DNA from: an uncultured Acidobacteriota bacterium
GTDB taxonomy: Bacteria; Acidobacteriota; JAQAZP01
NCBI GenBank assembly: GCA_963836075.1
Contig: CAWIIB010000009.1
Location: 1,504,001-1,568,000 of the forward strand
Direction: 5' to 3'
Length of the DNA: 64,000 nt
Positions within the stretch are counted from its first letter, which is position 1. The number at the start of each line of letters is the position of its first letter. Positions 1 to 64,000 of this stretch are shown here, in pieces. A model generated the notes under the pieces. That model saw nothing but the letters and a program-made list of their open reading frames with translations, made no database searches and was not told the DNA's origin. The position numbers were made by a program, and so were the translations under genes.

Positions 1-1497
1 TACTTCAGCAAGCACTCGGACAAGCGCAAGCTGGACGAGGCGTCCAAGGGCGCCGAACGGATCATCGAGAGCGCCAAGCGCAAGGGTGAGCGGGAAAAGC
101 AGAAGATCGTCATCGCCGGCAAGGAGCAGATCTACTCCGAGAAGGAGAAGATCGAGAACGAGTTCCGCGAACAGCGCCAGGAACTGGCCAAGACCGAGAA
201 CCGGCTGAACCAGCGCGAAGGGAACGTCAACAAGAAGAGCGACATGATGCTCGCCCGCGAGAAAAAAGTGGCGGAGCGGGAAAAGACCGTTGAGCGCCGG
301 TCCGAGAACCTGGAGCGGCAGGCCGAGGAAGTGGAAACGGCGAAGGAGGAGCAGGTCCACAAGCTGCAGGTGATCAGCGGCTACTCCCGTGAGGAAGCGA
401 AGAAAGAGCTCTTCCGCTCCCTGGAGAAAGAAGCCCGCTACGATGCGGCGGTGATGGTCAAGGAGATCAAGGACGAGGCCACGGCCACCGCCACCAGGGA
501 AGCCAAGCGGATCGTCACCAATGCCATCGAACGCTGCGCCGGCAGCCACAGCGCCGAGACCACCGTTTCGGTGGTCCAGCTCCCTGACGAGAAGCTCAAG
601 GGCAAGATCATCGGCCGTGAAGGCAAGAACATCCGGGCCTTCGAGGAGGCCACCGGCGTGCAACTGGTGGTGGACGACACGCCGGAAGCGGTGCTCATCT
701 CCGCATTCGACCCCATCCGCCGTGAAGTGGCCCGGGTGGCCCTCCAGGAACTGATCGCCTCCTCGCGTATCGTCCCCGAGCGGATCGAAGCGGTGGTGGT
801 CAAGGCCAATGTGCAGATGGAGGAGGAGATCAAGAAGGCGGGTGACAAAGCGCTGAAGGAACTGGGGATCAAGAACATGAACCCCAAGCTGGTCCAGCTC
901 CTGGGCCGGCTGAAATACCGCTCCAGCTACGGCCAGAACGTGCTCAACCACTCCATCGAGGTGGCCTTCCTCACTTACGCCATGGCCAAGCAGCTGCGGA
1001 TTGACGCCCGTTTTGCCAAGCGGGCCGGCCTGCTGCACGACATCGGCAAGGCGGTGGACCGCGGCGTTGAGGGGACTCACACCGAAATCGGGGTCAAGAT
1101 CGCCCAGGGGTTCAACGAGAACCCGCTGGTGCTCAATTCCATCGCCGCACACCACGAGGACGTGCCGGCCACCAGCCTGCTTTCGGTGCTGGTTTCGGCG
1201 GCGGACGCCATTTCCGGTGCCCGGCCCGGAGCGCGTCGGGAAAGCCTCGAGGGTTATATCAAGAGGCTGGAGAAGCTGGAGGGCCTGTCGGAGTCGTTCG
1301 ACGGCGTGGACAAGGCTTTCGCCATCAAGGCCGGTCGCGAGATCCGGGTGATGGTGGAGAACGACAAGGTGGATGACGCCCACGCCATGGTTCTGGCAAA
1401 CGACATCGCCAAGAAGATCGAGGCCGAGGCGGAATACCCCGGCAAGATAAAGGTCACCGTCATCCGCGAATTCCGTGCCGTGGAGCACGCGCGATAA
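1..1497 (+). CDS. rny: Ribonuclease Y (5'-truncated by window edge)
   Basis: Frame 1 is open from base 1. Coiled-coil N-region, KH motif KGKIIGREGKNIRAFE, HD motif LLHDIGK, ADAISGARPGAR, C-terminal YPGKIKVTVIRE. Confidence 0.97.
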   Translation, partial: YFSKHSDKRKLDEASKGAERIIESAKRKGEREKQKIVIAGKEQIYSEKEKIENEFREQRQELAKTENRLNQREGNVNKKSDMMLAREKKVAEREKTVERRSENLERQAEEVETAKEEQVHKLQVISGYSREEAKKELFRSLEKEARYDAAVMVKEIKDEATATATREAKRIVTNAIERCAGSHSAETTVSVVQLPDEKLKGKIIGREGKNIRAFEEATGVQLVVDDTPEAVLISAFDPIRREVARVALQELIASSRIVPERIEAVVVKANVQMEEEIKKAGDKALKELGIKNMNPKLVQLLGRLKYRSSYGQNVLNHSIEVAFLTYAMAKQLRIDARFAKRAGLLHDIGKAVDRGVEGTHTEIGVKIAQGFNENPLVLNSIAAHHEDVPATSLLSVLVSAADAISGARPGARRESLEGYIKRLEKLEGLSESFDGVDKAFAIKAGREIRVMVENDKVDDAHAMVLANDIAKKIEAEAEYPGKIKVTVIREFRAVEHAR

Positions 1498-1502
1498 GAG
1501 CC

Positions 1503-1524
1503 GGCTCCGGCATTGGCCGGAGCC
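1503..1524 (+). other. GC-rich hairpin between rny and ychF
   Basis: GGCTCCGGC-ATTG-GCCGGAGCC, a 9-bp perfect stem with no U-tract, so more likely a processing/stability hairpin than a terminator. Confidence 0.4.
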
Positions 1525-1572
1525 TCCGCAGCGGTTTCGCCCCGCGACGGCTTTACCCCGGGACCTGGTGTC

Positions 1573-2667
1573 ATGTCCCTGTCCGTCGGCATCATCGGCC
1601 TGCCCAACGTGGGCAAGTCCACACTCTTCAACACCCTGACCAGCGCCGGGGCCGAGGCCTCAAACTATCCCTTCTGCACCATCGACAGGAACGTGGGCGT
1701 GGCCCTGGTCCCGGACCCGCGGCTCCGCGCGCTGGAGACCCTGCTGCAGCCGGAGGAGTGCCTGCCGGCCTCGGTAAACCTGGTGGACGTGGCCGGTCTG
1801 GTCAAGGGCGCCCACCGGGGCGAGGGGCTGGGCAACCGCTTCCTCGGCCACCTGCGGGAGACCGATGCCCTGCTGCATGTGGTCCGCTGCTTCAACGATG
1901 CCAACGTCTCCCACACCGGCGGTGCGGTGGACCCGGCGGCAGATGCGGCTCTCATCGACCTCGAGCTGACCCTGGCCGACCTGGAGCAGGCCGAACGGGC
2001 GCTGGGGGAGCTGGGCAAGAAGGCGAGGACCGAGCCGAAGAAATACGCCCGGCAGGGCGCGTTGCTGGAGAAGGTGCGGGACCACCTGGCCGGGGACCGG
2101 CCGCTGCGCCTGTTGGAACTGCGGCCCAAGGAGGGGCCGGCGCTCAAGGGGTACGGGTTCCTGACCCTCAAACCGGTGCTCTACTGCGCCAACGTGGACG
2201 AGGACGACCTCGCTGACGGCGGCGGGGTGCTCTGCCGGCAGCTGTCCGGCGCGGTGGGGGAGAAACTGGTGCTGCCGGTTTCCGCCCGGGTGGAGGGTGA
2301 ACTGCTGGAGCTTGCGGTAGAGGAGCGGGACGATTTCCGTGAGGCGCTGGGGCTCAGCGGGGACAGTATCTCCCGGGTGGCCGCGGCCTGTGCCCGGCTG
2401 CTCGACCTGGTCTCCTTCTACACCACCGCCAACAACAAGCTTCGTGCCTGGCATGTCCCCGCGGGCACCCCGGCGCCGGCCGCGGCGGGACAGATTCACA
2501 GCGACATGGAACAGGGGTTTATCCGGGCCGAGGTGGCCGGCAGCGATGAGTTGCTGGCCGAAGGATCCATGGCCCGGCTACAGGAGCAGGGGCGGGTGCG
2601 CAACGAGGGCCGCGACTATGAAGTGGGGGACGGCGACGTGATCCACTTCCTGTTCAGGGGGAATTGA
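1573..2667 (+). CDS. ychF: Redox-regulated ATPase YchF (Obg family)
   Basis: GLPNVGKST P-loop, NYPFCTI, DVAGLVKGA, GEGLGNRFL, NVDE G4 motif, C-terminal TGS domain (IHSDMEQGFIRAE). ATG at 1573 chosen as start. Confidence 0.96.
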   Translation: MSLSVGIIGLPNVGKSTLFNTLTSAGAEASNYPFCTIDRNVGVALVPDPRLRALETLLQPEECLPASVNLVDVAGLVKGAHRGEGLGNRFLGHLRETDALLHVVRCFNDANVSHTGGAVDPAADAALIDLELTLADLEQAERALGELGKKARTEPKKYARQGALLEKVRDHLAGDRPLRLLELRPKEGPALKGYGFLTLKPVLYCANVDEDDLADGGGVLCRQLSGAVGEKLVLPVSARVEGELLELAVEERDDFREALGLSGDSISRVAAACARLLDLVSFYTTANNKLRAWHVPAGTPAPAAAGQIHSDMEQGFIRAEVAGSDELLAEGSMARLQEQGRVRNEGRDYEVGDGDVIHFLFRGN

Positions 2668-2668
2668 A

Positions 2669-5095
2669 ATGCCAGCGACGATGTACCAGTTGATGCGCAC
2701 CCGGCAGCTGTGGGCCACCGCGCTCCTGGGCCTGGTGCTGATGATCCCCGGGGCTCCTGCGGCACCGGCGGACGGCGGCTTCATGGACCTCCACTGGGCC
2801 CGCCACCACGACGGTGACGAATTCGGTGCGGACATGGCCGTCGACATGGCCACCGGGACCGACGGGTCCGTCTGCGTCACCGGAGTCAGTGACAATGCCC
2901 TGGCCGACCCCGATTACCTGACCCTCAGATACCTGCCCGACGGGACCCTGAACTGGTCCAACCGCTTTGCCGGCGAGGGCGGGGACACTCCCCAGGCCAT
3001 CGACGTTGACCGGGAGAGCGGCGCCGTCGTGGTCACCGGCTACTCCTGGATCAGCGATCCCGAGGGGCACCAGATCCTCACCATCCTCTACGAACCTGAC
3101 GGCAGCACCCGCTGGGAACGGTATTTCGGCGGGCTGGGGGACGGCAACAACTCCGGCTACGACGTGGCTTTTGACGGAGCGGGAAACGTGGTGGTGGGTG
3201 GAGTGTCCTACCGCAACGACTCGGACTACGACTTCGTCACGGTGAAATACAACCCCCAGGGGGACCTGGAGTGGTCAGAATACTATGACGGTCCCGCCGG
3301 GTTCTACGATCAGATCTTTGCCCTGGTCATTGACGGGCAGGACCGGATCTACGTCACCGGGCGCAGCGCCGGCGGCTCCGGTCAGGGGCAGGACTACTGC
3401 ACCGTCTGCTACAGCCCCGGGGGGACGGAACTCTGGACCGCCCGCTACGCCGGTCCGGCCATGGGCGACGACGTGCCCAAAGCCATCGCGCTGCACCCCG
3501 GGGGCGGGGTGGTGGTGGCCGGCGCCTCGGATGGTTCCGGCAGTGCGGGTAGCGACGTGGTCGTGATCCGTTACGACGGGGAGGGCAACGAGCTCTGGGT
3601 CAGGCGCTACGACTCTCCTGACGGCGGCGACGACACCTGTCTCGACCTGGCCGTGGCCGGGGAGGGCGTCTCCTTTGCCGTGGGCAGCTGTTCCTCCTCC
3701 ACCGGGGACTCCGACCTGCTGGTCTACCGGGTGTCCTCCGACGGCAGCGATGCCACTGCCCTGCGCCGTGACGGTCCGGACGGGGGTGACGACGGCGCGT
3801 ATGCCGCCGTGGCGGACGGACGCGGCGGCGTGCTGGTGGCCGGGACCGAGGTGGACGATACTGCCGGCGGGTGGAACAACCTGCTGCTGCTCAAGCTGGA
3901 CTGTTTTGGGACCCTGCTCTGGGCCGAGACCTACAACGGCCCCGAAAACGGGCGCGATGAGGCCCGGGCCGTGGCCGCACTGCCCGGTGGCGGTGCAGCG
4001 GCTGCCGGTCTCAGTTACGGTGGCAAGAGCGGCAATGACATTCTCACCGTATCCTTTATCCAGCCAAGCTGCCTGCTTTTCACTGCCCCAGGCCCCGGGC
4101 CGGGCAATCCCGCCCGGGTCCGCTGCTTCCACCCCGCGGACACCGGTCAGCTGATCACCGACGTTGCGGTGTACGGCGTTGACGACTACGGGGCCAATGT
4201 GGCTGCCGGCGACCTGGACGGTGACGGTGACGCCGAACTGCTCACCGGCCCCGGACCGGGTGCGGTGTTCGGGCCCCAGGTACGGGCTTTCGAGTCCTGC
4301 GGCGTGCCCCTGGCCGGCGGAGCGGTGAACTTCTTTGCTTACGGCACCCTGAAATACGGGGTCAATGTGGCCGCCGGCGACCTGGATGGCGACGGGACTG
4401 ATGAGATTCTCACCGGCGCAGGCCCGGGTGCGGTGTTCGGCCCCCACGTCAGGGGGTTCGGCTACACCGCCGGGACCGGGGTGCAGCCGCTGCCCGGGGT
4501 CAGCTTCATGGCCTACGGCACACCGAAATACGGAGTGAATATTTCCGCCGGCGACCTGGACGGTGACGGGACGGATGAGATCCTCACCGGCGCCGGTCCG
4601 GGTGCAGTGTTCGGTCCCCACGTGCGGGCCTTTGCCTGGGACGGAACCTCCTCGGTTTCACCCGTGCCGGGAGTCAGCTTCTTTGCATACGGCACTTTGA
4701 GGTTCGGGGTGAACGTGGCGGCCGGCGATATCGACGGCGACGGCATCGACGAGATCATCACCGGCGCCGGCCCCGGCGAAATCTTCGGCGCCCACGTGCG
4801 GGCTTTTGACTACGACGGCGGGCCTTCCGTGGTAGCGGTGCCCGGGTCCAGCTTCTTCGCCTTCGAGACATCACGGCACGGGGTCCGGGTGTCGGCCGGT
4901 GACCTGGACCGGGACGGCAGAGACGAGATTCTCACCGTGCCCGGCCCCGATCCATCAATGGGCTGTCTGGTTCGGGCCTTCCGGCTGGAGGGCGGTGCAG
5001 TGGTGCCGGTGGAGGGGGTCGACTTTCTTGCTTTTGCCCTGGAGGAGGCCCTGCACGGCGGCAGTATTGCCGGTGCCGGACCTTCCGCGGACTGA
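2669..5095 (+). CDS. Secreted protein: SBBP-like beta-propeller repeats plus C-terminal GPGPG/FG-GAP propeller
   Basis: Signal peptide; ~7 repeats of type 'D-G-V-VTG-S...D--T--Y---G---W---Y-G'; then five [24 protein letters not shown] repeats. Tightly packed between ychF and thiD. Confidence 0.85.
4186..4990 (+). repeat. Intragenic ~180-bp tandem repeats encoding [24 protein letters not shown] units
   Basis: Near-identical units such as gccggcgacctggaYgg...ctcaccggc...ccgggtgcRgtgttcgg recur at ~4205, ~4373, ~4547 and ~4720. Confidence 0.8.
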
Positions 5096-5111
5096 CCGCA
5101 TGGGGGTGGAG

Positions 5112-5936
5112 ATGATCAACCCGCCCGTTGTATTGACCGCCGCCGGATCGGATTCCAGCGGCGGTGCGGGGATCCAGGCCGACCTGAAGACCTTTGCCGC
5201 ACTCGGTGTTCACGGGGCCACGGTGCTCACTGCGATCACCGCCCAGAACAGCCGCGAGGTGCGGGCCGTGGGGCCGGTGCCGCCGGAACTGGTGCGCCGG
5301 CAGATCGACAGCGTGATGGGCGAACTGCCGGTGAGGGCGCTGAAGACCGGCATGCTGGTCAACGCCGGCATCATCCAGTGTCTGGCCGAGGCAGTGAAGC
5401 ATTACGGTATCGGCCAGCTGGTGCTGGACCCGGTGATGCTCGCCTCCAGCGGCGGCCGGCTGCTGGACCGTGGCGCGCTGCAGGTGCTGGTCAGGGAACT
5501 TTTCCCCCTGGCCGCCCTGGTGACCCCCAACATTCCGGAAGCCGAAGCGCTTCTCGGCCGGCCCCTGCGCAGGTTCAGTGATCTCCCGCCGGCGGTGCGC
5601 GACCTCCAGGCCCTGGGCCCCCGGGCCGTGGTGCTCAAGGGTGGTCACGGCAAAGACCCGGACACCTGTCTCGACCTGCTGTTCGACGGCAGCGACGTGG
5701 TGGAGTTTGCCGCACCACGCATCATCACCCGCAACAACCGGGGCACCGGATGCACTTTTGCGTCGACGGCCGCCGCCCTGCTGGCCCGTGGCCGGGACCT
5801 TTGTTCGGCCGTCCAGGGAGCCAAGGACTATGTCCACGCCGCCCTGACCGCCGCCGCCGGCCGGGAGACCTTTGGCCAGGCCGGCCCCATCGAACATTTC
5901 CCTCCTCTCATGCCCGAGTCCCTGAACCTCTCCTGA
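5112..5936 (+). CDS. thiD: Hydroxymethylpyrimidine/phosphomethylpyrimidine kinase
   Basis: [46 protein letters not shown]. Alternative ATG at 5100. Confidence 0.95.
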
Positions 5937-6013
5937 TCTCTCATCTGATAAACGTGAGTCCCGCCGGCCCCTGCGGGGAAGGAGAAAAAATAGCTGGAAC
6001 AAAGATTGACTTA

Positions 6014-6050
6014 TTGACGTTTAGGATATATATAGTTAATATCTTAACTA
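6014..6050 (+). promoter_or_regulatory. Putative sigma70 promoter with overlapping palindromic operator
   Basis: TTGACG(6014)-N17-TAATAT(6037). TAGTTAA-tatc-TTAACTA (6033-6050) is a perfect 7-4-7 inverted repeat in an AT-rich island. Confidence 0.6.
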
Positions 6051-6070
6051 AAATGCAGGAGGGAAAGATA

Positions 6071-6331
6071 ATGAACACCATGGAAAAAATCAAGGGTCTG
6101 GAGAAGGCCGGGAAGGGATACCTCAATCCGAAGCTGGTCAAAGCCTGCACCTTTTACACCATCAGCTCCTGCATCGGACTGAGCACCATCACCGCCATCC
6201 TGGCCATCTGGGAGTTCACCGCCCAGGACACCCTCTGGCGGACCATCTCCACCTTTGGCGTGATTACCCTCGGTTCGGCCATTTTTGCCGTGGTCAACGC
6301 CTGGTTCGGCATCGAAAGGCAGGGTGGATGA
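6071..6331 (+). CDS. Small hypothetical membrane protein (2 TM)
   Basis: GGAGGG RBS, 86 aa, two hydrophobic segments. Confidence 0.7.
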   Translation: MNTMEKIKGLEKAGKGYLNPKLVKACTFYTISSCIGLSTITAILAIWEFTAQDTLWRTISTFGVITLGSAIFAVVNAWFGIERQGG

Positions 6332-6558
6332 GAATGGACGCCAAACATCTGCTTGAACGAGCGCTGATCCTGGCCCTCCTCTTCATCATCGTCCTGCAAC
6401 TGGGGGGTGCGGCCGTGCGAGCCGACCTGTCTGGTCCAGCGGCCCGGGAGAGTGGTACAGCACAGACGGAAGAAGTGGCCGAGAGATGCTGCCGGATGGT
6501 GGGTTTCCCGCACAACGATATCGAGGCTTGCCAGATGCTGATGCAGTTCTTCCGCTAA
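6328..6558 (+). CDS. Small secreted Cys-containing hypothetical protein
   Basis: ATGA overlap with upstream gene; signal peptide ending AVRA; C-terminus RCCRMVGFPHNDIEAC. Confidence 0.55.
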   Translation: MRMDAKHLLERALILALLFIIVLQLGGAAVRADLSGPAARESGTAQTEEVAERCCRMVGFPHNDIEACQMLMQFFR

Positions 6559-6581
6559 GACTGCCGGCTGGAGTGGGAAAA

Positions 6582-6722
6582 ATGTATCTCAAACTGTTTT
6601 TGATGCTGGCGGCCTCGGGCATGACCCTGGTGCTGCTCCTGGGGGCGGCGGTGCTGGCCAGTGAGGAAGTGGACGCTGCGGCGGGTGAACAACAGGAGGT
6701 CACGCGCGGAAAAAAGGCGTGA
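6582..6722 (+). CDS. Very small signal-peptide-like hypothetical protein (46 aa)
   Basis: GGAGTGGG RBS; hydrophobic N-terminus ending AVLA plus a short acidic tail. Confidence 0.4.
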   Translation: MYLKLFLMLAASGMTLVLLLGAAVLASEEVDAAAGEQQEVTRGKKA

Positions 6723-6741
6723 ACCGGAAAAGGGGGGGATT

Positions 6742-7278
6742 ATGAAAGTACAGATCGCACTCATCATCATGGTCGTGATCACGCTTTCCATGGCTGCCAC
6801 CGGTGTGGTGCAGGGCGGGGAGAGCACTCCGGTCCTCAAGGTGGGGACCTTCGATTCTCGGGCCGTGGCGCTGGCTTTCTGGCGCAGCCCGGAGGGGATG
6901 GAGATCCTCAACGGCCTGCACAAGGAGATGGCGAAAGCGAAGGAAGAGCGAGACGAGAAACGGATCGCGGAGCTGGAGGTCGAGGGGCCGGGCCTGCAGG
7001 TGCGTCTCCACCAGCAGGTCTTCAGCACCGGCAGCGTCACCGACGTGATCGAGCGGATCGAGAAGAAGCTGCCAAAGATCGCCGAGGAGGCCGGTGTGGC
7101 GATCATCGTGCCCCGGTGGAACGTGGCCTGGCAGGGAGGCGACGTGGAAGTAGTCGATCTCACTGACCAGCTGGTCAGGTGCTTCAACCCGAGCGAAGAT
7201 ATTTTGATGATGATCGGGCAGATGGGTGATCAGAAGCCGGTGCCCATTGAAGAGCTTTCCATGGACCCGAATCATTGA
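6742..7278 (+). CDS. Secreted hypothetical protein, possibly OmpH/Skp-like
   Basis: Signal peptide, KVGTFDSRAV N-terminal strand, coiled-coil middle, IAEEAGVAII and VDLTDQLV C-terminus resembling Skp. Confidence 0.6.
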   Translation: MKVQIALIIMVVITLSMAATGVVQGGESTPVLKVGTFDSRAVALAFWRSPEGMEILNGLHKEMAKAKEERDEKRIAELEVEGPGLQVRLHQQVFSTGSVTDVIERIEKKLPKIAEEAGVAIIVPRWNVAWQGGDVEVVDLTDQLVRCFNPSEDILMMIGQMGDQKPVPIEELSMDPNH

Positions 7279-7324
7279 GCCGGACTTCACTGGAATGTAT
7301 CGGCAACCAGGCAGGACTCGAACG

Positions 7325-7954
7325 ATGCGCAGAAGGATACCCCAGAGACTCATGACCGCGTGCAGCGCCGCATTCCTGTTCTGCTGTTCATATTCCTGCG
7401 GCACGGGGTACGTGCCGCGGAATGGCGACATCATCTTCCACACCTCCCGTTCCGCCCAGAGCGAGGCCATCCAGAAGGCGACCAGCTCGCCCTACAGCCA
7501 CATGGGGATTGTTTACGTCCAGCAGGGCCGGGCATTCGTGTTCGAAGCCGTGGAGCCGGTCAGATCGACACCGCTGGACGAGTGGATCGCCCGCGGGGTG
7601 GACGGAAAGTACGTGGTGAAGCGGCTGCGTAAAGCTGACCGGCTGCTGACCTCCGGTGCTCTGGCGCGGATGCGGGAGGTTGGCGAGGCGTTCGAGGGGC
7701 GGCCCTATGACCTCTACTTCGAGTGGACCGATGATCGGACATATTGTTCGGAACTGGTCTGGAAAGTCTATCAGCGTGCCCTGGGGCTCGAGATTGGCGA
7801 GCTGCAGTGCATGAGCGAATTCGACCTCACCGATCCACTGGTCAGAGAAAAGGTGGAGGAGCGCTGGGGTGGCACGCCTCCCGGGAACGAGATCGTCATA
7901 TCCCCGGAAGCGATCTTCCGCAGCGACCTGCTGGTGACCGTTGCCGAGCGGTAG
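7325..7954 (+). CDS. YiiX/YebB-like permuted papain-like (NlpC/P60) enzyme
   Basis: GDIIFH, YSHMGIV, FEAVEPV, PYDLYFEW, YCSELVWK (His before Cys, i.e. permuted order). Confidence 0.9.
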   Translation: MRRRIPQRLMTACSAAFLFCCSYSCGTGYVPRNGDIIFHTSRSAQSEAIQKATSSPYSHMGIVYVQQGRAFVFEAVEPVRSTPLDEWIARGVDGKYVVKRLRKADRLLTSGALARMREVGEAFEGRPYDLYFEWTDDRTYCSELVWKVYQRALGLEIGELQCMSEFDLTDPLVREKVEERWGGTPPGNEIVISPEAIFRSDLLVTVAER

Positions 7955-8016
7955 GTGTCTGCTTCTTTGGTCGGGATGATGGATGACAAATACGTGAAAT
8001 GTCGAGGAGATGGATA

Positions 8017-8421
8017 ATGAATAGAAAACTACTAACAGGAATTCTAATTGCATCTGGGATAGTGGTGACAATTTTTAATCCACTGATAAGTGGGATACTC
8101 GCAGTAGGAGTCTGGATATACCTGGTCGGGGCAGTTCGGAAACAAGAGAATAGTGTTTTCAATGACCAGATGACGCCATTGTTGACCGAAGGGCACTTCA
8201 ACTGGTTGAAAACATTGTTGATAGTATCTGGGATATCATTTCTTGTTTTTATTGTCTCTGCCATTGCGCACAATGTCCTGGAGGAGGAATTCTTCTCTCT
8301 TGTTATCGCGCTAGTGGCGGTATGGGTACTGGTTCTATCAACTGCTGGCGGTCTGGTTTTGTTTCTCAGCGGACGACAAAAGTACCGGAATACAGAGATT
8401 CCTGCAAGTGGATCGATTTAA
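8017..8421 (+). CDS. Hypothetical multi-TM membrane protein, AT-rich
   Basis: GAGGAG RBS; ~4 hydrophobic segments; visibly lower GC than neighbours. Confidence 0.7.
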   Translation: MNRKLLTGILIASGIVVTIFNPLISGILAVGVWIYLVGAVRKQENSVFNDQMTPLLTEGHFNWLKTLLIVSGISFLVFIVSAIAHNVLEEEFFSLVIALVAVWVLVLSTAGGLVLFLSGRQKYRNTEIPASGSI

Positions 8422-8427
8422 ATAGAC

Positions 8428-8465
8428 AGATAACAACTGAATGCACCTGAACGCAAATGCGCTCA
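8428..8465 (+). mobile_element. Truncated integron attC-like site (left arm plus central hairpin)
   Basis: AGATAAC-AACTG-AATGCACC then TGAACGC-AAAT-GCGCTCA just after a stop codon; the right-arm L'/R' boxes are missing. Confidence 0.4.
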
Positions 8466-8487
8466 CTTACAGATTGGGGAGAACACC

Positions 8488-9111
8488 ATGAGGATGAACT
8501 CGTTGATCATTCTCCTCGGGTTCCTGCTCTGCACTGTGGCCTGCGCCCCGTGGCAGATCGGGGCCGAGAAGGACGTGGTGAAGAACGGGATCGAGTTCGA
8601 GACCTTCAAGGAGGAGAAGGACGGTTCCAAGCTGGGCATCCTTGCGGGTGACACGGTGATCGACGGCTGGCCCTGCAAAAAGGGGTTCATCGTCTTCCAT
8701 GCCGACTGGAGCCTGGATGAACTGCTGCTCTCCCGGGATTACCAACGGAACGGGATCTCCATGCCCGCGGGCACCTGGGTCTTTCCCGACGCGCAGGGGA
8801 ACCCGGGGATCTGCATGTTTCCCCATGATGTTGAGATTCAGGGCCATCTCTGCCGGGGCAGCCGGGCGGGGAAGGAGGGCGTGATGACCTCCTTCCATCC
8901 CGGCGGTGAGGTGAACCAATACTTCTGCCGCGAGGATCCCGTGATCGACGGCGTGCCCTGCAAGGGCAGTGTCTTTGCTTCGGGGATCCATCTTTATGAA
9001 AACGGCCGGCTGGCACAGTGCGAGCTGGCCGGGGGCGCCACGATCGGCGGCGTCGAATACGCCAGGGGGGCCGTCCTCCGCTTCGATGAAGCTGGGAATG
9101 TGCTCGAATAG
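8488..9111 (+). CDS. Hypothetical repeat lipoprotein (MORN/YwqK-like short repeats)
   Basis: Lipobox TVAC; five ~32-aa units (VIDGWPC, EIQGHLC, VIDGVPC, TIGGVEY ... F/Y-xx-G-x-L/V). Confidence 0.7.
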   Translation: MRMNSLIILLGFLLCTVACAPWQIGAEKDVVKNGIEFETFKEEKDGSKLGILAGDTVIDGWPCKKGFIVFHADWSLDELLLSRDYQRNGISMPAGTWVFPDAQGNPGICMFPHDVEIQGHLCRGSRAGKEGVMTSFHPGGEVNQYFCREDPVIDGVPCKGSVFASGIHLYENGRLAQCELAGGATIGGVEYARGAVLRFDEAGNVLE

Positions 9112-9144
9112 CATGGAAACCGCCGGCGGACTTCCAAAGATCGG

Positions 9145-9474
9145 ATGGACAGGATGAAACGTGTAACACGCATTATTCGTCGGATGCCATTTTTCCTCTA
9201 TGGACTTGTGGCGATTGGTGGATATTGGCTCATCGGAAGCTTGTCTTCATTCGGCCAGGGGTACGATGATCGTGGTATCGGAACTTTCCTGTTCCTGGTC
9301 TCGCTCGTATGGAATATCGTCGCCTTTCCGTTCTGGTTCGCCACAGAAGCACTGTTTTCGCTGAACGAGGGACACGCCGTTCCCGGCCACGGGATTCTGT
9401 CGATAGCCATCGTGATGCCCCTGCTGCTAATTCTCGATTTTGTATGGCGGCGCTATTCATCCCCGGAGGAGTAA
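9145..9474 (+). CDS. Hypothetical membrane protein (3 TM)
   Basis: Hydrophobic 109-aa ORF co-oriented with neighbours; start could be 9154. Confidence 0.6.
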   Translation: MDRMKRVTRIIRRMPFFLYGLVAIGGYWLIGSLSSFGQGYDDRGIGTFLFLVSLVWNIVAFPFWFATEALFSLNEGHAVPGHGILSIAIVMPLLLILDFVWRRYSSPEE

Positions 9475-9519
9475 TCGTCTCACCACTGTCGCAGATAATG
9501 GTTTTGAGGAGCTTGCAGG

Positions 9520-9906
9520 ATGAAATTGCTGGAAGGACAGTTCAGGGGGGCGACAGCCATGATGGCATGGTTGATAGTGCCGGCACTCATCTCCTGGCTG
9601 CTTGTTCGTATGCATGTTTTGCTTGCTCTTGGGCCACTCTTTTGCTGGTTTCTGGTCGTATATCCGCATGACGATATCGTGCATCGAGGTCTGCACGGTT
9701 TTACGCCGTTGTTTTCAAGTGGCATGTCCGTCCTCATCGCGGTTCTTCAATGGTCGCTGGTCACGGTAGTGTATTCACTTGTTACTCGACGGTTTCGGCC
9801 AGAGAGACATCTATGGGCTGCGCCGCTTGTCATCGTTTTCGTATCCGCAGTAACCCACTATCTGGTTTTTCTCTACGGTTACGAAATTTCAATGGATTGG
9901 TTGTGA
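9520..9906 (+). CDS. Hypothetical membrane protein
   Basis: GAGGAG RBS; ~4 hydrophobic segments; lower GC. Confidence 0.65.
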   Translation: MKLLEGQFRGATAMMAWLIVPALISWLLVRMHVLLALGPLFCWFLVVYPHDDIVHRGLHGFTPLFSSGMSVLIAVLQWSLVTVVYSLVTRRFRPERHLWAAPLVIVFVSAVTHYLVFLYGYEISMDWL

Positions 9907-9988
9907 TCATGCCCGCAACGGGAAGGAGCACCCACGTCCGGCTGGCACAAATAATGGATTCTGATTCATCGAACCAGGGAGGGGCATC

Positions 9989-10639
9989 ATGAAAACCAGG
10001 AAAAACAACTTCGGATTGCAGACGATCTTCTCCATTTTCCTCGGGCTGATGCTTGCCGCATTCGCCGGCATCGGCGTCTATACCTTCCACCCGCCGCCAG
10101 GCGATTACGAGGCGCAGATTCGAGATCTCACCCGGGAGGAACAGGAGATCAGGGACTCGAGCCCGTCGGGTGAGCTGACAGTAGAGGATCGCGACCAGAT
10201 CGATGAAATCAGGAGTCGGCGCAGGGTTCTGTCGGACCAGGCTCTGGAGGACCGCAAGCCGTGGTTCCTGAGCACGAGCATCATCCTCATCGTCTTCTCC
10301 ACGCTCCTCCTGGTTGTGTCGCTGCTGCGGTCGGATCAGCTGCAGGTGATCAGCAGCGGCCTGCTCCTGGGCGGCGTATTCACCATGCTCTACGGTGTGG
10401 GATGGATCGCCTTCACCGGCACATCGGTGCTCCGGTTCCTGGTCATGACGATCGCACTGGTGATTACCGTGGGGCTCGGGTACGTCAGGTTCGTGCGCAG
10501 AGGTAAGACCCCGCCAGCCCCTGGTGGGCAGGAAATGGTCAAGGGTGATGCGCTGGAAGAGATCGAGGACCGGATTCGGAGTCTTGAAGGGCGACTGACC
10601 GAAGCGGCAACTGCGCTCGGACGAAAGGATGATAATTAG
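9989..10639 (+). CDS. Hypothetical membrane protein (TM, soluble loop, 3 TM, coiled-coil tail)
   Basis: GGAGGGG RBS; GIGVYTFHPPP after TM1; ISSGLLLGGVFTMLYG. Confidence 0.75.
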   Translation: MKTRKNNFGLQTIFSIFLGLMLAAFAGIGVYTFHPPPGDYEAQIRDLTREEQEIRDSSPSGELTVEDRDQIDEIRSRRRVLSDQALEDRKPWFLSTSIILIVFSTLLLVVSLLRSDQLQVISSGLLLGGVFTMLYGVGWIAFTGTSVLRFLVMTIALVITVGLGYVRFVRRGKTPPAPGGQEMVKGDALEEIEDRIRSLEGRLTEAATALGRKDDN

Positions 10640-10667
10640 AGAAGGTCCTGAGGGATCTCGCATTCCA

Positions 10668-10696
10668 TTGACAAAGCAGGGAGGTGGGTTTAAGGT
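10668..10696 (+). promoter_or_regulatory. Sigma70-type promoter
   Basis: TTGACA(10668)-N17-TAAGGT(10691) upstream of the radical SAM gene. Confidence 0.6.
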
Positions 10697-10751
10697 TCTC
10701 GCTTGGCTGGTGGATCGCTCTGTATTTCCGCCGGCAGCGAGGTTTTTCCGT

Positions 10752-12242
10752 ATGAGCAAGCGCACTATCACCGCGGCCATCGTCATCCCGGCCTGGACCC
10801 ACCAGGAATCGCACCCCACCGCCCTGCGCAAGCTGGGTGCCGGGTTCTGGCCCCCGCTGAACCTGATGTATCTGGCCTCCCGGCTGCAGGCCGACGGCCA
10901 CAAGGTGGTGATGCTCGACGGCGGTTTCTACGCCCACGACGACCTGATCCGGACCGTGGCCTCCCACGATCCCGACCTTATCGGCATTTACTCCAACACC
11001 GTGCTCTGGAACGGGTCGCGGCAGACTGCGGAGGATCTGCGGGCCCTGCTGCCCGGTGCGCACATCACCTTTGGCGGGCCGCTGCCCTCGGTGATCAAGG
11101 AGGAGCACCTCGCCAAGTGCCCGGCCGGCGACTCGGTGGTGGTCAACGAGGGCGAGGAGACCCTGGCGGAGATTGCCGGACGGCTGGCCGAAGGAGAAAC
11201 CCTTGAGGGCGTGGCCGGCACGGTGTATCGGAACGGCGACGAGATCCTGCGCAACCCCGAACGGGACTACATCCACGACCTGGACAGCCTGCCCTTCCCG
11301 GCTCGCGACCTGATCGACCACAAGGACTACATCCCGCCCATCGGGCTCTATACCAAGCGGCCGCTGACCACCATGCTCACCAGCCGCGGCTGCCACCACA
11401 AGTGCATCTACTGCTACAAGTGGGGCGGGGACAACATCCGCTACCGTGACCCGGTGCCGGTGGCCGAAGAGATGGAACTGGTGGTGCAGCGGTACGGGAT
11501 CAAGGAGATCCGTTTCTGGGACGACACCTTCACCGCACGCAAGGACCGGGTGCTCCAGCTGGCCGAGGAGGTGGCCCGGCGCAAGATCAAGGTCGACTTC
11601 AGCATCGCCACCCGGGCTGACTGCCTGGACCGCGAGGTGCTCAAGGCCCTGAAGCAGATGGGCTGCTACAACATCATGATCGGGGTGGAGTCGGGGGTGC
11701 CGAAGAACCTCAAGACCCTGAAGAAGGGCGAATCGAGGGAGACGATCCGCGAGGGCGTGGCCATGGTTCACGAAGCGGGGATCCGCACCTTTCTCACCTC
11801 GATGTTCGGGGTGCCGGGCGAAACCTACGAGGACGGCCTGGAGACCATCGAGTTCGTCAAGAGCCTCAAGGGGGACGCGTCGCACTTCTTCACCCTCTCA
11901 CCCTTCCCCGGCACCGAACTCTACGAGAACCTGGATGAGTTCGGCAAGGTGGTTCCCGGCGACTACTCGGTTCTGGGGATGCACACCCTCTGTTTCGCCC
12001 CGCACACCCTGACCTTCGAAGAGATCGAGTCGCTGCGGCGCCGGGCCTTTCTGCAGACCACTCTCATCCCCTCCTTCATGATCAAGCGGGTGCTCAAGCT
12101 CCGGTCCTTTGAGGAGGTGAAGATCCTCGCCCGGGCGGGCAGCACCATCTTCCTCGCCATGGTGCCCCAGATGATGAAGTCACTGGTCCGCGGCCGCAAG
12201 AGCAGCAAGTCGGACGTGCAGTTCGGTGGCAAATTAACCTGA
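10752..12242 (+). CDS. B12-binding-domain radical SAM protein (class B methyltransferase-like)
   Basis: N-terminal PPLNLMYLAS..FGGP cobalamin domain; LDSLPFPARDL; TSRGCHHKCIYC (CxxxCxxC); FWDDTFT; IGVESG. Confidence 0.92.
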   Translation: MSKRTITAAIVIPAWTHQESHPTALRKLGAGFWPPLNLMYLASRLQADGHKVVMLDGGFYAHDDLIRTVASHDPDLIGIYSNTVLWNGSRQTAEDLRALLPGAHITFGGPLPSVIKEEHLAKCPAGDSVVVNEGEETLAEIAGRLAEGETLEGVAGTVYRNGDEILRNPERDYIHDLDSLPFPARDLIDHKDYIPPIGLYTKRPLTTMLTSRGCHHKCIYCYKWGGDNIRYRDPVPVAEEMELVVQRYGIKEIRFWDDTFTARKDRVLQLAEEVARRKIKVDFSIATRADCLDREVLKALKQMGCYNIMIGVESGVPKNLKTLKKGESRETIREGVAMVHEAGIRTFLTSMFGVPGETYEDGLETIEFVKSLKGDASHFFTLSPFPGTELYENLDEFGKVVPGDYSVLGMHTLCFAPHTLTFEEIESLRRRAFLQTTLIPSFMIKRVLKLRSFEEVKILARAGSTIFLAMVPQMMKSLVRGRKSSKSDVQFGGKLT

Positions 12243-12277
12243 CAGTTCAAGATGTTTTCCGAGGCCCGATGGCGGCG

Positions 12278-12433
12278 TTATGGTGCCGCGGCGGTCACCG
12301 TGCAGGTGGCCTGGTCCGTGTCGCCGGACGAGGGGTATGGCGGCTGGTCATCGGGAACGACGATGGTGGCGGAAAAGGCGGCGACCGGGATGAGCAGTGC
12401 GACGATGGAGATAATCAGTACGTTCTGGCGCAT
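12278..12433 (-). pseudogene. 51-aa mini-gene: signal peptide fused to the last ~22 aa of the shared C-terminal domain (internal-deletion remnant)
   Basis: MRQNVLIISIVALLIPVAAFSATIVVPDDQPPYPSSGDTDQATCTVTAAAP with AAGAGG RBS. The tail matches PPYPPAGDTDTDSCTVTGVAP of the gene ending at 63361. Confidence 0.75.
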
Positions 12434-12507
12434 GACTGACCTCTTTGGCAAGTGATTCAGCGGCGGATCAGGGATACCGGCCGCCGCAGGTATTGTCCAT
12501 GAATATG

Positions 12508-12536
12508 AATATAGGGTGACGGGGGGCAATAGTCCA
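12508..12536 (-). promoter_or_regulatory. Putative sigma70 promoter of the mini-gene
   Basis: Minus strand TGGACT-N17-TATATT. Confidence 0.45.
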
Positions 12537-12574
12537 CAACGTGTGGCGCGGAGGATCTGAGCCGGGGCGTTCGA

Positions 12575-13204
12575 CTACTTCTGGCTGGCCTGGCGTTCCT
12601 TCAGCTCTTTCAACTGCGGCTCGGCAAACTCCTTGTAGCAGTCAGGACAGATGGAGTGGCTGAAGATGGCCTCGCTGTGCTCGCTGACATAACTCTCCAC
12701 CTGCTGCCAGTAGTTGCCGTCGTTGCGCACTTTTTTGCAGTAGGAGCAGATGGGGAGCAGTCCCTGCAGGGTCTTGACCCGGGAGAGTGCCACTTCCAGC
12801 TCGCCCACTCTCTGGGCGAGGTTGTCCTGCAGTTCGAGGATCCGCTGGCCCACCTGGACGCGGGCTTTCAGTTCCGGCGGGTTGAACGGCTTGGTGATGT
12901 AGTCGTCCGCACCGGCCTCCAGGGCGGTGACCAGCTTGTCGATGTCGTCCATCGAGGTGAGGATGATCAAATACGGCCTGGCCTGGCCCCGGTTCAGCCG
13001 GCGTATCCGGCGGGCCACTTCCACGCCGTCCATCTCGGGCATCATCCAGTCCATCACTGCCAGGCGAGGGGCATCCTCCTCCTGCATGATCTGCCAGGCC
13101 TCTCTCCCGTTGCGGGCCAGTTCAACTTCGAATCCCCATTTTTCCAGGGTCTTGGTCAGCAACCGCTGAAAGACAGGGTCGTCCTCTGCAAGCATCATCC
13201 TCAT
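12575..13204 (-). CDS. Response regulator with C-terminal Cys-rich (CxxC...H...CPxC) domain
   Basis: REC: AEDD, MDWMMPEMDG, TKPF; tail LLPICSYCKKVRND..YW...FSHSICPDC. Confidence 0.9.
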   Translation of the reverse strand: MRMMLAEDDPVFQRLLTKTLEKWGFEVELARNGREAWQIMQEEDAPRLAVMDWMMPEMDGVEVARRIRRLNRGQARPYLIILTSMDDIDKLVTALEAGADDYITKPFNPPELKARVQVGQRILELQDNLAQRVGELEVALSRVKTLQGLLPICSYCKKVRNDGNYWQQVESYVSEHSEAIFSHSICPDCYKEFAEPQLKELKERQASQK

Positions 13205-13277
13205 TGATCCGCCTCCCTGTTGCGTACTGATTTTCTATTCGTCATTCCGGGGGCGGAATATTAGGATTCTTTGCCGG

Positions 13278-13691
13278 TCAGAACTCAAAAGAGTCGATTT
13301 TGCTCAGCCCGATGGCGTCAGAGGTGAAGTCGATGGTGCCGTGAGCGATGCGCAGCAGGACGAACCAGGGGTGGTCCGGCGTTTTGAGCAGGCGCTGGAG
13401 GAATTCGTGCCGGCCAAAGAGTTCTTTCTTCAGTTCTGTCTCGTCGACGATGCTGATCTCGCCATCCACCCGCATCATTTGCATGTCGTGCCAGAAACAG
13501 GCCTCCACCAGAGGGTTCTCCTTGATCTGGCTGAACACCTTCTTTGGCGTGCCGGTGGCGAAGAAGAATCCCTCCGGCCCGGCCTGGAGCAGCTTGAACA
13601 TGCGTACCCGGGCCTGGGTCCGGTCCACCGTGGCCAGGGCGCAGATCGGGTTTGCCATGGCGAAATCAAACAGTTCTTCAAGGGTCATCAC
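13278..13691 (-). CDS. Pyridoxamine 5'-phosphate oxidase-like (FMN split-barrel) protein
   Basis: LATVD..QARVR.F, FFFAT..PKKVFSQIKENPLVE. Confidence 0.85.
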   Translation of the reverse strand: MMTLEELFDFAMANPICALATVDRTQARVRMFKLLQAGPEGFFFATGTPKKVFSQIKENPLVEACFWHDMQMMRVDGEISIVDETELKKELFGRHEFLQRLLKTPDHPWFVLLRIAHGTIDFTSDAIGLSKIDSFEF

Positions 13692-13760
13692 ATTCTCCCC
13701 TCATGAGGTCGTTCTTAAATTGCTCAGGCTATGACCCCGATAATTTTACGGTTTTCAGGG

Positions 13761-15773
13761 CTATTTCTCTTCACCGCCGTCCCGTTCCCGGGCACGTGCC
13801 ACCGGGCCCACGATCTTCCAGACCTGAACCTCACGGTTTCGCCGCTGGAGGATGGAATAGTATCCGAACTGATTGATCTTGCGATAGGCCCGTTCTCGCC
13901 AGATCCGCCACTGCGGGTTGCTCTCGTCCGCGACTGTCACGTTGGTGAACGTGTCGAGGGTCAGCAGGTTGTTGGGGATCAACCAGATCTTGTTGTTCCC
14001 GTGGTGCGATTTTTCATGCTTTGGTGACGGCTGGTCGCCGCCGAATTCCAAATGCCAGCAGTTCCACTCGAAGCCGCCCTCGATGCGGTCCGCCGGGACC
14101 CCCTTGTCCAGCAGCCAGTTGCCGGCGGCCCAGCGGGCTTCGTTGAACGAGATCTGGTCCCGGGTCCATACCACCCCCAGGGCGAAGCTGGCCACCAGGC
14201 CGAGGGTGAGCAGCGTGCGGTTGAGTCGGGCGCTCCGGAACGCGTCAAATGGCAGGATCACCGCGCCGGGGACCAGCAGCAGGGCATAGCGGATGAAGAA
14301 CTTGCCCGTGGCCAGGTAGTAGACCAGCAGCCCGAGGGTGAAGAGGTAGACCGGGACGGCGATGCGGAAACCAACGGGGCTCTGGTGGAGCGCCGGCCCG
14401 CTGCCCGGTGGGGTGTCGGGGGTGGCTGGGGTGGCGGGGGCATCGGGGCGGCGTAACAGGGCGCAGAGGCGGATCAGGCCGAGGGCCGCGGCCAGCGACA
14501 GGCTCACCTTCCATCCCACCTCGGCGAACATCGCCTGCACCCGCCCCAGTGGAACCACCAGCGGCAGCAGCCCCTGCAGCAGGGCGGCTGCGGCGAGCAG
14601 GAGGGCCGCCCCGCTGGTGAGCCTGGCCAGGCGGTGATCAGCGGCGATCCGGGAGGTGTACCGGGCCAGGAGCAGGCCCGCGGCCAGCAGCAGCAGCGAG
14701 GCGCCGAGGAGTGCGGCGGCGGTGAGCAGGAGGCGCGCGCCGGTGCCCAAGAGAACCTCGCGGTCCCCGGGCAGGGGGGCGGCGTTGTATGGTCCGTAGA
14801 TCGAGATGAAGCCCGGGCGGTAGGGCATCAGCCGGTCCTCTCCGCCTTCAGGCACGTTGTATTGCCAGACGGCCAGGGCGGTGAGCAGGATCAGCAGCAC
14901 CAGCCAGACAGCCAGAATACCCCTCTCACGGAGGAAGCCGCCCCGTTTCAGTCCCGAGGGGAGCATTGCCGCCAGCAGGGGGAGGAAGAACATCCCCATG
15001 TAGCAGATGATCTTGAAGAGAAGCAGCGGGGTCTCGGGGCTGAAAAAATCGGGGGCCACCTTGAGGTAGCGGTGGGGCATGGTGATCATCAGGCGCTGGA
15101 ACACCAGGTAGACGCAGAAGAACGGCAATGACATGAGCAGCCAGAGGTGCGCTCCGCGAGGGCGGCCGGTGGCCACCCAGTGGATGACGAAGGCGAAGAC
15201 CAGCAGCAGCGTGAAGTCACGGGTCAGCGCGGCGGCCAGCAGCGCGGCCGCGGCGAGGAGAAAGTGGGCCGGGCGGCCTGATGCCTCGGCCCGGGTGGCC
15301 AGCCAGAGGGCGACGAAGGTCATGGCCAGGGCCGGGATATCGTTCATGAAGCTGAAGGTGAAGTGGAAGTAGAAGAGGGTCGAGGCTGTGGCCAGGGCGG
15401 CGAGGAGGGACTCCAGGGGGCCGCGGCCGGCGCTTCGCAGCCAGCCGTAGAGCGCGAGAATGCCGCAGACGCTGAACAGCAGGGTGACCATGTGCAGCAC
15501 CGAGTAGGAGAAGCCGAACAGCGCGCAGAAAAGGGCGCCCACCAGGACCTGGAAGAGGAGCGAGGTGGCGGTCCAGGTGAAGTGGAAGCGGCCCTCTTCC
15601 AGCAGTGTCTTCACCGCCTTGCCGTAGCCCCAGTCGTCGTAGATCGGCGTGTCGAAGAGCGGGTTGACCAGCAGGGCGGCGAGGAGGAAAAAGGCGAGGA
15701 TCGCCGCAATGGCGGCGTGGTCCGCCGCCCGGGATTCCCCGCGGGCGTTGGTCTGATGTCCGGTCAACGCCAT
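13761..15773 (-). CDS. Polytopic membrane glycosyltransferase (GT-C, ArnT/PMT-like)
   Basis: PIYDDWGY first loop, SFMNDIPAL, many TM helices. Confidence 0.75.
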   Translation of the reverse strand: MALTGHQTNARGESRAADHAAIAAILAFFLLAALLVNPLFDTPIYDDWGYGKAVKTLLEEGRFHFTWTATSLLFQVLVGALFCALFGFSYSVLHMVTLLFSVCGILALYGWLRSAGRGPLESLLAALATASTLFYFHFTFSFMNDIPALAMTFVALWLATRAEASGRPAHFLLAAAALLAAALTRDFTLLLVFAFVIHWVATGRPRGAHLWLLMSLPFFCVYLVFQRLMITMPHRYLKVAPDFFSPETPLLLFKIICYMGMFFLPLLAAMLPSGLKRGGFLRERGILAVWLVLLILLTALAVWQYNVPEGGEDRLMPYRPGFISIYGPYNAAPLPGDREVLLGTGARLLLTAAALLGASLLLLAAGLLLARYTSRIAADHRLARLTSGAALLLAAAALLQGLLPLVVPLGRVQAMFAEVGWKVSLSLAAALGLIRLCALLRRPDAPATPATPDTPPGSGPALHQSPVGFRIAVPVYLFTLGLLVYYLATGKFFIRYALLLVPGAVILPFDAFRSARLNRTLLTLGLVASFALGVVWTRDQISFNEARWAAGNWLLDKGVPADRIEGGFEWNCWHLEFGGDQPSPKHEKSHHGNNKIWLIPNNLLTLDTFTNVTVADESNPQWRIWRERAYRKINQFGYYSILQRRNREVQVWKIVGPVARARERDGGEEK

Positions 15774-15777
15774 GGGG

Positions 15778-17358
15778 TCAGTCCGCGATCTCCTCGGGCT
15801 GGTGGTCCGGTTTGAGCAGGTCGAGCACGGTCTTCACCGGGCTGAAGGTGGTTATCGGGATCTCGATGAACACCGTGTTCCAGTGTGCCATGGCCCCGTT
15901 CCAGAGGCCGGGCAGTTCCAGCGCCAGGAGTTCCCGACCCTGGTATGACTTGTTCGAGATGAAGACCGCTTCGTGATCCACGAAACGGCTGAGGTCGAAC
16001 TGGTTTCCGCAGTGGTCACGGATCCCGCAGATCAGGTCCACCGGATTGAAGTAGCCCGAGGCGGCGAGGACCTCGGCCTGGACGGCGTCACTCATGTCCA
16101 CCTGGGCCGACTCCACGATCTGCAGGCTGGCGGTGCCGTCCGTTTGCCTGACCCAGAAGGGGCCTCCCCCCGGATCGCCAATGTTCTTAACCATACCGCA
16201 GATACGGAGCGGGCGGTTGAGACGGTCCTGGAGAATCCGGGCCTGCCTGTCCGGTGTCTGGTCCTCAAAACCGGCGGCCAGCCCCTGGTTCAGCTCGCTG
16301 TCGATAAATGCCGCGGCCCCCCGCAGCAGATCCGGTTCCCGGTCGCCGTCGGCCAGGCGGTCCAGCAGCTGGAAGATGCGGGACTGGAGAAAGACGAGGT
16401 AGCCGGTCAGGGCGGCCTTGTATTGGTGGGTGGGGCCTTTCACCCGGTCGTGGAGCACATTGTCGATGTTCTTGATCAGCACCACGTCCCCGCCGCACTC
16501 GTTGAGGTTTTCGATCAGTGCTCCATGGCCGCCGGGACGGAAGAAGAGCCGTCCCTCGTCGTCACGGAACGGATTGCCGTCCGGGTCGGAGGCGATGGTG
16601 TCGGTGCTCGGTTTCTGGGCGCTGAAGGTCGCCTCGATGCGCAGGCAGCGGGCCTGGTGAAGGCGCCCGGCGGCTTCGGCGCACAGGGCAGCGATCGCCG
16701 GTTGGTGGTCTTGCGAAATGGTGAAGTGGAGACGGCAGACGCCATTCCGGTCGGCCACGTGCTCCGCCGCTTCCACCAGTTGCTCCTCCAGGGCCGTGCG
16801 GGGGCCTTCGGGGTAGGTGTGGAAGGCCAGCAGTGCTTTGGGCAAACTGGCGTATCCGAGACCGCGGCTGGTGAGCAGGTGCTCGAGAACCGGGCGAAAG
16901 TCCCCCTGACCCAGCAGCGTCTGGAGCTGCAGCTTTTCCCCGGCCAGCGATCGGGCCAGGAGCGGAGTGAAGGCTAAGCGGGGCAGGTTTCGCAGCAGCA
17001 TCTCCACGTCCACCGCGGCGCTGTCCCCCTCCCTGGCTCTCATTTCCAGGTCGTCCAGAGTACGGATGGAACTGTTCTCGAGGACGGCCATCGGGCTCTT
17101 GAACATCCGGCTTGCCGCCCCCGACGCTGGCACGAACTTGGTCAGACGGCCCTCGCCCGCTGCCTGGCAGGCCAGTTCGGCCAGCCCCGGCAGCATTTTT
17201 TCGGGCAAGCGGAGCAGTCCGTCGCCGATGCGCACCGGCCGGTCCAGCCGGGCGTATGAGACGCCGGCCCGCAGCATTTTCAGCTGTTCCTCCAGCTGTT
17301 CCACACCGATCCCGCGTGAATCCAGTTGCTCGCGATCTTGTTCACTGAGTTTGATCAT
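15778..17358 (-). CDS. DUF4301 family protein
   Basis: KFVPASGAASRMFK, FRPGGHGALIENLN, IKNIDNV, GDPGGGPFW, QIVESAQ, LELPGLWNGAMA.W, FSPVKTV.DLL. Confidence 0.88.
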   Translation of the reverse strand: MIKLSEQDREQLDSRGIGVEQLEEQLKMLRAGVSYARLDRPVRIGDGLLRLPEKMLPGLAELACQAAGEGRLTKFVPASGAASRMFKSPMAVLENSSIRTLDDLEMRAREGDSAAVDVEMLLRNLPRLAFTPLLARSLAGEKLQLQTLLGQGDFRPVLEHLLTSRGLGYASLPKALLAFHTYPEGPRTALEEQLVEAAEHVADRNGVCRLHFTISQDHQPAIAALCAEAAGRLHQARCLRIEATFSAQKPSTDTIASDPDGNPFRDDEGRLFFRPGGHGALIENLNECGGDVVLIKNIDNVLHDRVKGPTHQYKAALTGYLVFLQSRIFQLLDRLADGDREPDLLRGAAAFIDSELNQGLAAGFEDQTPDRQARILQDRLNRPLRICGMVKNIGDPGGGPFWVRQTDGTASLQIVESAQVDMSDAVQAEVLAASGYFNPVDLICGIRDHCGNQFDLSRFVDHEAVFISNKSYQGRELLALELPGLWNGAMAHWNTVFIEIPITTFSPVKTVLDLLKPDHQPEEIAD

Positions 17359-17450
17359 GGATCGAATTATCGGCTCTGATCCCCCGGGGAGTCAACCGAT
17401 ATCCGGGTGTAGTAGAGTGTGGGGGGCAGATTAGCGCCGGTGAATTACAT

Positions 17451-18488
17451 ATGATGGGATCAATGTCCATGACATTGCAAGATCAGTCGAAAATCAGTGT
17501 GCTGATGCCGGTGCACCAGGCGGAGGGGACTCTGGGCGAGGCGCTGGGGAGCGTGCTGGGGGGGACGTTCAGAGAACTGGAGCTGATCGCCGTGGATGAC
17601 GGCTCCACCGACGGCTCGCCGGCGATCCTGGCCGAGGCGGCGCGGCGGGATCCGCGTCTGCGGGTCATCACCACCCCGCACCGCGGTATCACCGCCGCGC
17701 TGATCACCGCGCTGGAAGCGGCCGGGGCACCGCTGGTGGCCCGGATGGACGCCGACGACATCAGCCACCCCGAGCGCCTCGCCCGCCAGGCGGCCGCGCT
17801 GGATGAGCACCCCCGATGGGCCGGCGCGGGCTGCTGCTTCAGCTGGCTCGCCGCCAGCGGACCCACCCCGGGGATGGAACGCTACGCCGTATGGCAGAAC
17901 AGCCTGCTCTCCCCCGGCGACATCCGCCGGGGGATGTTCATCGAGAACCCGGTAACCCACGCCACTCTGTTATTGCGCCGCGGTGCGCTGGAACAGGCCG
18001 GCGGGTATTCCGCCCGGCCCTGGAGCGAGGATTACGACCTGGTGCTGCGGCTGCTGCTCGGCGGCCGGGAACTGGGCAAGGTTCCCCAAGCGCTCTACCA
18101 CTGGCGCGAGAGCAGCGGCCGCCTGACCCGCACCGGCGAGCACTGCTCCGCGGAAAGCTTCCACCGCACCCGGGCCCACTACCTGTTGCTCCACGTCCTT
18201 GCCGGGCAGACGCGCGTCGCCCTCTGGGGAGTGGGGGAGCTGGGGGCGGTCTGGAAGCGCTCGCTGGAGGCGGCCGGCCTGGAGGTGGACTGCCACGCCG
18301 TCAATCCCAGGGCGATGAAGGTCTCGCGGGGCGGCCGTCTGCTCATCCCGCCCGAGCGCCTGCCCGCCACGGGCCCGGGCTCGCTGACCCTCATCGCCTG
18401 CGGCACCCAGGGTAACCGCGATCTGCTCCGCGCGGCCTCCGCGGCGGCCGGCCTGGTGGAAGGGGAGACGTTCTGGTGCGTGGGCTGA
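17451..18488 (+). CDS. Family 2 glycosyltransferase
   Basis: ISVLMPV, VDDGSTD, ARMDADD, EDYDL. Exact start uncertain (17451-17469). Confidence 0.9.
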   Translation: MMGSMSMTLQDQSKISVLMPVHQAEGTLGEALGSVLGGTFRELELIAVDDGSTDGSPAILAEAARRDPRLRVITTPHRGITAALITALEAAGAPLVARMDADDISHPERLARQAAALDEHPRWAGAGCCFSWLAASGPTPGMERYAVWQNSLLSPGDIRRGMFIENPVTHATLLLRRGALEQAGGYSARPWSEDYDLVLRLLLGGRELGKVPQALYHWRESSGRLTRTGEHCSAESFHRTRAHYLLLHVLAGQTRVALWGVGELGAVWKRSLEAAGLEVDCHAVNPRAMKVSRGGRLLIPPERLPATGPGSLTLIACGTQGNRDLLRAASAAAGLVEGETFWCVG

Positions 18489-18536
18489 CTGCGGGATAAC
18501 CGCGGGTTGGGAGGGACTCGGGACCGCTGCCCGGTG

Positions 18537-19160
18537 TCACCGCCGCTCGCTGAACCGTTCCAGCTCCGTCGCCGTCTGCTGGTCCGAACCGTAGTCTCTG
18601 ATGGTCCTGCCGATGGCGCGGAGGTCGTTGGCCTGACGGTCCATCGGCTGCCGTCCCACCAGCGTCTCCAGGCACTCCAGGGCGGGAGCCGCCTGGTTCT
18701 GGCGCAACAGCTGCAGCGCCCGGTTGAAGAGCGCCTTCTCCAGCATCAGGCCCAGCGCCGGATCGTCGGCGGGCAGGTCCTCCAGCAGCCCGGCGCACTG
18801 GATCACTCCGGCCCAGTCCCGGTCAGCAAACAGCTCCGCCATCCGTTCGGCCAGCACCTCCCCCGCCCGCACCCGCTCCGGGGTCACCGTGCCGGCCCGC
18901 TGTCCAGCGGCTTCCCCCACCGTGATCCGGCCCCGCAGCTGGTCCTCGCCCACCCGGCGCAGGTGGTGGATTCGGGCGCGTTCGGCCCGCTCCCCGGCCC
19001 GGCGCTGTTCCCACCATCCGCTGAGCCAGACGATGAACACAAGGCCCAGCACCACCAGTACGGCCAGGCAGCCCAGCACCTGTGTCCTGCCCCGTGGTTC
19101 CGGGGTGGTGCCGGGCGGGGAATGGAGCGACGGGCGCGGTGGTACGGGCATGCCGATCAT
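18537..19160 (-). CDS. Membrane-anchored hypothetical protein with TPR-like C-terminus
   Basis: One TM helix and a helical A/L-rich repeat-like tail; ATGA overlap with the kinase stop codon. Confidence 0.6.
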   Translation of the reverse strand: MIGMPVPPRPSLHSPPGTTPEPRGRTQVLGCLAVLVVLGLVFIVWLSGWWEQRRAGERAERARIHHLRRVGEDQLRGRITVGEAAGQRAGTVTPERVRAGEVLAERMAELFADRDWAGVIQCAGLLEDLPADDPALGLMLEKALFNRALQLLRQNQAAPALECLETLVGRQPMDRQANDLRAIGRTIRDYGSDQQTATELERFSERR

Positions 19161-21448
19161 GAGGGTTCCGCCGTGGCCGGCCCCACCGGCAGCTGAATGA
19201 TCACCCTGGTTCCGCGGGGCGTATTGTCGATGAGGCGGATGGTGCCGCCGTGGTCGGAGATGATCCGCTGGACTATGGCCAGCCCCAGCCCGGTCCCCTT
19301 CTTCTTGGTTGAGAAGTAGGGGACGAAGAGCTTGTCCCGAACCTCGGGCGGGATGCCGGGCCCGTCGTCGGCGAGGGTGATCCGGATCTGCCCCAGCTGC
19401 CGCAGGTATTTCGTGCTGATCTCCAGCCGGCCCTGCCCGTGCATCGCCTGGATCGCGTTCTCCACCAGGTTCATCAACGCCCGCCGCAACTGCTCCTTGT
19501 CCATCTGGAAGCGCGGCACGTCAGCGTCGAAATCGGTACTGAACTCCAGCTTTTCGTGAGTGCCGTTGTAGGCGGTGATGGTGGTCTGGATGATCTCGTG
19601 GAGGCTGGCCTCGCGCCGCTTCATCACCGGCATCCGCGCGTAGCGGGTGAACTCGCTCACCAGCTGTTTCAGCGCGGCCACTTCATGCTGGATGGTGGTC
19701 GTGCACTCCTGGACCATTTCCGAACAGTCACCGCCCTCGGCCAGCTTGCGCTGAATCCGCTGGGCGCTGAGCTGGATCGGGGTCAGCGGGTTCTTGATCT
19801 CGTGGGCGATCCGCTGCGCCACCTCCTGCCAGGCCTCGGCCCGCTGCACCTTGATCACCTGGGTCAGGTCGTCGAAGACCACCACCATGCCGCTGTATTT
19901 CCCCTCCTTGCTCTTCAGCGAGGTCAGGGTCAGGGCCAGGTTGCGGGTGATCCCATCGGTGTTCAGGGTCAGCACCTTCTTCAGCGAGAGGTCGTTGATC
20001 CTCAGCGCCCGGGTGATGGTGGCACGCACCTCACCCAGCTTCTCCCCGGCGAGGATCTCCTCCACCGGGATCCCGTTGAACGACTTGCCGGAGTCGAGGC
20101 CGAGGAATGTTCGGGCGGAGTGGTTGATCGTGGTCACCCGGTCCTCATGGTCCAGTGAGAAAACGCCGGTGGAGATGTTGTTCAACACGGTGGACATGTA
20201 GCGGCCGCGCTCATCCAGCTCGCGGTTGCTGCCCCGCAGTTCCCGGGCCGCCTGTTCAAGCTCTGCCTGGGAGCGCTGGAGCTGTTCGGTCATGGTGTTG
20301 AACGACTGGACCAGGATCCCCACCTCGTCTCCCGCCTTGACGTCCACCCGGTAGTCGAGGTTGCCGCTGGAAACCTCCTTGGTGCCCTCGGCCAGCAGCT
20401 GGATCGGCACGGTGATCTCCTTGGCCAGGGTTCGCCCGATCCAGAGGGCGGCGAAAAGAATCACCAGGGTGATGGTGAGGAAGGTGAACGTATAGGTGCG
20501 AACCGTCTCCTCTCTGAAGGCCCGTGCCCTCTGGTAGCGCTCCGATGCGCTGGTCACTTCCGTTACCGGGCGGCCGATGGCGTCCGGCACCCTCAATCCG
20601 GTGACCAGGGCCAGCCGGTTCCAGCCGCCGCCCTGCCGGGGGATGTGGCTGGATCCGCTGAGCACCAGGATACCGCCTCCCTCCAGCTCCACAAACTTTT
20701 GCCCCTCCCGCCCCTGCAGCAGGTCATCCACCAGATCCCTGAAGTAGATGTTCTCCAGTGCCGCCGGCTCCAGCGGGGCCCGGGTGACCACCACCACCGG
20801 CGTGCTGCCCCACCAGGCGGTGATCTGGTTCAGTCCGTAGAGATCGATCTGCTGTTCCAGCACGTCGCGCATCCGCTGGATCGATTGCGGGGTCAGGCTG
20901 CCGTCCTGTCGCGTGTAGCGGCGGGTTGTCTCCAGCTCCCGTCCCATGTTGGCGGCGAACAGGGCGCAGCGGTCCGCCTGCTCCTCGAGATAGCCGTCCA
21001 CGGCCTCCTGGGTCCGCTCCAGCACCGATTCCAGGTCGGTGTTGAACCACTGGCTGACGCTGTCGTTGATGAAGTCGTAGGCGACGAAGAAGATAAAGAT
21101 GGAGGGGATCACCGACAGGCCGAGAAAGGCCAGCACCAGCTTGGTCCGGAAGCGCGACCCGAGCACCTTGCGCCGCCGCTCCAGCACCAGCTTCACCAGG
21201 TCCCGGAAGAGAATGAAGAGGAGGATCAGGATCAGCAACAGATTGACAAAGGAGAGGACGGCCATGAACTCGCCGGTCATGTACGCCGGACGCAGCCGGC
21301 CCACCTTGACCACCAGGCGCAGAATGAGGAACAGGATCACCGCCAGGGTGAGCACGCTGCCCAGCACCCAGAGCAGCACCACCCGTCCGCGATTTTCCTT
21401 TCCCTCGGTGGGAGGCGGGCTCGGTTGGATATCGACGATCCGGTTCAT
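19157..21448 (-). CDS. NtrY-like sensor histidine kinase (TM-HAMP-PAS-HisKA-HATPase)
   Basis: GSRFRTKLV, HAMP, AWQEVAQRIAHEIKNPLTPIQLSA, DDGPGI, PYFSTKKKGTGLGL. Confidence 0.92.
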   Translation of the reverse strand: MNRIVDIQPSPPPTEGKENRGRVVLLWVLGSVLTLAVILFLILRLVVKVGRLRPAYMTGEFMAVLSFVNLLLILILLFILFRDLVKLVLERRRKVLGSRFRTKLVLAFLGLSVIPSIFIFFVAYDFINDSVSQWFNTDLESVLERTQEAVDGYLEEQADRCALFAANMGRELETTRRYTRQDGSLTPQSIQRMRDVLEQQIDLYGLNQITAWWGSTPVVVVTRAPLEPAALENIYFRDLVDDLLQGREGQKFVELEGGGILVLSGSSHIPRQGGGWNRLALVTGLRVPDAIGRPVTEVTSASERYQRARAFREETVRTYTFTFLTITLVILFAALWIGRTLAKEITVPIQLLAEGTKEVSSGNLDYRVDVKAGDEVGILVQSFNTMTEQLQRSQAELEQAARELRGSNRELDERGRYMSTVLNNISTGVFSLDHEDRVTTINHSARTFLGLDSGKSFNGIPVEEILAGEKLGEVRATITRALRINDLSLKKVLTLNTDGITRNLALTLTSLKSKEGKYSGMVVVFDDLTQVIKVQRAEAWQEVAQRIAHEIKNPLTPIQLSAQRIQRKLAEGGDCSEMVQECTTTIQHEVAALKQLVSEFTRYARMPVMKRREASLHEIIQTTITAYNGTHEKLEFSTDFDADVPRFQMDKEQLRRALMNLVENAIQAMHGQGRLEISTKYLRQLGQIRITLADDGPGIPPEVRDKLFVPYFSTKKKGTGLGLAIVQRIISDHGGTIRLIDNTPRGTRVIIQLPVGPATAEPS

Positions 21449-21494
21449 CGGTTCAGGGCCTCGGGATTCATCACCGGCAGGTGTCGGGAGCCGT

Positions 21495-22055
21495 TCACGG
21501 TCCGTGGGGCAGCTCCTTCCTCCGCCAGACGGTGTCGAAACTCCAGGGAATGATGGCCATGGCATAGTCGGACTGGATCACCGCTTTGGCCCTGACGTAG
21601 TACTCCCGGTGTGACTTCGGCACGAAGTCCGGAAAAGCGATGGTGCTCACGTTGGTCATCCAGCGGCGCATGTCGTCTTCGCGGGTTGTGGTGAGCGAGC
21701 CTTCCGGTTCACCATCCACGGTCCGGGTCAGGTGGTACTCCCTGGTCAGCCGGTCATACCGTACGGAGGTCTTGATCTGCTGCTGGTTGCGGATGTAATC
21801 GGGATAGAGGACCCGGACCCGGTAGAGACGGATGTGATAGGTGAAGCTCACATCACCGCCGCTCTGGATCTTGTCCCGCACGTCGGCCCGGAAGGCCCGG
21901 TAGAGGTGAAACTGAACATTGATCCCGCCCCCCTGCCGCATCGACACGCGGAACTCACGGATTTTCGCCGTTTTCTTGGTCAGGAAGCCCAGTTGGACCG
22001 AGGACAGGGCGATGAGCACGAGAAGACACAATACACTGCCGATCAGTCGTTTCAT
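21495..22055 (-). CDS. DUF4390-type periplasmic protein
   Basis: Signal peptide; F-Y-I-L and V-YD-LTREY motifs; position immediately upstream of an NtrY-like kinase is typical. Confidence 0.7.
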   Translation of the reverse strand: MKRLIGSVLCLLVLIALSSVQLGFLTKKTAKIREFRVSMRQGGGINVQFHLYRAFRADVRDKIQSGGDVSFTYHIRLYRVRVLYPDYIRNQQQIKTSVRYDRLTREYHLTRTVDGEPEGSLTTTREDDMRRWMTNVSTIAFPDFVPKSHREYYVRAKAVIQSDYAMAIIPWSFDTVWRRKELPHGP

Positions 22056-22141
22056 CGCTGCCCACTGCTCCCGTGCCGGTGATGTCGTTCATTGAAATGT
22101 ATCTTATGGACTGCGAAAACACAAGATCCGCGGAACGCCGC

Positions 22142-23077
22142 TCAGGTGATGGGCCCGGACAGGACTTCGGAGAGCCGCCCGCGGAAGCTGTACCACTTGC
22201 CCAGCCAGTGCAGCAGCTGGATGGTCAGCGCGGTGCGCAGGTCGGGATGTAGGCCACCCTGAAAGCGGGGGCGGAAGGCGTGGACCCCGGGCCAGAAGAG
22301 GAGCGGGATGGTGGCCAGAGCGGCCGGAATACCGTTGGCCAGGCGGCCCCAGGCCGAGCGGGCCGCGGCGATCCGGGCCCGTCCGCGGCCGGTGCGGATT
22401 TTTTTCTCCCGGAACTGGGCCAAAGTGGTGCGTGCGGGGTGGGCCACCGCCGCCGCGGGGAGGTAGGTGATTTTCCCGCCCGCGTCCCGGACCCGCCGGC
22501 AGAAATCCACGTCCGCCCCGGAAACCCAGTCCTCGGCAAAACAGCCCGCCTCCTCGGCCAGCTGGCGGGTGACGAAGAGGTTGGCGGTCACCCCATAGCC
22601 GCCCTCCCGGACGTAACGCTCCTGCAGCATGTTGTGCAGCTTGTCGTAGATGGCAAAGATGCCCGGGTCCTCGGGCAGGACGATCTCCACCTCGCCGGCA
22701 GCCAGCCACGGTCCCCCGCCGGCTGACAGACCGTCGGCCCCGGCTGCGAGCCAGCCCGGCCGGGGTTCGGTGTCGGCATCGGTGAAGGCGAGAAACCGGC
22801 CCCGGGAATGCCTGATGCCCCGGTTGCGGGCGGCGTAAGATGAGGGCTGCTCTTCAAAGAGCAGGATGGCTCCCGGAAAGCGGTTGACCCGCTGCCGGGA
22901 GTCCTCGGGTGAACCGTTGTCCACCACCAGCAGTTCGAAGGTCCACGGCCCGGCTTCCTGGGCCTGGACCGCGGCCAGGCAGCGGTCCAGCGCCTCGCCC
23001 CCGTCCCGCACCGGGATGATCACCGAGATGTCGGGTGCGGGGGAGGCGCTGCCGTCGTCCCGGGGCTCAGTCGACAT
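22142..23077 (-). CDS. Family 2 glycosyltransferase
   Basis: ISVIIPV, VVDNGS, SYAARNRG, AFTDAD, SGADVDF. Confidence 0.9.
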   Translation of the reverse strand: MSTEPRDDGSASPAPDISVIIPVRDGGEALDRCLAAVQAQEAGPWTFELLVVDNGSPEDSRQRVNRFPGAILLFEEQPSSYAARNRGIRHSRGRFLAFTDADTEPRPGWLAAGADGLSAGGGPWLAAGEVEIVLPEDPGIFAIYDKLHNMLQERYVREGGYGVTANLFVTRQLAEEAGCFAEDWVSGADVDFCRRVRDAGGKITYLPAAAVAHPARTTLAQFREKKIRTGRGRARIAAARSAWGRLANGIPAALATIPLLFWPGVHAFRPRFQGGLHPDLRTALTIQLLHWLGKWYSFRGRLSEVLSGPIT

Positions 23078-24317
23078 TTACATACTCCGGTCCGCTCAGA
23101 CGCATCCGGATCTGCCGCTGAAGCTCCGCCGCCGACCGCCGGCACTCGAACTCGGTTTCCACCTTGTCCCGCCCGGCCCGGCCCAGGGCCCTGCGCTCCC
23201 CGGCGGACATGGCCGCCAGGTCGGCCAGGGCCTTGGCCAGCCCCACCAGGTCCTCCGGTTCCACCAGCCGGCCGTGAAGGCCGTCCTCCACCAGTTCCGG
23301 AATTCCAGAGAGGTTGGTGGTGATCACCGGCAGCTCCATGGCCATCGCCTCCATCAGCGAGGCGGGGATGCCGTCCATGTCCCCTTCCGGCGACCGGCGG
23401 CAGGCCAGGGCGAAAATATCCGCCGACGCCAGCTCCCCGAACACCTGTTCACCGGAAAGGGCCCCGAGAAGGCTGACGGTGCAGCCGCTCCCCGGCGCTT
23501 CTTCGGCTATCCGGTGAAGTGCGGCCTCATCCGGGCCCTCACCGGCGATGCGGATCTCCAGCGGCCGGTCCCTGCTGGCCGCCAGACGGCCGGCCTGGAG
23601 CAGCAGGTCATGTCCCTTCTTGGCGATCAGCCGCCCCACCGAGATCACCCGCAGCGGTTCACCGTCACCCGGGCCGGGGAGGCGGCCCTCGGTGTCCCAG
23701 GGGCGGAATCGAGTGGTGTCCACCCCCACCCGGACCAGGGGAAAGTGCTCCCGGCCCAGTACGCCGAAGCGCTCCAGGCACCAGCGGCGGTTGTGCTCGC
23801 TGATGGTGGCCACGAACGAGGCATGGACCATCTTGTCCCCCAGCAGCCGGGGGTGCTCCCAGAGGTCGTGGGCGTGCGGGGTGAAGCTGTAGGGGATGCC
23901 GGTGAGCATGGAGACCAGCATGGCCATCTCGGTCCCCTGGTCGGCGAAGTGGCTGTGCAGCCACTTCGCACCCTGACGGTGCACCCGGGAGGCGACCCGC
24001 GGAGCGGTAAAGAAGAGCGCCAGCGACTGCCGGTCGGCCCGGGCGAGGACGAAGAACAGGGTTTTGAAGTAGCGGGCCGGTGAGCGCAGCTTCCACTTCA
24101 CGTGGTGCAGAAACGCGTTGAACCGAGCCGCGGCGCTGCCGGCAGGGAGCCGCCAGCAGGGAATCCCGGCCGTGATGTCCTCGTCCGCCGGCCCGGGGGG
24201 GCTGCCGAGGGCCGCCACCTGCACCTCGTTCCCCTGGGCCTGGAGTTCGCGCAGCTCCAGTGGGATCCAGGTCTGGGTCAGCACGGGAAAGGCGTTGAGA
24301 ATGTAGACGATCTTCAT
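23067..24317 (-). CDS. Family 4 glycosyltransferase (WcaL-like)
   Basis: FPVLTQTWI..E, LHSHFA, HAHD, SVGRLIAKKG, DGIPASLMEAMA, SGIPELV. Confidence 0.92.
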   Translation of the reverse strand: MKIVYILNAFPVLTQTWIPLELRELQAQGNEVQVAALGSPPGPADEDITAGIPCWRLPAGSAAARFNAFLHHVKWKLRSPARYFKTLFFVLARADRQSLALFFTAPRVASRVHRQGAKWLHSHFADQGTEMAMLVSMLTGIPYSFTPHAHDLWEHPRLLGDKMVHASFVATISEHNRRWCLERFGVLGREHFPLVRVGVDTTRFRPWDTEGRLPGPGDGEPLRVISVGRLIAKKGHDLLLQAGRLAASRDRPLEIRIAGEGPDEAALHRIAEEAPGSGCTVSLLGALSGEQVFGELASADIFALACRRSPEGDMDGIPASLMEAMAMELPVITTNLSGIPELVEDGLHGRLVEPEDLVGLAKALADLAAMSAGERRALGRAGRDKVETEFECRRSAAELQRQIRMRLSGPEYVNVD

Positions 24318-24583
24318 CGGTGATGCGAACCCCCGGTTGGCCGTACTCTATGGCCGGGCCGCGAGAGTGTCAAGGCTGGGACAGAGACGGCATCAGCCGG
24401 GAGAGGACATGCCGGCCCGGTGCCCGCAGGATCAGGGCGAGCGTCTCCGGAGTTTTTGTCGGATCAAGAATACCTGCCGGTTCTCCGATGAGAAATAGAG
24501 GGACGGATCCGTCAGCCCGCCCAGTTGGACAGTGGTGGGGTAGCAGGCGAAGCACCGTGCCCCCCGCCCTCATCCGGAGCGTC

Positions 24584-26470
24584 ATGAGCAACGAACAAGA
24601 CGATCGTAAACGGCAGCTGGAATGTGCGGTGCAGGCCCGCCGTGACGCTGAATCCCGCCTGGAAGCAATGGAAGAAAAGCTCCAGCGGATGGAGGACGAA
24701 CTGCATTCGGTGCGCCAGGAGGTCGGATCGGCGCATCGGGCCAAGAGCCTCTTTCTGGCCAGAATGAGCCACGAGATCCGCACCCCGATCAACGCGGTGA
24801 TCGGTATGACCCGGATGGCATTGGAGTCCGAAGTATCCGAAGAGCAGCATCATTTTCTCACCACCGTCAAGAACACCTCCGAAACACTGATCAGCCTGGT
24901 GAACAATGTTCTCGACTACTCCAAGATCGAAGTGGGCGAACTGGACATGGAAGCAGTGGACTTCGACATGCGCTACCTGGTGGAGAGCGTGATGGACCGG
25001 GTGGTGTCCCGGGTGCCCGGCAACGAACTGGAGCATTTCTGCATGGTGGACGCTGATGTCCCGCTCCGCCTGACCGGTGATCCCACCCGGTTGAGGCAGA
25101 TTCTGATCAACCTGCTGGGCAATGCGGTGAAGTTCACCGGCCAGGGCGAAGTGGTTTTGCGAGTTGGTGTGGAGAGCAGGGACGAGGCGGGAGTGTCACT
25201 TGCCTTCTCGGTGACCGACAGCGGCGAGGGGATTCCGACCGAACGCCTGGCCCGGATCTTCGATGTCTTCATGCCGGCGGATAGCCTGAACCACCAGGAG
25301 TTCAACCGGGCGGGGCTGGGGCTCTCCATCTCCAGGCAACTGGTGAAGATGATGGGCGGGGAGATGACCGTGGAAAGTGAAGTGGGCCGCGGCAGCACCT
25401 TTCGATTCACCGCCCGGTTCGAGGAGCCGGTTTCGGCAAGCGAACGGCAGGCAATCGCCGGGCCGGTGGCCGGCACCAGTGTGCTGGTGGCGGGGCCGGC
25501 AGGAATCCCCCGGCGGGTGCTGTGCGGGATGCTCACCTCCATGAGTCTCATACCCCGGGAAGTGGGGAACGGTGGGACCGCGCTGGCCGCTCTGCACCGC
25601 TGTGTGGAGAAAGAGGAGCCGTTGCCGCTGCTCCTGGCGGACGATCAGTTGCCCGACATGGGCGCAGCCCAACTGGTCAGGCAGATTCGTGAAGATCAGC
25701 TGGTCCGGGAGACCCGGTTGATCATTCTCTCTTCACACGGGACACGGGGTGAAGTGAATGAATACCGGCAGGCCGGTGTGGACGGCTACCTGATCAAGCC
25801 GGTGAGCCGGTCGCTTCTCTTCGATGCTGTTTCGGCAGTGGTGGCGCTTCCCGCACGAGGGGAAGTGGGGCGGGAGATGGTCACCAGGCACAGCCTCGAG
25901 GAGTCGAAGTCGAGGCGGGCATGGATCCTGCTGGCCGAAGGTGATCCCGGTGAGCAGAAACAGGTGATCCGGATGCTGCGCGGCACCGGGCTGCAGGTGG
26001 GCATTGCCGCCAACGGACGGGCGGCGATGGAAGCAGCGTCTTCCTCGGCCTGGGACCTGATGCTGATCGGTTTCCGTCTCCCGGTGATGGGCGGCCCGGA
26101 AGTCACGGAGGCGATCCGGGCGCAGGAGGATCCCTCCGACCGGCGTCTGCCGATCATCGCCCTGATGTCGGCTCCCTCCGCCGGTGACATGGAAGCCTGC
26201 CTCTCAGCCGGCATGGACGGTTACCTGACCCGGCCACTGGACACCGATCAGCTCTGGGCCACCCTGCGGCGATGGCTGAAGCCGGTGCCGGGAAAGCCGG
26301 CCGTTGACCCGGCCGAGGCGCCGCCGGCATGCTCCTCGGCGGCGCCGGAGGGCATTTTCCCGGAACCGGTTCTCCAGCACCGGATCTGGACATGGCGTTC
26401 AACCGTGAACCGGCGGATATCCCCCTCACCGGCACACTCCGCGGTTCGTTCCACTCTCCATCGCCGGTAA
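24584..26470 (+). CDS. Cytoplasmic hybrid histidine kinase with two degenerate receiver domains
   Basis: MSHEIRTPIN H-box, LINLLGNAVKFT N-box, DSGEGI, AGLGLSI; two REC-like domains; GGAG RBS before the ATG at 24584. Confidence 0.88.
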   Translation: MSNEQDDRKRQLECAVQARRDAESRLEAMEEKLQRMEDELHSVRQEVGSAHRAKSLFLARMSHEIRTPINAVIGMTRMALESEVSEEQHHFLTTVKNTSETLISLVNNVLDYSKIEVGELDMEAVDFDMRYLVESVMDRVVSRVPGNELEHFCMVDADVPLRLTGDPTRLRQILINLLGNAVKFTGQGEVVLRVGVESRDEAGVSLAFSVTDSGEGIPTERLARIFDVFMPADSLNHQEFNRAGLGLSISRQLVKMMGGEMTVESEVGRGSTFRFTARFEEPVSASERQAIAGPVAGTSVLVAGPAGIPRRVLCGMLTSMSLIPREVGNGGTALAALHRCVEKEEPLPLLLADDQLPDMGAAQLVRQIREDQLVRETRLIILSSHGTRGEVNEYRQAGVDGYLIKPVSRSLLFDAVSAVVALPARGEVGREMVTRHSLEESKSRRAWILLAEGDPGEQKQVIRMLRGTGLQVGIAANGRAAMEAASSSAWDLMLIGFRLPVMGGPEVTEAIRAQEDPSDRRLPIIALMSAPSAGDMEACLSAGMDGYLTRPLDTDQLWATLRRWLKPVPGKPAVDPAEAPPACSSAAPEGIFPEPVLQHRIWTWRSTVNRRISPSPAHSAVRSTLHRR

Positions 26471-26516
26471 GTGTGTATACTTGTGACGGTAGACCGCCCG
26501 AGGAGCCGGCAACCCC

Positions 26517-28091
26517 ATGTTTATCGCACTCGAAACTTCCGAGAAGCCGGAACTTCACGTACCGGTGAGCAAAAAGCTGGTGATCATCAACTCCACCAGC
26601 TCCCTCGTCACCCACCTGCTCAATGTGGGCGTACTGATCTGGCTCCAGCCCTTCCTCCTCGCCCGGGTGAGCATCGAGGAATACGCCCTCTACCCGGTGG
26701 TGGTGGCGCCGCTGGTCTTCGTGCCCCTGCTGAGCACCATCCTCACCGGCGGCCTGGGCCGCTTCGGGGTGGAGGCATACGCCAGGGGGAACCGGGAGAG
26801 GATCACTGAAATCGTCTCCACCATGTTCCCCCTGCTGGCCGGGGCCAGCCTGCTGATCATGATCCTCGGCACCCTCTTTGCCTGGAAAGTGGAGCACCTC
26901 CTCGAAATCGCGCCGCCGCTGGTGCCCGACGCCAGGATGATGCTGCTGCTCCTGGTGGCTGCCGCATCCCTGCGGGTATTGCTCTCCCCCTTCGAGATCG
27001 GTCTCTTCATCCGCCAGAAGTTCGTGCTGATGAACGTGATCCTGGTGGGCACGCAGTTCCTTCGCCTGGCCCTGCTGATGGCTCTGCTCTTCGGGGTCAG
27101 CCCGCGGGTGCTCTGGCTGGTGGTGGCTGCGGTGGTCGCCGACAGCCTGGGGCTGATCGTCGCCGTGATCCTCTCCCGCCGCTGCGTGCCGTCCCTCCGC
27201 TTCCGCTTCCGCTCCTACCGCTGGGGGTGCGCGCCGGAGCTGATCTCCTTTGGCGGCTGGACCTTCGTCATGCAGGCGGCCGGCACTCTGCGGCGCGGGA
27301 TCGTACCGATCCTGCTGAACAAGCTCTCCACCGCGCTGCAGGTCTCCTGTTTCTACCTCGGTTCCATCGCCATGCAACAGATCCAGTACATGACCTACCT
27401 GGGCACCCAGCCGCTGCTGCCGGCCATGGTGGCGATGCACACCCGCAACGACCGCAACGGGCTGGCCGACGTCTATCTCCGCGGCGGGCGCTTCGGCCTC
27501 TGGTTCGCCACCTTCGTCTGTCTGCCCCTGGTGGTGTTCAGCCGCGAACTGTTCACCATCTACGTCGGTTCCGGGTATCTTGACGCCGCCCTGGTGATGG
27601 CCCTGTTGCTGGCGGCGCTGCCGCTGCAGTTCGGCAACCTGATGCTGGGCCGGCTGGCCATGGCCACCAACCAGATCAAGCGCTTCTCCTTTCAGGTGCT
27701 GATCAACCAGACACTGGGTCTGATTATCGCCACCACACTCATCTGGGGCTGCGGCATGGGGGCGCTGGGCGGCGCCATCGGCAGCGTCTTCCCCCTGCTG
27801 GTGATGCAGCCGGCGGTGATGTGGCGCATGGGCCGCCGGCTGGCCGGGGTGACCTTTGCCCAGTGGATGCGCACCACGGTGATTCCCGGAGTGATCCCGG
27901 GCCTGGTCGGCCTGCCTGCCTGGCTGGCCGTGGAGCAGTTCCTGCCCCAGCGGAACTGGCGGGAACTGATCCTGGGGGGGGTGCCCGGTGCGCTGCTCTT
28001 TCTTGCCGGGCTGCTCCTCTTCAGTCTGACATCCCAGGACAGAGCTGATCTGCGGACGATTTTGCGACGCTTCGGGTGGCGTGCTATTTGA
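26517..28091 (+). CDS. Oligosaccharide/polysaccharide flippase (Wzx/MOP family)
   Basis: ~12-14 TM helices; N-terminal 'N..SSL...LL..V..EEY.LY' pattern, ELISFGGW. Start may be GTG 26565. Confidence 0.8.
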   Translation: MFIALETSEKPELHVPVSKKLVIINSTSSLVTHLLNVGVLIWLQPFLLARVSIEEYALYPVVVAPLVFVPLLSTILTGGLGRFGVEAYARGNRERITEIVSTMFPLLAGASLLIMILGTLFAWKVEHLLEIAPPLVPDARMMLLLLVAAASLRVLLSPFEIGLFIRQKFVLMNVILVGTQFLRLALLMALLFGVSPRVLWLVVAAVVADSLGLIVAVILSRRCVPSLRFRFRSYRWGCAPELISFGGWTFVMQAAGTLRRGIVPILLNKLSTALQVSCFYLGSIAMQQIQYMTYLGTQPLLPAMVAMHTRNDRNGLADVYLRGGRFGLWFATFVCLPLVVFSRELFTIYVGSGYLDAALVMALLLAALPLQFGNLMLGRLAMATNQIKRFSFQVLINQTLGLIIATTLIWGCGMGALGGAIGSVFPLLVMQPAVMWRMGRRLAGVTFAQWMRTTVIPGVIPGLVGLPAWLAVEQFLPQRNWRELILGGVPGALLFLAGLLLFSLTSQDRADLRTILRRFGWRAI

Positions 28092-30174
28092 GCGGCAGCA
28101 CCCGGTAGACTTTCACCGTTGGCAGGTCGAGTTCGAGGCGGACGTGTTCTGGGAGGGCGGCATACTCCGCGGTGAGGATCGGCAGCAAGCCCTTCATGTC
28201 TCTTTGCTGGAGAAAGAGATAGACGGGATCGGGCAGACCGGACAGCAGCCGCAAGGCCTCCGGTTTGTTTTTTCCCGGCTCGAGCAAACAGTGGGCCACG
28301 TCCAGTGCGTCCCCCAGCGGATCCCATTCACCGTTTGGCCGGGGGGTGTGGGAGGTTCGTTCCCCGACGTAAATCCGCCGGCCGGTCAGGGCCGACAGCT
28401 CCTCGTAATTTCGCTTCTTCGGCTTCTCCACCAGAACAGCTTCTGCTGCGGTCTCCTGCCGGATCCAGCCATAGGCCCGGGCCAGGTCGCTGTCCCGGTC
28501 CTGCAGAGTGATGAGGGGGGATCCGCTGAAACAGTAGCGGTTAACATCGGGTCGCCGAATCCGGTAAAAAGCGTTTAGACGGAGGAAGGGGCCGAGCAGA
28601 ATCAGCAATCCCAGGACCGTGGCAAAGACTGTGCGCGCGGTTTTCCCCGGCAGCCATTGCAGCCAGCGACCCAACTGGCCACCGGCCAGCAGCCCCAGCG
28701 GGATCGACATCAGGTAGAGGTGATACCAGTCGCACTTGACTTGCTGAGTGAGGAGAAACAGGGCGGTGGTCACCGCCAGCAGAACGATGAAGATATTCTG
28801 CCGGTCCCGCTCCCGGAAGGCCCGCACCGCCGCCGGTGCAGCGGTCAGACCCAGCGGGAAATAGAGCCAGACCAGGGCCAGAGTGATCTGCGTCTCAACC
28901 CGGGAGGTCACTCCTCCGCTTCCCGCCGACTCCATCCCCGGGAGCAGGTAGGGCAGGGCGGGCAGTGCGGCAAGGCCGAGGCAGACAGCAACACCGAAGA
29001 GGCGGGCCAGCGGAAAGCGCTCCTCACTCCGCTTGAACAGTTGTGCCAGGAGCAGGGCCAGGGGCATGGGCAGGGCGAGCACCACTGCCAGGACCGGGTG
29101 GACCAGCAGTGCGGTTGCCGTGCCCAGCAGGATCAGCAGATAGCCCTCCCGCACCTTGCCGCGAATGACCCGAAGCGCTCCGAGGATAGCGATCATCACG
29201 GCCACATAACCGGGGATGATGAAACTGAAATTGACCAGCTTGATGATGATCGAGCCGGTTCGGACACGGAGATGCTCGGACATGGATTCGGGGGTGAGGA
29301 GGAGTTGCAGCCCGGGGTGGTAGGCTCCGGTGAGCACCACCTGGCGCAACTCCGCTGAAGTGGCCAGGTGGAATATGTAGAGGAGGCCACCGCAGAGATT
29401 CATTCCCAAAAAGGCCAGCAAACCGGAGAAGGCCCTGCCGGCCGGCACTTGCCCCAGATCGCGAGCCAGGAGATACCCCACACCGAGGAGTCCGATAAAG
29501 GTGAGGAACCGGGATAGCGTCGCGGCGAGCGGCGGCGAGATGTTCATCAGCGCCGAGGATACGGCCGGAACAATCCAGGCCGGCCACTGGTATCCCGAGG
29601 CAACTCCGTAGAGGTGGGTGTTGTCCGGCGGGATCAGGCCGGCCATGACCTGGTTGATGCCGGTGCTGTGAAACAGCCCGTGGATATTGAGCATGTGCGA
29701 CGGCCCCTGGAGGTAGTAGACCGTGGTGATCAGAACCAGCAGCAGACCGGCCCCCAGGGGTGCCGCGGCGGGCCACTCGAATGGTGTGGCCGCGGCCTGC
29801 TTCTCCCTGCGCCGCGGCCAGCCGAGGGCGATGGTCAGGATCAGCCCGGAAACGCCGATCCCCATGGGCAGGGGCAAGCGGAGGAGGTTGCTGAATAGGT
29901 AGATCAGCAGGGTGACCACCAATGGGGAAAGGGCCAGGCCGCAGACGATGGTCTCCAGGGAATCGGGCCGGCGAAAGGTCACCGCAACCGCCACGCCGGG
30001 GAGGAAATGGAGCAGAATCATCCCGCAGATCAGCCGGCCCGGCTCGAAGTTGATGGCCGCATGGAAGAGGAGGAGGCCGGCAGCGCATAAAAGTCCGAGA
30101 AGGAACCAGGCCCGCCCGACGGCAGGTGATTGTCCCGTCCCTGCTGGAGATTGGTTCCACCGTCTTCTGGTCAT
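28084..30174 (-). CDS. Large polytopic membrane protein, probable GT-C-type transferase
   Basis: HFLPG, ALSP, HGLFH..IPPDN..YQW loop, LVHP, C-terminal AYGWIRQET..LSALTGRR soluble domain. Start may be 30222. Confidence 0.65.
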   Translation of the reverse strand: MTRRRWNQSPAGTGQSPAVGRAWFLLGLLCAAGLLLFHAAINFEPGRLICGMILLHFLPGVAVAVTFRRPDSLETIVCGLALSPLVVTLLIYLFSNLLRLPLPMGIGVSGLILTIALGWPRRREKQAAATPFEWPAAAPLGAGLLLVLITTVYYLQGPSHMLNIHGLFHSTGINQVMAGLIPPDNTHLYGVASGYQWPAWIVPAVSSALMNISPPLAATLSRFLTFIGLLGVGYLLARDLGQVPAGRAFSGLLAFLGMNLCGGLLYIFHLATSAELRQVVLTGAYHPGLQLLLTPESMSEHLRVRTGSIIIKLVNFSFIIPGYVAVMIAILGALRVIRGKVREGYLLILLGTATALLVHPVLAVVLALPMPLALLLAQLFKRSEERFPLARLFGVAVCLGLAALPALPYLLPGMESAGSGGVTSRVETQITLALVWLYFPLGLTAAPAAVRAFRERDRQNIFIVLLAVTTALFLLTQQVKCDWYHLYLMSIPLGLLAGGQLGRWLQWLPGKTARTVFATVLGLLILLGPFLRLNAFYRIRRPDVNRYCFSGSPLITLQDRDSDLARAYGWIRQETAAEAVLVEKPKKRNYEELSALTGRRIYVGERTSHTPRPNGEWDPLGDALDVAHCLLEPGKNKPEALRLLSGLPDPVYLFLQQRDMKGLLPILTAEYAALPEHVRLELDLPTVKVYRVLPLK

Positions 30175-30260
30175 TTTTCCCAGGACTCTATTACGACGTG
30201 GCGATGACGGCCCCTGGTGCAAAGGGCCGGCGGCTGGCTGAGTATAACACCGTGGTCGCT

Positions 30261-32213
<1,953 letters not shown>

Positions 32214-32509
32214 CTTGGCCTCCGCTGGTCAGGGATGGGGGTGCCCGAGAGGGGCTTTGCTAACGATTCCAACTTCTATTATGACGAATTGAGCAGGAAT
32301 TCACAGTGGGAGAGTCCGGTTTCGGGCCCTGAATGCCTGGTTTTCCGCTTTCCGGGGGGCAGGCGGCCCTTCAGACCCTTGACCATTCTTCAGTTTTCTT
32401 TACTCCGGCTTGACGCTGCTTAAGGGGCCCGGTGCGTCTAATGGGGTGAGTATGGCAAAGAGCGGGGCCGCAGTGGGCGTCCCCCCGCAACCAGTAAAGG
32501 AGAAATGCC

Positions 32510-33103
32510 ATGAACGGATTGAAAAGCAGTGTTCTGATCGTTGCCCTGGCCGCCCTGATGATCGTGTGCGTCCCCGTCATCGCCGACGACAACGGGGATT
32601 GCCCCCTGGGCCCGGGTGGCGGGCCGGGAATGATGGGGCACGGACCGGGCCAGATGGGGCCCCTGGGCCGCCTGGCCGATGAACTGGGGCTCACCGAGGA
32701 GCAGAAGGAGGAGATCCGGGCCATCGTGGCCGAGGAAATGCCCGCCGCCAGGGAACGGATCGAGGCGCGGGTGGCCGGTGTGCTCACCACCGAGCAGGTG
32801 AGCAAACTCGAGGATCTGAAGGCGGAACATCCGGCCATGACCCGGGGGGGCAAGGGCCGCGGCACGCGTGGCCCCGGCGGTCCGGGAGGCCCCGGTGCCC
32901 GGCTGGAGAGGATGGCGGAGGCGCTGGATCTCACCGATGACCAGAAAACGGCCATTGGCGCTATTTTCGCCGAAGCCGGCGAGGAGAAGCGGGCCGAGGT
33001 CCAGCGGAAGATCAACAGCGTGCTGACTCCCGAGCAGCAGGAAAAATTGGAGGAGCTTCACGGGCAGCGCCAGGCTCGGAAAGCCGAACGGCGCAGCCGG
33101 TAA
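32510..33103 (+). CDS. Spy/CpxP-like periplasmic protein (LTXXQ repeats)
   Basis: Signal peptide, Gly/Met-rich segments, LTEEQ/LTTEQ/LTDDQ/LTPEQ motifs; AAGGAG RBS. Confidence 0.8.
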   Translation: MNGLKSSVLIVALAALMIVCVPVIADDNGDCPLGPGGGPGMMGHGPGQMGPLGRLADELGLTEEQKEEIRAIVAEEMPAARERIEARVAGVLTTEQVSKLEDLKAEHPAMTRGGKGRGTRGPGGPGGPGARLERMAEALDLTDDQKTAIGAIFAEAGEEKRAEVQRKINSVLTPEQQEKLEELHGQRQARKAERRSR

Positions 33104-33127
33104 CAAAGAATGAGGTTTGGACGTTTC

Positions 33128-33160
33128 GGGCGGCGGCCGGTTGAGGCCGCCGCCCTTTTT
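33128..33160 (+). terminator. Rho-independent terminator
   Basis: GGGCGGCGGCC-GGTTGA-GGCCGCCGCCC-TTTTT. Confidence 0.88.
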
Positions 33161-33218
33161 GCATGATACCTGTACCCTCCGGCCATTCACGGTATAATGA
33201 AATCGGAGGTAGCAGAAT

Positions 33219-34967
33219 ATGAAACGCTGGAAAATGTGGATATCGACAATACTCCTGCTGGCCGTGGCAATTCCCGCCGGGGCGGGGCTGCCGGAGGACG
33301 ATCAGGAAGCGGACCGCTACGAGGAGAGCCTCGAGGTGCGGATCCGCGAGGTGGAGGTCTTTGTCACCGACAAGAAGGGCAACCCCATAAAGGGCCTGGG
33401 CAAGGACGATTTCAAACTCTTCGAGAACAAAATCCCCCTGGAGATCCTGAATTTTTACGCCATGGATGGCGGGCAACGGATCGACCCCGGGCCGGGCGAC
33501 CCGTCGCTGTTCGATGAGACTGCGGACGCGGCGCCCCGAGGCCCGGAGCGGCCGCCGATGAACCTGATCGTCTATGTCGACAACTACAACCTGCACCACT
33601 TTTCACGCAATCGCATCTTCGGAACGCTGAAGGACTTTCTCGCTGAGCATGTTCACGGCAACGACCGGGTGATGGTGGTCAGCTTCGACCGCGGGCTCAA
33701 TGTCCGCCAGCCGTTCACCACCGACATGGAGCTGGTGCGCCAGGCCCTGGAGGAGACGGAGCAGCTGAGCACCCAGATGAACTACCTTGACGACGAGCGG
33801 CGCGACCTGCTGGGCGAGATTGCCGGCTACGATCCCGGCTCCCCGTTTATCGAGTCCCTGGTGGGCCGGGTGGAGGCCTACGCCGATTTCGTCGAGCAGG
33901 ACACCAAATACACCCTCGGCGCCTTGAAGTACTTTGTCGGCGCCCTGGCCGGGATCAACGGGCGCAAGGCGCTGCTCTATGTCAGCGACGGCCTGCCCAT
34001 GGTGGCCGGCGAGGAGATGTTCTACGCCCTCGAGGAGAAGGTGGACAAGGCCGCCGCGGAGACCGGCAGCGGCACCGGGAGCCGGACCCAGGGGATGTAT
34101 CTCCGCTCCACCAGCCACGACGCCAGCAAGCTGTTCGACGATCTCACCGCTTTTGCCAGCGCCAACCGCGTCACCTTCTACACCGTGGACGCCGCCGGGT
34201 TGCGCGGCGGTGAAGGGAGCATCGACGTGGCCAACCGGGGCAGTGCCTTCACTTCCGGCATCGATTCCATCGCCCGGCAGAACCTCCAGGCTTCGCTGAA
34301 ATACATGGCCCAGCAGACCGGCGGCCTGGCCTTCACCAACACCAACAATTTCGACCGGGCGCTGGAACTGGTCTTCGCCGACATGGACAGCTACTACTCG
34401 CTGGGCTACAAGCCGATCTACAGTGCCGACAACCCCTACTTCAAGATCAAGGTCAAGACGAAGAAGCGGGGCCTCAAGACCCGGCACCGCACCATCTCCA
34501 TGCACAAGGGGCTGGGCGCCGAGATGGCCGAAGGGCTGCGGGCCACGCTGCTGTTCGGCCAGCCGGACAACGCGTTCGGGATAAAGATGGCCTTTGGCGA
34601 GCCGGAGATGAGGGGCAAGGACGACTACCTGGTGCCCACCATCGTCGCCGTGCCCATGGAAAGCCTCTTCTTCAACCCGGCCACCGGCTATCACGAGTGC
34701 CGGGTGAGCCTCTCCATCGCCGCCCGGGACGAACGGGGCTGGATGTCCACGGTGAGCGAGCCGCCGGTTCCGCCGCCGATCAAGGTGCCCGACGACAGCC
34801 TCGACGAGGCGCGTGCCGGCTTCTTCTTCTACAAGATGCTGCTGGGCATGAAGGGCGGGAGCCAGACCGTGGCGGTGGGTGTGCGGGACGACGCCACTGC
34901 TATCACCTCCTTCACCACCACCTCGGTGGAGCTGGGCACGGACTCGGAGGAGCAGCAGGAAGAGTAA
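33219..34967 (+). CDS. VWA-domain protein (Acidobacteria-type VWFA-related)
   Basis: Signal peptide; VFVTDKKGNPIKGL..DDF.LFEN; GRKALLYVSDG; LKYMAQQTGG; SYYSLGY; IKVK; GGAGG RBS. Confidence 0.88.
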   Translation: MKRWKMWISTILLLAVAIPAGAGLPEDDQEADRYEESLEVRIREVEVFVTDKKGNPIKGLGKDDFKLFENKIPLEILNFYAMDGGQRIDPGPGDPSLFDETADAAPRGPERPPMNLIVYVDNYNLHHFSRNRIFGTLKDFLAEHVHGNDRVMVVSFDRGLNVRQPFTTDMELVRQALEETEQLSTQMNYLDDERRDLLGEIAGYDPGSPFIESLVGRVEAYADFVEQDTKYTLGALKYFVGALAGINGRKALLYVSDGLPMVAGEEMFYALEEKVDKAAAETGSGTGSRTQGMYLRSTSHDASKLFDDLTAFASANRVTFYTVDAAGLRGGEGSIDVANRGSAFTSGIDSIARQNLQASLKYMAQQTGGLAFTNTNNFDRALELVFADMDSYYSLGYKPIYSADNPYFKIKVKTKKRGLKTRHRTISMHKGLGAEMAEGLRATLLFGQPDNAFGIKMAFGEPEMRGKDDYLVPTIVAVPMESLFFNPATGYHECRVSLSIAARDERGWMSTVSEPPVPPPIKVPDDSLDEARAGFFFYKMLLGMKGGSQTVAVGVRDDATAITSFTTTSVELGTDSEEQQEE

Positions 34968-34973
34968 TTACAG

Positions 34974-35050
34974 AATCGGGGACGTACATGAATATATGAA
35001 TATTTGCCTGCTCTAGGCAAATATTCATATATTCATGTACGTCCCCGATT
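34974..35050. repeat. Perfect 36-bp inverted repeat with 5-nt loop (REPIN/MITE-like) between convergent genes
   Basis: AATCGGGGACGTACATGAATATATGAATATTTGCCT-GCTCT-AGGCAAATATTCATATATTCATGTACGTCCCCGATT. Confidence 0.92.
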
Positions 35051-35056
35051 GCTTTT

Positions 35057-36307
35057 CTACTGCTGCTGGTGTCCGAACTCCGGGTCGCCGGGTGGCGACA
35101 GGATGTGGCAGAGGTTGCAGTCGAACAGCGAGCCGGCGCGCCCCTGCAGGGCCATCACGTTGTCGTTGTCCGCTTTCTCGCGCGAGGGCCAGATGGCGTG
35201 CATGCTGTTGTGGCAGCCACCGCACATCAGGCCGAAGTGCCCCCCGGTGAAGAAGCAGTCGCAGTCGGCCTGCGGCCCCTCTTCGTGGGGCGGGGGATGA
35301 CAGGCGTCGCAGTCCGGCTGGTCCACCCAGGGCTCCCGGCCCTCGTCGATGGAGGAGGCCACGTCCGAAATCCAGCCGTGGCAGTGCTGGCAGAGGATTC
35401 CCTCCTGGTGGCCCATGATCCCGCGGTTGAACTGTGCCTCCGGTCCGGGGTGGCAGGTGTAGCACGAGTCGAGGTGCGAATACTCCTGGTCGATGAATTT
35501 GTGCGAGTTGTGGATCACGTAGGAGAGCGACCCGGCGTCTTCTTCGCCGCCGAGGCCGGTCAACTGCTGGGCGTGGCACGAGGCACAGAGCATCGGCCGC
35601 TGGTCCGGGTCGTAGCCGCCGCCGGGCGGGTGCGACTGAACGATCTCCTCCTCGCTGGGGTGGCAGTGGGCGGTGGTACAGTTCACTTCCACCGACGCCG
35701 GCAGGGTGGGGGTGGAAGTGGCCAGCACGCGGCCGTCCAGGTCTTTCAGCACCACCAGGGCTTTCTGATAAGGCTGTTCCTCTGTGGGTGTCAGGTCGGG
35801 GAACGGCGTCAGGGGGATACCGGCGGCTTCAAAATACCGGCCAGGCTGCGGGTCAAAGGTGCCGCTGAGCCCCTTGCCGGTGAGCCCGGTGTCCGGCGGC
35901 AGGGGTGAGCCGTAAAGGGCTTCGGCCTGGTCCCAGAAATCGGTTTTACCGGCGGACCAGGTGTTGCCGGGTATGGAGTACTCAAGCACCAGGTCCTTGG
36001 TTTCGATCCGTGGCCAACTGGCGGCGACGCCGGGCATCCCGCTCTTGGACGAATCGTCGGTATTGCTGCGGTGGACCACCTGGGCGTGCAGAGTGCTGTG
36101 GGGCGGCATCAGCGACATCACCTCATGATCCCGGTTCATGAAGTGCATCCCGCGGTCGCTCCAGGCCAGCAGGACATAGTCGCCCGGGGCCGGGTCTGGG
36201 GGGGGTACGATGTCGCTCTCCCTGCTGGAGCCGGTCTGTCCCGCAAGAACCAGCAAGAGCAGGAACAGCAGGGCGGCAGCGGCTATTTTACCGATGGATG
36301 AACGCAC
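35057..36307 (-). CDS. Multiheme cytochrome c (6 CxxCH plus 1 Cx4CH)
   Basis: GTG start with GGAAGG RBS; signal/TM segment; CASCH, CYTCH, CQHCH, CDACH, CGGCH, CNLCH and CTTAHCH. Confidence 0.88.
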   Translation of the reverse strand: MRSSIGKIAAAALLFLLLLVLAGQTGSSRESDIVPPPDPAPGDYVLLAWSDRGMHFMNRDHEVMSLMPPHSTLHAQVVHRSNTDDSSKSGMPGVAASWPRIETKDLVLEYSIPGNTWSAGKTDFWDQAEALYGSPLPPDTGLTGKGLSGTFDPQPGRYFEAAGIPLTPFPDLTPTEEQPYQKALVVLKDLDGRVLATSTPTLPASVEVNCTTAHCHPSEEEIVQSHPPGGGYDPDQRPMLCASCHAQQLTGLGGEEDAGSLSYVIHNSHKFIDQEYSHLDSCYTCHPGPEAQFNRGIMGHQEGILCQHCHGWISDVASSIDEGREPWVDQPDCDACHPPPHEEGPQADCDCFFTGGHFGLMCGGCHNSMHAIWPSREKADNDNVMALQGRAGSLFDCNLCHILSPPGDPEFGHQQQ

Positions 36308-36374
36308 GAGTTTCCTTCCAGAGCACACTAAACCATAGTAATTCCTATAATGTATAGTATTTAAGTGGGGAACG

Positions 36375-37679
36375 TCAAGCCGGGGCGGGTCGGAGGGTGC
36401 CGGTGCGCATGCCCGTGAGGCTGCTGCCCAGGCGGCGTACAAAGGGCCCGTCCGTCCAGTAGTAGAAGTTGCGCATGAAGCAGCCCTTGCCCTGGCCCAC
36501 CGAGCAGAGCCGGGAAATGTGGGTGTCGGTCTCCGGATCGTGTTGCCAGCGCTCGCCCTCCGCGGCAATGCGGCGCATCTGAACCCGGACCTGCTGAAAG
36601 GAGTCACCGCGCCAGATTTCGGCCAATGAGCGGTTGTTCAGGTTGCCCAGCTCGTTGGCCTGGATCACGCAGCAGACCGGAACCGCGCCGCTGGCCTTGA
36701 CCACCAGTGAATACCAGGGCATGAGGCAGGAGTCGCCGTGGGCCCCCAGGCGCACGGTTGCCCGCTGTCTCCGCCTGAACCGCCAGTGGTGCCGCCACTT
36801 TTCACGCAGGGTGCAGTCTTCGCGAAGGGTCAGATCAATGAGCCGTTTCCAGTGCGGCACCCGGTCCCGCTCGACTCCGATCCGGGCGTTGATCCGGCCC
36901 ACCCCGTCCGAGAGATCCTGTTCCATGCTGTAGATACAGTCGATACGGCGGTATTCGTCCACCCGCACCAAATCCTCATAGAGGCCCATCATCTCCTCGG
37001 TCTCGCCGGGCGTCATCCGCTGTTCCGGCTTGAGAAAGGAGAGGCCGCTGAAGATGATCCGGTCGACACCCAGGGATACCGCCCGCTGATACATCCCGGG
37101 GAGCGTTCGGAAGTTTTCCTTCCAGACCGGGAAATGGACCAGGATCCGCGGTTTTCGCGAGCCCCGGCGGCGGGCCGCCACCAGGGCGCTGACGTTTTCC
37201 AGCAGCTTGCCATAGATCCGGCGCGGCATGCCCATCATCCGCGAGTAGTGTTCCTCGTCGGCCGCATTGACGCTGATCACCACCTGGTCGCAGCTGCCCC
37301 GCGCCAGCAGGCGGATGATCTCCGGGGTGAGGAGCACGCCGTTGGTGGTCAGGTTGGCGATGGGCAGGCCGGCCTGGTGGAGCATCGCCAGCAGGCGCGG
37401 CGCCTCGGAGTGGAAGAGCGGCTCCCCGCCGCCGTTGAGGCCCACCGAGCGGGTGCTTAGCTCTTTCATTTCCCTGATCAGTCGGTCCAGCCGGGGGAGG
37501 GGGATCTCGTCGGCCTGGCGGATATTCTGGGTGGCGCAGAAAAAACAGTTGATGTTGCAGCGGTTTGTGGGATGCAGCTCAACATGGTACGGACCGCCGC
37601 GGACGCTGCCGTTCTCCAGCCCGGCGAGAATCGCCCGCTTGTCCTCTCTCGTCAGGTGGTGCCAGCCCAGACCGCTCAT
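36375..37679 (-). CDS. Radical SAM protein with SPASM/twitch-like C-terminal domain
   Basis: TNRCNINCFFC, GGGEP, TTNG; CLMPW..V..SG.V.VCC..LGN..SLAEIW; GGAGG RBS. Confidence 0.9.
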   Translation of the reverse strand: MSGLGWHHLTREDKRAILAGLENGSVRGGPYHVELHPTNRCNINCFFCATQNIRQADEIPLPRLDRLIREMKELSTRSVGLNGGGEPLFHSEAPRLLAMLHQAGLPIANLTTNGVLLTPEIIRLLARGSCDQVVISVNAADEEHYSRMMGMPRRIYGKLLENVSALVAARRRGSRKPRILVHFPVWKENFRTLPGMYQRAVSLGVDRIIFSGLSFLKPEQRMTPGETEEMMGLYEDLVRVDEYRRIDCIYSMEQDLSDGVGRINARIGVERDRVPHWKRLIDLTLREDCTLREKWRHHWRFRRRQRATVRLGAHGDSCLMPWYSLVVKASGAVPVCCVIQANELGNLNNRSLAEIWRGDSFQQVRVQMRRIAAEGERWQHDPETDTHISRLCSVGQGKGCFMRNFYYWTDGPFVRRLGSSLTGMRTGTLRPAPA

Positions 37680-37801
37680 CGAAACCTCCGTTCGTGCCCG
37701 ATGACATTGTCCATGAAAACCGGGTCTGCCGTGGAGGCTGCTGCCGCCATATGATACACTCAACCGGAACTCACCTTTTCAGGCCGATCCGGAGCACAGC
37801 A

Positions 37802-40120
37802 ATGACGGGGCAGAGCGGAATCAGGCATCGGTGGACTTTTTTCACGCCGGTTCTCGGTGCTTTTTTGATGCTGGCCCTGCTCCTCGCCGGCGGCTGCCGT
37901 CAGCCCTCCCTCGAGGACACGGTCCGGCATCTCGATTTGAGCGAACAGCTCAGCCGGGCCGAGGCCTGGGGGCCGGTTGAATTGCTGGACCTGGGGACCG
38001 GAGAGCACAAACTGAACCTGCTGGACGGGCTCTATTTCGCCGAGCGGGAGCCCGACGGCCGGACCTTTGCCTGGTCCTGGGGGGACGAGACCAGTTTTCT
38101 GCTCACCTGCCCGTCCCCCCGCCCGCGTACCCTGGCCATCTGCTGCCGGCGTCTGGGAGTGGAGCAACTGGACGACCTGCAGGTTGAGGTCTCGCTCAAC
38201 GGCAATTCCCTGGGCATTTTTACCCCGGGGACGGAATACGCGGACCACCGGTTGGAGGCGCCGGCCGGGGCCTGGCTGGATGGGGACAATATCCTGGTCC
38301 TGCACTATTCGGAGGACGTCTACCTGCCGGACGTGATTCCGGGGAACACCGACACCCGCCGGGTGGCGGTGCAGATGGATGCGATCCGGATCATTGCCGG
38401 CCTTAATGCGGGCGATGACGCGAAACCGGTGCTCGCCGGGGAGGGGCGGGTGGGCCTACCTGTCCCCGCGGATGTCTCCTGGCACTTTCAGGTTCCCCTG
38501 GGGGGGCTGCTGGTTTTTGGCAGTGAATCCGGAGACCCGGCTGAGCTGCGGGTGAGTGTGGCCACCGATGATGCTCCTCCAATTGAGATTTACCGCCGCC
38601 GCATTCCTGCCGGCGGGCAGAGTGATCAGGTCACCCTGGACCTGGCACACTGGTCAGGGCGCTTCGTTCGCCTCACCTGCTCGGTGGACCTTGCGGACGG
38701 GGCCGCCGCTGACACCGGACAGACCGTTCACCTGTTGCAGCCCGAGATCCGGGCCCCGGCGCCGCCGCCAGCTCCTCCGCTGCCGGCCGCCCCTGCCGGG
38801 CCGCCGCCGGACGTGCTGGTCTACGTGATGGACGCCCTGCGGGCGGGCCACCTCTCGGCCTACGGCCACCCCCGGCGCACCAGCCCGGTGCTCGACCGCC
38901 TCTCCCGCCAAGGCCAGCTCTTCAGCAGCGCGTTCTCCCAGGCGCCGAACACCGCTCCGTCGGTGAAATCGCTGTTCACCGGACGGTTCCTCCCCTTCAC
39001 CGGGTATGCCGTCCTTTCCCCGGACCACCCGACCATGGCCGAGGTCTTTTCCAGGTCCGGCTACTCCACCGGTCTTTTTTCCAATAACCCGTACATGGGG
39101 CCGGAGCTGGGGTTTTACCGCGGCTTCGATCACGTGGCCGAGGAGATCCTCTTCCGCCGCCAGCCGGTGAAGGACTTTGCCGGCCAGGCCACCGACGCCT
39201 TCATTAACTGGGCCGCGGAGCTCCCCGCCGGCCGGCCGTTCTTCGCTTACGTCCACACCATTCACCCGCACAACCCCTACCAGGCGCCGGCGCCCTTCGA
39301 CGGGGCTTTTCAACCCGCCGGGGAGGGGCCGGAGGAGGACCTCTCCACCGAGGCCCTCCTGGAATACGTCTACGGCCAGCGGGCGCTGGGGGACGGTACG
39401 CTGCAGCGGATGCGCGACCACTACGACGGCGACATCCTGTACAACGACCTGGAGCTGGGGCGTCTGCTGGCCTGGCTTGGCAACGCCGGCCGGGACCGGG
39501 AGACAGTGATCTTCATCACTGCCGACCACGGGGAGGAACTGGCCGACCACGGCGGGCTGCTTCACGGTTTCACGCTCTACGACGAGCAGATCCACGTGCC
39601 GCTGATCCTGGTCCCGCCGGCTGGAAGAGCGGCGGCCGGGGCGCCGGGCACGGTGATCACCCACAACGTGCGCCTGGTGGACCTGGCCCCCACGCTGTTC
39701 GAGATGAGCGGGGTCACCGAACCTCCGCCCACCGAGGGGGACCCGCTCACCGGATTCACCGGCCACCGCACGGTCTTTTCCTCGGCTTCTTCGGCCGCCG
39801 GGATCTACACCGTGCGCACCGGCCGCTGGAAATATGTCTTTGCCCCGCGAACCAGGCACCTCTGGGGCATGGGGGAGGGCCTGGGGCGGACACGGAAGCT
39901 GCACTACCTCTTTGACCTGCAGGCCGACCCGGGTGAGCGGCAGAACCTCGCCAGCCGGATGCAGGTGACCAGAAAGGCGCTCCAGGCCCGTCTGCTGGAG
40001 TGGATCCACCGCCAGTCCCTGCTGGACAATGCAGCGGGGGACGAGGAGCGGGGGCGGATGCCGGATTTTGACGAGGAGACCAGGCAACGGCTCCTCGATC
40101 TCGGATACATTGCTGAATAA
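37802..40120 (+). CDS. Sulfatase-like (alkaline phosphatase superfamily) lipoprotein
   Basis: Lipobox LAGGC; MDALRAGHL, QAPNTAPS..SLFTG, HPHNPY, YDGDI, TADHGE, DPGE..NLA. Confidence 0.88.
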   Translation: MTGQSGIRHRWTFFTPVLGAFLMLALLLAGGCRQPSLEDTVRHLDLSEQLSRAEAWGPVELLDLGTGEHKLNLLDGLYFAEREPDGRTFAWSWGDETSFLLTCPSPRPRTLAICCRRLGVEQLDDLQVEVSLNGNSLGIFTPGTEYADHRLEAPAGAWLDGDNILVLHYSEDVYLPDVIPGNTDTRRVAVQMDAIRIIAGLNAGDDAKPVLAGEGRVGLPVPADVSWHFQVPLGGLLVFGSESGDPAELRVSVATDDAPPIEIYRRRIPAGGQSDQVTLDLAHWSGRFVRLTCSVDLADGAAADTGQTVHLLQPEIRAPAPPPAPPLPAAPAGPPPDVLVYVMDALRAGHLSAYGHPRRTSPVLDRLSRQGQLFSSAFSQAPNTAPSVKSLFTGRFLPFTGYAVLSPDHPTMAEVFSRSGYSTGLFSNNPYMGPELGFYRGFDHVAEEILFRRQPVKDFAGQATDAFINWAAELPAGRPFFAYVHTIHPHNPYQAPAPFDGAFQPAGEGPEEDLSTEALLEYVYGQRALGDGTLQRMRDHYDGDILYNDLELGRLLAWLGNAGRDRETVIFITADHGEELADHGGLLHGFTLYDEQIHVPLILVPPAGRAAAGAPGTVITHNVRLVDLAPTLFEMSGVTEPPPTEGDPLTGFTGHRTVFSSASSAAGIYTVRTGRWKYVFAPRTRHLWGMGEGLGRTRKLHYLFDLQADPGERQNLASRMQVTRKALQARLLEWIHRQSLLDNAAGDEERGRMPDFDEETRQRLLDLGYIAE

Positions 40121-40177
40121 AATGGGCGTTATCTGAACCGGCCGGCCTGCTGCCGGCACACTCATTGGAGGGGGATC

Positions 40178-41578
40178 ATGGGCGGATTTTTTGGTGTTGT
40201 TTCCCGGGACGACTGCGTGGAAGATCTCTTCTACGGCACCGACTACCATTCACATCTCGGAACCCAGCGGGGGGGCCTTGCCGTCTGGTCCGACTCCGGC
40301 ATCCAGCGAAAAATCCACAACATCACCAATGCCCAGTTCCGCAGCAAGTTCGACGACCATATCGTCACCATGAAGGGCCGCCAGGGCATCGGCGTGATCA
40401 GCGACTACGAGTCCCAGCCGCTGATCATCCGTTCCCACCTCGGTCTGTACACGCTGGTCACCGTGGGGGTGTTGAGCAATCTCGAGGACCTGGCCGCCGA
40501 ATCCTTTGCCGACAAGTCCACACACTTCTCCGAGATCAGCGGGTCCGAACCGAACCCCACCGAGGTGGTGGCCGCGCTGATCAACCAGGGGACCAGCTTC
40601 GTGGACGGGATCCGCATCGCCCAGGAGCGGATCGAAGGCTCCTGTTCGATGCTGCTGCTGCGCGGGAACCGGCTCTACGCCGCTCGCGACCGGCTGGGCC
40701 GCACCCCGGTGATCATCGGCCAGAAGCCGGGGGCCATCGCCGCGACCCTGGAAACCTGCGCCTTCCCCAGCCTGGGGTACGAGACGGTGCACGAACTGGG
40801 CCCGGGTGAGATCGTCTGCATCGAGGGTGAGGGCTGGCAGACCGTCCAGCCGCCGGGGGACCGGCTGCAGATCTGCGCCTTCCTCTGGATCTACTACGGC
40901 TACCCGGCCTCGCGCTACGAAACGATCAACGTGGAGGCCTCCCGCAACCGCTGCGGTGAAGCGCTGGCTGCCCGTGAGGAGATGGAGATCGACATTGTGG
41001 CCGGGATCCCCGACTCGGGCACGGCGCACGGCCTGGGATACGCCAGCGCCGCCGGCATCCCCTACCGCCGGCCCTTCGTCAAGTACACCCCCACCTGGCC
41101 CCGCAGTTTCATGCCCCAGAACCAGTCGGTGCGCGACCTGGTGGCGCGGATGAAGCTGATCCCGGTGCGCGACTACATCACCGGCAAGCGGCTGCTCTTC
41201 TGCGAGGACTCCATCGTGCGGGGGACCCAGCTCAAGGACACCATTTCCCGGCTTTTTGATTACGGGGCCAAGGAGGTGCACATGCGGCCGGCCTGCCCGG
41301 CGCTGATGTTCGGTTGCAAATTCCTCAACTTCTCCCGCTCCAAGTCGGAGCTCGACCTGGCGGCCCGCCGGGCGGTGCGTGAACTTGAGGGGACTGACCC
41401 CGAGGATCTCTCGGCCTATGTCGATCCCGATACGGACAAGCACCACGCCATGATCGAGCGGATTGGTCAGCGCCTGGGGCTCACCTCTCTCCGCTACCAG
41501 CGGCTGGAGGACATGGTGGCTGCCATCGGGATGCCCAAGGAGAAACTCTGCACCTACTGCTGGGACAAGGCCGAGTAA
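40178..41578 (+). CDS. purF: Amidophosphoribosyltransferase (variant lacking the N-terminal Cys)
   Basis: ARDRLGRTP, GIPDSG, KYTPTWPRSF, EDSIVRGT PRPP loop, CTYC; starts MGGFFG. Confidence 0.9.
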   Translation: MGGFFGVVSRDDCVEDLFYGTDYHSHLGTQRGGLAVWSDSGIQRKIHNITNAQFRSKFDDHIVTMKGRQGIGVISDYESQPLIIRSHLGLYTLVTVGVLSNLEDLAAESFADKSTHFSEISGSEPNPTEVVAALINQGTSFVDGIRIAQERIEGSCSMLLLRGNRLYAARDRLGRTPVIIGQKPGAIAATLETCAFPSLGYETVHELGPGEIVCIEGEGWQTVQPPGDRLQICAFLWIYYGYPASRYETINVEASRNRCGEALAAREEMEIDIVAGIPDSGTAHGLGYASAAGIPYRRPFVKYTPTWPRSFMPQNQSVRDLVARMKLIPVRDYITGKRLLFCEDSIVRGTQLKDTISRLFDYGAKEVHMRPACPALMFGCKFLNFSRSKSELDLAARRAVRELEGTDPEDLSAYVDPDTDKHHAMIERIGQRLGLTSLRYQRLEDMVAAIGMPKEKLCTYCWDKAE

Positions 41579-41583
41579 ACCGG

Positions 41584-42177
41584 TCAGCTGGAATTCTTCT
41601 CCCAGCGATAGACGCGCTGGGGAGGGATGCTGAGCAGTTCCAGGTCCACCCGCGCTTCGCCCAGCACGGGACTGGTCAGACCATCCACGGCGTTGCGGAT
41701 CTGGTAAGCCACGAAGCGGCCGCCGGGCGGCAGCAGGCGGGCGATCAGGTCCAGCAGGCGGGCGCCGGCTTCAGCGCTCATGGTGGAGAAGGGAATTCCA
41801 GAGACCACCGTGTCCGGCGGAGCCAGACCGTGGTCGGCCAGGGAGGTTTCCATCTCCAGGGCGCTGCCGCAGTGAACCGTCAGGCGGGTATCCTCGATCC
41901 GGCGGATACGGGCGCAGAAGAGCGGGTTGATATCGAGGCTGAGCAGCGAGGCTTCCGGCGGCAGAGCCTTGAGGATGGCCCTGGTGACGCCGCCGGTTCC
42001 CGGCCCCAGCTCAACCACCGAGCGTGATCTGCTGATGCCTCCGGCCAGCACCACCCGCTGTTCCAGGAATCGCGAACTGGGAATGACCGACCCGATCTGC
42101 CGTGGGTGTTTCAGGAATTCTTTGAAGAAGACGGCCCGGTCCTGCATTCGTGAAAAAAGATCCTGGTTCCAGCCCAT
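41584..42177 (-). CDS. SAM-dependent methyltransferase, phospholipid N-methyltransferase (PmtA)-like
   Basis: FLKHPRQIGSVIPSSRFL, VVELGPGTG, VVSGIPF. Confidence 0.85.
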   Translation of the reverse strand: MGWNQDLFSRMQDRAVFFKEFLKHPRQIGSVIPSSRFLEQRVVLAGGISRSRSVVELGPGTGGVTRAILKALPPEASLLSLDINPLFCARIRRIEDTRLTVHCGSALEMETSLADHGLAPPDTVVSGIPFSTMSAEAGARLLDLIARLLPPGGRFVAYQIRNAVDGLTSPVLGEARVDLELLSIPPQRVYRWEKNSS

Positions 42178-42301
42178 TGCTGATCTCCAGTGAGGTTCTC
42201 CCCTTGGACAGTGGATGCCCGGTGTGCCTGTGAGGACTTTATACCACGGTGCACCGGGATCCGTCGAGGAGCGGCGCCGCAACGGCGAGCGCATTCCGTT
42301 C

Positions 42302-42330
42302 TTGACAGGTCCCGGAAGTTTCCTTAAGCT
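42302..42330 (+). promoter_or_regulatory. Sigma70-type promoter
   Basis: TTGACA(42302)-N17-TAAGCT(42325). Confidence 0.65.
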
Positions 42331-42367
42331 AATTTTCGGGTGTTCGGTACCTTTCCCGAGGGAGATC

Positions 42368-42862
42368 ATGCACCAGTTAACCCCCAGCCAGGAAAACTAT
42401 CTGGAGTGGATTTACCGCCTCTCCCTCGACGGGCCGGTGCGCATGGGCGATCTGGCCTCCAAGCTCGGGGTCAAGGCCCCCAGCGCCAGCCGGGCGGTTA
42501 CCGGGTTGGCCAGGCTCAAACTGGTGAATCATCAGGTTTACGGGAGGATTGAGCTGACGGCAGAAGGCACCCGGGTGGGCCGGGCCCTGGTCCGCCGCAG
42601 CGACTGCCTCACCAGGCTGCTGGTGGAGATCCTGGGGATGGATGCCGCGGCGGCCGTTCCCGAAGTCCATCGGCTGGAACACGTTCTGGGCCAGGAGGTC
42701 CACTCGCGCCTGGAAGTCCTGGTGGATTTCGCCGGTTCGTCCCCCGCCTGGGTCAAGCGGCTCCAGCACCGGATCGAACAGCGGACCCAGCCGGAGGACG
42801 ACCCGGAAGGATTCGGGATCGGCAGGACCGAGATTCATGTCGGCCTCGACCGCCGGGACTGA
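42368..42862 (+). CDS. DtxR/MntR family metal-dependent transcriptional regulator
   Basis: LTPSQENYLE.IY.L, DLA.KLGV..PS, YG.I.LT.EG, LG......E...LEH.L. Confidence 0.9.
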   Translation: MHQLTPSQENYLEWIYRLSLDGPVRMGDLASKLGVKAPSASRAVTGLARLKLVNHQVYGRIELTAEGTRVGRALVRRSDCLTRLLVEILGMDAAAAVPEVHRLEHVLGQEVHSRLEVLVDFAGSSPAWVKRLQHRIEQRTQPEDDPEGFGIGRTEIHVGLDRRD

Positions 42863-43046
42863 CCTCCGGACACAACCCACGGCCATTCCCTTAATACCCT
42901 TCTAAACCGGTTACGCCTTCCTTTGCGGGCCGTGAACGTTCCGGCTCGCCCCTGTGGGATCGGCTGCCGATCTTGATCGGTGGCAGGCTCTTCTCTATAC
43001 TTGGATTCCTGGTGCCGGAACTCTCCCACGCCGTGAGGCCAAGCCG

Positions 43047-43757
43047 ATGGGATCAATAACTTCAGAGCCGCTGAAAATTTCCGTGGTGATGCCTGTCTTC
43101 AACGAGGCGGCCACTGTTCGGTCGATCATCGACCTGGTCTGCGAGCAGGAGCTGGTGGACGAACTGGTGGTGGTTGACGACTGTTCCACCGACGGCACCG
43201 GCGAGATTCTCGCCGCGGTGGACATCCCGGCGGTGCGGGTGCTGCGCCACGAGACGAACCGGGGCAAGGGCGCCGCGCTGCGCACCGGGTTTGCCCAGGC
43301 CAGCGGGGACGTGGTCCTGGTCCAGGATGCCGACCTGGAGTACGACCCCCGGGAATACCGGCTGCTGATCCAGCCCATCGCCGAAGGGAAAGCCGATGTG
43401 GTCTACGGCAGCCGCTTCGCCGGCGGCGGGACTCACCGCGTGCTCTACTTCTGGCACTCGGTGGGCAACAGGATGCTGACTCTGCTCTCCAACATCTTCA
43501 CTGACCTCAACCTCACCGACATGGAAGTCTGCTACAAGGCATTCCGCAGCGAGGTCCTCCGTCGGATCACGCTCAAGGAGGACCGCTTCGGTTTCGAACC
43601 CGAAGTGACGGCCAAGATCGCCCGGCTGAAGGTCAGGATTTACGAGGTGCCGGTGAGTTACTACGGCCGCACCTACGCCGAGGGCAAAAAGATCGGTCTC
43701 CGCGACGCCTTCCGCACGCTCTGGTGCATTATCCGCTACAACACCTTCAGCAGATAG
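43047..43757 (+). CDS. Family 2 glycosyltransferase (polyprenol-phosphate glycosyltransferase/DPM-like)
   Basis: VDDCSTDGT, NRGKGAALR, QDADLEYDP, VYGSRF, TDMEVCYK, FGFEPE, EGKKIG. Confidence 0.92.
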   Translation: MGSITSEPLKISVVMPVFNEAATVRSIIDLVCEQELVDELVVVDDCSTDGTGEILAAVDIPAVRVLRHETNRGKGAALRTGFAQASGDVVLVQDADLEYDPREYRLLIQPIAEGKADVVYGSRFAGGGTHRVLYFWHSVGNRMLTLLSNIFTDLNLTDMEVCYKAFRSEVLRRITLKEDRFGFEPEVTAKIARLKVRIYEVPVSYYGRTYAEGKKIGLRDAFRTLWCIIRYNTFSR

Positions 43758-43781
43758 CCACCACCGCAATGACGGACGGAT

Positions 43782-44618
43782 TCAGGCCGCACCCCGGGCC
43801 ATGGCCTCCAGCCGCCGGATCCGCTCTTCCATGGGCGGGTGGGTGGAGAAGAACTTCTGCAGGCCGCCGATGAAGGGGTCGACGATGAACAGGTTGGCAT
43901 CCGCCGCATTGCCCCGCCGGCTGATCGGGATCTGTCGCGCCCCCTGGTGCAGCTTGGCCAGGGCGCGGGCCAGGGCCAGCGGGTTGCCGCAGATCTCTGC
44001 GCCGCCCCGGTCGGCGGCATACTCCCGCACCCGGGAGATGGCCATGCGCAGCAACATGGCGCCCAGCGGCGCACCCACCATGATCAGTATCATGCCCAGC
44101 GGGTTGTTGCTGCGGGACCGGCCCGCGGTGCCGAAGCGGGCGAACTGACCCAGGGTGGCGATGGCGCCGGCAAAGGTGGCGGCAATGGTGCCGGTGAGAA
44201 TGTCGCGATTTTTCACGTGGGCCAGCTCGTGGGCCATCACGCCTTCCAGTTCATCCTTCTCCAGGATCCTGAGAATGCCCCGGGTGGCCGCCACGGCGGC
44301 ATGCTGCGGGTTGCGCCCGGTGGCGAACGCGTTGGGCGTGTCTTCGGGCACGAGGTAGACCTTGGGCATGGGCAGGCCGGCTTTTTGTGTCAGCCCGGCC
44401 ACCATGGAATAGAGGCCCGACCCGTCCTCCGCCGTAATCTCCGCCGCGCGGTAGCGCTTGAGCACCAGTTTGTCGCTGAACCAGTAGGAGAAGAAGTTCA
44501 TTGCCGCGGCGGCGAGGAAGGCCAGGACAGCGCCGTCCCGACCTCCCACCGCCCCGCCAACCAGCACGAACATGACGGTGAGGGCCACCATCAGCATGAA
44601 GGTGCGGGACCTGTTCAT
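43782..44618 (-). CDS. htpX: Zinc metalloprotease HtpX
   Basis: PNAFATGR, HELAH, SRVREYAAD, FSTHPP.EERI. Confidence 0.95.
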   Translation of the reverse strand: MNRSRTFMLMVALTVMFVLVGGAVGGRDGAVLAFLAAAAMNFFSYWFSDKLVLKRYRAAEITAEDGSGLYSMVAGLTQKAGLPMPKVYLVPEDTPNAFATGRNPQHAAVAATRGILRILEKDELEGVMAHELAHVKNRDILTGTIAATFAGAIATLGQFARFGTAGRSRSNNPLGMILIMVGAPLGAMLLRMAISRVREYAADRGGAEICGNPLALARALAKLHQGARQIPISRRGNAADANLFIVDPFIGGLQKFFSTHPPMEERIRRLEAMARGAA

Positions 44619-44641
44619 TTATCACCTCATCCGCGGTGCGA

Positions 44642-44845
44642 TCAGTCGCCGATGACGAAGGTCACCTTGAGGTTCACCCGGTAGGCGGTCACCTTGTTGT
44701 CCTTGACCGTCACCTGCTGGTCCTTGACCCAGGCGGTCTTGATCTTGTCCACGGTTTTGCCGGCCCGCTTGATGCCTTCCTGGATGGCATCTTCAAAGCT
44801 CTTTGATGACTCGGCGCTGATTTCGATCACTTTGGCCACTGACAT
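44642..44845 (-). CDS. Dodecin family flavin-binding protein
   Basis: MSVAKVIEISAES.KSFEDAI..G...A.KT...I..AWV...YRVNLKVTF, 67 aa. Confidence 0.9.
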   Translation of the reverse strand: MSVAKVIEISAESSKSFEDAIQEGIKRAGKTVDKIKTAWVKDQQVTVKDNKVTAYRVNLKVTFVIGD

Positions 44846-45112
44846 AATTGATCCCCTTTTGCTGTTCAGCAAGGCTGAGTTTTGGGTGTGGGACCGGGAC
44901 ACGGTCCGGGCATTCATTATATCCACATGAGACAAGACAACGGAACAGAAAAAAAGTCACCTGGCGGAGGTGGTGGAAATCCGGAGCAGGGTGCGGGGCC
45001 GCTGTGTACCCTGACCTGCCGGGCTTGTTCCCTCCGACGTGCCGGAAATGATATATAGATGGGATGAGCGGACCAGGGTGGCCCGTGGTTCAACCATACG
45101 AGGGCATTGCCA

Positions 45113-45667
45113 ATGGAAGCGATCATCCCCAAGAAGCTTTTTTTCACCAAGGGCGTGGGACATCACCGCAACAAACTGCAGAGCTTCGAGCTGGCCCTGC
45201 GGAGCGCCGGGATCGAAAAGTGCAACCTGGTCTATGTTTCCAGCATCTTCCCTCCCGATTGCAAGATCATCTCCCGCGAGGAGGGGATCAGCCAGCTCAA
45301 GCCGGGGCAGATCACTTTTGCCGTGCTGGCCAAGGAGCAGACCAACGAGCCAAACCGCCAGCTCTCGGCGGCCATCGGTCTGGCCCGGCCCAAAAACAGC
45401 CAGCAATACGGATATATCAGCGAGCACCACGGCTTTGGGGAGACCATGCGCAAGTCGGCCGATTTCGCCGAGGACCTGGCCGCCACCATGCTCGCTTCCA
45501 CCCTGGGGATCGAGCTCGATCCCGGTGTCGCCTGGGACGAGCGCAAGCAGGTCTACAAGGTTGGCCAGCGGCTCTTCGTCACCCGCAGCATCGCCCAGTC
45601 GGCCCGGGGCCACAAGGACGGCCTCTGGACCACGGTGGTTTCCAGTATCGTTTTTCTCATCTCCTGA
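45113..45667 (+). CDS. pdaD: Pyruvoyl-dependent arginine decarboxylase
   Basis: IPKK.FFTKGVG.H, SFELALR.AGI..CNLV.VSSI.P (Ser-Ser cleavage site), YGYISEHH. Confidence 0.9.
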   Translation: MEAIIPKKLFFTKGVGHHRNKLQSFELALRSAGIEKCNLVYVSSIFPPDCKIISREEGISQLKPGQITFAVLAKEQTNEPNRQLSAAIGLARPKNSQQYGYISEHHGFGETMRKSADFAEDLAATMLASTLGIELDPGVAWDERKQVYKVGQRLFVTRSIAQSARGHKDGLWTTVVSSIVFLIS

Positions 45668-45736
45668 CCTCCGGTGTCCGGACCCTGGACCGGACTGTTT
45701 CCTGGAGGCCCATGGATCAGGAAGGCAGGCTGCTTC

Positions 45737-46810
45737 ATGAGTGCCAGTTCTTCGCATTTCGCTGATGCACCCGACATCATCCCCCCGCGTCTGAAAAAGG
45801 GGATGTCGATGACCGAGCTGGTTCAGTTCATGGGCCGGACCTGCTTCGAAGCGCGAAACGTGGCCGCCGGGGCCCGCCTGTTCGGCCGGATGATCGGCGA
45901 AGGGGATACCATCTGGCTCGGCATCGCCGGGGCCGGTATCGCCGGCGGGATGGGCGGGATGGTGATCGACCTGATCGAGGCCGGGTTCATCGACGTGATC
46001 TGTTCCACCGGCGCCCAGGTCTATCACGATCTGCACTTCGCCTTCGGCCTGCCGGTGAAGGCGATCCATCCCCAGGCGGACGACGATGAACTGCGGCGTT
46101 GCGGCGACGTACGGATCTACGACATCGGCATCCGGGACAAGGAGACACTGGACGCCCAGGACACCTTGATCCGCCGTTTCGTCAGGGAGTGCCACGCCGC
46201 CGAGTTCGCCGGCCGCGCAGTTTCCAGCTGGGAGTTCAACTTCGCCCTCGGCCGCTGGGTGCTGGCCAAAGCTCCGCACCCCGAGCGGAGCTTCACCGCC
46301 GCCGCGGCCCGGTGCGGCGTGCCGCTTTTCTGGGATTCGCTCTCCAACCACTCCATCGCCCTGAACCTGATCATCACCGATGCCGAGGGGCTGCCGGTGA
46401 CCCTCTCGGCTCAGAAGGATATTTTCGATTCCACCGCCATCGCCTTTTCAGCGAAGAACACCGGTTTTGTCGAGCTCGGCGGCGGCGGGCCGAAGAACTT
46501 CATCCAGCAGACCGGCCCCACGATCAGCCAGATTCTCAAGAAGCCATTTAGCGGCGCTGAGCGGGGCCTGCAGATCGGCACGGCCATGGAGAAGGAGGGG
46601 AGCCTCTCCGGTTGCACCTTCAGCGAGTCGGTCACCTGGGGCAAGTATCACTCGGCGGACGACCGGAAGCTGATCCAGATCTGGGGCGAGTACAGTGTGA
46701 TCTTTCCCCTGCTGGCCGCCCACGTCATCGACAACTGCCCGGCCCGGAAAGCAAAGGACGTGGTCTCCCGGATGCCGGGCTTTATCGCCGCGCTGGAGGA
46801 AGCCCGGTGA
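45737..46810 (+). CDS. Deoxyhypusine synthase-like protein (SpeY-type)
   Basis: STGA..YHD, RIYDI, LGGG.PKNF, GSLSG...SE..TWGK with the active-site Lys position retained. Confidence 0.88.
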   Translation: MSASSSHFADAPDIIPPRLKKGMSMTELVQFMGRTCFEARNVAAGARLFGRMIGEGDTIWLGIAGAGIAGGMGGMVIDLIEAGFIDVICSTGAQVYHDLHFAFGLPVKAIHPQADDDELRRCGDVRIYDIGIRDKETLDAQDTLIRRFVRECHAAEFAGRAVSSWEFNFALGRWVLAKAPHPERSFTAAAARCGVPLFWDSLSNHSIALNLIITDAEGLPVTLSAQKDIFDSTAIAFSAKNTGFVELGGGGPKNFIQQTGPTISQILKKPFSGAERGLQIGTAMEKEGSLSGCTFSESVTWGKYHSADDRKLIQIWGEYSVIFPLLAAHVIDNCPARKAKDVVSRMPGFIAALEEAR

Positions 46811-47742
46811 AACGGTACCACCTGCAGTTCCTGGAACCCGGAGAGGCGCTCACCGGTTTCGATGACGCAGCGGCGGCCATCCTGCCGGTGCCCTACGAAG
46901 GCGGAGTCTCCTGGGGACGGGGTGCGGCCGGCGGGCCCGACGCCCTGCTGAAGGCCTCGGCCCATGTCGAGGAATATGACGAGGTGCTGGATGTTGAACC
47001 CTGTCGGATGGGTATTGTCACCGTAACCCCGCCCGAGATTTCATCGGAGCCTGAGCGGGTGGAGCGGGCTGTCTTCGCCTGCACGGAAGAACTGATCGCC
47101 AACAGCAAGTTCCCGGTGATCATCGGCGGGGATCACTCGGTGAGCCTCGGCGGGTTCCGTGCTTTGCACGGGCGGTATGGCCGCCTCTCCGCCATCCAGC
47201 TGGATGCCCATGCCGACCTGCGGGAGGAATACGAAGGGAGCCGGCTGAGCCACGCCTGCATCATGGCCCGCATCCGGGAGTTCACCCCGGATGTGCTGCA
47301 GCTGGGTATTCGCAGCCTGTCGAAGCCCGAGGCGGAGCGGATTACCCGGGAAGAGCTGGCCGTCTTCACCATGGACCGGCTGCGCGGAAGCGAATTCGAC
47401 CTGGATGCCGAACTGGGTCGCCTGCCCGATCCGGTCTATGTCACGGTGGATCTGGACGCGTTCGACTGGAGTGTTATCCGCGGCACCGGCACCCCGGAGC
47501 CGGGTGGTTTTCTCTGGGCCGAGGGGCTGTCACTGCTGCGACGGATCTTCGAGACGAAGAATGTGGTGGGGTTTGACCTGGTGGAGCTGGCCGGCGGTGA
47601 AGGGGACCGCAATTCGGCCTTTGCCGCGGCCAAGCTTGCCTACCGGATGCTGGGGTTCAAGCTGGCCGCCGAGGTGTCCCGGGGCCATATGGATTGGCCC
47701 CGGGAACCGTGCGGCCCGCTCTCTTCCGTCACTAGTCCTTGA
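46807..47742 (+). CDS. speB: Agmatinase/ureohydrolase
   Basis: GTGA overlap; GGDHS, DAHADL, SHAC, DLDAFD, TGTPEPGG. Confidence 0.88.
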   Translation: MKRYHLQFLEPGEALTGFDDAAAAILPVPYEGGVSWGRGAAGGPDALLKASAHVEEYDEVLDVEPCRMGIVTVTPPEISSEPERVERAVFACTEELIANSKFPVIIGGDHSVSLGGFRALHGRYGRLSAIQLDAHADLREEYEGSRLSHACIMARIREFTPDVLQLGIRSLSKPEAERITREELAVFTMDRLRGSEFDLDAELGRLPDPVYVTVDLDAFDWSVIRGTGTPEPGGFLWAEGLSLLRRIFETKNVVGFDLVELAGGEGDRNSAFAAAKLAYRMLGFKLAAEVSRGHMDWPREPCGPLSSVTSP

Positions 47743-48028
47743 TCTTCTCGGCGGTTTCCTCCACCGCCTCCTCGATCCCATCCGCCACCTCTCCGGCGCC
47801 CTCGGCGATCTCTTCGCCCACTTCCACGGCGTCCTCCTTCAACTCCTCAGCCGCCTCGGCCGTCTCTTTGCCAATCTCCTTGGCCGTTTCCTTGGTCGAA
47901 TCCACGGCCTGGTCCACCTTCTCGCCGGCCGATTCCATGAAGCCCTGCTCTTCTGTATTGGAGCAGCCCATGGAGACGCCAATAATCAGAGCCAGACAGA
48001 GCACCGCCAGCAGTGATTTGATCCACAT
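47732..48028 (-). CDS. Small acidic helical lipoprotein (YtxH/LEA-like)
   Basis: Lipobox SMGC; E/A/K-rich repeats; AAGGAG RBS. Confidence 0.7.
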   Translation of the reverse strand: MWIKSLLAVLCLALIIGVSMGCSNTEEQGFMESAGEKVDQAVDSTKETAKEIGKETAEAAEELKEDAVEVGEEIAEGAGEVADGIEEAVEETAEKIKD

Positions 48029-48135
48029 CTTTCATTCTCCTTATTGATTGCGGGATATGAAGTGATATCCCAGCCGGCATTATACTTGTCTCTTGTGATT
48101 GTCTTCCATCGGGGCCTGAAAGAACCGAGCAGTGA

Positions 48136-48378
48136 TCAGGCCTTTTTCACCAGGCCCACCACGAAGAGCAGCACAACGGCGCCCACCACAGCGGTGACCA
48201 GCGAGCCGATCATCCCGCCGGCGGCCATGCCGAACAGGCTGAAGAGGTAGCCGCCGATCATGGCGCCCACAACTCCCACCACCACGTTGCCCAGGAGGCC
48301 GAACCCGCGGCCCTTCATGATCTGTCCGGCGAGCCAGCCGGCCACGGCGCCAAGAAGCAGGAACCAGATGAATTGCAT
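48136..48378 (-). CDS. GlsB/YeaQ/YmgE family (transglycosylase-associated) membrane protein
   Basis: LLGAVAGWLAG.IM.G.GFG..GN.VVGVVGA.IGG; AAGGAG RBS. Confidence 0.9.
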   Translation of the reverse strand: MQFIWFLLLGAVAGWLAGQIMKGRGFGLLGNVVVGVVGAMIGGYLFSLFGMAAGGMIGSLVTAVVGAVVLLFVVGLVKKA

Positions 48379-48518
48379 TTGAGAACTCCTTTTACTGGAG
48401 AAATGATTATCGGACGGTGATTTCACCAGATTAGACCATATCCGGGCGGGAAAGTCACACGGGCGCACCGCAGCGGCATCCTTCCGGATGTCCGCCCTGA
48501 GATTTGGTGCGATGGGTT

Positions 48519-49856
48519 TTACCGGGGATAGAGCCGGCCAGCGGCCAGGTTGGCGCCGAAGGCGTCGTCGGTTGTGCCGACAAAGGCGTTGATCTGGCCC
48601 CGGTAATTGACGGTGCCTGTGGCCAGGCTGAACCAGCGGATCGCCCCGGGGTAGTTGGGGCTGGGCCCCGGAGCGGTGATCACCTCTTCGAAGCAGTCGT
48701 TGTCCACGTCAGCGGCGGCCACCTTGACGCCAAAGTGAGGCGTGGGGAAGGCCCGGAACGAGAGGCCGGGAAGGGGAATGCTGCCGCCGTCAACGTCGAA
48801 GATACGCACTTCGGCATTGCAGTTGAGCGCCGGCCCGGCGCCGGTGATAATCTCGTCGTACCCGTCACCGTCCACGTCGCCGGCGGCCACGTTGACCCCC
48901 CTGGTGTCGGCGCCATAGGCCATGAAATCGAGGCCGGGGACCGGTTTGATAGTGCCGCCCTCGAGGGTGAAGACTCGGACCCGGGCACAGAGCACGAGGC
49001 CCGGGCCGCAGCCGGTGATGATCTCGTCGCGGCCGTCACCGTCCAGGTCGCCGCAGGCCACGTTGACCCCGTATCCCTGATCCCCGGGGAAGGCCAGAAA
49101 ACCCAGGTCGTTGACCGAGTTGAAGCTTCCGCCGGCATAGCTGAAGATTTTCACCCCCGGTTTATACTGGTGGCCCGGGCCGCAGCCGGCGATGATCTCA
49201 TCCACCCCGTCGCCGTTCAGGTCACCGCAGCAGACCGACGCCCCGAAGTGGTTGTAGGAGAAGGCCAGGAAGGAACCGTTGTCCACCGGGCTCCCGTGGG
49301 CATGAAAGACCCTGATCTCGGGGCCGTGGCTGCCGGGTCCCGGGGAAACCACGATCTGGTCGGTGCCCGTGCCCAGTACGTCGCCACAGGCCAGCTGGAG
49401 CCCGCGTGTCTGATTGATGCCGCCAAAGGTCGTGAAGCTGCACATTTCGGGGGCCAGGTCCTCGAAGGCAAAGAGCCGGGCCGTGTCGGAGTTGAACAGG
49501 CCAGGGCCCGGCCCGGCGGCCAGTCGGGGCCGTTGCGGCGTGACCATCGGGCTGGTGTTGCCATATTGATCCACGGACTGGACGGCGAAGTAGTATGTGG
49601 TCTCCGCCTCACAGGGCACATCGATCACCACGCTCTCCCCGTCGTCAACAAAGTGGCGGTCCCCCTCGTCGAACGAGCCGGGAACGGTGGAGACGTAGAC
49701 GTAGTAGTCGAGGGAGCCAGGAGGAACAGTGGAAGGAGCGTTCCAGCTGACCAGGAACGAGGAGGCCTGGGCAGGTCCGGACATGAGAAGCACCGTTGAC
49801 ATGAGGACCAGTACGAGAACAAGCACCGTGAATCTGTGGGTCTGGAGGAACTGCAT
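48519..49856 (-). CDS. Secreted protein: FN3-like domain plus C-terminal GPGPG/FG-GAP propeller
   Basis: Signal peptide; VSW.AP..YYVY..TYYFAVQSVD.YGN.S (FN3); five GV.VA.GD.DGDG.DEII.G.GP repeats. Confidence 0.85.
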   Translation of the reverse strand: MQFLQTHRFTVLVLVLVLMSTVLLMSGPAQASSFLVSWNAPSTVPPGSLDYYVYVSTVPGSFDEGDRHFVDDGESVVIDVPCEAETTYYFAVQSVDQYGNTSPMVTPQRPRLAAGPGPGLFNSDTARLFAFEDLAPEMCSFTTFGGINQTRGLQLACGDVLGTGTDQIVVSPGPGSHGPEIRVFHAHGSPVDNGSFLAFSYNHFGASVCCGDLNGDGVDEIIAGCGPGHQYKPGVKIFSYAGGSFNSVNDLGFLAFPGDQGYGVNVACGDLDGDGRDEIITGCGPGLVLCARVRVFTLEGGTIKPVPGLDFMAYGADTRGVNVAAGDVDGDGYDEIITGAGPALNCNAEVRIFDVDGGSIPLPGLSFRAFPTPHFGVKVAAADVDNDCFEEVITAPGPSPNYPGAIRWFSLATGTVNYRGQINAFVGTTDDAFGANLAAGRLYPR

Positions 49857-49984
49857 TTCTCTCTCCCCGCGGTGTCATTAACCTCCCCCTGTGCCGGGTG
49901 AACCGGGCTGCTGCCCGCTGGCGTTGGCAAACGACATCGAACTGAATTGTTATAATACTTCTCAACAATAACACCCATATCTAT

Positions 49985-50000
49985 GGCAATAGTCGTGCCA
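49985..50000 (-). promoter_or_regulatory. Sigma54 (-24/-12) promoter
   Basis: Minus strand TGGCAC-GACTA-TTGC, exact consensus spacing, ~130 nt upstream of the gene at 49856. Confidence 0.7.
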
Positions 50001-50199
50001 GATTCCCTCCTGTTGCTCACGGTATTTTCTCCTTCTATTGCCTCACTTGGATGCATTGCCATGTTGCGACAACCAATTACCCGCGCGGGGTTACCATTCG
50101 CGTCACGTTGAATTACGATATTGAAATATTCATCCCGGTTTCCGTGCCCGTGGTATAGGATGAACTGCCTCGCTCACAAGCAGGGTGTAAGGAGGGACA

Positions 50200-51009
50200 A
50201 TGACCGATACGACCGCAGGCACATCGTTACCAAAGGCCATACTCATCGACCTCGACGGGACGCTCTATGTCGGCAAAGTCCCGATCCCCGGGACGCAGGA
50301 GGCGGTCCAGTCTCTGCGCCGGGCAGGGATTCCTCTCCGGGTGCTGACCAACACCACCCGGAAATCGAGGCGGAACCTGGCCCGCAGGCTGGAGGGGATG
50401 GGGTTCCAGTTCCAAAACGAAGAGATCTATAGTGCACCATCCGCTGCTGCACGCTGGCTCCAATCCCGGGGCCTGAACCGGGTGATGCCGCTGATCGGCC
50501 GAGAGGCCTGGGAGGACCTGGAGAGGCTGACCATCGTGCCGCCTGAGGACGGGGCCGGACCGGTGGATGCTGTGCTGGTGGGCGACCTGGCCCATGACCT
50601 CAGCTTCGACCTGCTCAACCGGGCGTTCCTCGCCCTCGATGCCGGTGCCGAGCTGGTGGCCTGCCAGAAGAACCGTTACTGGCTCAGCCCCCGGGGCCTG
50701 TTGATGGATGCCGGTCCCATTGTCGTGGCCCTGGAATACGCCTCGGGGAAGGACGCCACGGTGGTGGGCAAGCCCTCGGCCGAGTTCTTCCACCAGGTCT
50801 TCCAGACGCCGGACGGGGACAGGTCAAATGTCTGGATGGTGGGTGACGACCTGGCTGCCGACGTTGGCGGCGCCCAGGCCGCCGGCCTCAAGGGCATACT
50901 GGTGAAGACCGGCAAGTTCCGCGAAAAGGACATCGCCCCCGACGCCCCCACCCCCGACCTGGCCCTCGACTCCTTTGCCGACCTGCCGGCCGCGCTGGGG
51001 CTGCCCTAG
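50200..51009 (+). CDS. HAD-superfamily IIA hydrolase (HDHD2/LHPP-like)
   Basis: DLDGTL, LTNTT, ALEYA, GKPS, MVGDD...DV.GA, KTGK. Confidence 0.9.
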   Translation: MTDTTAGTSLPKAILIDLDGTLYVGKVPIPGTQEAVQSLRRAGIPLRVLTNTTRKSRRNLARRLEGMGFQFQNEEIYSAPSAAARWLQSRGLNRVMPLIGREAWEDLERLTIVPPEDGAGPVDAVLVGDLAHDLSFDLLNRAFLALDAGAELVACQKNRYWLSPRGLLMDAGPIVVALEYASGKDATVVGKPSAEFFHQVFQTPDGDRSNVWMVGDDLAADVGGAQAAGLKGILVKTGKFREKDIAPDAPTPDLALDSFADLPAALGLP

Positions 51010-51016
51010 ACTTACC

Positions 51017-53027
51017 CTACGGCTTGATGCCTGTCACCACACTGGCATCCAGATCGGTATCCCCCGACGGCGGATAGGGCGGTTGGTTAAAGGGCGCCGG
51101 AGTCACGTCCTCGGCCTCCAGGGAGAAGATGTTTTTCCCCACCAGCGACAGCGCCAGCGGGATATTCTGGTTCCAGCTGGTGGTGTAGAACGACCCGGCA
51201 GTGATGTTGGCGTAGCCCCGCCTCCAGTTGGTCACCGACGTGCCGTTGGCCAGGGCTATATTGATCCTCGCCGCCATCCGGCGGGTCAGTCCGGAATAGG
51301 TGTTGGCCAGCCTCACCGTCATCTGGGTGGTGAAGGGCAGGGTGCCGGAGGAGGGTGAGCAGGTCAGGCTGACGGAGATGGTTCCCGTCGTATTGAGCAG
51401 CACCGAGACAACGCCATTGGTAATATTCGCCGTGGCCAGGTCGAGGTGACCGTCCAGGTCCAGGTCGTCGATGAGCACCGATTCCGGTCCGCCTCCCACG
51501 CCGTAGCTCTCCATCACCGGGAACGTGCCGTCCCCCTCCCCGTAGAGCACGGTGACGCCGAGACCGCCCTGGCACGGAACGGCTGTAGTCGACCCGGGGC
51601 AGGAAAGTGCCGTCGCCCAGGCCGAAGAATACCGATACGCCGTGGATGTATCTGTTCACTACGGCCAGATCCGTGTTGCCGTCACCATCGAGATCTTCAA
51701 GGGCCGCGGCCATTCCCGTTGAACCGATGGTGTCGTCGATGGCGATAACCGGTTGATACGTTCCATCCCCGTTGCCCATCAGCAGGGAGAGATAGCCGAT
51801 ATACGAAGCGGCCACCACCAGGTCCGGGGCTCCGTCCCCATCGAGGTCGCCGCTGGTCACGAATCTGGCGTAGCTCCTGGCGCCGAAATCCGACGCTGCC
51901 GGGTACGAGCCGTCGCCGCGGTTCAGGAATACCGAGACATTGTGACTCAGGTTGTTCGCCGTGGTGATGTCGAGAGAGCCGTCATTGCCCAGGTCATCGA
52001 GCTCGAGGGTGATCGGGCTGTTCCCGGCCACATATCTAACCGGCGTCTGGAAGGTGCCGTCACTGTTGCCGAAGTGCAGCGAGATGCTGTCCCAGTCGTC
52101 ATTGGCGGCGGCCATGTCCGGGGTGCCGTCCTGGTCCAGATCACCGATGGCCACCGACATGATGCCGCCCTCGTTGGCGACGGTGTAAGGGGCCTGGAAG
52201 GTTCCGTCGCCGTTGCCTGGCAGCACGGCGATATCCCCGGTGGCGGCAATGGCCAGGGCCAGGTCCTGCAGGCCGTCGCCGGTCAGGTCACCGATGGCAA
52301 CGTCCTTGACCACCGTGAAACCGCCGAAGGTCACCGGCATCTGGAACGTGCCGTTGCCGTTGGCCATCATCACGGAGATGGTATTGGCCTGGGAGTTGCC
52401 CACCACCATGTCCGGGTGGCCGTCATCGTTCAAATCACCGATGGCCAGTGAATCCGGAAGATCATCCACCGGATAGTGCAGACCGCCCTGGAAGGTGCCG
52501 TCACCGTTGCCCAGTCGCACCGTGACCGTGTCGGCGTACGCGTTGACCACCACCAGGTCCAGGTTGCCGTCACTGTCCAGGTGATGGAGGGCGATGGCGG
52601 AGGGGTAGTCACCGGCGGCGATCTCCACCGGATCGGAGAAGGTTCCGTCGCCATTGCCCATGAAGACCCAGGCGCTGTCGCTGTCACCCACCGCTACGGC
52701 CAGGTCGGCATTGCCGTCGTTGTCCACGTCACCGATGGCTGCGCCCGTGGGGTAGTCCCCGATGCCGAGCTCCTGTCGCTGGCCGAACTCACCACTCCCG
52801 GTGCCTGTCAGGATGAAGAGGTGGTGATCGTTGTAATTGGCCGACACCGCTGCCAGGTCGGGAATCCCGTCGTTGTCCAGGTCGCCCACGGCGTGTGACT
52901 GGACGTAGTTGCCCACCCGGTAGTTTCGCCGGGATTCGAACGTTGCGGCGCTCACCGTTGCCGACAGGATCAGACCGCATGAAACAAGGGCGATGAGGAA
53001 TGGCAATGAACAGGCGCGGGCTTTCAT
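51017..53027 (-). pseudogene. FG-GAP repeat protein A with shared C-terminal domain; ~0.5 kb internal deletion causes a frameshift
   Basis: Nine repeats in ORF 53027-51087. At ~51584 the frame switches (...VDY|AVPCQ...) to the last repeat plus CTD (ORF ending 51017). 2011 bp versus ~2505 bp for paralogues. Confidence 0.75.
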
Positions 53028-55529
53028 GGTTTTATCCCGGTCAGCACACTGGCGTCCGCGCCGATGTCACCCGACGGCGGATAGGGCGGCTGGTTGAACG
53101 GCGCCGGAGTCACGTCTTCGGCTTCCAGTCTGAAGATGTTGTTCCCCACCATGGACAAGGCCAGCGGGATGTTCTGGTTCCAGTTGGTCGAATAGGACGA
53201 CCCGGCCGCGATGTTGGCATAGCCCCGCCGCCAGTTGGTTACTGCCGTGCCGTTGGCCAGGGTGATATTGATCTGGGCCGCCACCCGGCGAGTCTGGCCG
53301 GAGTAGCGGTTTTCCAAAGATACCGATATCTGGGTGGTGAAAGGCAGGGTGCCCGAGGAGGGCGAGCAGGTCAGGTTGGCGGATATCGTTCCGCTGCGGT
53401 TCAGCAGAACCGAAACGTCGTCACCGTGATAGTTCGGGGTCACCAGGTCTGTCTTGCCGTCTCCGTTCAGGTCGGCCACAGCCAGCGACCAGGGCCGTAC
53501 GCCGACTCCGAAATGCACGGCCGGATCGAAGGTGCCGTCCCCCACTCCCGGCAGTACCCGAGACGTTTGCACTGAACTGGTTGACCACCGCCAGGTCGGG
53601 CGAGCCGTCGTCGTCCAGGTCACTGATGGCCACCGCCTCAGGGTGTCTGCCGGTGGGGTAGTCGACGGCAGAGCCGAAGGTGCCGTCCCCGTTCCCCGGC
53701 AGCACCGACACATCATAGCTGTTCGCGTTGACCACGGCCAGGTCGGCCGTGCCGTTGCCATCCAGGTCGCCGGCGGCGATGAAGACCGGGTCCCAGGCCG
53801 CCAGCGGGAACTGGACAGCGGTGGCAAAGGTCCCGTCGCCGTTGCCGAGCAATACGGATATGTCGCCGGACTCATAGTTGGCCGCAGCCAGGTCCGGGAC
53901 CTCGTCGCCATTGTAGTCGTCCACCGCCACCGCCCGGGGATCGGTTCCGGCACCATACGCCACCATGGCGCCAAATGTGCCGTCACCGTTCCCGATGAAG
54001 ATGGAGAGTTCATTGCTTCCAGAGTTGGCCGTGATCAGGTCGGGAATACCGTCCTGGTCGAGATCATCGATGGTGACATGTTGTGGTCCACCGACCACCG
54101 CATAGTCAACGGCGGCCTGAAAGCTGCCGTTTCCCATGGACAGAAGTACCGAGATGGTCTGGTCCCCGCCATTGGCTGCCACCAGATCGTGATTTCCGTC
54201 ACCATCCAGGTCGCCGGCGGCAACCGAATTCGGATGTTCGCCAACATCGTGGAATGTGGCCGCCTGGAAGGTGCCGTCCCCGTTTCCCAGGAGAACGGAG
54301 AGGTTGTCGTCGAGGCTGTTGGCCACGGCCAGGTCCTGAATCCCGTCGCTGTTCAGGTCACCCACGGCCACCGAGAACGGTTCTTCACCCGTTTCATACC
54401 TTGACTCGACCGGAAAGGTGCCGTCCCCGCTGTTGAAGATCACTGATACAAGAAGCCCCCCCCAGTTGCCCACCGCCAGGTCGGGATCACCGTCCCCGTC
54501 CAAATCATCGATGGCCGCACACCTCGGCGAGGAGCCGGCCAGATACTCCGCGGCCGTGGCAAATGTGCCGTCCCCGTTCCCCGGGAAAACAACGACGCTT
54601 TCGCTGCCAGAGCTGGTCACCACCAGGTCTCTGGAATCGTCACCGTTCAGGTCAACGATAGCGATTGAAGTCGGGGCTGTCATGGATCCGAAGATAAACG
54701 CGGTCGCCCCGAAGGTGCCGTCACCGTTGCCCGGGAGGATGGACAGGGAATCGCCGAGGAAGTTCACCACGGCGAGGTCCAGATGGCCATCGCCATCGAG
54801 GTCGCTGGCGGCGGCATCGTATGGCCTGTCGCCCACCACATAGTCCACCATCGCTCCGAAGGTCCCGTCACCGATGCCGGGGAGGACCGAAACCTTGCCG
54901 TTGTCCTGATTCACCACCACCAGGTCGGGAACAGTATCACCATTCAGGTCCTCGGTGAGCACGTCCACGGGGGCAGGACCAACGGGAACGTTCATCGCCG
55001 TGGAGAAGGTGCCGTCCCCCACGCCCAGGAACACCGACAGATCGTCCGAATAGCTGTTCCCGGTAACCATGTCCGGATGACCGTCGCCGTTCAGGTCGTC
55101 CACGGCCATTGCCACGGGAACGGAGCCCGCGGCGTAGGTCACGGCATCGGCGAATGTCCCGTCCCCGTTGCCCAGGAACACCGAAGCGGTATCGGTCCAC
55201 CCGCTGGCCACAGCCAGGTCCGGCACCTTGTCGTGGTTCAGGTCGGCGATGACCACGTCTTCGGGAGCATTGCCGGCCGTGTAGTAGACGGCGGGCTGGA
55301 AATAGCCGCCGCCCGTTCCCAGCAGGACGGCGATACAGTCGTTTGGTGGAATCACCGTCACCAGATCGCGAATGCCGTCACCATCCAGGTCGCCCGCCAC
55401 CACCGCGCTGGCCCCGCCGTTCAGCAGGAAATCGAGCCGGGCCTCGAACAGTTGAGCGCTCACTGTCGCTGTAAACATGACGGAAAGCAGGAGCGAGACG
55501 ATGATGAACAGGACATTACGTTTTTTCAC
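53024..55529 (-). pseudogene. FG-GAP repeat protein B (14 repeats plus CTD); +1 frameshift, real or sequencing error
   Basis: GTG start with GAGGAG RBS. Extra G in TCGGGTA (plus strand ccc, 53557-53559); removing it restores NVSVLPGVGDGTF. Length 2506 = 3n+1. Confidence 0.75.
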
Positions 55530-55564
55530 GGCGACTCCTCGAATCAATGAATATCGATGTGGAC

Positions 55565-58078
55565 CTACGGTTTTATCCCGGTCAGCACATCGGCATTCAC
55601 GCTGGTGTCCCCCGACGCCGGGTAGGGCGGCTGGTTGAATGGCGCCGGGGTGACGTCTTCGGCTTCCAGGGTGAAGAAGTTGCCCCCCACCAGTGACAGG
55701 GACAGTGGGAGGTTCTGGTTCCAGCTGGTCGTGTAGGACGATCCCACTGCGATGTTGGCGTAGCCCCGCCGCCAGTTGGTGACCGAGGTGCCATTGGCCA
55801 GGGCGATGTTGATCTGTGCCGCCACCCGCCGGGTCTGCCCGCCATACATGTTTCGCAGCTCCACCGTCATCTGGGTGGTGAAGGGCAGGGTACCCGAGGA
55901 GGGCGAGCAGCTCAGGTCGGTAGAAATCGTGCCTCTGGTGTTAAAAAGAATGGAAACGTCGTGGCTGTCGAAGTTGCCCACGGCCAGGTCGGGTTTGCCG
56001 TCCTCGTTCCAGTCGGCGACGGCGATGGTTCTGGGGTCGGCGCCGGCGCCAAACGTGATGACATCCTTGAATGAGCCGTCCCCGATGCCCCGGTAGATGG
56101 AGACGAGGCTGTCGGTGCCGTTGGCCACTGCCAGGTCGGGGTGGCTGTCACCGTCCAGGTCTTCGATGAGAATCGAGCGGGGCTCCATGGCGGAATCGTA
56201 AGTCACCCCCGTGCCGAACGTGCCGTCCCCGTTGCCGATGAACACCGATACGGCCCATAACAGGCCAATTGCCACCTGGTTCGACACGGCCATGTCGGGA
56301 ACACCGTCATGGTTCAGGTCCTCGATGGCGATGCCATTGGGGACATTGAATGCGCCGTAGGTCGCCGGCCACTGAAAGGTGCCGTCCCCGTTGTTCAGCT
56401 GAACCGAAACATCCCACTGTCCCGAGGTTGCAACAATGTCCTGGTCGCCATCACCATCCAGGTCCTCAAGAGCGACGAATCTGGACCATGCTCCAAGGCC
56501 GATGGAAGTGGCCGGCTGGAAGGTGCCGTCCCCGTTGCCGCGGAAAAACACCAGCGTGTCAAGCTGGTATTTGACCACGACCAGGTCTGTGGCACCGTCA
56601 TTATCCATGTCGGCGAGGGCGAGACCCTGGGGATAGGTTTCGATGGGGTAGTCCACCGCGGCCATATACGTGCCGTCGCCGTTGTTCAGCAGAATTGAAA
56701 CGTCAAAGCTGTATTCATTACCCATGGCCAGGTCCGGGGCTCCATCCCCGTTTAAATCGGCGGCGGCGAGATATGCCGGCCCATCGCCCACCGCATAGGT
56801 CACCCCTGGTTGGAAAGTGCCGTCTCCGTTGCCCCGCAGGGTCAGGATCTGATCATCCTGGTAGATTCCCAGTGCCAGGTCCTGGTGTCCGTCCCCGTCC
56901 AGGTCAAGGGCGGTTACGGACGTTGGAAAATCTCCCACTGCAATGTTCAGGGGAGACTGAAATGAGCCATTCCCCTTGCCCAGCAGTACCGAGGTTGTAT
57001 CAGACCACCGGTTGGCCGTGGCCAGGTCCAGGTTGCCGTCTCCGTTAAAATCATCGATTCCGATGGAACGGGGCTCATTGCCAACACTGAAATTTTCGGC
57101 GGCCTGGAATGTTCCGTCACCGTTGTTCAGCAACACCGAGATGTCATCACTGCCGACATTGACCGAGATCAGGTCCGGGTGACCGTTGTTGTCCAGGTCT
57201 CCAGTGGCCATCTCGATGGGATAATCGCCGGCCGCGAAGGCGGTCGGGCTACCGAAGGTGCCGTCCCCCATACCCCAGAGAACTGAGACGGTGGCGACAG
57301 TGACGTTAGCCACGGTAAGGTCCAGCACCCCGTCATCGTCCAGGTCGTCGAGAGCCACGCTGATCGGGTGTTCGCCGGCGGCGAACGCGGTCCCGGCTCC
57401 GAAGGTGCCGTCTCCAGCACCGAGAAAAACCGAGACGGTGGTGCCGCCATCGTAGCCAATGACCAGGTCGATGTTTCCGTCACCGTCCAGGTCACCGGCG
57501 GCCAGGGACCAGGGATCGTTGCCCACGGCGTAACTCACTCCCGGTTGAAAGGTGCAGTCACCATTGCCCTGTAGAATGTAAAACTCTTCCGGAGATTCAT
57601 CGATGGAGGCCAGGTCGGGGATCCCGTCGTTGTCGAAGTCGCTGATAACGGTATAGAGAGGCTGGCTACTCACGGTCGCTTCGATGGGGGCCTGGAATGT
57701 CCCGTCCCCGTTGCCCGGGAAGACCGCGATATCGTGGTCATAGGAGCCAGTCACCACCAGGTCGAGAATGCCGTCGTTGTCCAGATCCCCCAGGGTACTG
57801 GACCAGGGGCCGTTCCCCACCGGGAACAGGGTTGAATTGCCGAAGGTGCCGTTACCGTTGCCCAGCAGGATGGCAACTGCCCCGTCAGCCTCCGCCGTCC
57901 CGACCAGGTCCGGACGGCCGTCCCCGTTCAGATCACCGGTGACGACGGATGCCGGGTTCCAGCCGATGGGATAGTCGACTCGTGTGTCGAATATCGTCGC
58001 TTGCGCGGTCGTTACCGGAAGGAGAAGGCAAGCGGCAGCTAAGATCGTGATCATCGCACTTTTGAATGTTTTACTCAT
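55565..58078 (-). CDS. FG-GAP repeat protein C (14 repeats plus CTD), intact
   Basis: Signal peptide, 14 DLxxDGxxDL repeats, CTD ending TGIKP. Confidence 0.9.
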   Translation of the reverse strand: MSKTFKSAMITILAAACLLLPVTTAQATIFDTRVDYPIGWNPASVVTGDLNGDGRPDLVGTAEADGAVAILLGNGNGTFGNSTLFPVGNGPWSSTLGDLDNDGILDLVVTGSYDHDIAVFPGNGDGTFQAPIEATVSSQPLYTVISDFDNDGIPDLASIDESPEEFYILQGNGDCTFQPGVSYAVGNDPWSLAAGDLDGDGNIDLVIGYDGGTTVSVFLGAGDGTFGAGTAFAAGEHPISVALDDLDDDGVLDLTVANVTVATVSVLWGMGDGTFGSPTAFAAGDYPIEMATGDLDNNGHPDLISVNVGSDDISVLLNNGDGTFQAAENFSVGNEPRSIGIDDFNGDGNLDLATANRWSDTTSVLLGKGNGSFQSPLNIAVGDFPTSVTALDLDGDGHQDLALGIYQDDQILTLRGNGDGTFQPGVTYAVGDGPAYLAAADLNGDGAPDLAMGNEYSFDVSILLNNGDGTYMAAVDYPIETYPQGLALADMDNDGATDLVVVKYQLDTLVFFRGNGDGTFQPATSIGLGAWSRFVALEDLDGDGDQDIVATSGQWDVSVQLNNGDGTFQWPATYGAFNVPNGIAIEDLNHDGVPDMAVSNQVAIGLLWAVSVFIGNGDGTFGTGVTYDSAMEPRSILIEDLDGDSHPDLAVANGTDSLVSIYRGIGDGSFKDVITFGAGADPRTIAVADWNEDGKPDLAVGNFDSHDVSILFNTRGTISTDLSCSPSSGTLPFTTQMTVELRNMYGGQTRRVAAQINIALANGTSVTNWRRGYANIAVGSSYTTSWNQNLPLSLSLVGGNFFTLEAEDVTPAPFNQPPYPASGDTSVNADVLTGIKP

Positions 58079-58135
58079 CGTTGCTCCAGTGATGATTCCT
58101 GATGATGGCAAATTACGTATTTCAACAAACATACC

Positions 58136-60638
58136 TTATGGCTTTATGCCAGTCACTATTCCGGCATCAATGTCGGTGTCGCCCGATGGCGGGTAGGGCG
58201 GCTGGTTGAAGGGCGCCGGGGTGACGTCCTCGGCCTCCAGGGTAAAGAAGTTGCCCCCCACCAGTGACAGGGACAATGGGAGGTTCTGGTTCCAGCTGGT
58301 GGTGTAGTGCGACCCTGCCCCGATGTTGGCGTAACCCCGTCGCCAGTTGGTCACCGAAGTGCCGTTGGCCAGGGTGATGTTGATAAGTGCCGCCATCCGG
58401 CGGGTCTGCCCGGGGTAGCGGTTCTCCAGCTTCACCGTCATCTGGGTGGTGAAGGGCAGGGTGCCGGATGCAGGCGAGCAGGTCAGGTCGGCGGATACCG
58501 TGCCGCTGCGGTTGAGCAGAACCGAAAGATCGTTGCTGAAATAATTCGCCGTCACCAGGTCAGCTTTCCCGTCATTGTTCAGGTCGGTGATGTCCACCGA
58601 GAGCGGTTGTCTGCCCACTCCGAAAGCGATGGTCGGATTGAACGATCCGTCCCCGTTGCCCGACAGCACCGAGACATCGAAACTCCACTCGTTGGCCACG
58701 ACGACGTCCGGGATGCTGTCATTGTCGACGTCATCGATGGCCACCGAGAAAGGCTGGCAGCCGGCTCCGGTACTCGATGGCCGCCCCGAAGGTGCCGTCA
58801 CCGATCCCCGGCATCACCGAAACAGATTGCCGGTGCTGGTTTGCCACCACCAGTTCCGGGGCGCCGTCGCCGTCCAGGTCGCCGGCCGCGATTGAACGGG
58901 GATTCCACACGTAGAGCAGGTACACCACCGGGGTCATGAACGTGCCGTCGCCATTGCCCAGCAGAATGGAGACTTCCCCGCTGCCATAGTGTGAGGTCGC
59001 CAGGTCCGGGGCACCGTCGCCGTCCAGATCTTCGATGACAAAGGTACTCGGAGCTTCGCTGAAGCTGTAGCTCACTGCCGCCCCGAAGGTGCCGTCCCCG
59101 TTGCCGAGAAATACCGTGAGCTGTCCAGGGTAGTTGCTCACCACCAGGTCCGGGGCGCCGTCCGCGTCCAGGTCTTCAGCTTTGATCGAGGAAGGGCTGT
59201 CCAGGGATCCTAAGGTCTCAGCCGGCTGGAAAGACCCGTCACCATTGGCCAGCAGGATTGAAATATTGTCGGAATAGTAATTTGACACGGCCAGATCGGG
59301 ATAGGAGTCCCCATCCAGGTCTTCGATGGCTACGGATCTGGGGTGATCGCCCACAGGGTAGTCCACGGCAGATTGAAATGTGCCGTTGCCGTTGCCCAGG
59401 CGCACCGAGACGGTATCGACATCGGTGTTGACCACGGCCAGGTCCGGGAAACCGTCACCATCCAGGTCAGCCGGTTCCATTGAAAAGTCGCCGGGAGCGA
59501 TACCGACCCGTTCGTCCACCGGGAAGGTGCCGTCTCCGTTCCCCAGGTGCACGGAGACCATATCACTGTTGTAATTGGTCACGGCCAGATCCGCCGTTCC
59601 GTTTCCGTCAAGGTCGCTGAAGGTGATTGACGATGGGAAATGCCCCACCAGGTACTCTCCAGCCGCCACGAATGTGCCGTCGCCGTTTCCTGCAAGCAGC
59701 GTGACCAAGTCTGCGCCGCCACCGAGGATGACGGCCAGATCCTGGTCGCCGTCCTGATCCAGGTCTTTGGTGGCCACGGCCGAGGGCGTGTCGCCAACCG
59801 CGATGTGCAAAGCGGCCCCGAAGGTGCCGTCGCCGATTCCCGGCAAAACGGAAACGTTGTCACCATTCTCGTTGGCGGTCACCAGGTCAGGAATACCGTC
59901 GCCATTCAGATCGCTGACGGCAACCTCCCGCGGTCTCTCATCCGTTGCGTACTCCACCGCGGCCACGAAGGTGCCGTCGCCGTTGCCGATGAGGATCGAG
60001 ACGCTGTCGCTGAACCAGTTGGCCACGGCCAGGTCGGGTGCCCCGTCGTCATCCAGATCATGGATGACTACGTTCTCGGGATATGATCCAACCGCATAGA
60101 TGACTGCTGTCCCGAAGGTGCCGTCACCGTTGCCCGGATGAACCGAAATAGCGTGATCACCGGAGTTCACCACCACCAGATCCGGGATATCGTCGGCATC
60201 CAGGTCATCAATGGCGATTGAAGCGGGATGCTCGCCAACCGCGAAGTTTGTTGACGCCTGAAAGGTCCCGTCGCCGTTGCCCGGCAGGACCGAGATGGTA
60301 TCGTCATAGCCATTGGCCACCACCAGGTCGGGAATACCATCTCCGTCCAGGTCGTTGATCACCACGGTATTCGGACCATCACCGGTGCTGTAGTGCACTG
60401 CCTCCTTAAAGGTGCAGTCACCGATGTTGAGCAGCACGGAAACATCGTCGGTGCCCAGATTCGCGACGACCATGTCAGAATGGCCATCACCATTGAGGTC
60501 GCCAGTATCCACTGACAGCGGGTCGTCACCCACCATGAAGCCCAGACGTGCTTCGAAAAGCCGGGCACCCGTGGCCGGACTGGCAGCGCAAAGGAACAGC
60601 AGCAGGATGAAGAACAGACAGGTATGGCGAATGCTCAC
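58136..60638 (-). pseudogene. FG-GAP repeat protein D (14 repeats plus CTD); +1 frameshift, real or sequencing error
   Basis: GTG start with GAGGAG RBS. Extra C in TACCGGA (~58769-58770); removing it restores EYGAGCQPFSVAID. Length 2503 = 3n+1. Confidence 0.75.
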
Positions 60639-60772
60639 GGCGACTCCTCGGGGAAACGAACTGTATAAATGATTGAATACGTGGCAGATCCTTCACGCAA
60701 ACCGATGCGAGGAAACCGGATGGCGGATAGGTTTTGTCCGTCACCATCCGGGCACAACTTTTATCTTATTGA

Positions 60773-60802
60773 AATATAGGGCTGTTATCCGTGATAAGTC
60801 AA
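60773..60802 (-). promoter_or_regulatory. Putative sigma70 promoter for FG-GAP genes D-C-B-A
   Basis: Minus strand TTGACT-N18-TATATT in an AT-rich intergenic gap. Confidence 0.5.
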
Positions 60803-60818
60803 GGATTTGCCTGATGTT

Positions 60819-63320
60819 TCACGGCGCCACCCCGGTTGCCGTGCAGCTGTCCGTGTCCGTGTCCCCCGCCGGCGGGTAGGGCGGCAGGTTGTAGGGGGGT
60901 GGCGTGACGTCGGCCACGGTCAGGTCGAACAGATTCACTCCCGCGAGGCTGGGCAGGTCGGGGATTGTCTGTGACCACTGTTTGATGTAGACCTCCCCCG
61001 CCATGACGTTCTGCCAGCCCCGGCGCCAGTTGGAATAGAACTGACCGCCGGCCGTGGTGACATCGATGATGTACTGCAGGCGTCGGGTCTGGTCCTGACA
61101 GAGGTTGGTCATGGTGGCCTGGAACAGCGAGGCGAAGGGCAGGGTGCCTGAGGAGGGCGTGCAGGTCAGGTCCGCCCTGATTGTGGGCCAATAACCCACT
61201 CTTGCGTTGAGTAACACCGAAAAGTTTCCCGTATGTCGATTCACCACCGCGAGGTCGGGGCTGTCGTTGCCGTCCATATCTTCCAAGGCCACAAATCGCG
61301 GTTCGGTGCCGGCAAGGTAATTGGCCTCCAAAGTGAATGTGCCATCGCCGAATCCGGTGAGGACCGAGACAGACCCGCTCATTAAGTTTGCCACAACCAG
61401 ATCCAGTCGTCGGTCACCATCCAGATCTTCTATTGCGATCCAACGCGGATCTTTTCCGACCGAGTAGTGTGCCGCAGGAAGGAACGTTCCGTCCCCGTAG
61501 GCCAGCAACACGGATATAGAGTCTCCGCCATTATTCGCCGTGACCAGGTCGCTGTGGCCGTCGTCATTCAGATCATCGATGGCGATCGATAGGGGACTTT
61601 CGGCGACGCCGTATGACACGGCCGTCTGGAATGAACCATCCCCAACGCCCAGCAAGACGGAAACGTCGTCACTCTCCCAGTTCGCCGTCACCAGATCGGG
61701 GATGCCATTACCGTCCAGGTCATCAACTGCAATCGAATAGGGATTCATACCGGCATCAAAGTACACCGGCGATTGGAAAGAACCGTCCCCGTTGGCCAGC
61801 AGGACGGAGGCGGCCCCGGTACTGTTTGACGTGACCAGGTCGGGTTTGCTGTCATTATTCAGGTCGTTGATGACGATGGTTCGGTTTCTCCCCGGAACCT
61901 CATAGTCCACAGTTGCTGCGAAGGTGCCGTCCCCGTTGCCCAGAAGGACTGAGACATCATAACTGCCAACGGCAAGGTCAGGGATACCGTCTGCATTCAG
62001 GTCCCCGATGGCCACCGAATACGGATATAGCCCGGCACTAAATGTCATTCTCGTTCCGAAGGTGCCCTCTCCCTGGCCAAGACGCACCGAGACGATGGAG
62101 CCATAAATCAAGGTCTCGACGATGTCTGGAATCTCATCACCGTCAAGATCACCTATGGCAACCGATGTGGGTGTGTATCCTTCGTATTCAACACCGTAAT
62201 GAGTGGCGGAAGGGAAAATGGGGTCGTCGCGGATGGTCAGGATTGTGAAAGAGTCGATGACCCCATTGGTCACCACCAGGTCCGGAATACCATTATTGTC
62301 CATGTCCCCGATGGCCATCGCCAGGGGTGAGTATCCCGCAGGATATCGGCCACCGCCGGAGAGTGTGCCGCTCGCATTACCCAGGCCCACCAGGACATCA
62401 TATGAATCCTCGCTGGCTACCGCCACGTCAAGTTTGCCGTCCTCATTCAAATCGCCGATGGCCACCGAGGTCGGCTCATCTCCTGCCAGGTGAAAATCGT
62501 CGCGGGGAAAGCCGCCGGTCCCATCACCGTAGTGTATCGACAACTCGTCACTGAATGAGTTGGTCACGGCGAGGTCCGGGTAACCATCGCGGTCCACATC
62601 GCCGATGGCTATATCGCTGGGCCTGCGGCCCGCGACAACGGCAACCGGGGGCAGGAAACTGCCGTCTCCACTGCCAATGAACACCCAGACATTATTTCCG
62701 CTGAAAATGTTGTTCGCCACGGCAAGGTCCGGCGTGGTATCGCCATTGAGATCACCGATGGCAACCGCTACAGGATAGTCTGCTACCGGATAGTGAACGG
62801 CCGTTGGAAACGTTCCATCACCGGTACCCAAAAGAACGGAGATATCATCACTGTCGATATTCGTTGTCACCAGGTCCAGATTACCATCACCGTCCAGATC
62901 GTCGATGGCCACCGACCAGGGACCAGTGCCCGTGGAAAATGATCCGCCCACCTGAAATGAGCCGTCCCCAACTCCCAACAGGACAGAGACATGGTCGCTG
63001 TCCTTGATTGCAAAAGCCAGATCCGGAACGGTGTCATTGTCCAGATCACCGATGGCCACTCCAGACGGCATACCACCAACCCCGTAATTCACAGCGGCCA
63101 TGAATGTCCCGTCACCATTGCCCAGCACAACGGAGAGATCAGAACTCTGGTGATTTGCGGTGACAACATCAAGATTGCCATCATCATTCAGATCTTCAAC
63201 GGCCACCGAATATGGCTGCTCGCCTACATCAAAGAACATGCTGGAATTGAATATCTGCCCCTTGGCTGCCGGTGCTTGAGCGAGAAGCACGGCGAGGGCC
63301 AGGATGCCGAATTTGCTCAT
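60819..63320 (-). CDS. FG-GAP repeat protein E (14 repeats plus CTD subtype 2), intact
   Basis: GAGGGG RBS, signal peptide, 14 repeats, CTD ending DSCTATGVAP. Confidence 0.9.
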   Translation of the reverse strand: MSKFGILALAVLLAQAPAAKGQIFNSSMFFDVGEQPYSVAVEDLNDDGNLDVVTANHQSSDLSVVLGNGDGTFMAAVNYGVGGMPSGVAIGDLDNDTVPDLAFAIKDSDHVSVLLGVGDGSFQVGGSFSTGTGPWSVAIDDLDGDGNLDLVTTNIDSDDISVLLGTGDGTFPTAVHYPVADYPVAVAIGDLNGDTTPDLAVANNIFSGNNVWVFIGSGDGSFLPPVAVVAGRRPSDIAIGDVDRDGYPDLAVTNSFSDELSIHYGDGTGGFPRDDFHLAGDEPTSVAIGDLNEDGKLDVAVASEDSYDVLVGLGNASGTLSGGGRYPAGYSPLAMAIGDMDNNGIPDLVVTNGVIDSFTILTIRDDPIFPSATHYGVEYEGYTPTSVAIGDLDGDEIPDIVETLIYGSIVSVRLGQGEGTFGTRMTFSAGLYPYSVAIGDLNADGIPDLAVGSYDVSVLLGNGDGTFAATVDYEVPGRNRTIVINDLNNDSKPDLVTSNSTGAASVLLANGDGSFQSPVYFDAGMNPYSIAVDDLDGNGIPDLVTANWESDDVSVLLGVGDGSFQTAVSYGVAESPLSIAIDDLNDDGHSDLVTANNGGDSISVLLAYGDGTFLPAAHYSVGKDPRWIAIEDLDGDRRLDLVVANLMSGSVSVLTGFGDGTFTLEANYLAGTEPRFVALEDMDGNDSPDLAVVNRHTGNFSVLLNARVGYWPTIRADLTCTPSSGTLPFASLFQATMTNLCQDQTRRLQYIIDVTTAGGQFYSNWRRGWQNVMAGEVYIKQWSQTIPDLPSLAGVNLFDLTVADVTPPPYNLPPYPPAGDTDTDSCTATGVAP

Positions 63321-63360
63321 TTCATCCCCTCTCTTCCGCACATATCATCCAACATCACTG

Positions 63361-64000
63361 TTACGGCGCCACCCCGGTTACCGTGCAGCTGTCGGTGTCC
63401 GTGTCGCCTGCCGGCGGGTAGGGCGGCTGGTTGTAGGGCGGCGGCGTGACGTCGGCCACGGTCATTCGGAACAGGTTGGTCCCCTCCAGGGTGGGCCAGG
63501 CAGGAATGTTCTGTGACCACTGTTTGGTATAGACCTCTCCGGCCTGGACGTTCTGCCAACCACGGCGCCAGTTTGAGTAATACTGCCCTCCGGCCAGGGT
63601 GACATCGATGGTGTATTGGAAGCGCCGAATCTGACCGTCGTAACGATTGGTCATGGTCGCCTGGAAGAGGGAGGCGAAGGGCAGGGTGCCTGACGATGGA
63701 GTACCGGTCAGTTCGGCCGAGATCGTGCTCATTTCGGGATCACTGGTGTTCATCAGTGTTGTGATCATCGGGGTTCGACTAATAACCACGAGGTCCGGGT
63801 CACTGTCATTGTCCAGGTCACCGATCGCTACAAACTGACTTGCCTGGCCGGCACCGTAGCTCACCGACGGCTGAAAGGTCCCGTCCCCGTTACCCTGCAG
63901 CATTTCAAGATAGCCATACGTTAGCACCACGGCCAGGTCCGGAATGGTATCTCCGTCCAGATCACTGATGGCGATGCAATGAGGAAAGAAACTTGTGCTG
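63361..64000 (-). CDS. FG-GAP repeat protein F (5'-truncated by window edge), CTD subtype 2
   Basis: Last repeats (GDLDNDSDPDL) plus CTD ending DSCTVTGVAP. Confidence 0.85.
   Translation of the reverse strand, partial: STSFFPHCIAISDLDGDTIPDLAVVLTYGYLEMLQGNGDGTFQPSVSYGAGQASQFVAIGDLDNDSDPDLVVISRTPMITTLMNTSDPEMSTISAELTGTPSSGTLPFASLFQATMTNRYDGQIRRFQYTIDVTLAGGQYYSNWRRGWQNVQAGEVYTKQWSQNIPAWPTLEGTNLFRMTVADVTPPPYNQPPYPPAGDTDTDSCTVTGVAP

Follow-up and report, generated by a model that had tools for sequence, protein, structure and literature searches.

The open reading frame at positions 12278 to 12433 on the minus strand of the window (the entire 64-kb stretch of DNA analyzed here), which comprises 51 codons and a stop, is in all likelihood the remnant of a secreted beta-helix gene of approximately 512 codons that ended in a C-terminal domain (CTD) and lost its interior in a single deletion of 1383 nt, and it is most likely functionless. 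This mini-gene is colinear with both ends of a full-length gene found between the same neighbors in a related genome (contig L001, positions 9151..7613), and across the related genomes one locus was encountered in three states, i.e., interrupted by a nonsense codon at full length, reduced to an in-frame fragment, and empty. As such, the mini-gene appears to represent ordinary, if unusually clean, gene decay, the endpoints of which are explained by two conserved Gln-Pro motifs, and the 51-aa frame should be flagged in annotation as a remnant, not as a novel small protein or RiPP precursor. Of greater interest than the mini-gene is the CTD family to which its tail belongs, a large and uncurated family located at the extreme C-terminus of very diverse secreted passengers.

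The mini-gene, its signals and its retained tail

The open reading frame listing places the frame at positions 12278..12529 of the minus strand from a TTG start, within which an internal ATG at position 12433 gives rise to a 51-aa protein, MRQNVLIISIVALLIPVAAFSATIVVPDDQPPYPSSGDTDQATCTVTAAAP, identical to a predicted protein in a public protein set (P0001). The protein is laid out as a signal peptide followed by ATIVVPDDQP and a 22-residue tail. A Shine-Dalgarno-like AAGAGG, read from the sequence, is located 6 nt 5′ of the ATG (12440..12445, minus strand), and a sigma-70-like promoter match, TGGACT-17-TATATT, lies between the response regulator stop and the mini-gene frame (12508..12536, minus strand). 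One such site was observed near the frame versus 0.2 expected from shuffled sequences, and the hexamers are kept in L001 as TGGACA-17-TATATT (alignment A1). A Sec signal peptide, MRQNVLIISIVALLIPVAAFS, is likewise predicted from the sequence (12371..12433, minus strand), and its cleavage would be expected to occur after AFS. Each of the elements of the original prediction, namely, a 51-aa frame with a ribosome-binding site, a putative promoter and a signal peptide, was accordingly found on the minus strand (12433..12278).

The mini-gene is flanked by two genes which served as synteny anchors. Its stop codon is separated by a 35-nt spacer (12243..12277, strand not applicable), orthologous to the 3′ flank of the full-length L001 gene, from the stop codon of a convergent B12-binding radical SAM gene (10629..12242, plus strand; start codon uncertain), whose product harbors the Pfam Radical_SAM and B12-binding domains; a terminator scan of this spacer returned no terminator-like site. 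A response regulator gene (12575..13204, minus strand) is located upstream of the mini-gene on the same strand. The C-terminal part of this response regulator (residues ~118-209, window 12575-12850, minus strand) is a conserved Cys-rich extension, ..LPICSYCKKVRNDGNYWQQVESYVSEHSEAIFSHSICPDCYKE.., which is not matched by any Pfam family and is almost unchanged in L001 and in L002, the contig of a second related genome. No Pfam family was matched by the 51-aa mini-protein, hence no beta-helix repeat (PF13229), and NCBIfam likewise returned none, while the sole match of an Rfam search of positions 11900-12900 was a sub-threshold one to isrD (20.8 bits versus a gathering score of 37; E=0.2).

The 22 codons of the tail, QPPYPSSGDTDQATCTVTAAAP (12281..12346, minus strand), correspond to part of the Pro-rich loop and the last beta-strand of the CTD sandwich. 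A six-frame search for the expression PYP..GD yielded seven matches in the 64-kb window, namely, the mini-gene and the C-termini of six FG-GAP genes, all on the minus strand, which end at 51017, 53024, 55565, 58136, 60819, and 63361 and whose CTDs occupy positions 51020-51394, 53027-53401, 55568-55942, 58139-58513, 60822-61196, and 63364-63738. The match that had been claimed between the tail and a distant CTD is thus seen in six FG-GAP+CTD genes located at 51-64 kb, in each case at the C-terminus. Within the window, the paralogue nearest to the tail, NQPPYPPAGDTDTDSCTVTGVAP, is the CTD of the FG-GAP gene at 63361..63738 (minus strand), with which the tail shares 15 of 22 residues, versus 16 of 22 with the L001 orthologue. 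The mini-gene and the 63361 gene also have a common stop register, with D/N at position -23 and Cys at -8. When the mini-gene locus was compared with the window by blastn, 30 of 35 nt were identical to positions 63431..63397 in a match which begins exactly at ACCAGCCG, and upstream of that sequence no match was obtained. Homology between the mini-gene signal peptide and those of the FG-GAP proteins was also considered and was dropped on the basis of this missing upstream match, the N-terminus being explained by L001. No further beta-helix N-termini were found within the 64-kb window.

All family-invariant tail residues (Q, PP, Y, G, D, Cys at -8, and the terminal P) are intact in the mini-gene, which displays the complete tail pattern of the CTD family at its extreme C-terminus (N/D at -23, PPY, GD, Cys at -8, and terminal P). 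It covers only the last 22 of the 125 CTD profile positions, the beta-sandwich core of approximately 100 aa that precedes the tail being absent. Variation was apparent among the FG-GAP genes themselves: the four at 51-58 kb end in ..D-A-x-x-(V/L)-TGIKP without a Cys at -8, a residue which is present in the two at 60-64 kb and in the mini-gene. Furthermore, in three of the six FG-GAP+CTD genes the coding sequence is divided between two overlapping frames of different phase (51017-53027, 53024-55547, and 58136-60638, minus strand), with breaks near 51,560-51,600, about 53,560, and at 58,760-58,790. At the first of these breaks, part of a repeat unit seems to be missing, as opposed to a simple homopolymer slip. 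The split genes could be real pseudogenes or could reflect sequence errors.

The full-length orthologue and the deletion junction

Genome contigs were scanned with the radical SAM protein, and 2 related loci were obtained among 22 pattern matches. L001 is a contig of an Acidobacteriota-labelled metagenome-assembled genome (MAG), its radical SAM protein having 91% amino-acid identity to that of the window, and L002 derives from an uncultured-bacterium MAG, with 93% identity. The gene order of radical SAM, response regulator, PNPOx-like, and PMT_2-like is kept in both. Between the radical SAM and response regulator genes of L001, on the same strand as the mini-gene, lies a 512-codon reading frame (9151..7613, minus strand), which begins MRQKLVIISI...ATIIIPDDQPTIQ (the start also being given as MRQKLVIISIFIFVFPGTAFPATIIIPDDQPTIQ or MRQKLVIISIFIFVFPGTAFPATIIIPDDQPTIQAGINAA) and ends in NQPPYPPAGDTGQDSCTVTASAP (also given as ..DVTPAPWNQPPYPPAGDTGQDSCTVTASAP). 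Its product matches the Pfam Beta_helix family PF13229 (E=4.4e-9; 36.6 bits versus a cutoff of 25.9), and its C-terminal 125 residues can be aligned gap-free with the six CTDs of the window, with 54% identity to that of the 63361 gene. The full-length beta-helix+CTD gene that had been suggested as a check on this locus in related genomes was, therefore, found, and the mini-gene occupies the position of its orthologue, between the same anchors and on the same strand.

The N-terminus of the mini-protein shares 18 of 31 residues with the L001 orthologue and retains the signal peptide and ATIxxPDDQP(TIQ), of which TIQ was lost at the junction. Outside the locus, intact homologues are represented by P0002 (511 aa, 69% identity), P0003 (511 aa, 63%), P0004 (506 aa, 61%), and P0005 (513 aa, 57%). 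All four carry PD/N-D/H-QPTIQ near the N-terminus, and three of the four carry WNQPP(Y/F) near the C-terminus, P0004 reading WNLPPY. The assignment of ATIxVPxDxP to beta-helix proteins is borne out by the corresponding N-termini of L001 and P0002-P0005, and the latter, 506-513 aa in length and 57-69% identical, are additional proteins in which this N-terminal motif is joined to the CTD. P0025 (542 aa) and P0054 (730 aa), two beta-helix+CTD proteins of greater divergence, are probably paralogues in the genome of the window, since the longest contig recorded for them has the length given for P0001 (3,516,849). A MAFFT alignment of the mini-protein with its full-length homologues misplaces the signal peptide across the long gap, and DNA alignments were, therefore, used for the junction.

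At the DNA level, the mini-gene locus is accounted for by two blastn matches to L001. The first (window 12700..12342 to L001 9425..9060, 71% over 372 columns) spans the 3′ end of the response regulator gene, the promoter region, the start codon, the signal peptide, and ATIxxPDD; the second (window 12348..12100 to L001 7683..7433, 79% over 252 columns) is unbroken through the tail, the stop codon, the non-coding spacer, and the 3′ end of the radical SAM gene. The two overlap by 7 nt on the window (12342-12348), in agreement with alignment A1, and the junction, ACCAGCCG, which comprises the D-Q-P codons, is located at 12341..12348 (minus strand), with the 5′ end of the full-length gene on its left and the 3′ end on its right. 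Because the second match continues unbroken through the stop codon and non-coding flank, the tail lies in its original place and was not imported from an FG-GAP paralogue. Both flanks of the junction are orthologous to one and the same gene, and the size, phase, and endpoint repeat of the deletion can be read directly from L001: the repeat-to-repeat distance there is 1383 nt, i.e., 461 codons (0 modulo 3), and orthologue codons 32-492, which hold the beta-helix repeats, are missing from the mini-gene.

The L001 endpoints read GAT CAG CCC at the 5′ site and AAC CAG CCG at the 3′ site, giving an exact common run of 5 nt, CAGCC; among 200,000 random endpoint pairs from the same L001 stretch, the probability of sharing at least 5 nt was 0.008. 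The repeat is present at both L001 endpoints and in one copy at the junction, where no bases are inserted. The Gln-Pro dipeptide of the two motifs concerned, P-D/N-D/H-Q-P-T-I-Q and W-N-Q-P-P-Y/F, is conserved in L001 and in most of the full-length homologues. As the two repeat copies are in-phase Gln-Pro codons, the product is in frame automatically, and the open frame is, therefore, no sign of selection. The in-frame collapse of a beta-helix+CTD gene by microhomology deletion that had been postulated agrees with these observations, the mini-gene being equivalent to the L001 gene minus 1383 nt with a repeat at its endpoints. The length of 8 nt claimed for the microhomology held in part: ACCAGCCG is indeed present at 12348..12341, and relative to the paralogues it merely marks where homology begins, while 5 nt are verified against L001, the one available orthologue, whose 5′ site reads GATCAGCCC. 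It is possible that an ancestor with GAC CAG CCG at the 5′ site existed, which would allow the 8-nt repeat.

The state of the locus differs between the relatives. In L001, codon 227 (8471-8473, minus strand) is an in-frame TAA where P0002-P0005 have Tyr, which could result from a single-base nonsense mutation or from a sequence error in the MAG. In L002, only 1 nt separates the TGA of the radical SAM gene from the stop codon of the response regulator gene (L002 2610-2616), and no part of the 333 nt within which the mini-gene lies in the window is present. An intact copy is consequently found at the locus in none of the three genomes (window, L001, and L002). The nucleotide identities of the radical SAM and response regulator genes are 90.9% and 91.4% for window-L002, 88.0% and 87.1% for window-L001, and 88.8% and 87.8% for L001-L002, respectively, which places the window slightly nearer to L002 than either is to L001. 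In this comparison, which has no outgroup, presence of the gene is tentatively favored as the likelier ancestral state.

Origin and fate of the mini-gene

The proposed ancestor is a gene that comprised approximately 512 codons and encoded a secreted protein in which a right-handed beta-helix was followed by an Ig-like domain at the C-terminus, the CTD. A single 1383-nt deletion would have brought codon 31 of this gene (..PDDQP) next to the final 22 CTD codons (QPPYP...AP-stop), having presumably taken place between the two short direct repeats that constitute the in-phase Gln-Pro codons of the PDDQPTIQ and WNQPPYP motifs. The deletion mechanism that we infer fits replication slippage or another microhomology-mediated, RecA-independent process. 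Since the deletion left the promoter-like site, ribosome-binding site, and signal peptide in place, the frame may still be transcribed and translated and may yield an exported peptide of approximately 30 aa, which, without the beta-helix and without all but one strand of the CTD, would most likely be functionless.

One known class of bacterial pseudogenes is formed by deletion between short direct repeats, either through replication slippage or through microhomology-mediated, RecA-independent events. The mini-gene resembles such pseudogenes in that its flanks are colinear with a full-length orthologue, one repeat copy is left at the junction without filler DNA, and the locus has been independently damaged or lost in relatives. 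Unlike typical examples, its repeat consists of the in-phase Gln-Pro codons of two conserved motifs, and the outcome is a tidy in-frame ORF with expression and export signals and a recognizable conserved tail. Right-handed beta-helix secreted proteins (PF13229 Beta_helix and PF05048 NosD) have the mature N-terminus A-x-I-x-V-P-x-x-Q-P-T-I-Q, to which that of the mini-protein corresponds; unlike these proteins, the mini-protein does not possess any beta-helix repeat and would, on this comparison, be a remnant and not a functional member.

It is improbable that the mini-gene is a functional small gene under selection, whose exported peptide of approximately 30 aa acts on whatever recognizes the CTD, as a decoy, competitor, or regulator. 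Such a function would agree with the conservation of the promoter-like site in L001, the good ribosome-binding site and the intact signal peptide, with the retention in the tail of all family-invariant positions and the exact stop register, and with its having been called as a protein in the public protein set. These intact signals and tail residues are, indeed, equally expected of a retained functional small gene, and they may only mean that the deletion is recent. The mini-protein is, however, a singleton: among proteins of 28-90 aa in a set of 5.8 billion proteins, the sole candidate relative was itself. Against longer proteins, 137 candidates were obtained, none at E ≤ 10, in a search whose size, 5.8 billion sequences, prevents a match of 22 residues from becoming significant. 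Further points against a function are the in-frame junction, which follows automatically from in-phase repeats, the confident structural model, in which the tail is an integral beta-strand of the sandwich, and the locus itself, which is interrupted by a nonsense codon in L001 and contains no gene in L002. When the window is compared with L001, the 23-codon 3′ segment (22 tail codons and the stop) has 8 synonymous and 6 non-synonymous codon differences, and the 5′ part (31 codons) has 10 synonymous and 13 non-synonymous ones; these differences reflect past constraint and cannot date the deletion. Use of the mini-protein as a working CTD tag is unlikely according to the model, because the tail that was kept represents a single strand within a folded domain. 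A more specific form of the functional reading, to which we give very little credence, is that the collapsed gene is alive and that its exported 30-aa peptide, consisting of the Pro-rich loop and terminal beta-strand, has been retained for engaging the partner of the CTD. It seems just as doubtful that such a putative peptide would act on that partner by occupying its recognition site or by strand complementation. If it were true, the mini-peptide would be a natural minimal probe for the binding partner of a widespread, uncurated CTD.

The remaining explanations concern the junction and the neighborhood of the mini-gene. That the junction is an assembly artefact, in which a collapse removed 1.4 kb that is really present, is highly unlikely: the 5-8 nt common to the endpoints are by far too few to have misled an assembler, P0001 is recorded on a contig of 3,516,849 bp, and the empty locus of L002 shows that natural loss happens here. 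What could be held in its favor is that three of the six FG-GAP+CTD genes of the window are frame-broken, which could reflect sequence or assembly errors, although nothing direct points to an artefact at the junction. We regard as least probable the notion that the mini-gene is a chimera of a beta-helix 5′ end and the tail of an FG-GAP+CTD paralogue, or else a RiPP-type precursor for the adjacent B12 radical SAM enzyme. The nearly equal similarity of the tail to the 63361 paralogue (15/22 aa) and to the L001 orthologue (16/22 aa) would be compatible with a chimera, but the L001 match that covers the tail extends without interruption over the stop codon and the non-coding 3′ flank and enters the radical SAM gene. 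A small peptide gene next to a radical SAM gene is, similarly, what a RiPP system would present; however, the radical SAM gene is convergent with the mini-gene, and its product is kept at 91-93% amino-acid identity both in L002, where a peptide gene is missing, and in L001, where the 512-codon gene takes its place. Neither co-occurrence nor co-orientation of the mini-gene with the radical SAM gene is, accordingly, seen across the relatives. From the sequence comparisons, we conclude that the mini-gene is probably a recent or neutral remnant of the beta-helix+CTD gene, possibly still expressed.

The CTD family, its passengers and its fold

A profile built from seven CTDs retrieved 497 representative proteins at E ≤ 1e-3 among 1.84 billion representatives, of which 455 were at E ≤ 1e-10 and 348 at E ≤ 1e-30; these 497 clusters are representatives at 50% identity, and the tail statistics derive from the 150 of the 497 that were listed. 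Within the last 40 residues, N-x-P/A-P-[YFWH] is present in 146 of the 150 listed proteins, the other 4 having an internal CTD only. Among the 146 with a C-terminal tail (from the 150 listed of 497), the N is exactly at position -23 in 133 and a Cys is at -8 in 121. A stricter N-terminal beta-helix expression was matched by 8 of the 150 CTD proteins listed.

The Pfam scan covered 84 of the 150 listed proteins, with a family at E ≤ 1e-5 in 43 of the 84. The passengers comprised FG-GAP types (11 proteins), Beta_helix or NosD (9), peptidases (6, namely, three S8, C1, M28, and C25), PQQ propellers (3), Lamin-tail domains (3), and others (11), including GH5 cellulase, BNR, F5/8-C, PPC, fn3, SBBP, and PKD. 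Two proteins of 133 and 146 aa consist of the CTD only and match no Pfam family. The portability of the CTD, which according to the original prediction tags passengers other than FG-GAP proteins, is demonstrated by these full-length proteins with their diverse passengers, but not by the mini-gene from which it had been deduced.

No Pfam or NCBIfam model matched the CTD when whole FG-GAP proteins and isolated CTDs were searched (E up to 0.1 for Pfam and up to 1 for NCBIfam). The motif strings QPPYPP, PPYPPAGD, PPYPPSGD, and NQPPYP were absent from the literature searched, and a search on domain and secretion terms returned nothing whose title and abstract were relevant.

A first AlphaFold2 model of the CTD, from 7 sequences, was of low confidence over the last 25 residues (pLDDT block means of 69, 61, and 36), and a search of the PDB with it gave no fold match at E ≤ 0.001. 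It was superseded by a model from 49 sequences, which is confident throughout (pLDDT 96.5; pTM 0.87) and in which the Pro-rich loop (residues 97-112) is followed by the last beta-strand of the sandwich (residues 113-123); the description of the tail as a structural strand derives solely from this model, according to which the mini-protein would keep half of the Pro-rich loop and the single last strand. With the 49-sequence model, 234 PDB matches were obtained at E ≤ 0.001, all of them generic Ig-like, FnIII, or CARDB sandwiches, among which were RbmA (TM 0.70) and the CARDB domain of PF1109 (TM 0.55-0.59). CARDB-like clusters were also returned by a language-model search with the CTD (scores of 0.91-0.93).

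The type IX secretion CTD (Por_Secre_tail, PF18962/TIGR04183) is a C-terminal cargo domain of secreted proteins. By analogy, the CTD described here is a C-terminal beta-sandwich of approximately 120 aa attached to very different passengers; unlike the type IX domain, its best PDB fold matches are generic Ig-like/FnIII/CARDB sandwiches (TM 0.55-0.70), and the PF18962 and TIGR04183 models did not match the FG-GAP proteins or the isolated CTDs. According to precomputed Pfam assignments, PF18962 or PF13860 takes the place of this CTD in some homologous beta-helix passengers from elsewhere. It is proposed, from its placement in these sequences, that the CTD represents a candidate cargo or anchoring tag with a putative partner. 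One member, P0189, bears a C25 (gingipain-type) peptidase as its passenger. In a further set of members (P0122-P0129, P0132, P0173, and P0247), two stretches match the CTD profile, which suggests the existence of tandem CTDs.

Follow-up and report, generated by a model that had tools for sequence, protein, structure and literature searches.

A C-terminal domain (CTD) shared by six genes of the window (the whole 64,000-nt stretch of DNA analysed) is also the terminal module of hundreds of secreted but unrelated enzymes and adhesins and therefore most likely directs them to the cell surface. It forms a family with a terminal position, a broad range of cargo, paired cysteines and a fold predicted by AlphaFold, and is most likely lineage-specific and found in few uncultured bacteria. 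From the architecture of these proteins, we infer that the CTD is quite probably a sorting or anchoring module of some form, which supports the original prediction of such a role; the proposed surface location is drawn from the same architecture.

Six minus-strand ORFs share the CTD (~122–127 aa), with stop codons directly after it. A profile built from the six copies returned 219–242 bits on each in a six-frame search of the window, confirming their predicted placement, and all of the near-invariant motifs previously listed were present in the six copies, as were the two proposed subtypes (genes A–D end in TGIKP, genes E and F in SCTxTGVAP). Pfam detected FG-GAP repeats in the bodies and made no assignment to the terminal domain. 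Only genes C and E are complete and uninterrupted. Gene C (55565–58132, minus strand; CTD 55568–55948) encodes 855 aa with a signal peptide, 14 FG-GAP_3 stretches and the CTD, as assigned by the profile, Pfam and a structure model, and gene E (60819–63341, minus strand; CTD 60822–61211) encodes 840 aa, likewise with a signal peptide and FG-GAP repeats ahead of the CTD (profile and Pfam); gene E alone among the window copies has both conserved cysteines. Genes A (51017–53027; CTD 51020–51400), B (53024–55547; CTD 53027–53407) and D (58136–60638; CTD 58139–58519), also on the minus strand, likewise combine a signal peptide and an FG-GAP repeat body with the CTD, and each of these three of the five complete genes needs, as sequenced, a +1 frame change between the FG-GAP body and the CTD. 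The change lies near 51560–51600 in gene A, which additionally lacks a portion of one repeat; in gene B, the frame is broken by a single surplus base within a short run of G ~100–130 nt upstream of the CTD (~53500–53540); and in gene D there is a one-base frame change near 58770–58790. Programmed frameshifting was considered and rejected, since the three breaks occupy different, non-homologous sites, those in genes B and D look like a short run lengthened by one base, and gene A also misses part of a repeat.

Gene F (63361–64000, minus strand; CTD 63364–63753, from the profile) is represented by its 3′ part only, which carries the final FG-GAP repeats followed by the CTD. Because the window end cuts the gene, any signal peptide lies out of view, and the description of all six as signal-peptide/FG-GAP proteins stands for genes A–E. 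The claim that every secreted FG-GAP protein bears the CTD did not hold, as two further FG-GAP proteins of the window (2669–5095, plus strand; 48519–49856, minus strand) lack it despite signal-peptide-like N-termini.

The CTD had also been described as more conserved than its passengers, which proved correct within subtypes (79–83 % identity vs 39–48 % for the bodies) and did not extend to comparisons between subtypes (44–52 % vs 38–46 %). The window CTDs keep their 79–83 % identity while 23–37 % of the identical residues use different codons and, at the sequence level, they appear to be under purifying selection. Synonymous differences are lower in these CTDs (0.23–0.37) than in the bodies (0.42–0.51), suggesting that some of the local CTD similarity may stem from gene conversion. 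Six tandem paralogues with such reduced synonymous differences are what would be expected if the CTD were a local peculiarity, namely the domain of one FG-GAP paralogue family kept alike by recent duplication or gene conversion. This explanation is already refuted and can be considered vanishingly improbable, given that the family extends to 494 cluster representatives, most with passengers other than FG-GAP, to two other genomes with dozens of copies each, and to seven further CTD proteins with other passengers, possibly on the window's own contig.

These 494 representatives were retrieved with the six-copy profile at E≤1e-3 (448 at E≤1e-10) from 1.84 billion proteins, in keeping with the many matches anticipated, and a second search covering longer proteins returned 521 matches. 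Almost always, the CTD is C-terminal as expected: it is terminal in 146 of the best 150 representatives and in 86/87 ORFs from related loci, and 131 of the 146 terminal copies end exactly at the last profile position, with Pro as the final residue in 132/146. Two copies are present in 9/150 proteins, and a genuine internal copy followed by another domain is rare (3/150: P0057, P0122 and P0021); the inner copies retain the invariant loop described below. A signal-peptide-like start was detected in 60/62 CTD ORFs with a complete 5′ end using our own crude heuristic, and a similarly crude test was passed by only 103/150 representatives, many of which are fragments (20/150 do not begin with M). 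Two MAGs contain no fewer than 52 and 35 CTD ORFs, respectively, while a tblastn search of 72,556 plasmid records returned no CTD match.

The passengers are diverse. A passenger Pfam family was present in 50/85 scanned representatives and FG-GAP in only 12/85, the others including PQQ, beta-helix, F5/8C, GH5, LTD, BNR, S8, C25, C1, M28, PA14 and PKD domains. In the two MAGs, the CTD follows C25 (three), M14 (two), M23, M28 and S8 peptidases, CotH, arylsulfotransferase, PQQ and beta-helix passengers. The CTD thus occurs on signal-peptide proteins with unrelated passengers, as predicted, and is not confined to FG-GAP paralogues. To judge from sequence, the types of cargo that carry the CTD use other sorting systems elsewhere: when 61 CTD proteins were compared with NCBIfam, five matched choice-of-anchor J, two 'myxosortase-dependent M36' and one 'rhombosortase-dependent M36'. 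Among close C25 homologues, 9/120 end in the CTD and the others in dockerin-like repeats, with one ending in a hydrophobic tail. In the eight C25 homologues scanned with NCBIfam, the terminal module comes after a choice-of-anchor J match (P0282, 33.2 bits, cut-off 30; the CTD-bearing P0235, 22.6 bits), and P0284 matches the GC-type dockerin at 32.2 bits (cut-off 29); most of the choice-of-anchor J and dockerin matches fall under the curated cut-offs. The closest cargo homologues, whose source names are those of Planctomycetota or Phycisphaerae, carry dockerins rather than T9SS CTDs.

The GC-type dockerin (NF041540) therefore offers a close parallel, as it occupies the same terminal slot after choice-of-anchor J in orthologous C25 peptidases, ends exactly at the C-terminus and represents a non-membrane module for which docking to a partner is presumed. 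However, dockerins consist of duplicated Ca-binding repeats, whereas the CTD is modelled as an all-beta sandwich, lacks a known cohesin-like partner and gave no match to the dockerin models (PF00404/NF041540). In the titles and opening lines of abstracts retrieved, nothing was found on the CTD or on a sorting signal in this group, nor under 'GC-type dockerin'.

The CTD has no model in Pfam or NCBIfam. Pfam returned no family for two CTDs at E≤1, and NCBIfam no relevant family; at E≤10, 0/24 CTDs matched the sorting-domain models of the two databases, those for T9SS presumably being Pfam Por_Secre_tail and CHU_C and NCBIfam type A and type B. PEP-CTERM, LPXTG, GlyGly-CTERM and MYXO-CTERM were rejected, as the CTD ends in ...TG-x-x-P with neither a hydrophobic helix nor a basic tail, in agreement with the original description of a domain free of a TM helix or basic tail. 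PPC (PF04151) likewise forms a small beta-sandwich close to the C-terminal end of secreted peptidases. It was rejected on finding no PPC match on the CTD, and in P0015 (PPC 240–309, CTD 325–446) and P0205 a PPC domain precedes the CTD, so the two are separate modules.

AlphaFold predicts an eight-stranded beta-sandwich for the gene C CTD (pLDDT 93.5), in which the conserved Pro-rich segment (residues 99–114) is modelled as a loop. This segment carries the invariant sequence D-V-T-P-x-P-Y/F-N-Q-P-P-Y-P-x-x-G-D, and W-R-x-G and W-x-Q constitute further motifs. The two cysteines behave as a pair, both being present in 190/232 sequences and both absent from 24, while 11 have only the first and 7 only the second (Fisher p=3e-18). 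The 49 Foldseek PDB rows listed comprise generic Ig, FnIII, macroglobulin and glycosidase accessory beta-sandwiches, with no T9SS CTD among them; the best TM among the matches listed was 0.69, for the biofilm matrix protein RbmA. A PDB sequence search with a 24-member profile gave two chance-level matches only (E about 1.4).

These structural matches are those expected of a substrate-binding or structural Ig-like module, similar to a CBM or an FnIII spacer, that would bind a polymer or the matrix and have no sorting role. Glycan binding could be served by the conserved Trp, Tyr and Arg of the CTD, the existence of tandem and internal copies is in keeping with such a module, and a protein atlas pointed weakly to CARDB (score 0.91; 22 % of cluster members carry the family). 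The CTD would share with CARDB and generic bacterial Ig-like domains the Ig-like beta-sandwich fold and, for CARDB, a weak language-model resemblance; those domains, however, are internal repeats, whereas the CTD is a single terminal copy that is almost never found away from the extreme C-terminus. No CBM family occurred among the Pfam matches of 24 CTDs, and the same 24 members gave no CARDB or Big match on the CTD at E≤10, single matches possibly lying in the extra N-terminal sequence of short proteins; the CTD therefore matches no family model of a known carbohydrate-binding or Ig domain, an identity that would have spoken against sorting. Furthermore, the cargo, which spans peptidases of six families, PQQ, arylsulfotransferase, CotH kinase-like and FG-GAP proteins, has no obvious common substrate, and homologous cargo carries anchors rather than CBMs in the same slot. 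We therefore consider a role restricted to substrate binding improbable.

A more serious competitor is a tag for export and attachment comparable to that of T9SS; the CTD would then be a highly divergent T9SS CTD or else serve another outer-membrane translocon as its signal. After recognition at the outer membrane, the folded domain would cross it and be removed by cleavage, and the cargo would become attached to a lipid or glycan of the surface. T9SS CTDs of type A or B are folded beta-sandwiches at the extreme C-terminus of unrelated, Sec-exported hydrolases and adhesins, with dozens per genome, and the proteins described here have the same architecture: a Sec signal, diverse hydrolases or adhesins and one terminal beta-sandwich with a fixed, mostly Pro-ending C-terminus. 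The cargo is also similar, including C25, M14 and S8 peptidases, which are types that T9SS exports in Bacteroidota, and there are precedents of terminal domains, specific to one lineage and present on many secreted enzymes, that were eventually shown to be T9SS signals. However, solved T9SS CTDs are Ig-like beta-sandwiches of about 70–100 aa and are usually far less conserved, whereas the CTD is longer (~120 aa, eight predicted strands), contains paired cysteines as well as the invariant Pro-rich loop, exists in tandem and internal copies and matches no T9SS sorting-domain model. Neither the Foldseek rows listed nor the dockerin-bearing cargo homologues lend this reading support.

The neighbouring genes were also inspected. 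We clustered 164 flanking ORFs from 74 loci and scanned them against NCBIfam (117 ORFs at E≤1e-15 and 47 at E≤1e-25). No recurrent processing enzyme, translocon, receptor or partner was detected among them, and the largest cluster, of 17 ORFs, comprises another secreted FG-GAP-like family, which does not carry the CTD. No T9SS model reached its cut-off in the flanking ORFs or the window, the absence of T9SS components from these ORFs being a further point against a T9SS-kind tag; PorU/GldK matches were rejected, as they scored 60–80 bits against cut-offs of 350–420 and lay on C25 and FGE-sulfatase domains. Taken with the sequence differences above, a T9SS-kind tag appears possible, if doubtful.

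We favour a docking module over such an export tag, tentatively and with somewhat less than even confidence in docking specifically. Here, the cargo would be exported by Sec via its N-terminal signal peptide, and the CTD would fold in the oxidising periplasm or at the exterior into its eight-stranded beta-sandwich, a putative Cys14–Cys120 disulfide stapling the first strand to the last in most members. The folded CTD would then dock non-covalently onto a conserved envelope partner, either a protein or a surface glycan, through a contact face in which the invariant Pro-rich loop is joined by W-R-x-G and W-x-Q, and dozens of hydrolases and adhesins per genome, the six FG-GAP proteins included, would be held at the cell surface. 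In this respect, the CTD may act in a manner reminiscent of a dockerin or SLH-type anchor at the position of a T9SS cargo CTD. The two-copy and internal-copy proteins, in which the inner copies keep the loop, argue for docking over a terminal tag; conversely, the near-absolute terminal position, fixed end and terminal Pro fit a C-terminal export signal at least equally well.

It is also conceivable, though rather unlikely, that the CTD is the address tag of a previously unrecognised surface sorting or attachment system, restricted to the uncultured lineage and unrelated to T9SS, with an outer-membrane or surface partner of its own that would recognise the invariant Pro-rich loop together with the fixed ...TG-x-x-P end. 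If so, phylogenetic profiling with the CTD could reveal the partner gene set.

C-terminal sorting and anchoring domains define the bacterial surface proteome, and to our knowledge each such domain has so far pointed to dedicated machinery (sortases, exosortases, T9SS and cohesins). As Pfam and NCBIfam hold no model for the CTD, at least 35–52 secreted proteins per genome are annotated without a localisation signal. A CTD profile would flag this predicted surface or secreted set, which includes many peptidases, glycosidases and adhesin-like propellers, and would offer, through co-occurrence, a route to the partner or machinery. With its strong conservation, Cys pair and invariant loop, the CTD is tractable for structural and binding studies.

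Finally, outside the six genes, the six-frame search of the window returned a single CTD profile match, a 26-residue tail at 12281–12358. This belongs to a mini-ORF of 51 aa (12281–12433, minus strand) that joins a signal-peptide-like N-terminus to only the last ~26 CTD residues, corresponding to the end of the Pro-rich loop and the last strand. Among proteins of 28–90 aa, it had no relative besides itself, and we therefore treat it as what is probably a CTD remnant and not as evidence that the tail alone can serve as a signal.

Six closely spaced genes, A to F, occupy the minus strand of the window from 51017 to 64000 (A, 51017..53027; B, 53024..55547; C, 55565..58132; D, 58136..60638; E, 60819..63341; F, 63361..64000). 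Five of them have a signal-peptide-like N-terminal sequence, F being interrupted by the window end. A Pfam scan of the intact proteins C and E revealed 13–14 FG-GAP_3 stretches, and neither Pfam nor NCBIfam returned any family in their last ~125 residues. The six terminal segments (here CTD, ~122–127 aa) are readily alignable, with 45 invariant columns, and the alignment contains all of the motifs listed in the original prediction together with its two subtypes (A–D ending in TGIKP, E–F in SCTxTGVAP). The tail likewise lacks a hydrophobic helix and a basic end, as had been described. When a profile of the six was run over the six frames of the window, exactly these copies were recovered (219–242 bits), the sole match beyond them being short and confined to the tail (12281–12358). 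This match belongs to a 51-aa ORF (12281–12433, minus strand) in which a signal-peptide-like N-terminus is joined to the last ~26 CTD residues; a search for relatives of 28–90 aa returned only the ORF itself. It is flanked by a response regulator (12575–13204, minus strand) and a convergent B12-binding radical SAM gene (10629–12242, plus strand).

As sequenced, the reading frame runs unbroken from the signal peptide through the body to the CTD in C and E only. In genes A, B and D, the CTD can be reached from the FG-GAP body only through a +1 frame change, at 51560–51600, ~53500–53540 and ~58770–58790, respectively (all minus strand). The breaks in B and D resemble a single extra base in a short run, and A is additionally missing ~20 residues of one repeat. 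The CTD frames of all three genes are intact and the break sites differ in position; the breaks reflect errors in the assembly or, alternatively, recent pseudogenisation.

The proposal that the CTD is more conserved than the bodies that precede it holds within subtypes but not between them. Within A–D, identity is 79–83 % for the CTDs and 39–48 % for the bodies, and the E–F CTD pair is 79.5 % identical (the body of F lies outside the window); between subtypes, the ranges are 44–52 % for CTDs versus 38–46 % for bodies. Among identical residues of A–D, 23–37 % differ in codon in the CTDs compared with 42–51 % in the bodies. Since 23–37 % of these residues are encoded differently, the window CTDs are old enough for purifying selection to show, and part of their similarity may stem from homogenisation by gene conversion.

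The CTD is a genuine domain family that is abundant, restricted to a lineage and absent from curated libraries. As had been anticipated, a profile search was productive: against 1.84 billion representatives it returned 494 proteins at E≤1e-3, 448 at E≤1e-10 and 331 at E≤1e-30, and another search, word-indexed and directed at longer proteins, gave 521 matches. The source names of the 120 of these 521 that were listed are 'hypothetical protein' or blank in all but two cases, where they refer to the passenger. The GTDB species set contains 146 CTD-encoding stretches; the best 80 of these (74 loci) come from two MAGs only, JAQAZP01 (titled Acidobacteriota bacterium) and CBESOE01. These loci contain 87 distinct CTD ORFs (at least 52 in one MAG and at least 35 in the other), and in 86 of these the domain runs up to the stop codon. 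We infer that seven further CTD proteins share the genome of the window, their passengers being arylsulfotransferase, FGE-sulfatase, beta-helix, SBBP, LVIVD, FG-GAP_2 and C25 plus MAM.

Position is nearly fixed: in 146 of the best 150 representatives, the last CTD copy is followed by at most 8 residues, and these terminal copies stop exactly at the last profile position in 131 cases and retain the final Pro in 132. This fixed C-terminus keeps alive the reading of the CTD as a T9SS-like export tag. Nine of the 150 carry two copies, and in four (P0021, P0057, P0059 and P0122) the CTD is not terminal. In the two-copy proteins P0003–P0009 and P0012, the last copy diverges more than the inner one (N-W-R is changed to N-Y-R or lost, and an additional Cys adjoins the conserved Trp), which suggests a distinct tandem subfamily.

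The cargo is varied. A Pfam scan covering 85 of the best 150 representatives assigned a passenger family to 50, with FG-GAP in just 12; the remaining types include PQQ propellers, beta-helix, F5/8 type C, PPC, fn3, GH5, LTD, BNR, S8, C25, C1, M28, PA14, PKD and LamG. In the two MAGs, 35 of 61 complete CTD ORFs match a Pfam family at E≤1e-6, ten of them FG-GAP. Peptidases are represented by C25 with propeptide (three), M14 (two), M23, M28, S8 and trypsin-like domains, and other passengers include CotH plus LTD, arylsulfotransferase, PQQ, beta-helix, sortilin/BNR and LamG. By a crude rule of our own, a basic and hydrophobic, signal-peptide-like N-terminus is present in 60 of the 62 ORFs that are complete at the 5′ end, bearing out the expectation that the domain would occur on signal-peptide proteins with unrelated passengers. 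Architecturally, the CTD corresponds to a module that sorts or anchors proteins at the surface.

An AlphaFold2 model from a 24-sequence alignment (pLDDT 93.5, pTM 0.82) has eight strands. The most conserved segment, residues 99–114 (D-V-T-P-x-P-Y-N-Q-P-P-Y-P-x-x-G-D), forms the loop preceding the last strand in the model, and the domain begins with a conserved T-(V/I)-S. Eleven positions are invariant among 232 sequences, and Cys14 and Cys120 co-occur (both in 190, one in 18, neither in 24; Fisher p = 3e-18), a pairing that fits a disulfide and an extracytoplasmic life; E is the sole window copy with both. The same loop and cysteines persist in the inner copies of tandem proteins and in three genuine internal copies.

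Foldseek against the PDB gave generic matches only (Ig, FnIII and macroglobulin-like; best E value 1e-4, TM 0.44–0.69), with no T9SS CTD among the 49 matches listed, and a PDB sequence search was empty. In sequence, the CTD differs from the T9SS CTD in that 24 CTDs compared with Pfam and NCBIfam at E≤10 matched no sorting model, nor any dockerin, PPC, CARDB or CBM model; a weak CARDB lead was the sole one from the protein atlas.

Dockerin models do not match the CTD, yet dockerin-like repeats fill the same terminal slot in homologous cargo. For one C25 cargo, the CTD closes nine of its 120 nearest homologues, and Pfam Dockerin_1 is precomputed for nine of the 120; several bear Planctomycetota or Phycisphaerae source names. 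The majority of the first 60 end in dockerin-like repeats, and P0282 alone has a hydrophobic, basic tail. NCBIfam scans of eight homologues placed a choice-of-anchor J match immediately before the terminal module in five (33.2 bits in P0282, cut-off 30; 22.6 bits, under the cut-off, in the CTD-bearing P0235) and a GC-type dockerin model on four, above its cut-off in P0284 only. In the 61 CTD proteins, choice-of-anchor J matched five, 'myxosortase-dependent M36' two and 'rhombosortase-dependent M36' one. Thus, proteins of the same cargo families end in various known anchors in other lineages, at the slot that the CTD takes in this one.

Because conservation is extreme, copies also occur in tandem or internally, and orthologues bear dockerins, we tentatively favour non-covalent docking, in which the CTD would hold its cargo on an envelope partner. 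On the same grounds we consider the T9SS-like export tag less probable than docking, and a substrate-binding module improbable.

The CTD genes are dispersed among housekeeping genes, and among 164 flanking ORFs from the 74 loci there was no recurrent candidate for machinery or a partner, nor did any match to a T9SS or sortase component exceed its cut-off. Contrary to the original prediction, not every secreted FG-GAP protein carries the domain: the window ORFs at 2669–5095 (plus strand) and 48519–49856 (minus strand) encode FG-GAP proteins with signal-peptide-like N-termini and no CTD. They belong to a second secreted FG-GAP-like family, whose members are devoid of the CTD. This family is the most frequent neighbour of CTD genes (17 of the 164 flanking ORFs, including L002:3372-5870, L024:3249-6146 and L048:3060-5795) and has repeats of the type GPGPG...VR.F...YG.NV..GD.DGDG.DEI and a frequent ending ...AAG-x-F.

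Elsewhere in the window, an envelope/glycan cluster (13761–30222) encodes a PMT_2 glycosyltransferase, DUF4301, three GT2/GT4 glycosyltransferases, two sensor kinases and two large polytopic membrane proteins with no family match (26517–28091, plus strand; 28084–30222, minus strand), and might make a surface polymer. A VWA-domain protein (33219–34967, plus strand) matches NCBIfam TIGR03436 (acidobact_VWFA; 181.8 bits, cut-off 81.25), which is consistent with the Acidobacteriota label borne by one related MAG, though it does not establish the taxonomy. A protein with several CxxCH motifs, probably a multihaem cytochrome (35057–36607, minus strand), adjoins a radical SAM/SPASM maturase (36375–37763, minus strand) and a large sulfatase (37565–40120, plus strand); the latter two could be an anaerobic maturase and its sulfatase. 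Finally, a deoxyhypusine-synthase-like gene followed by an arginase/agmatinase-family gene (45674–47742, plus strand) is likely a polyamine (homospermidine-type) pair.
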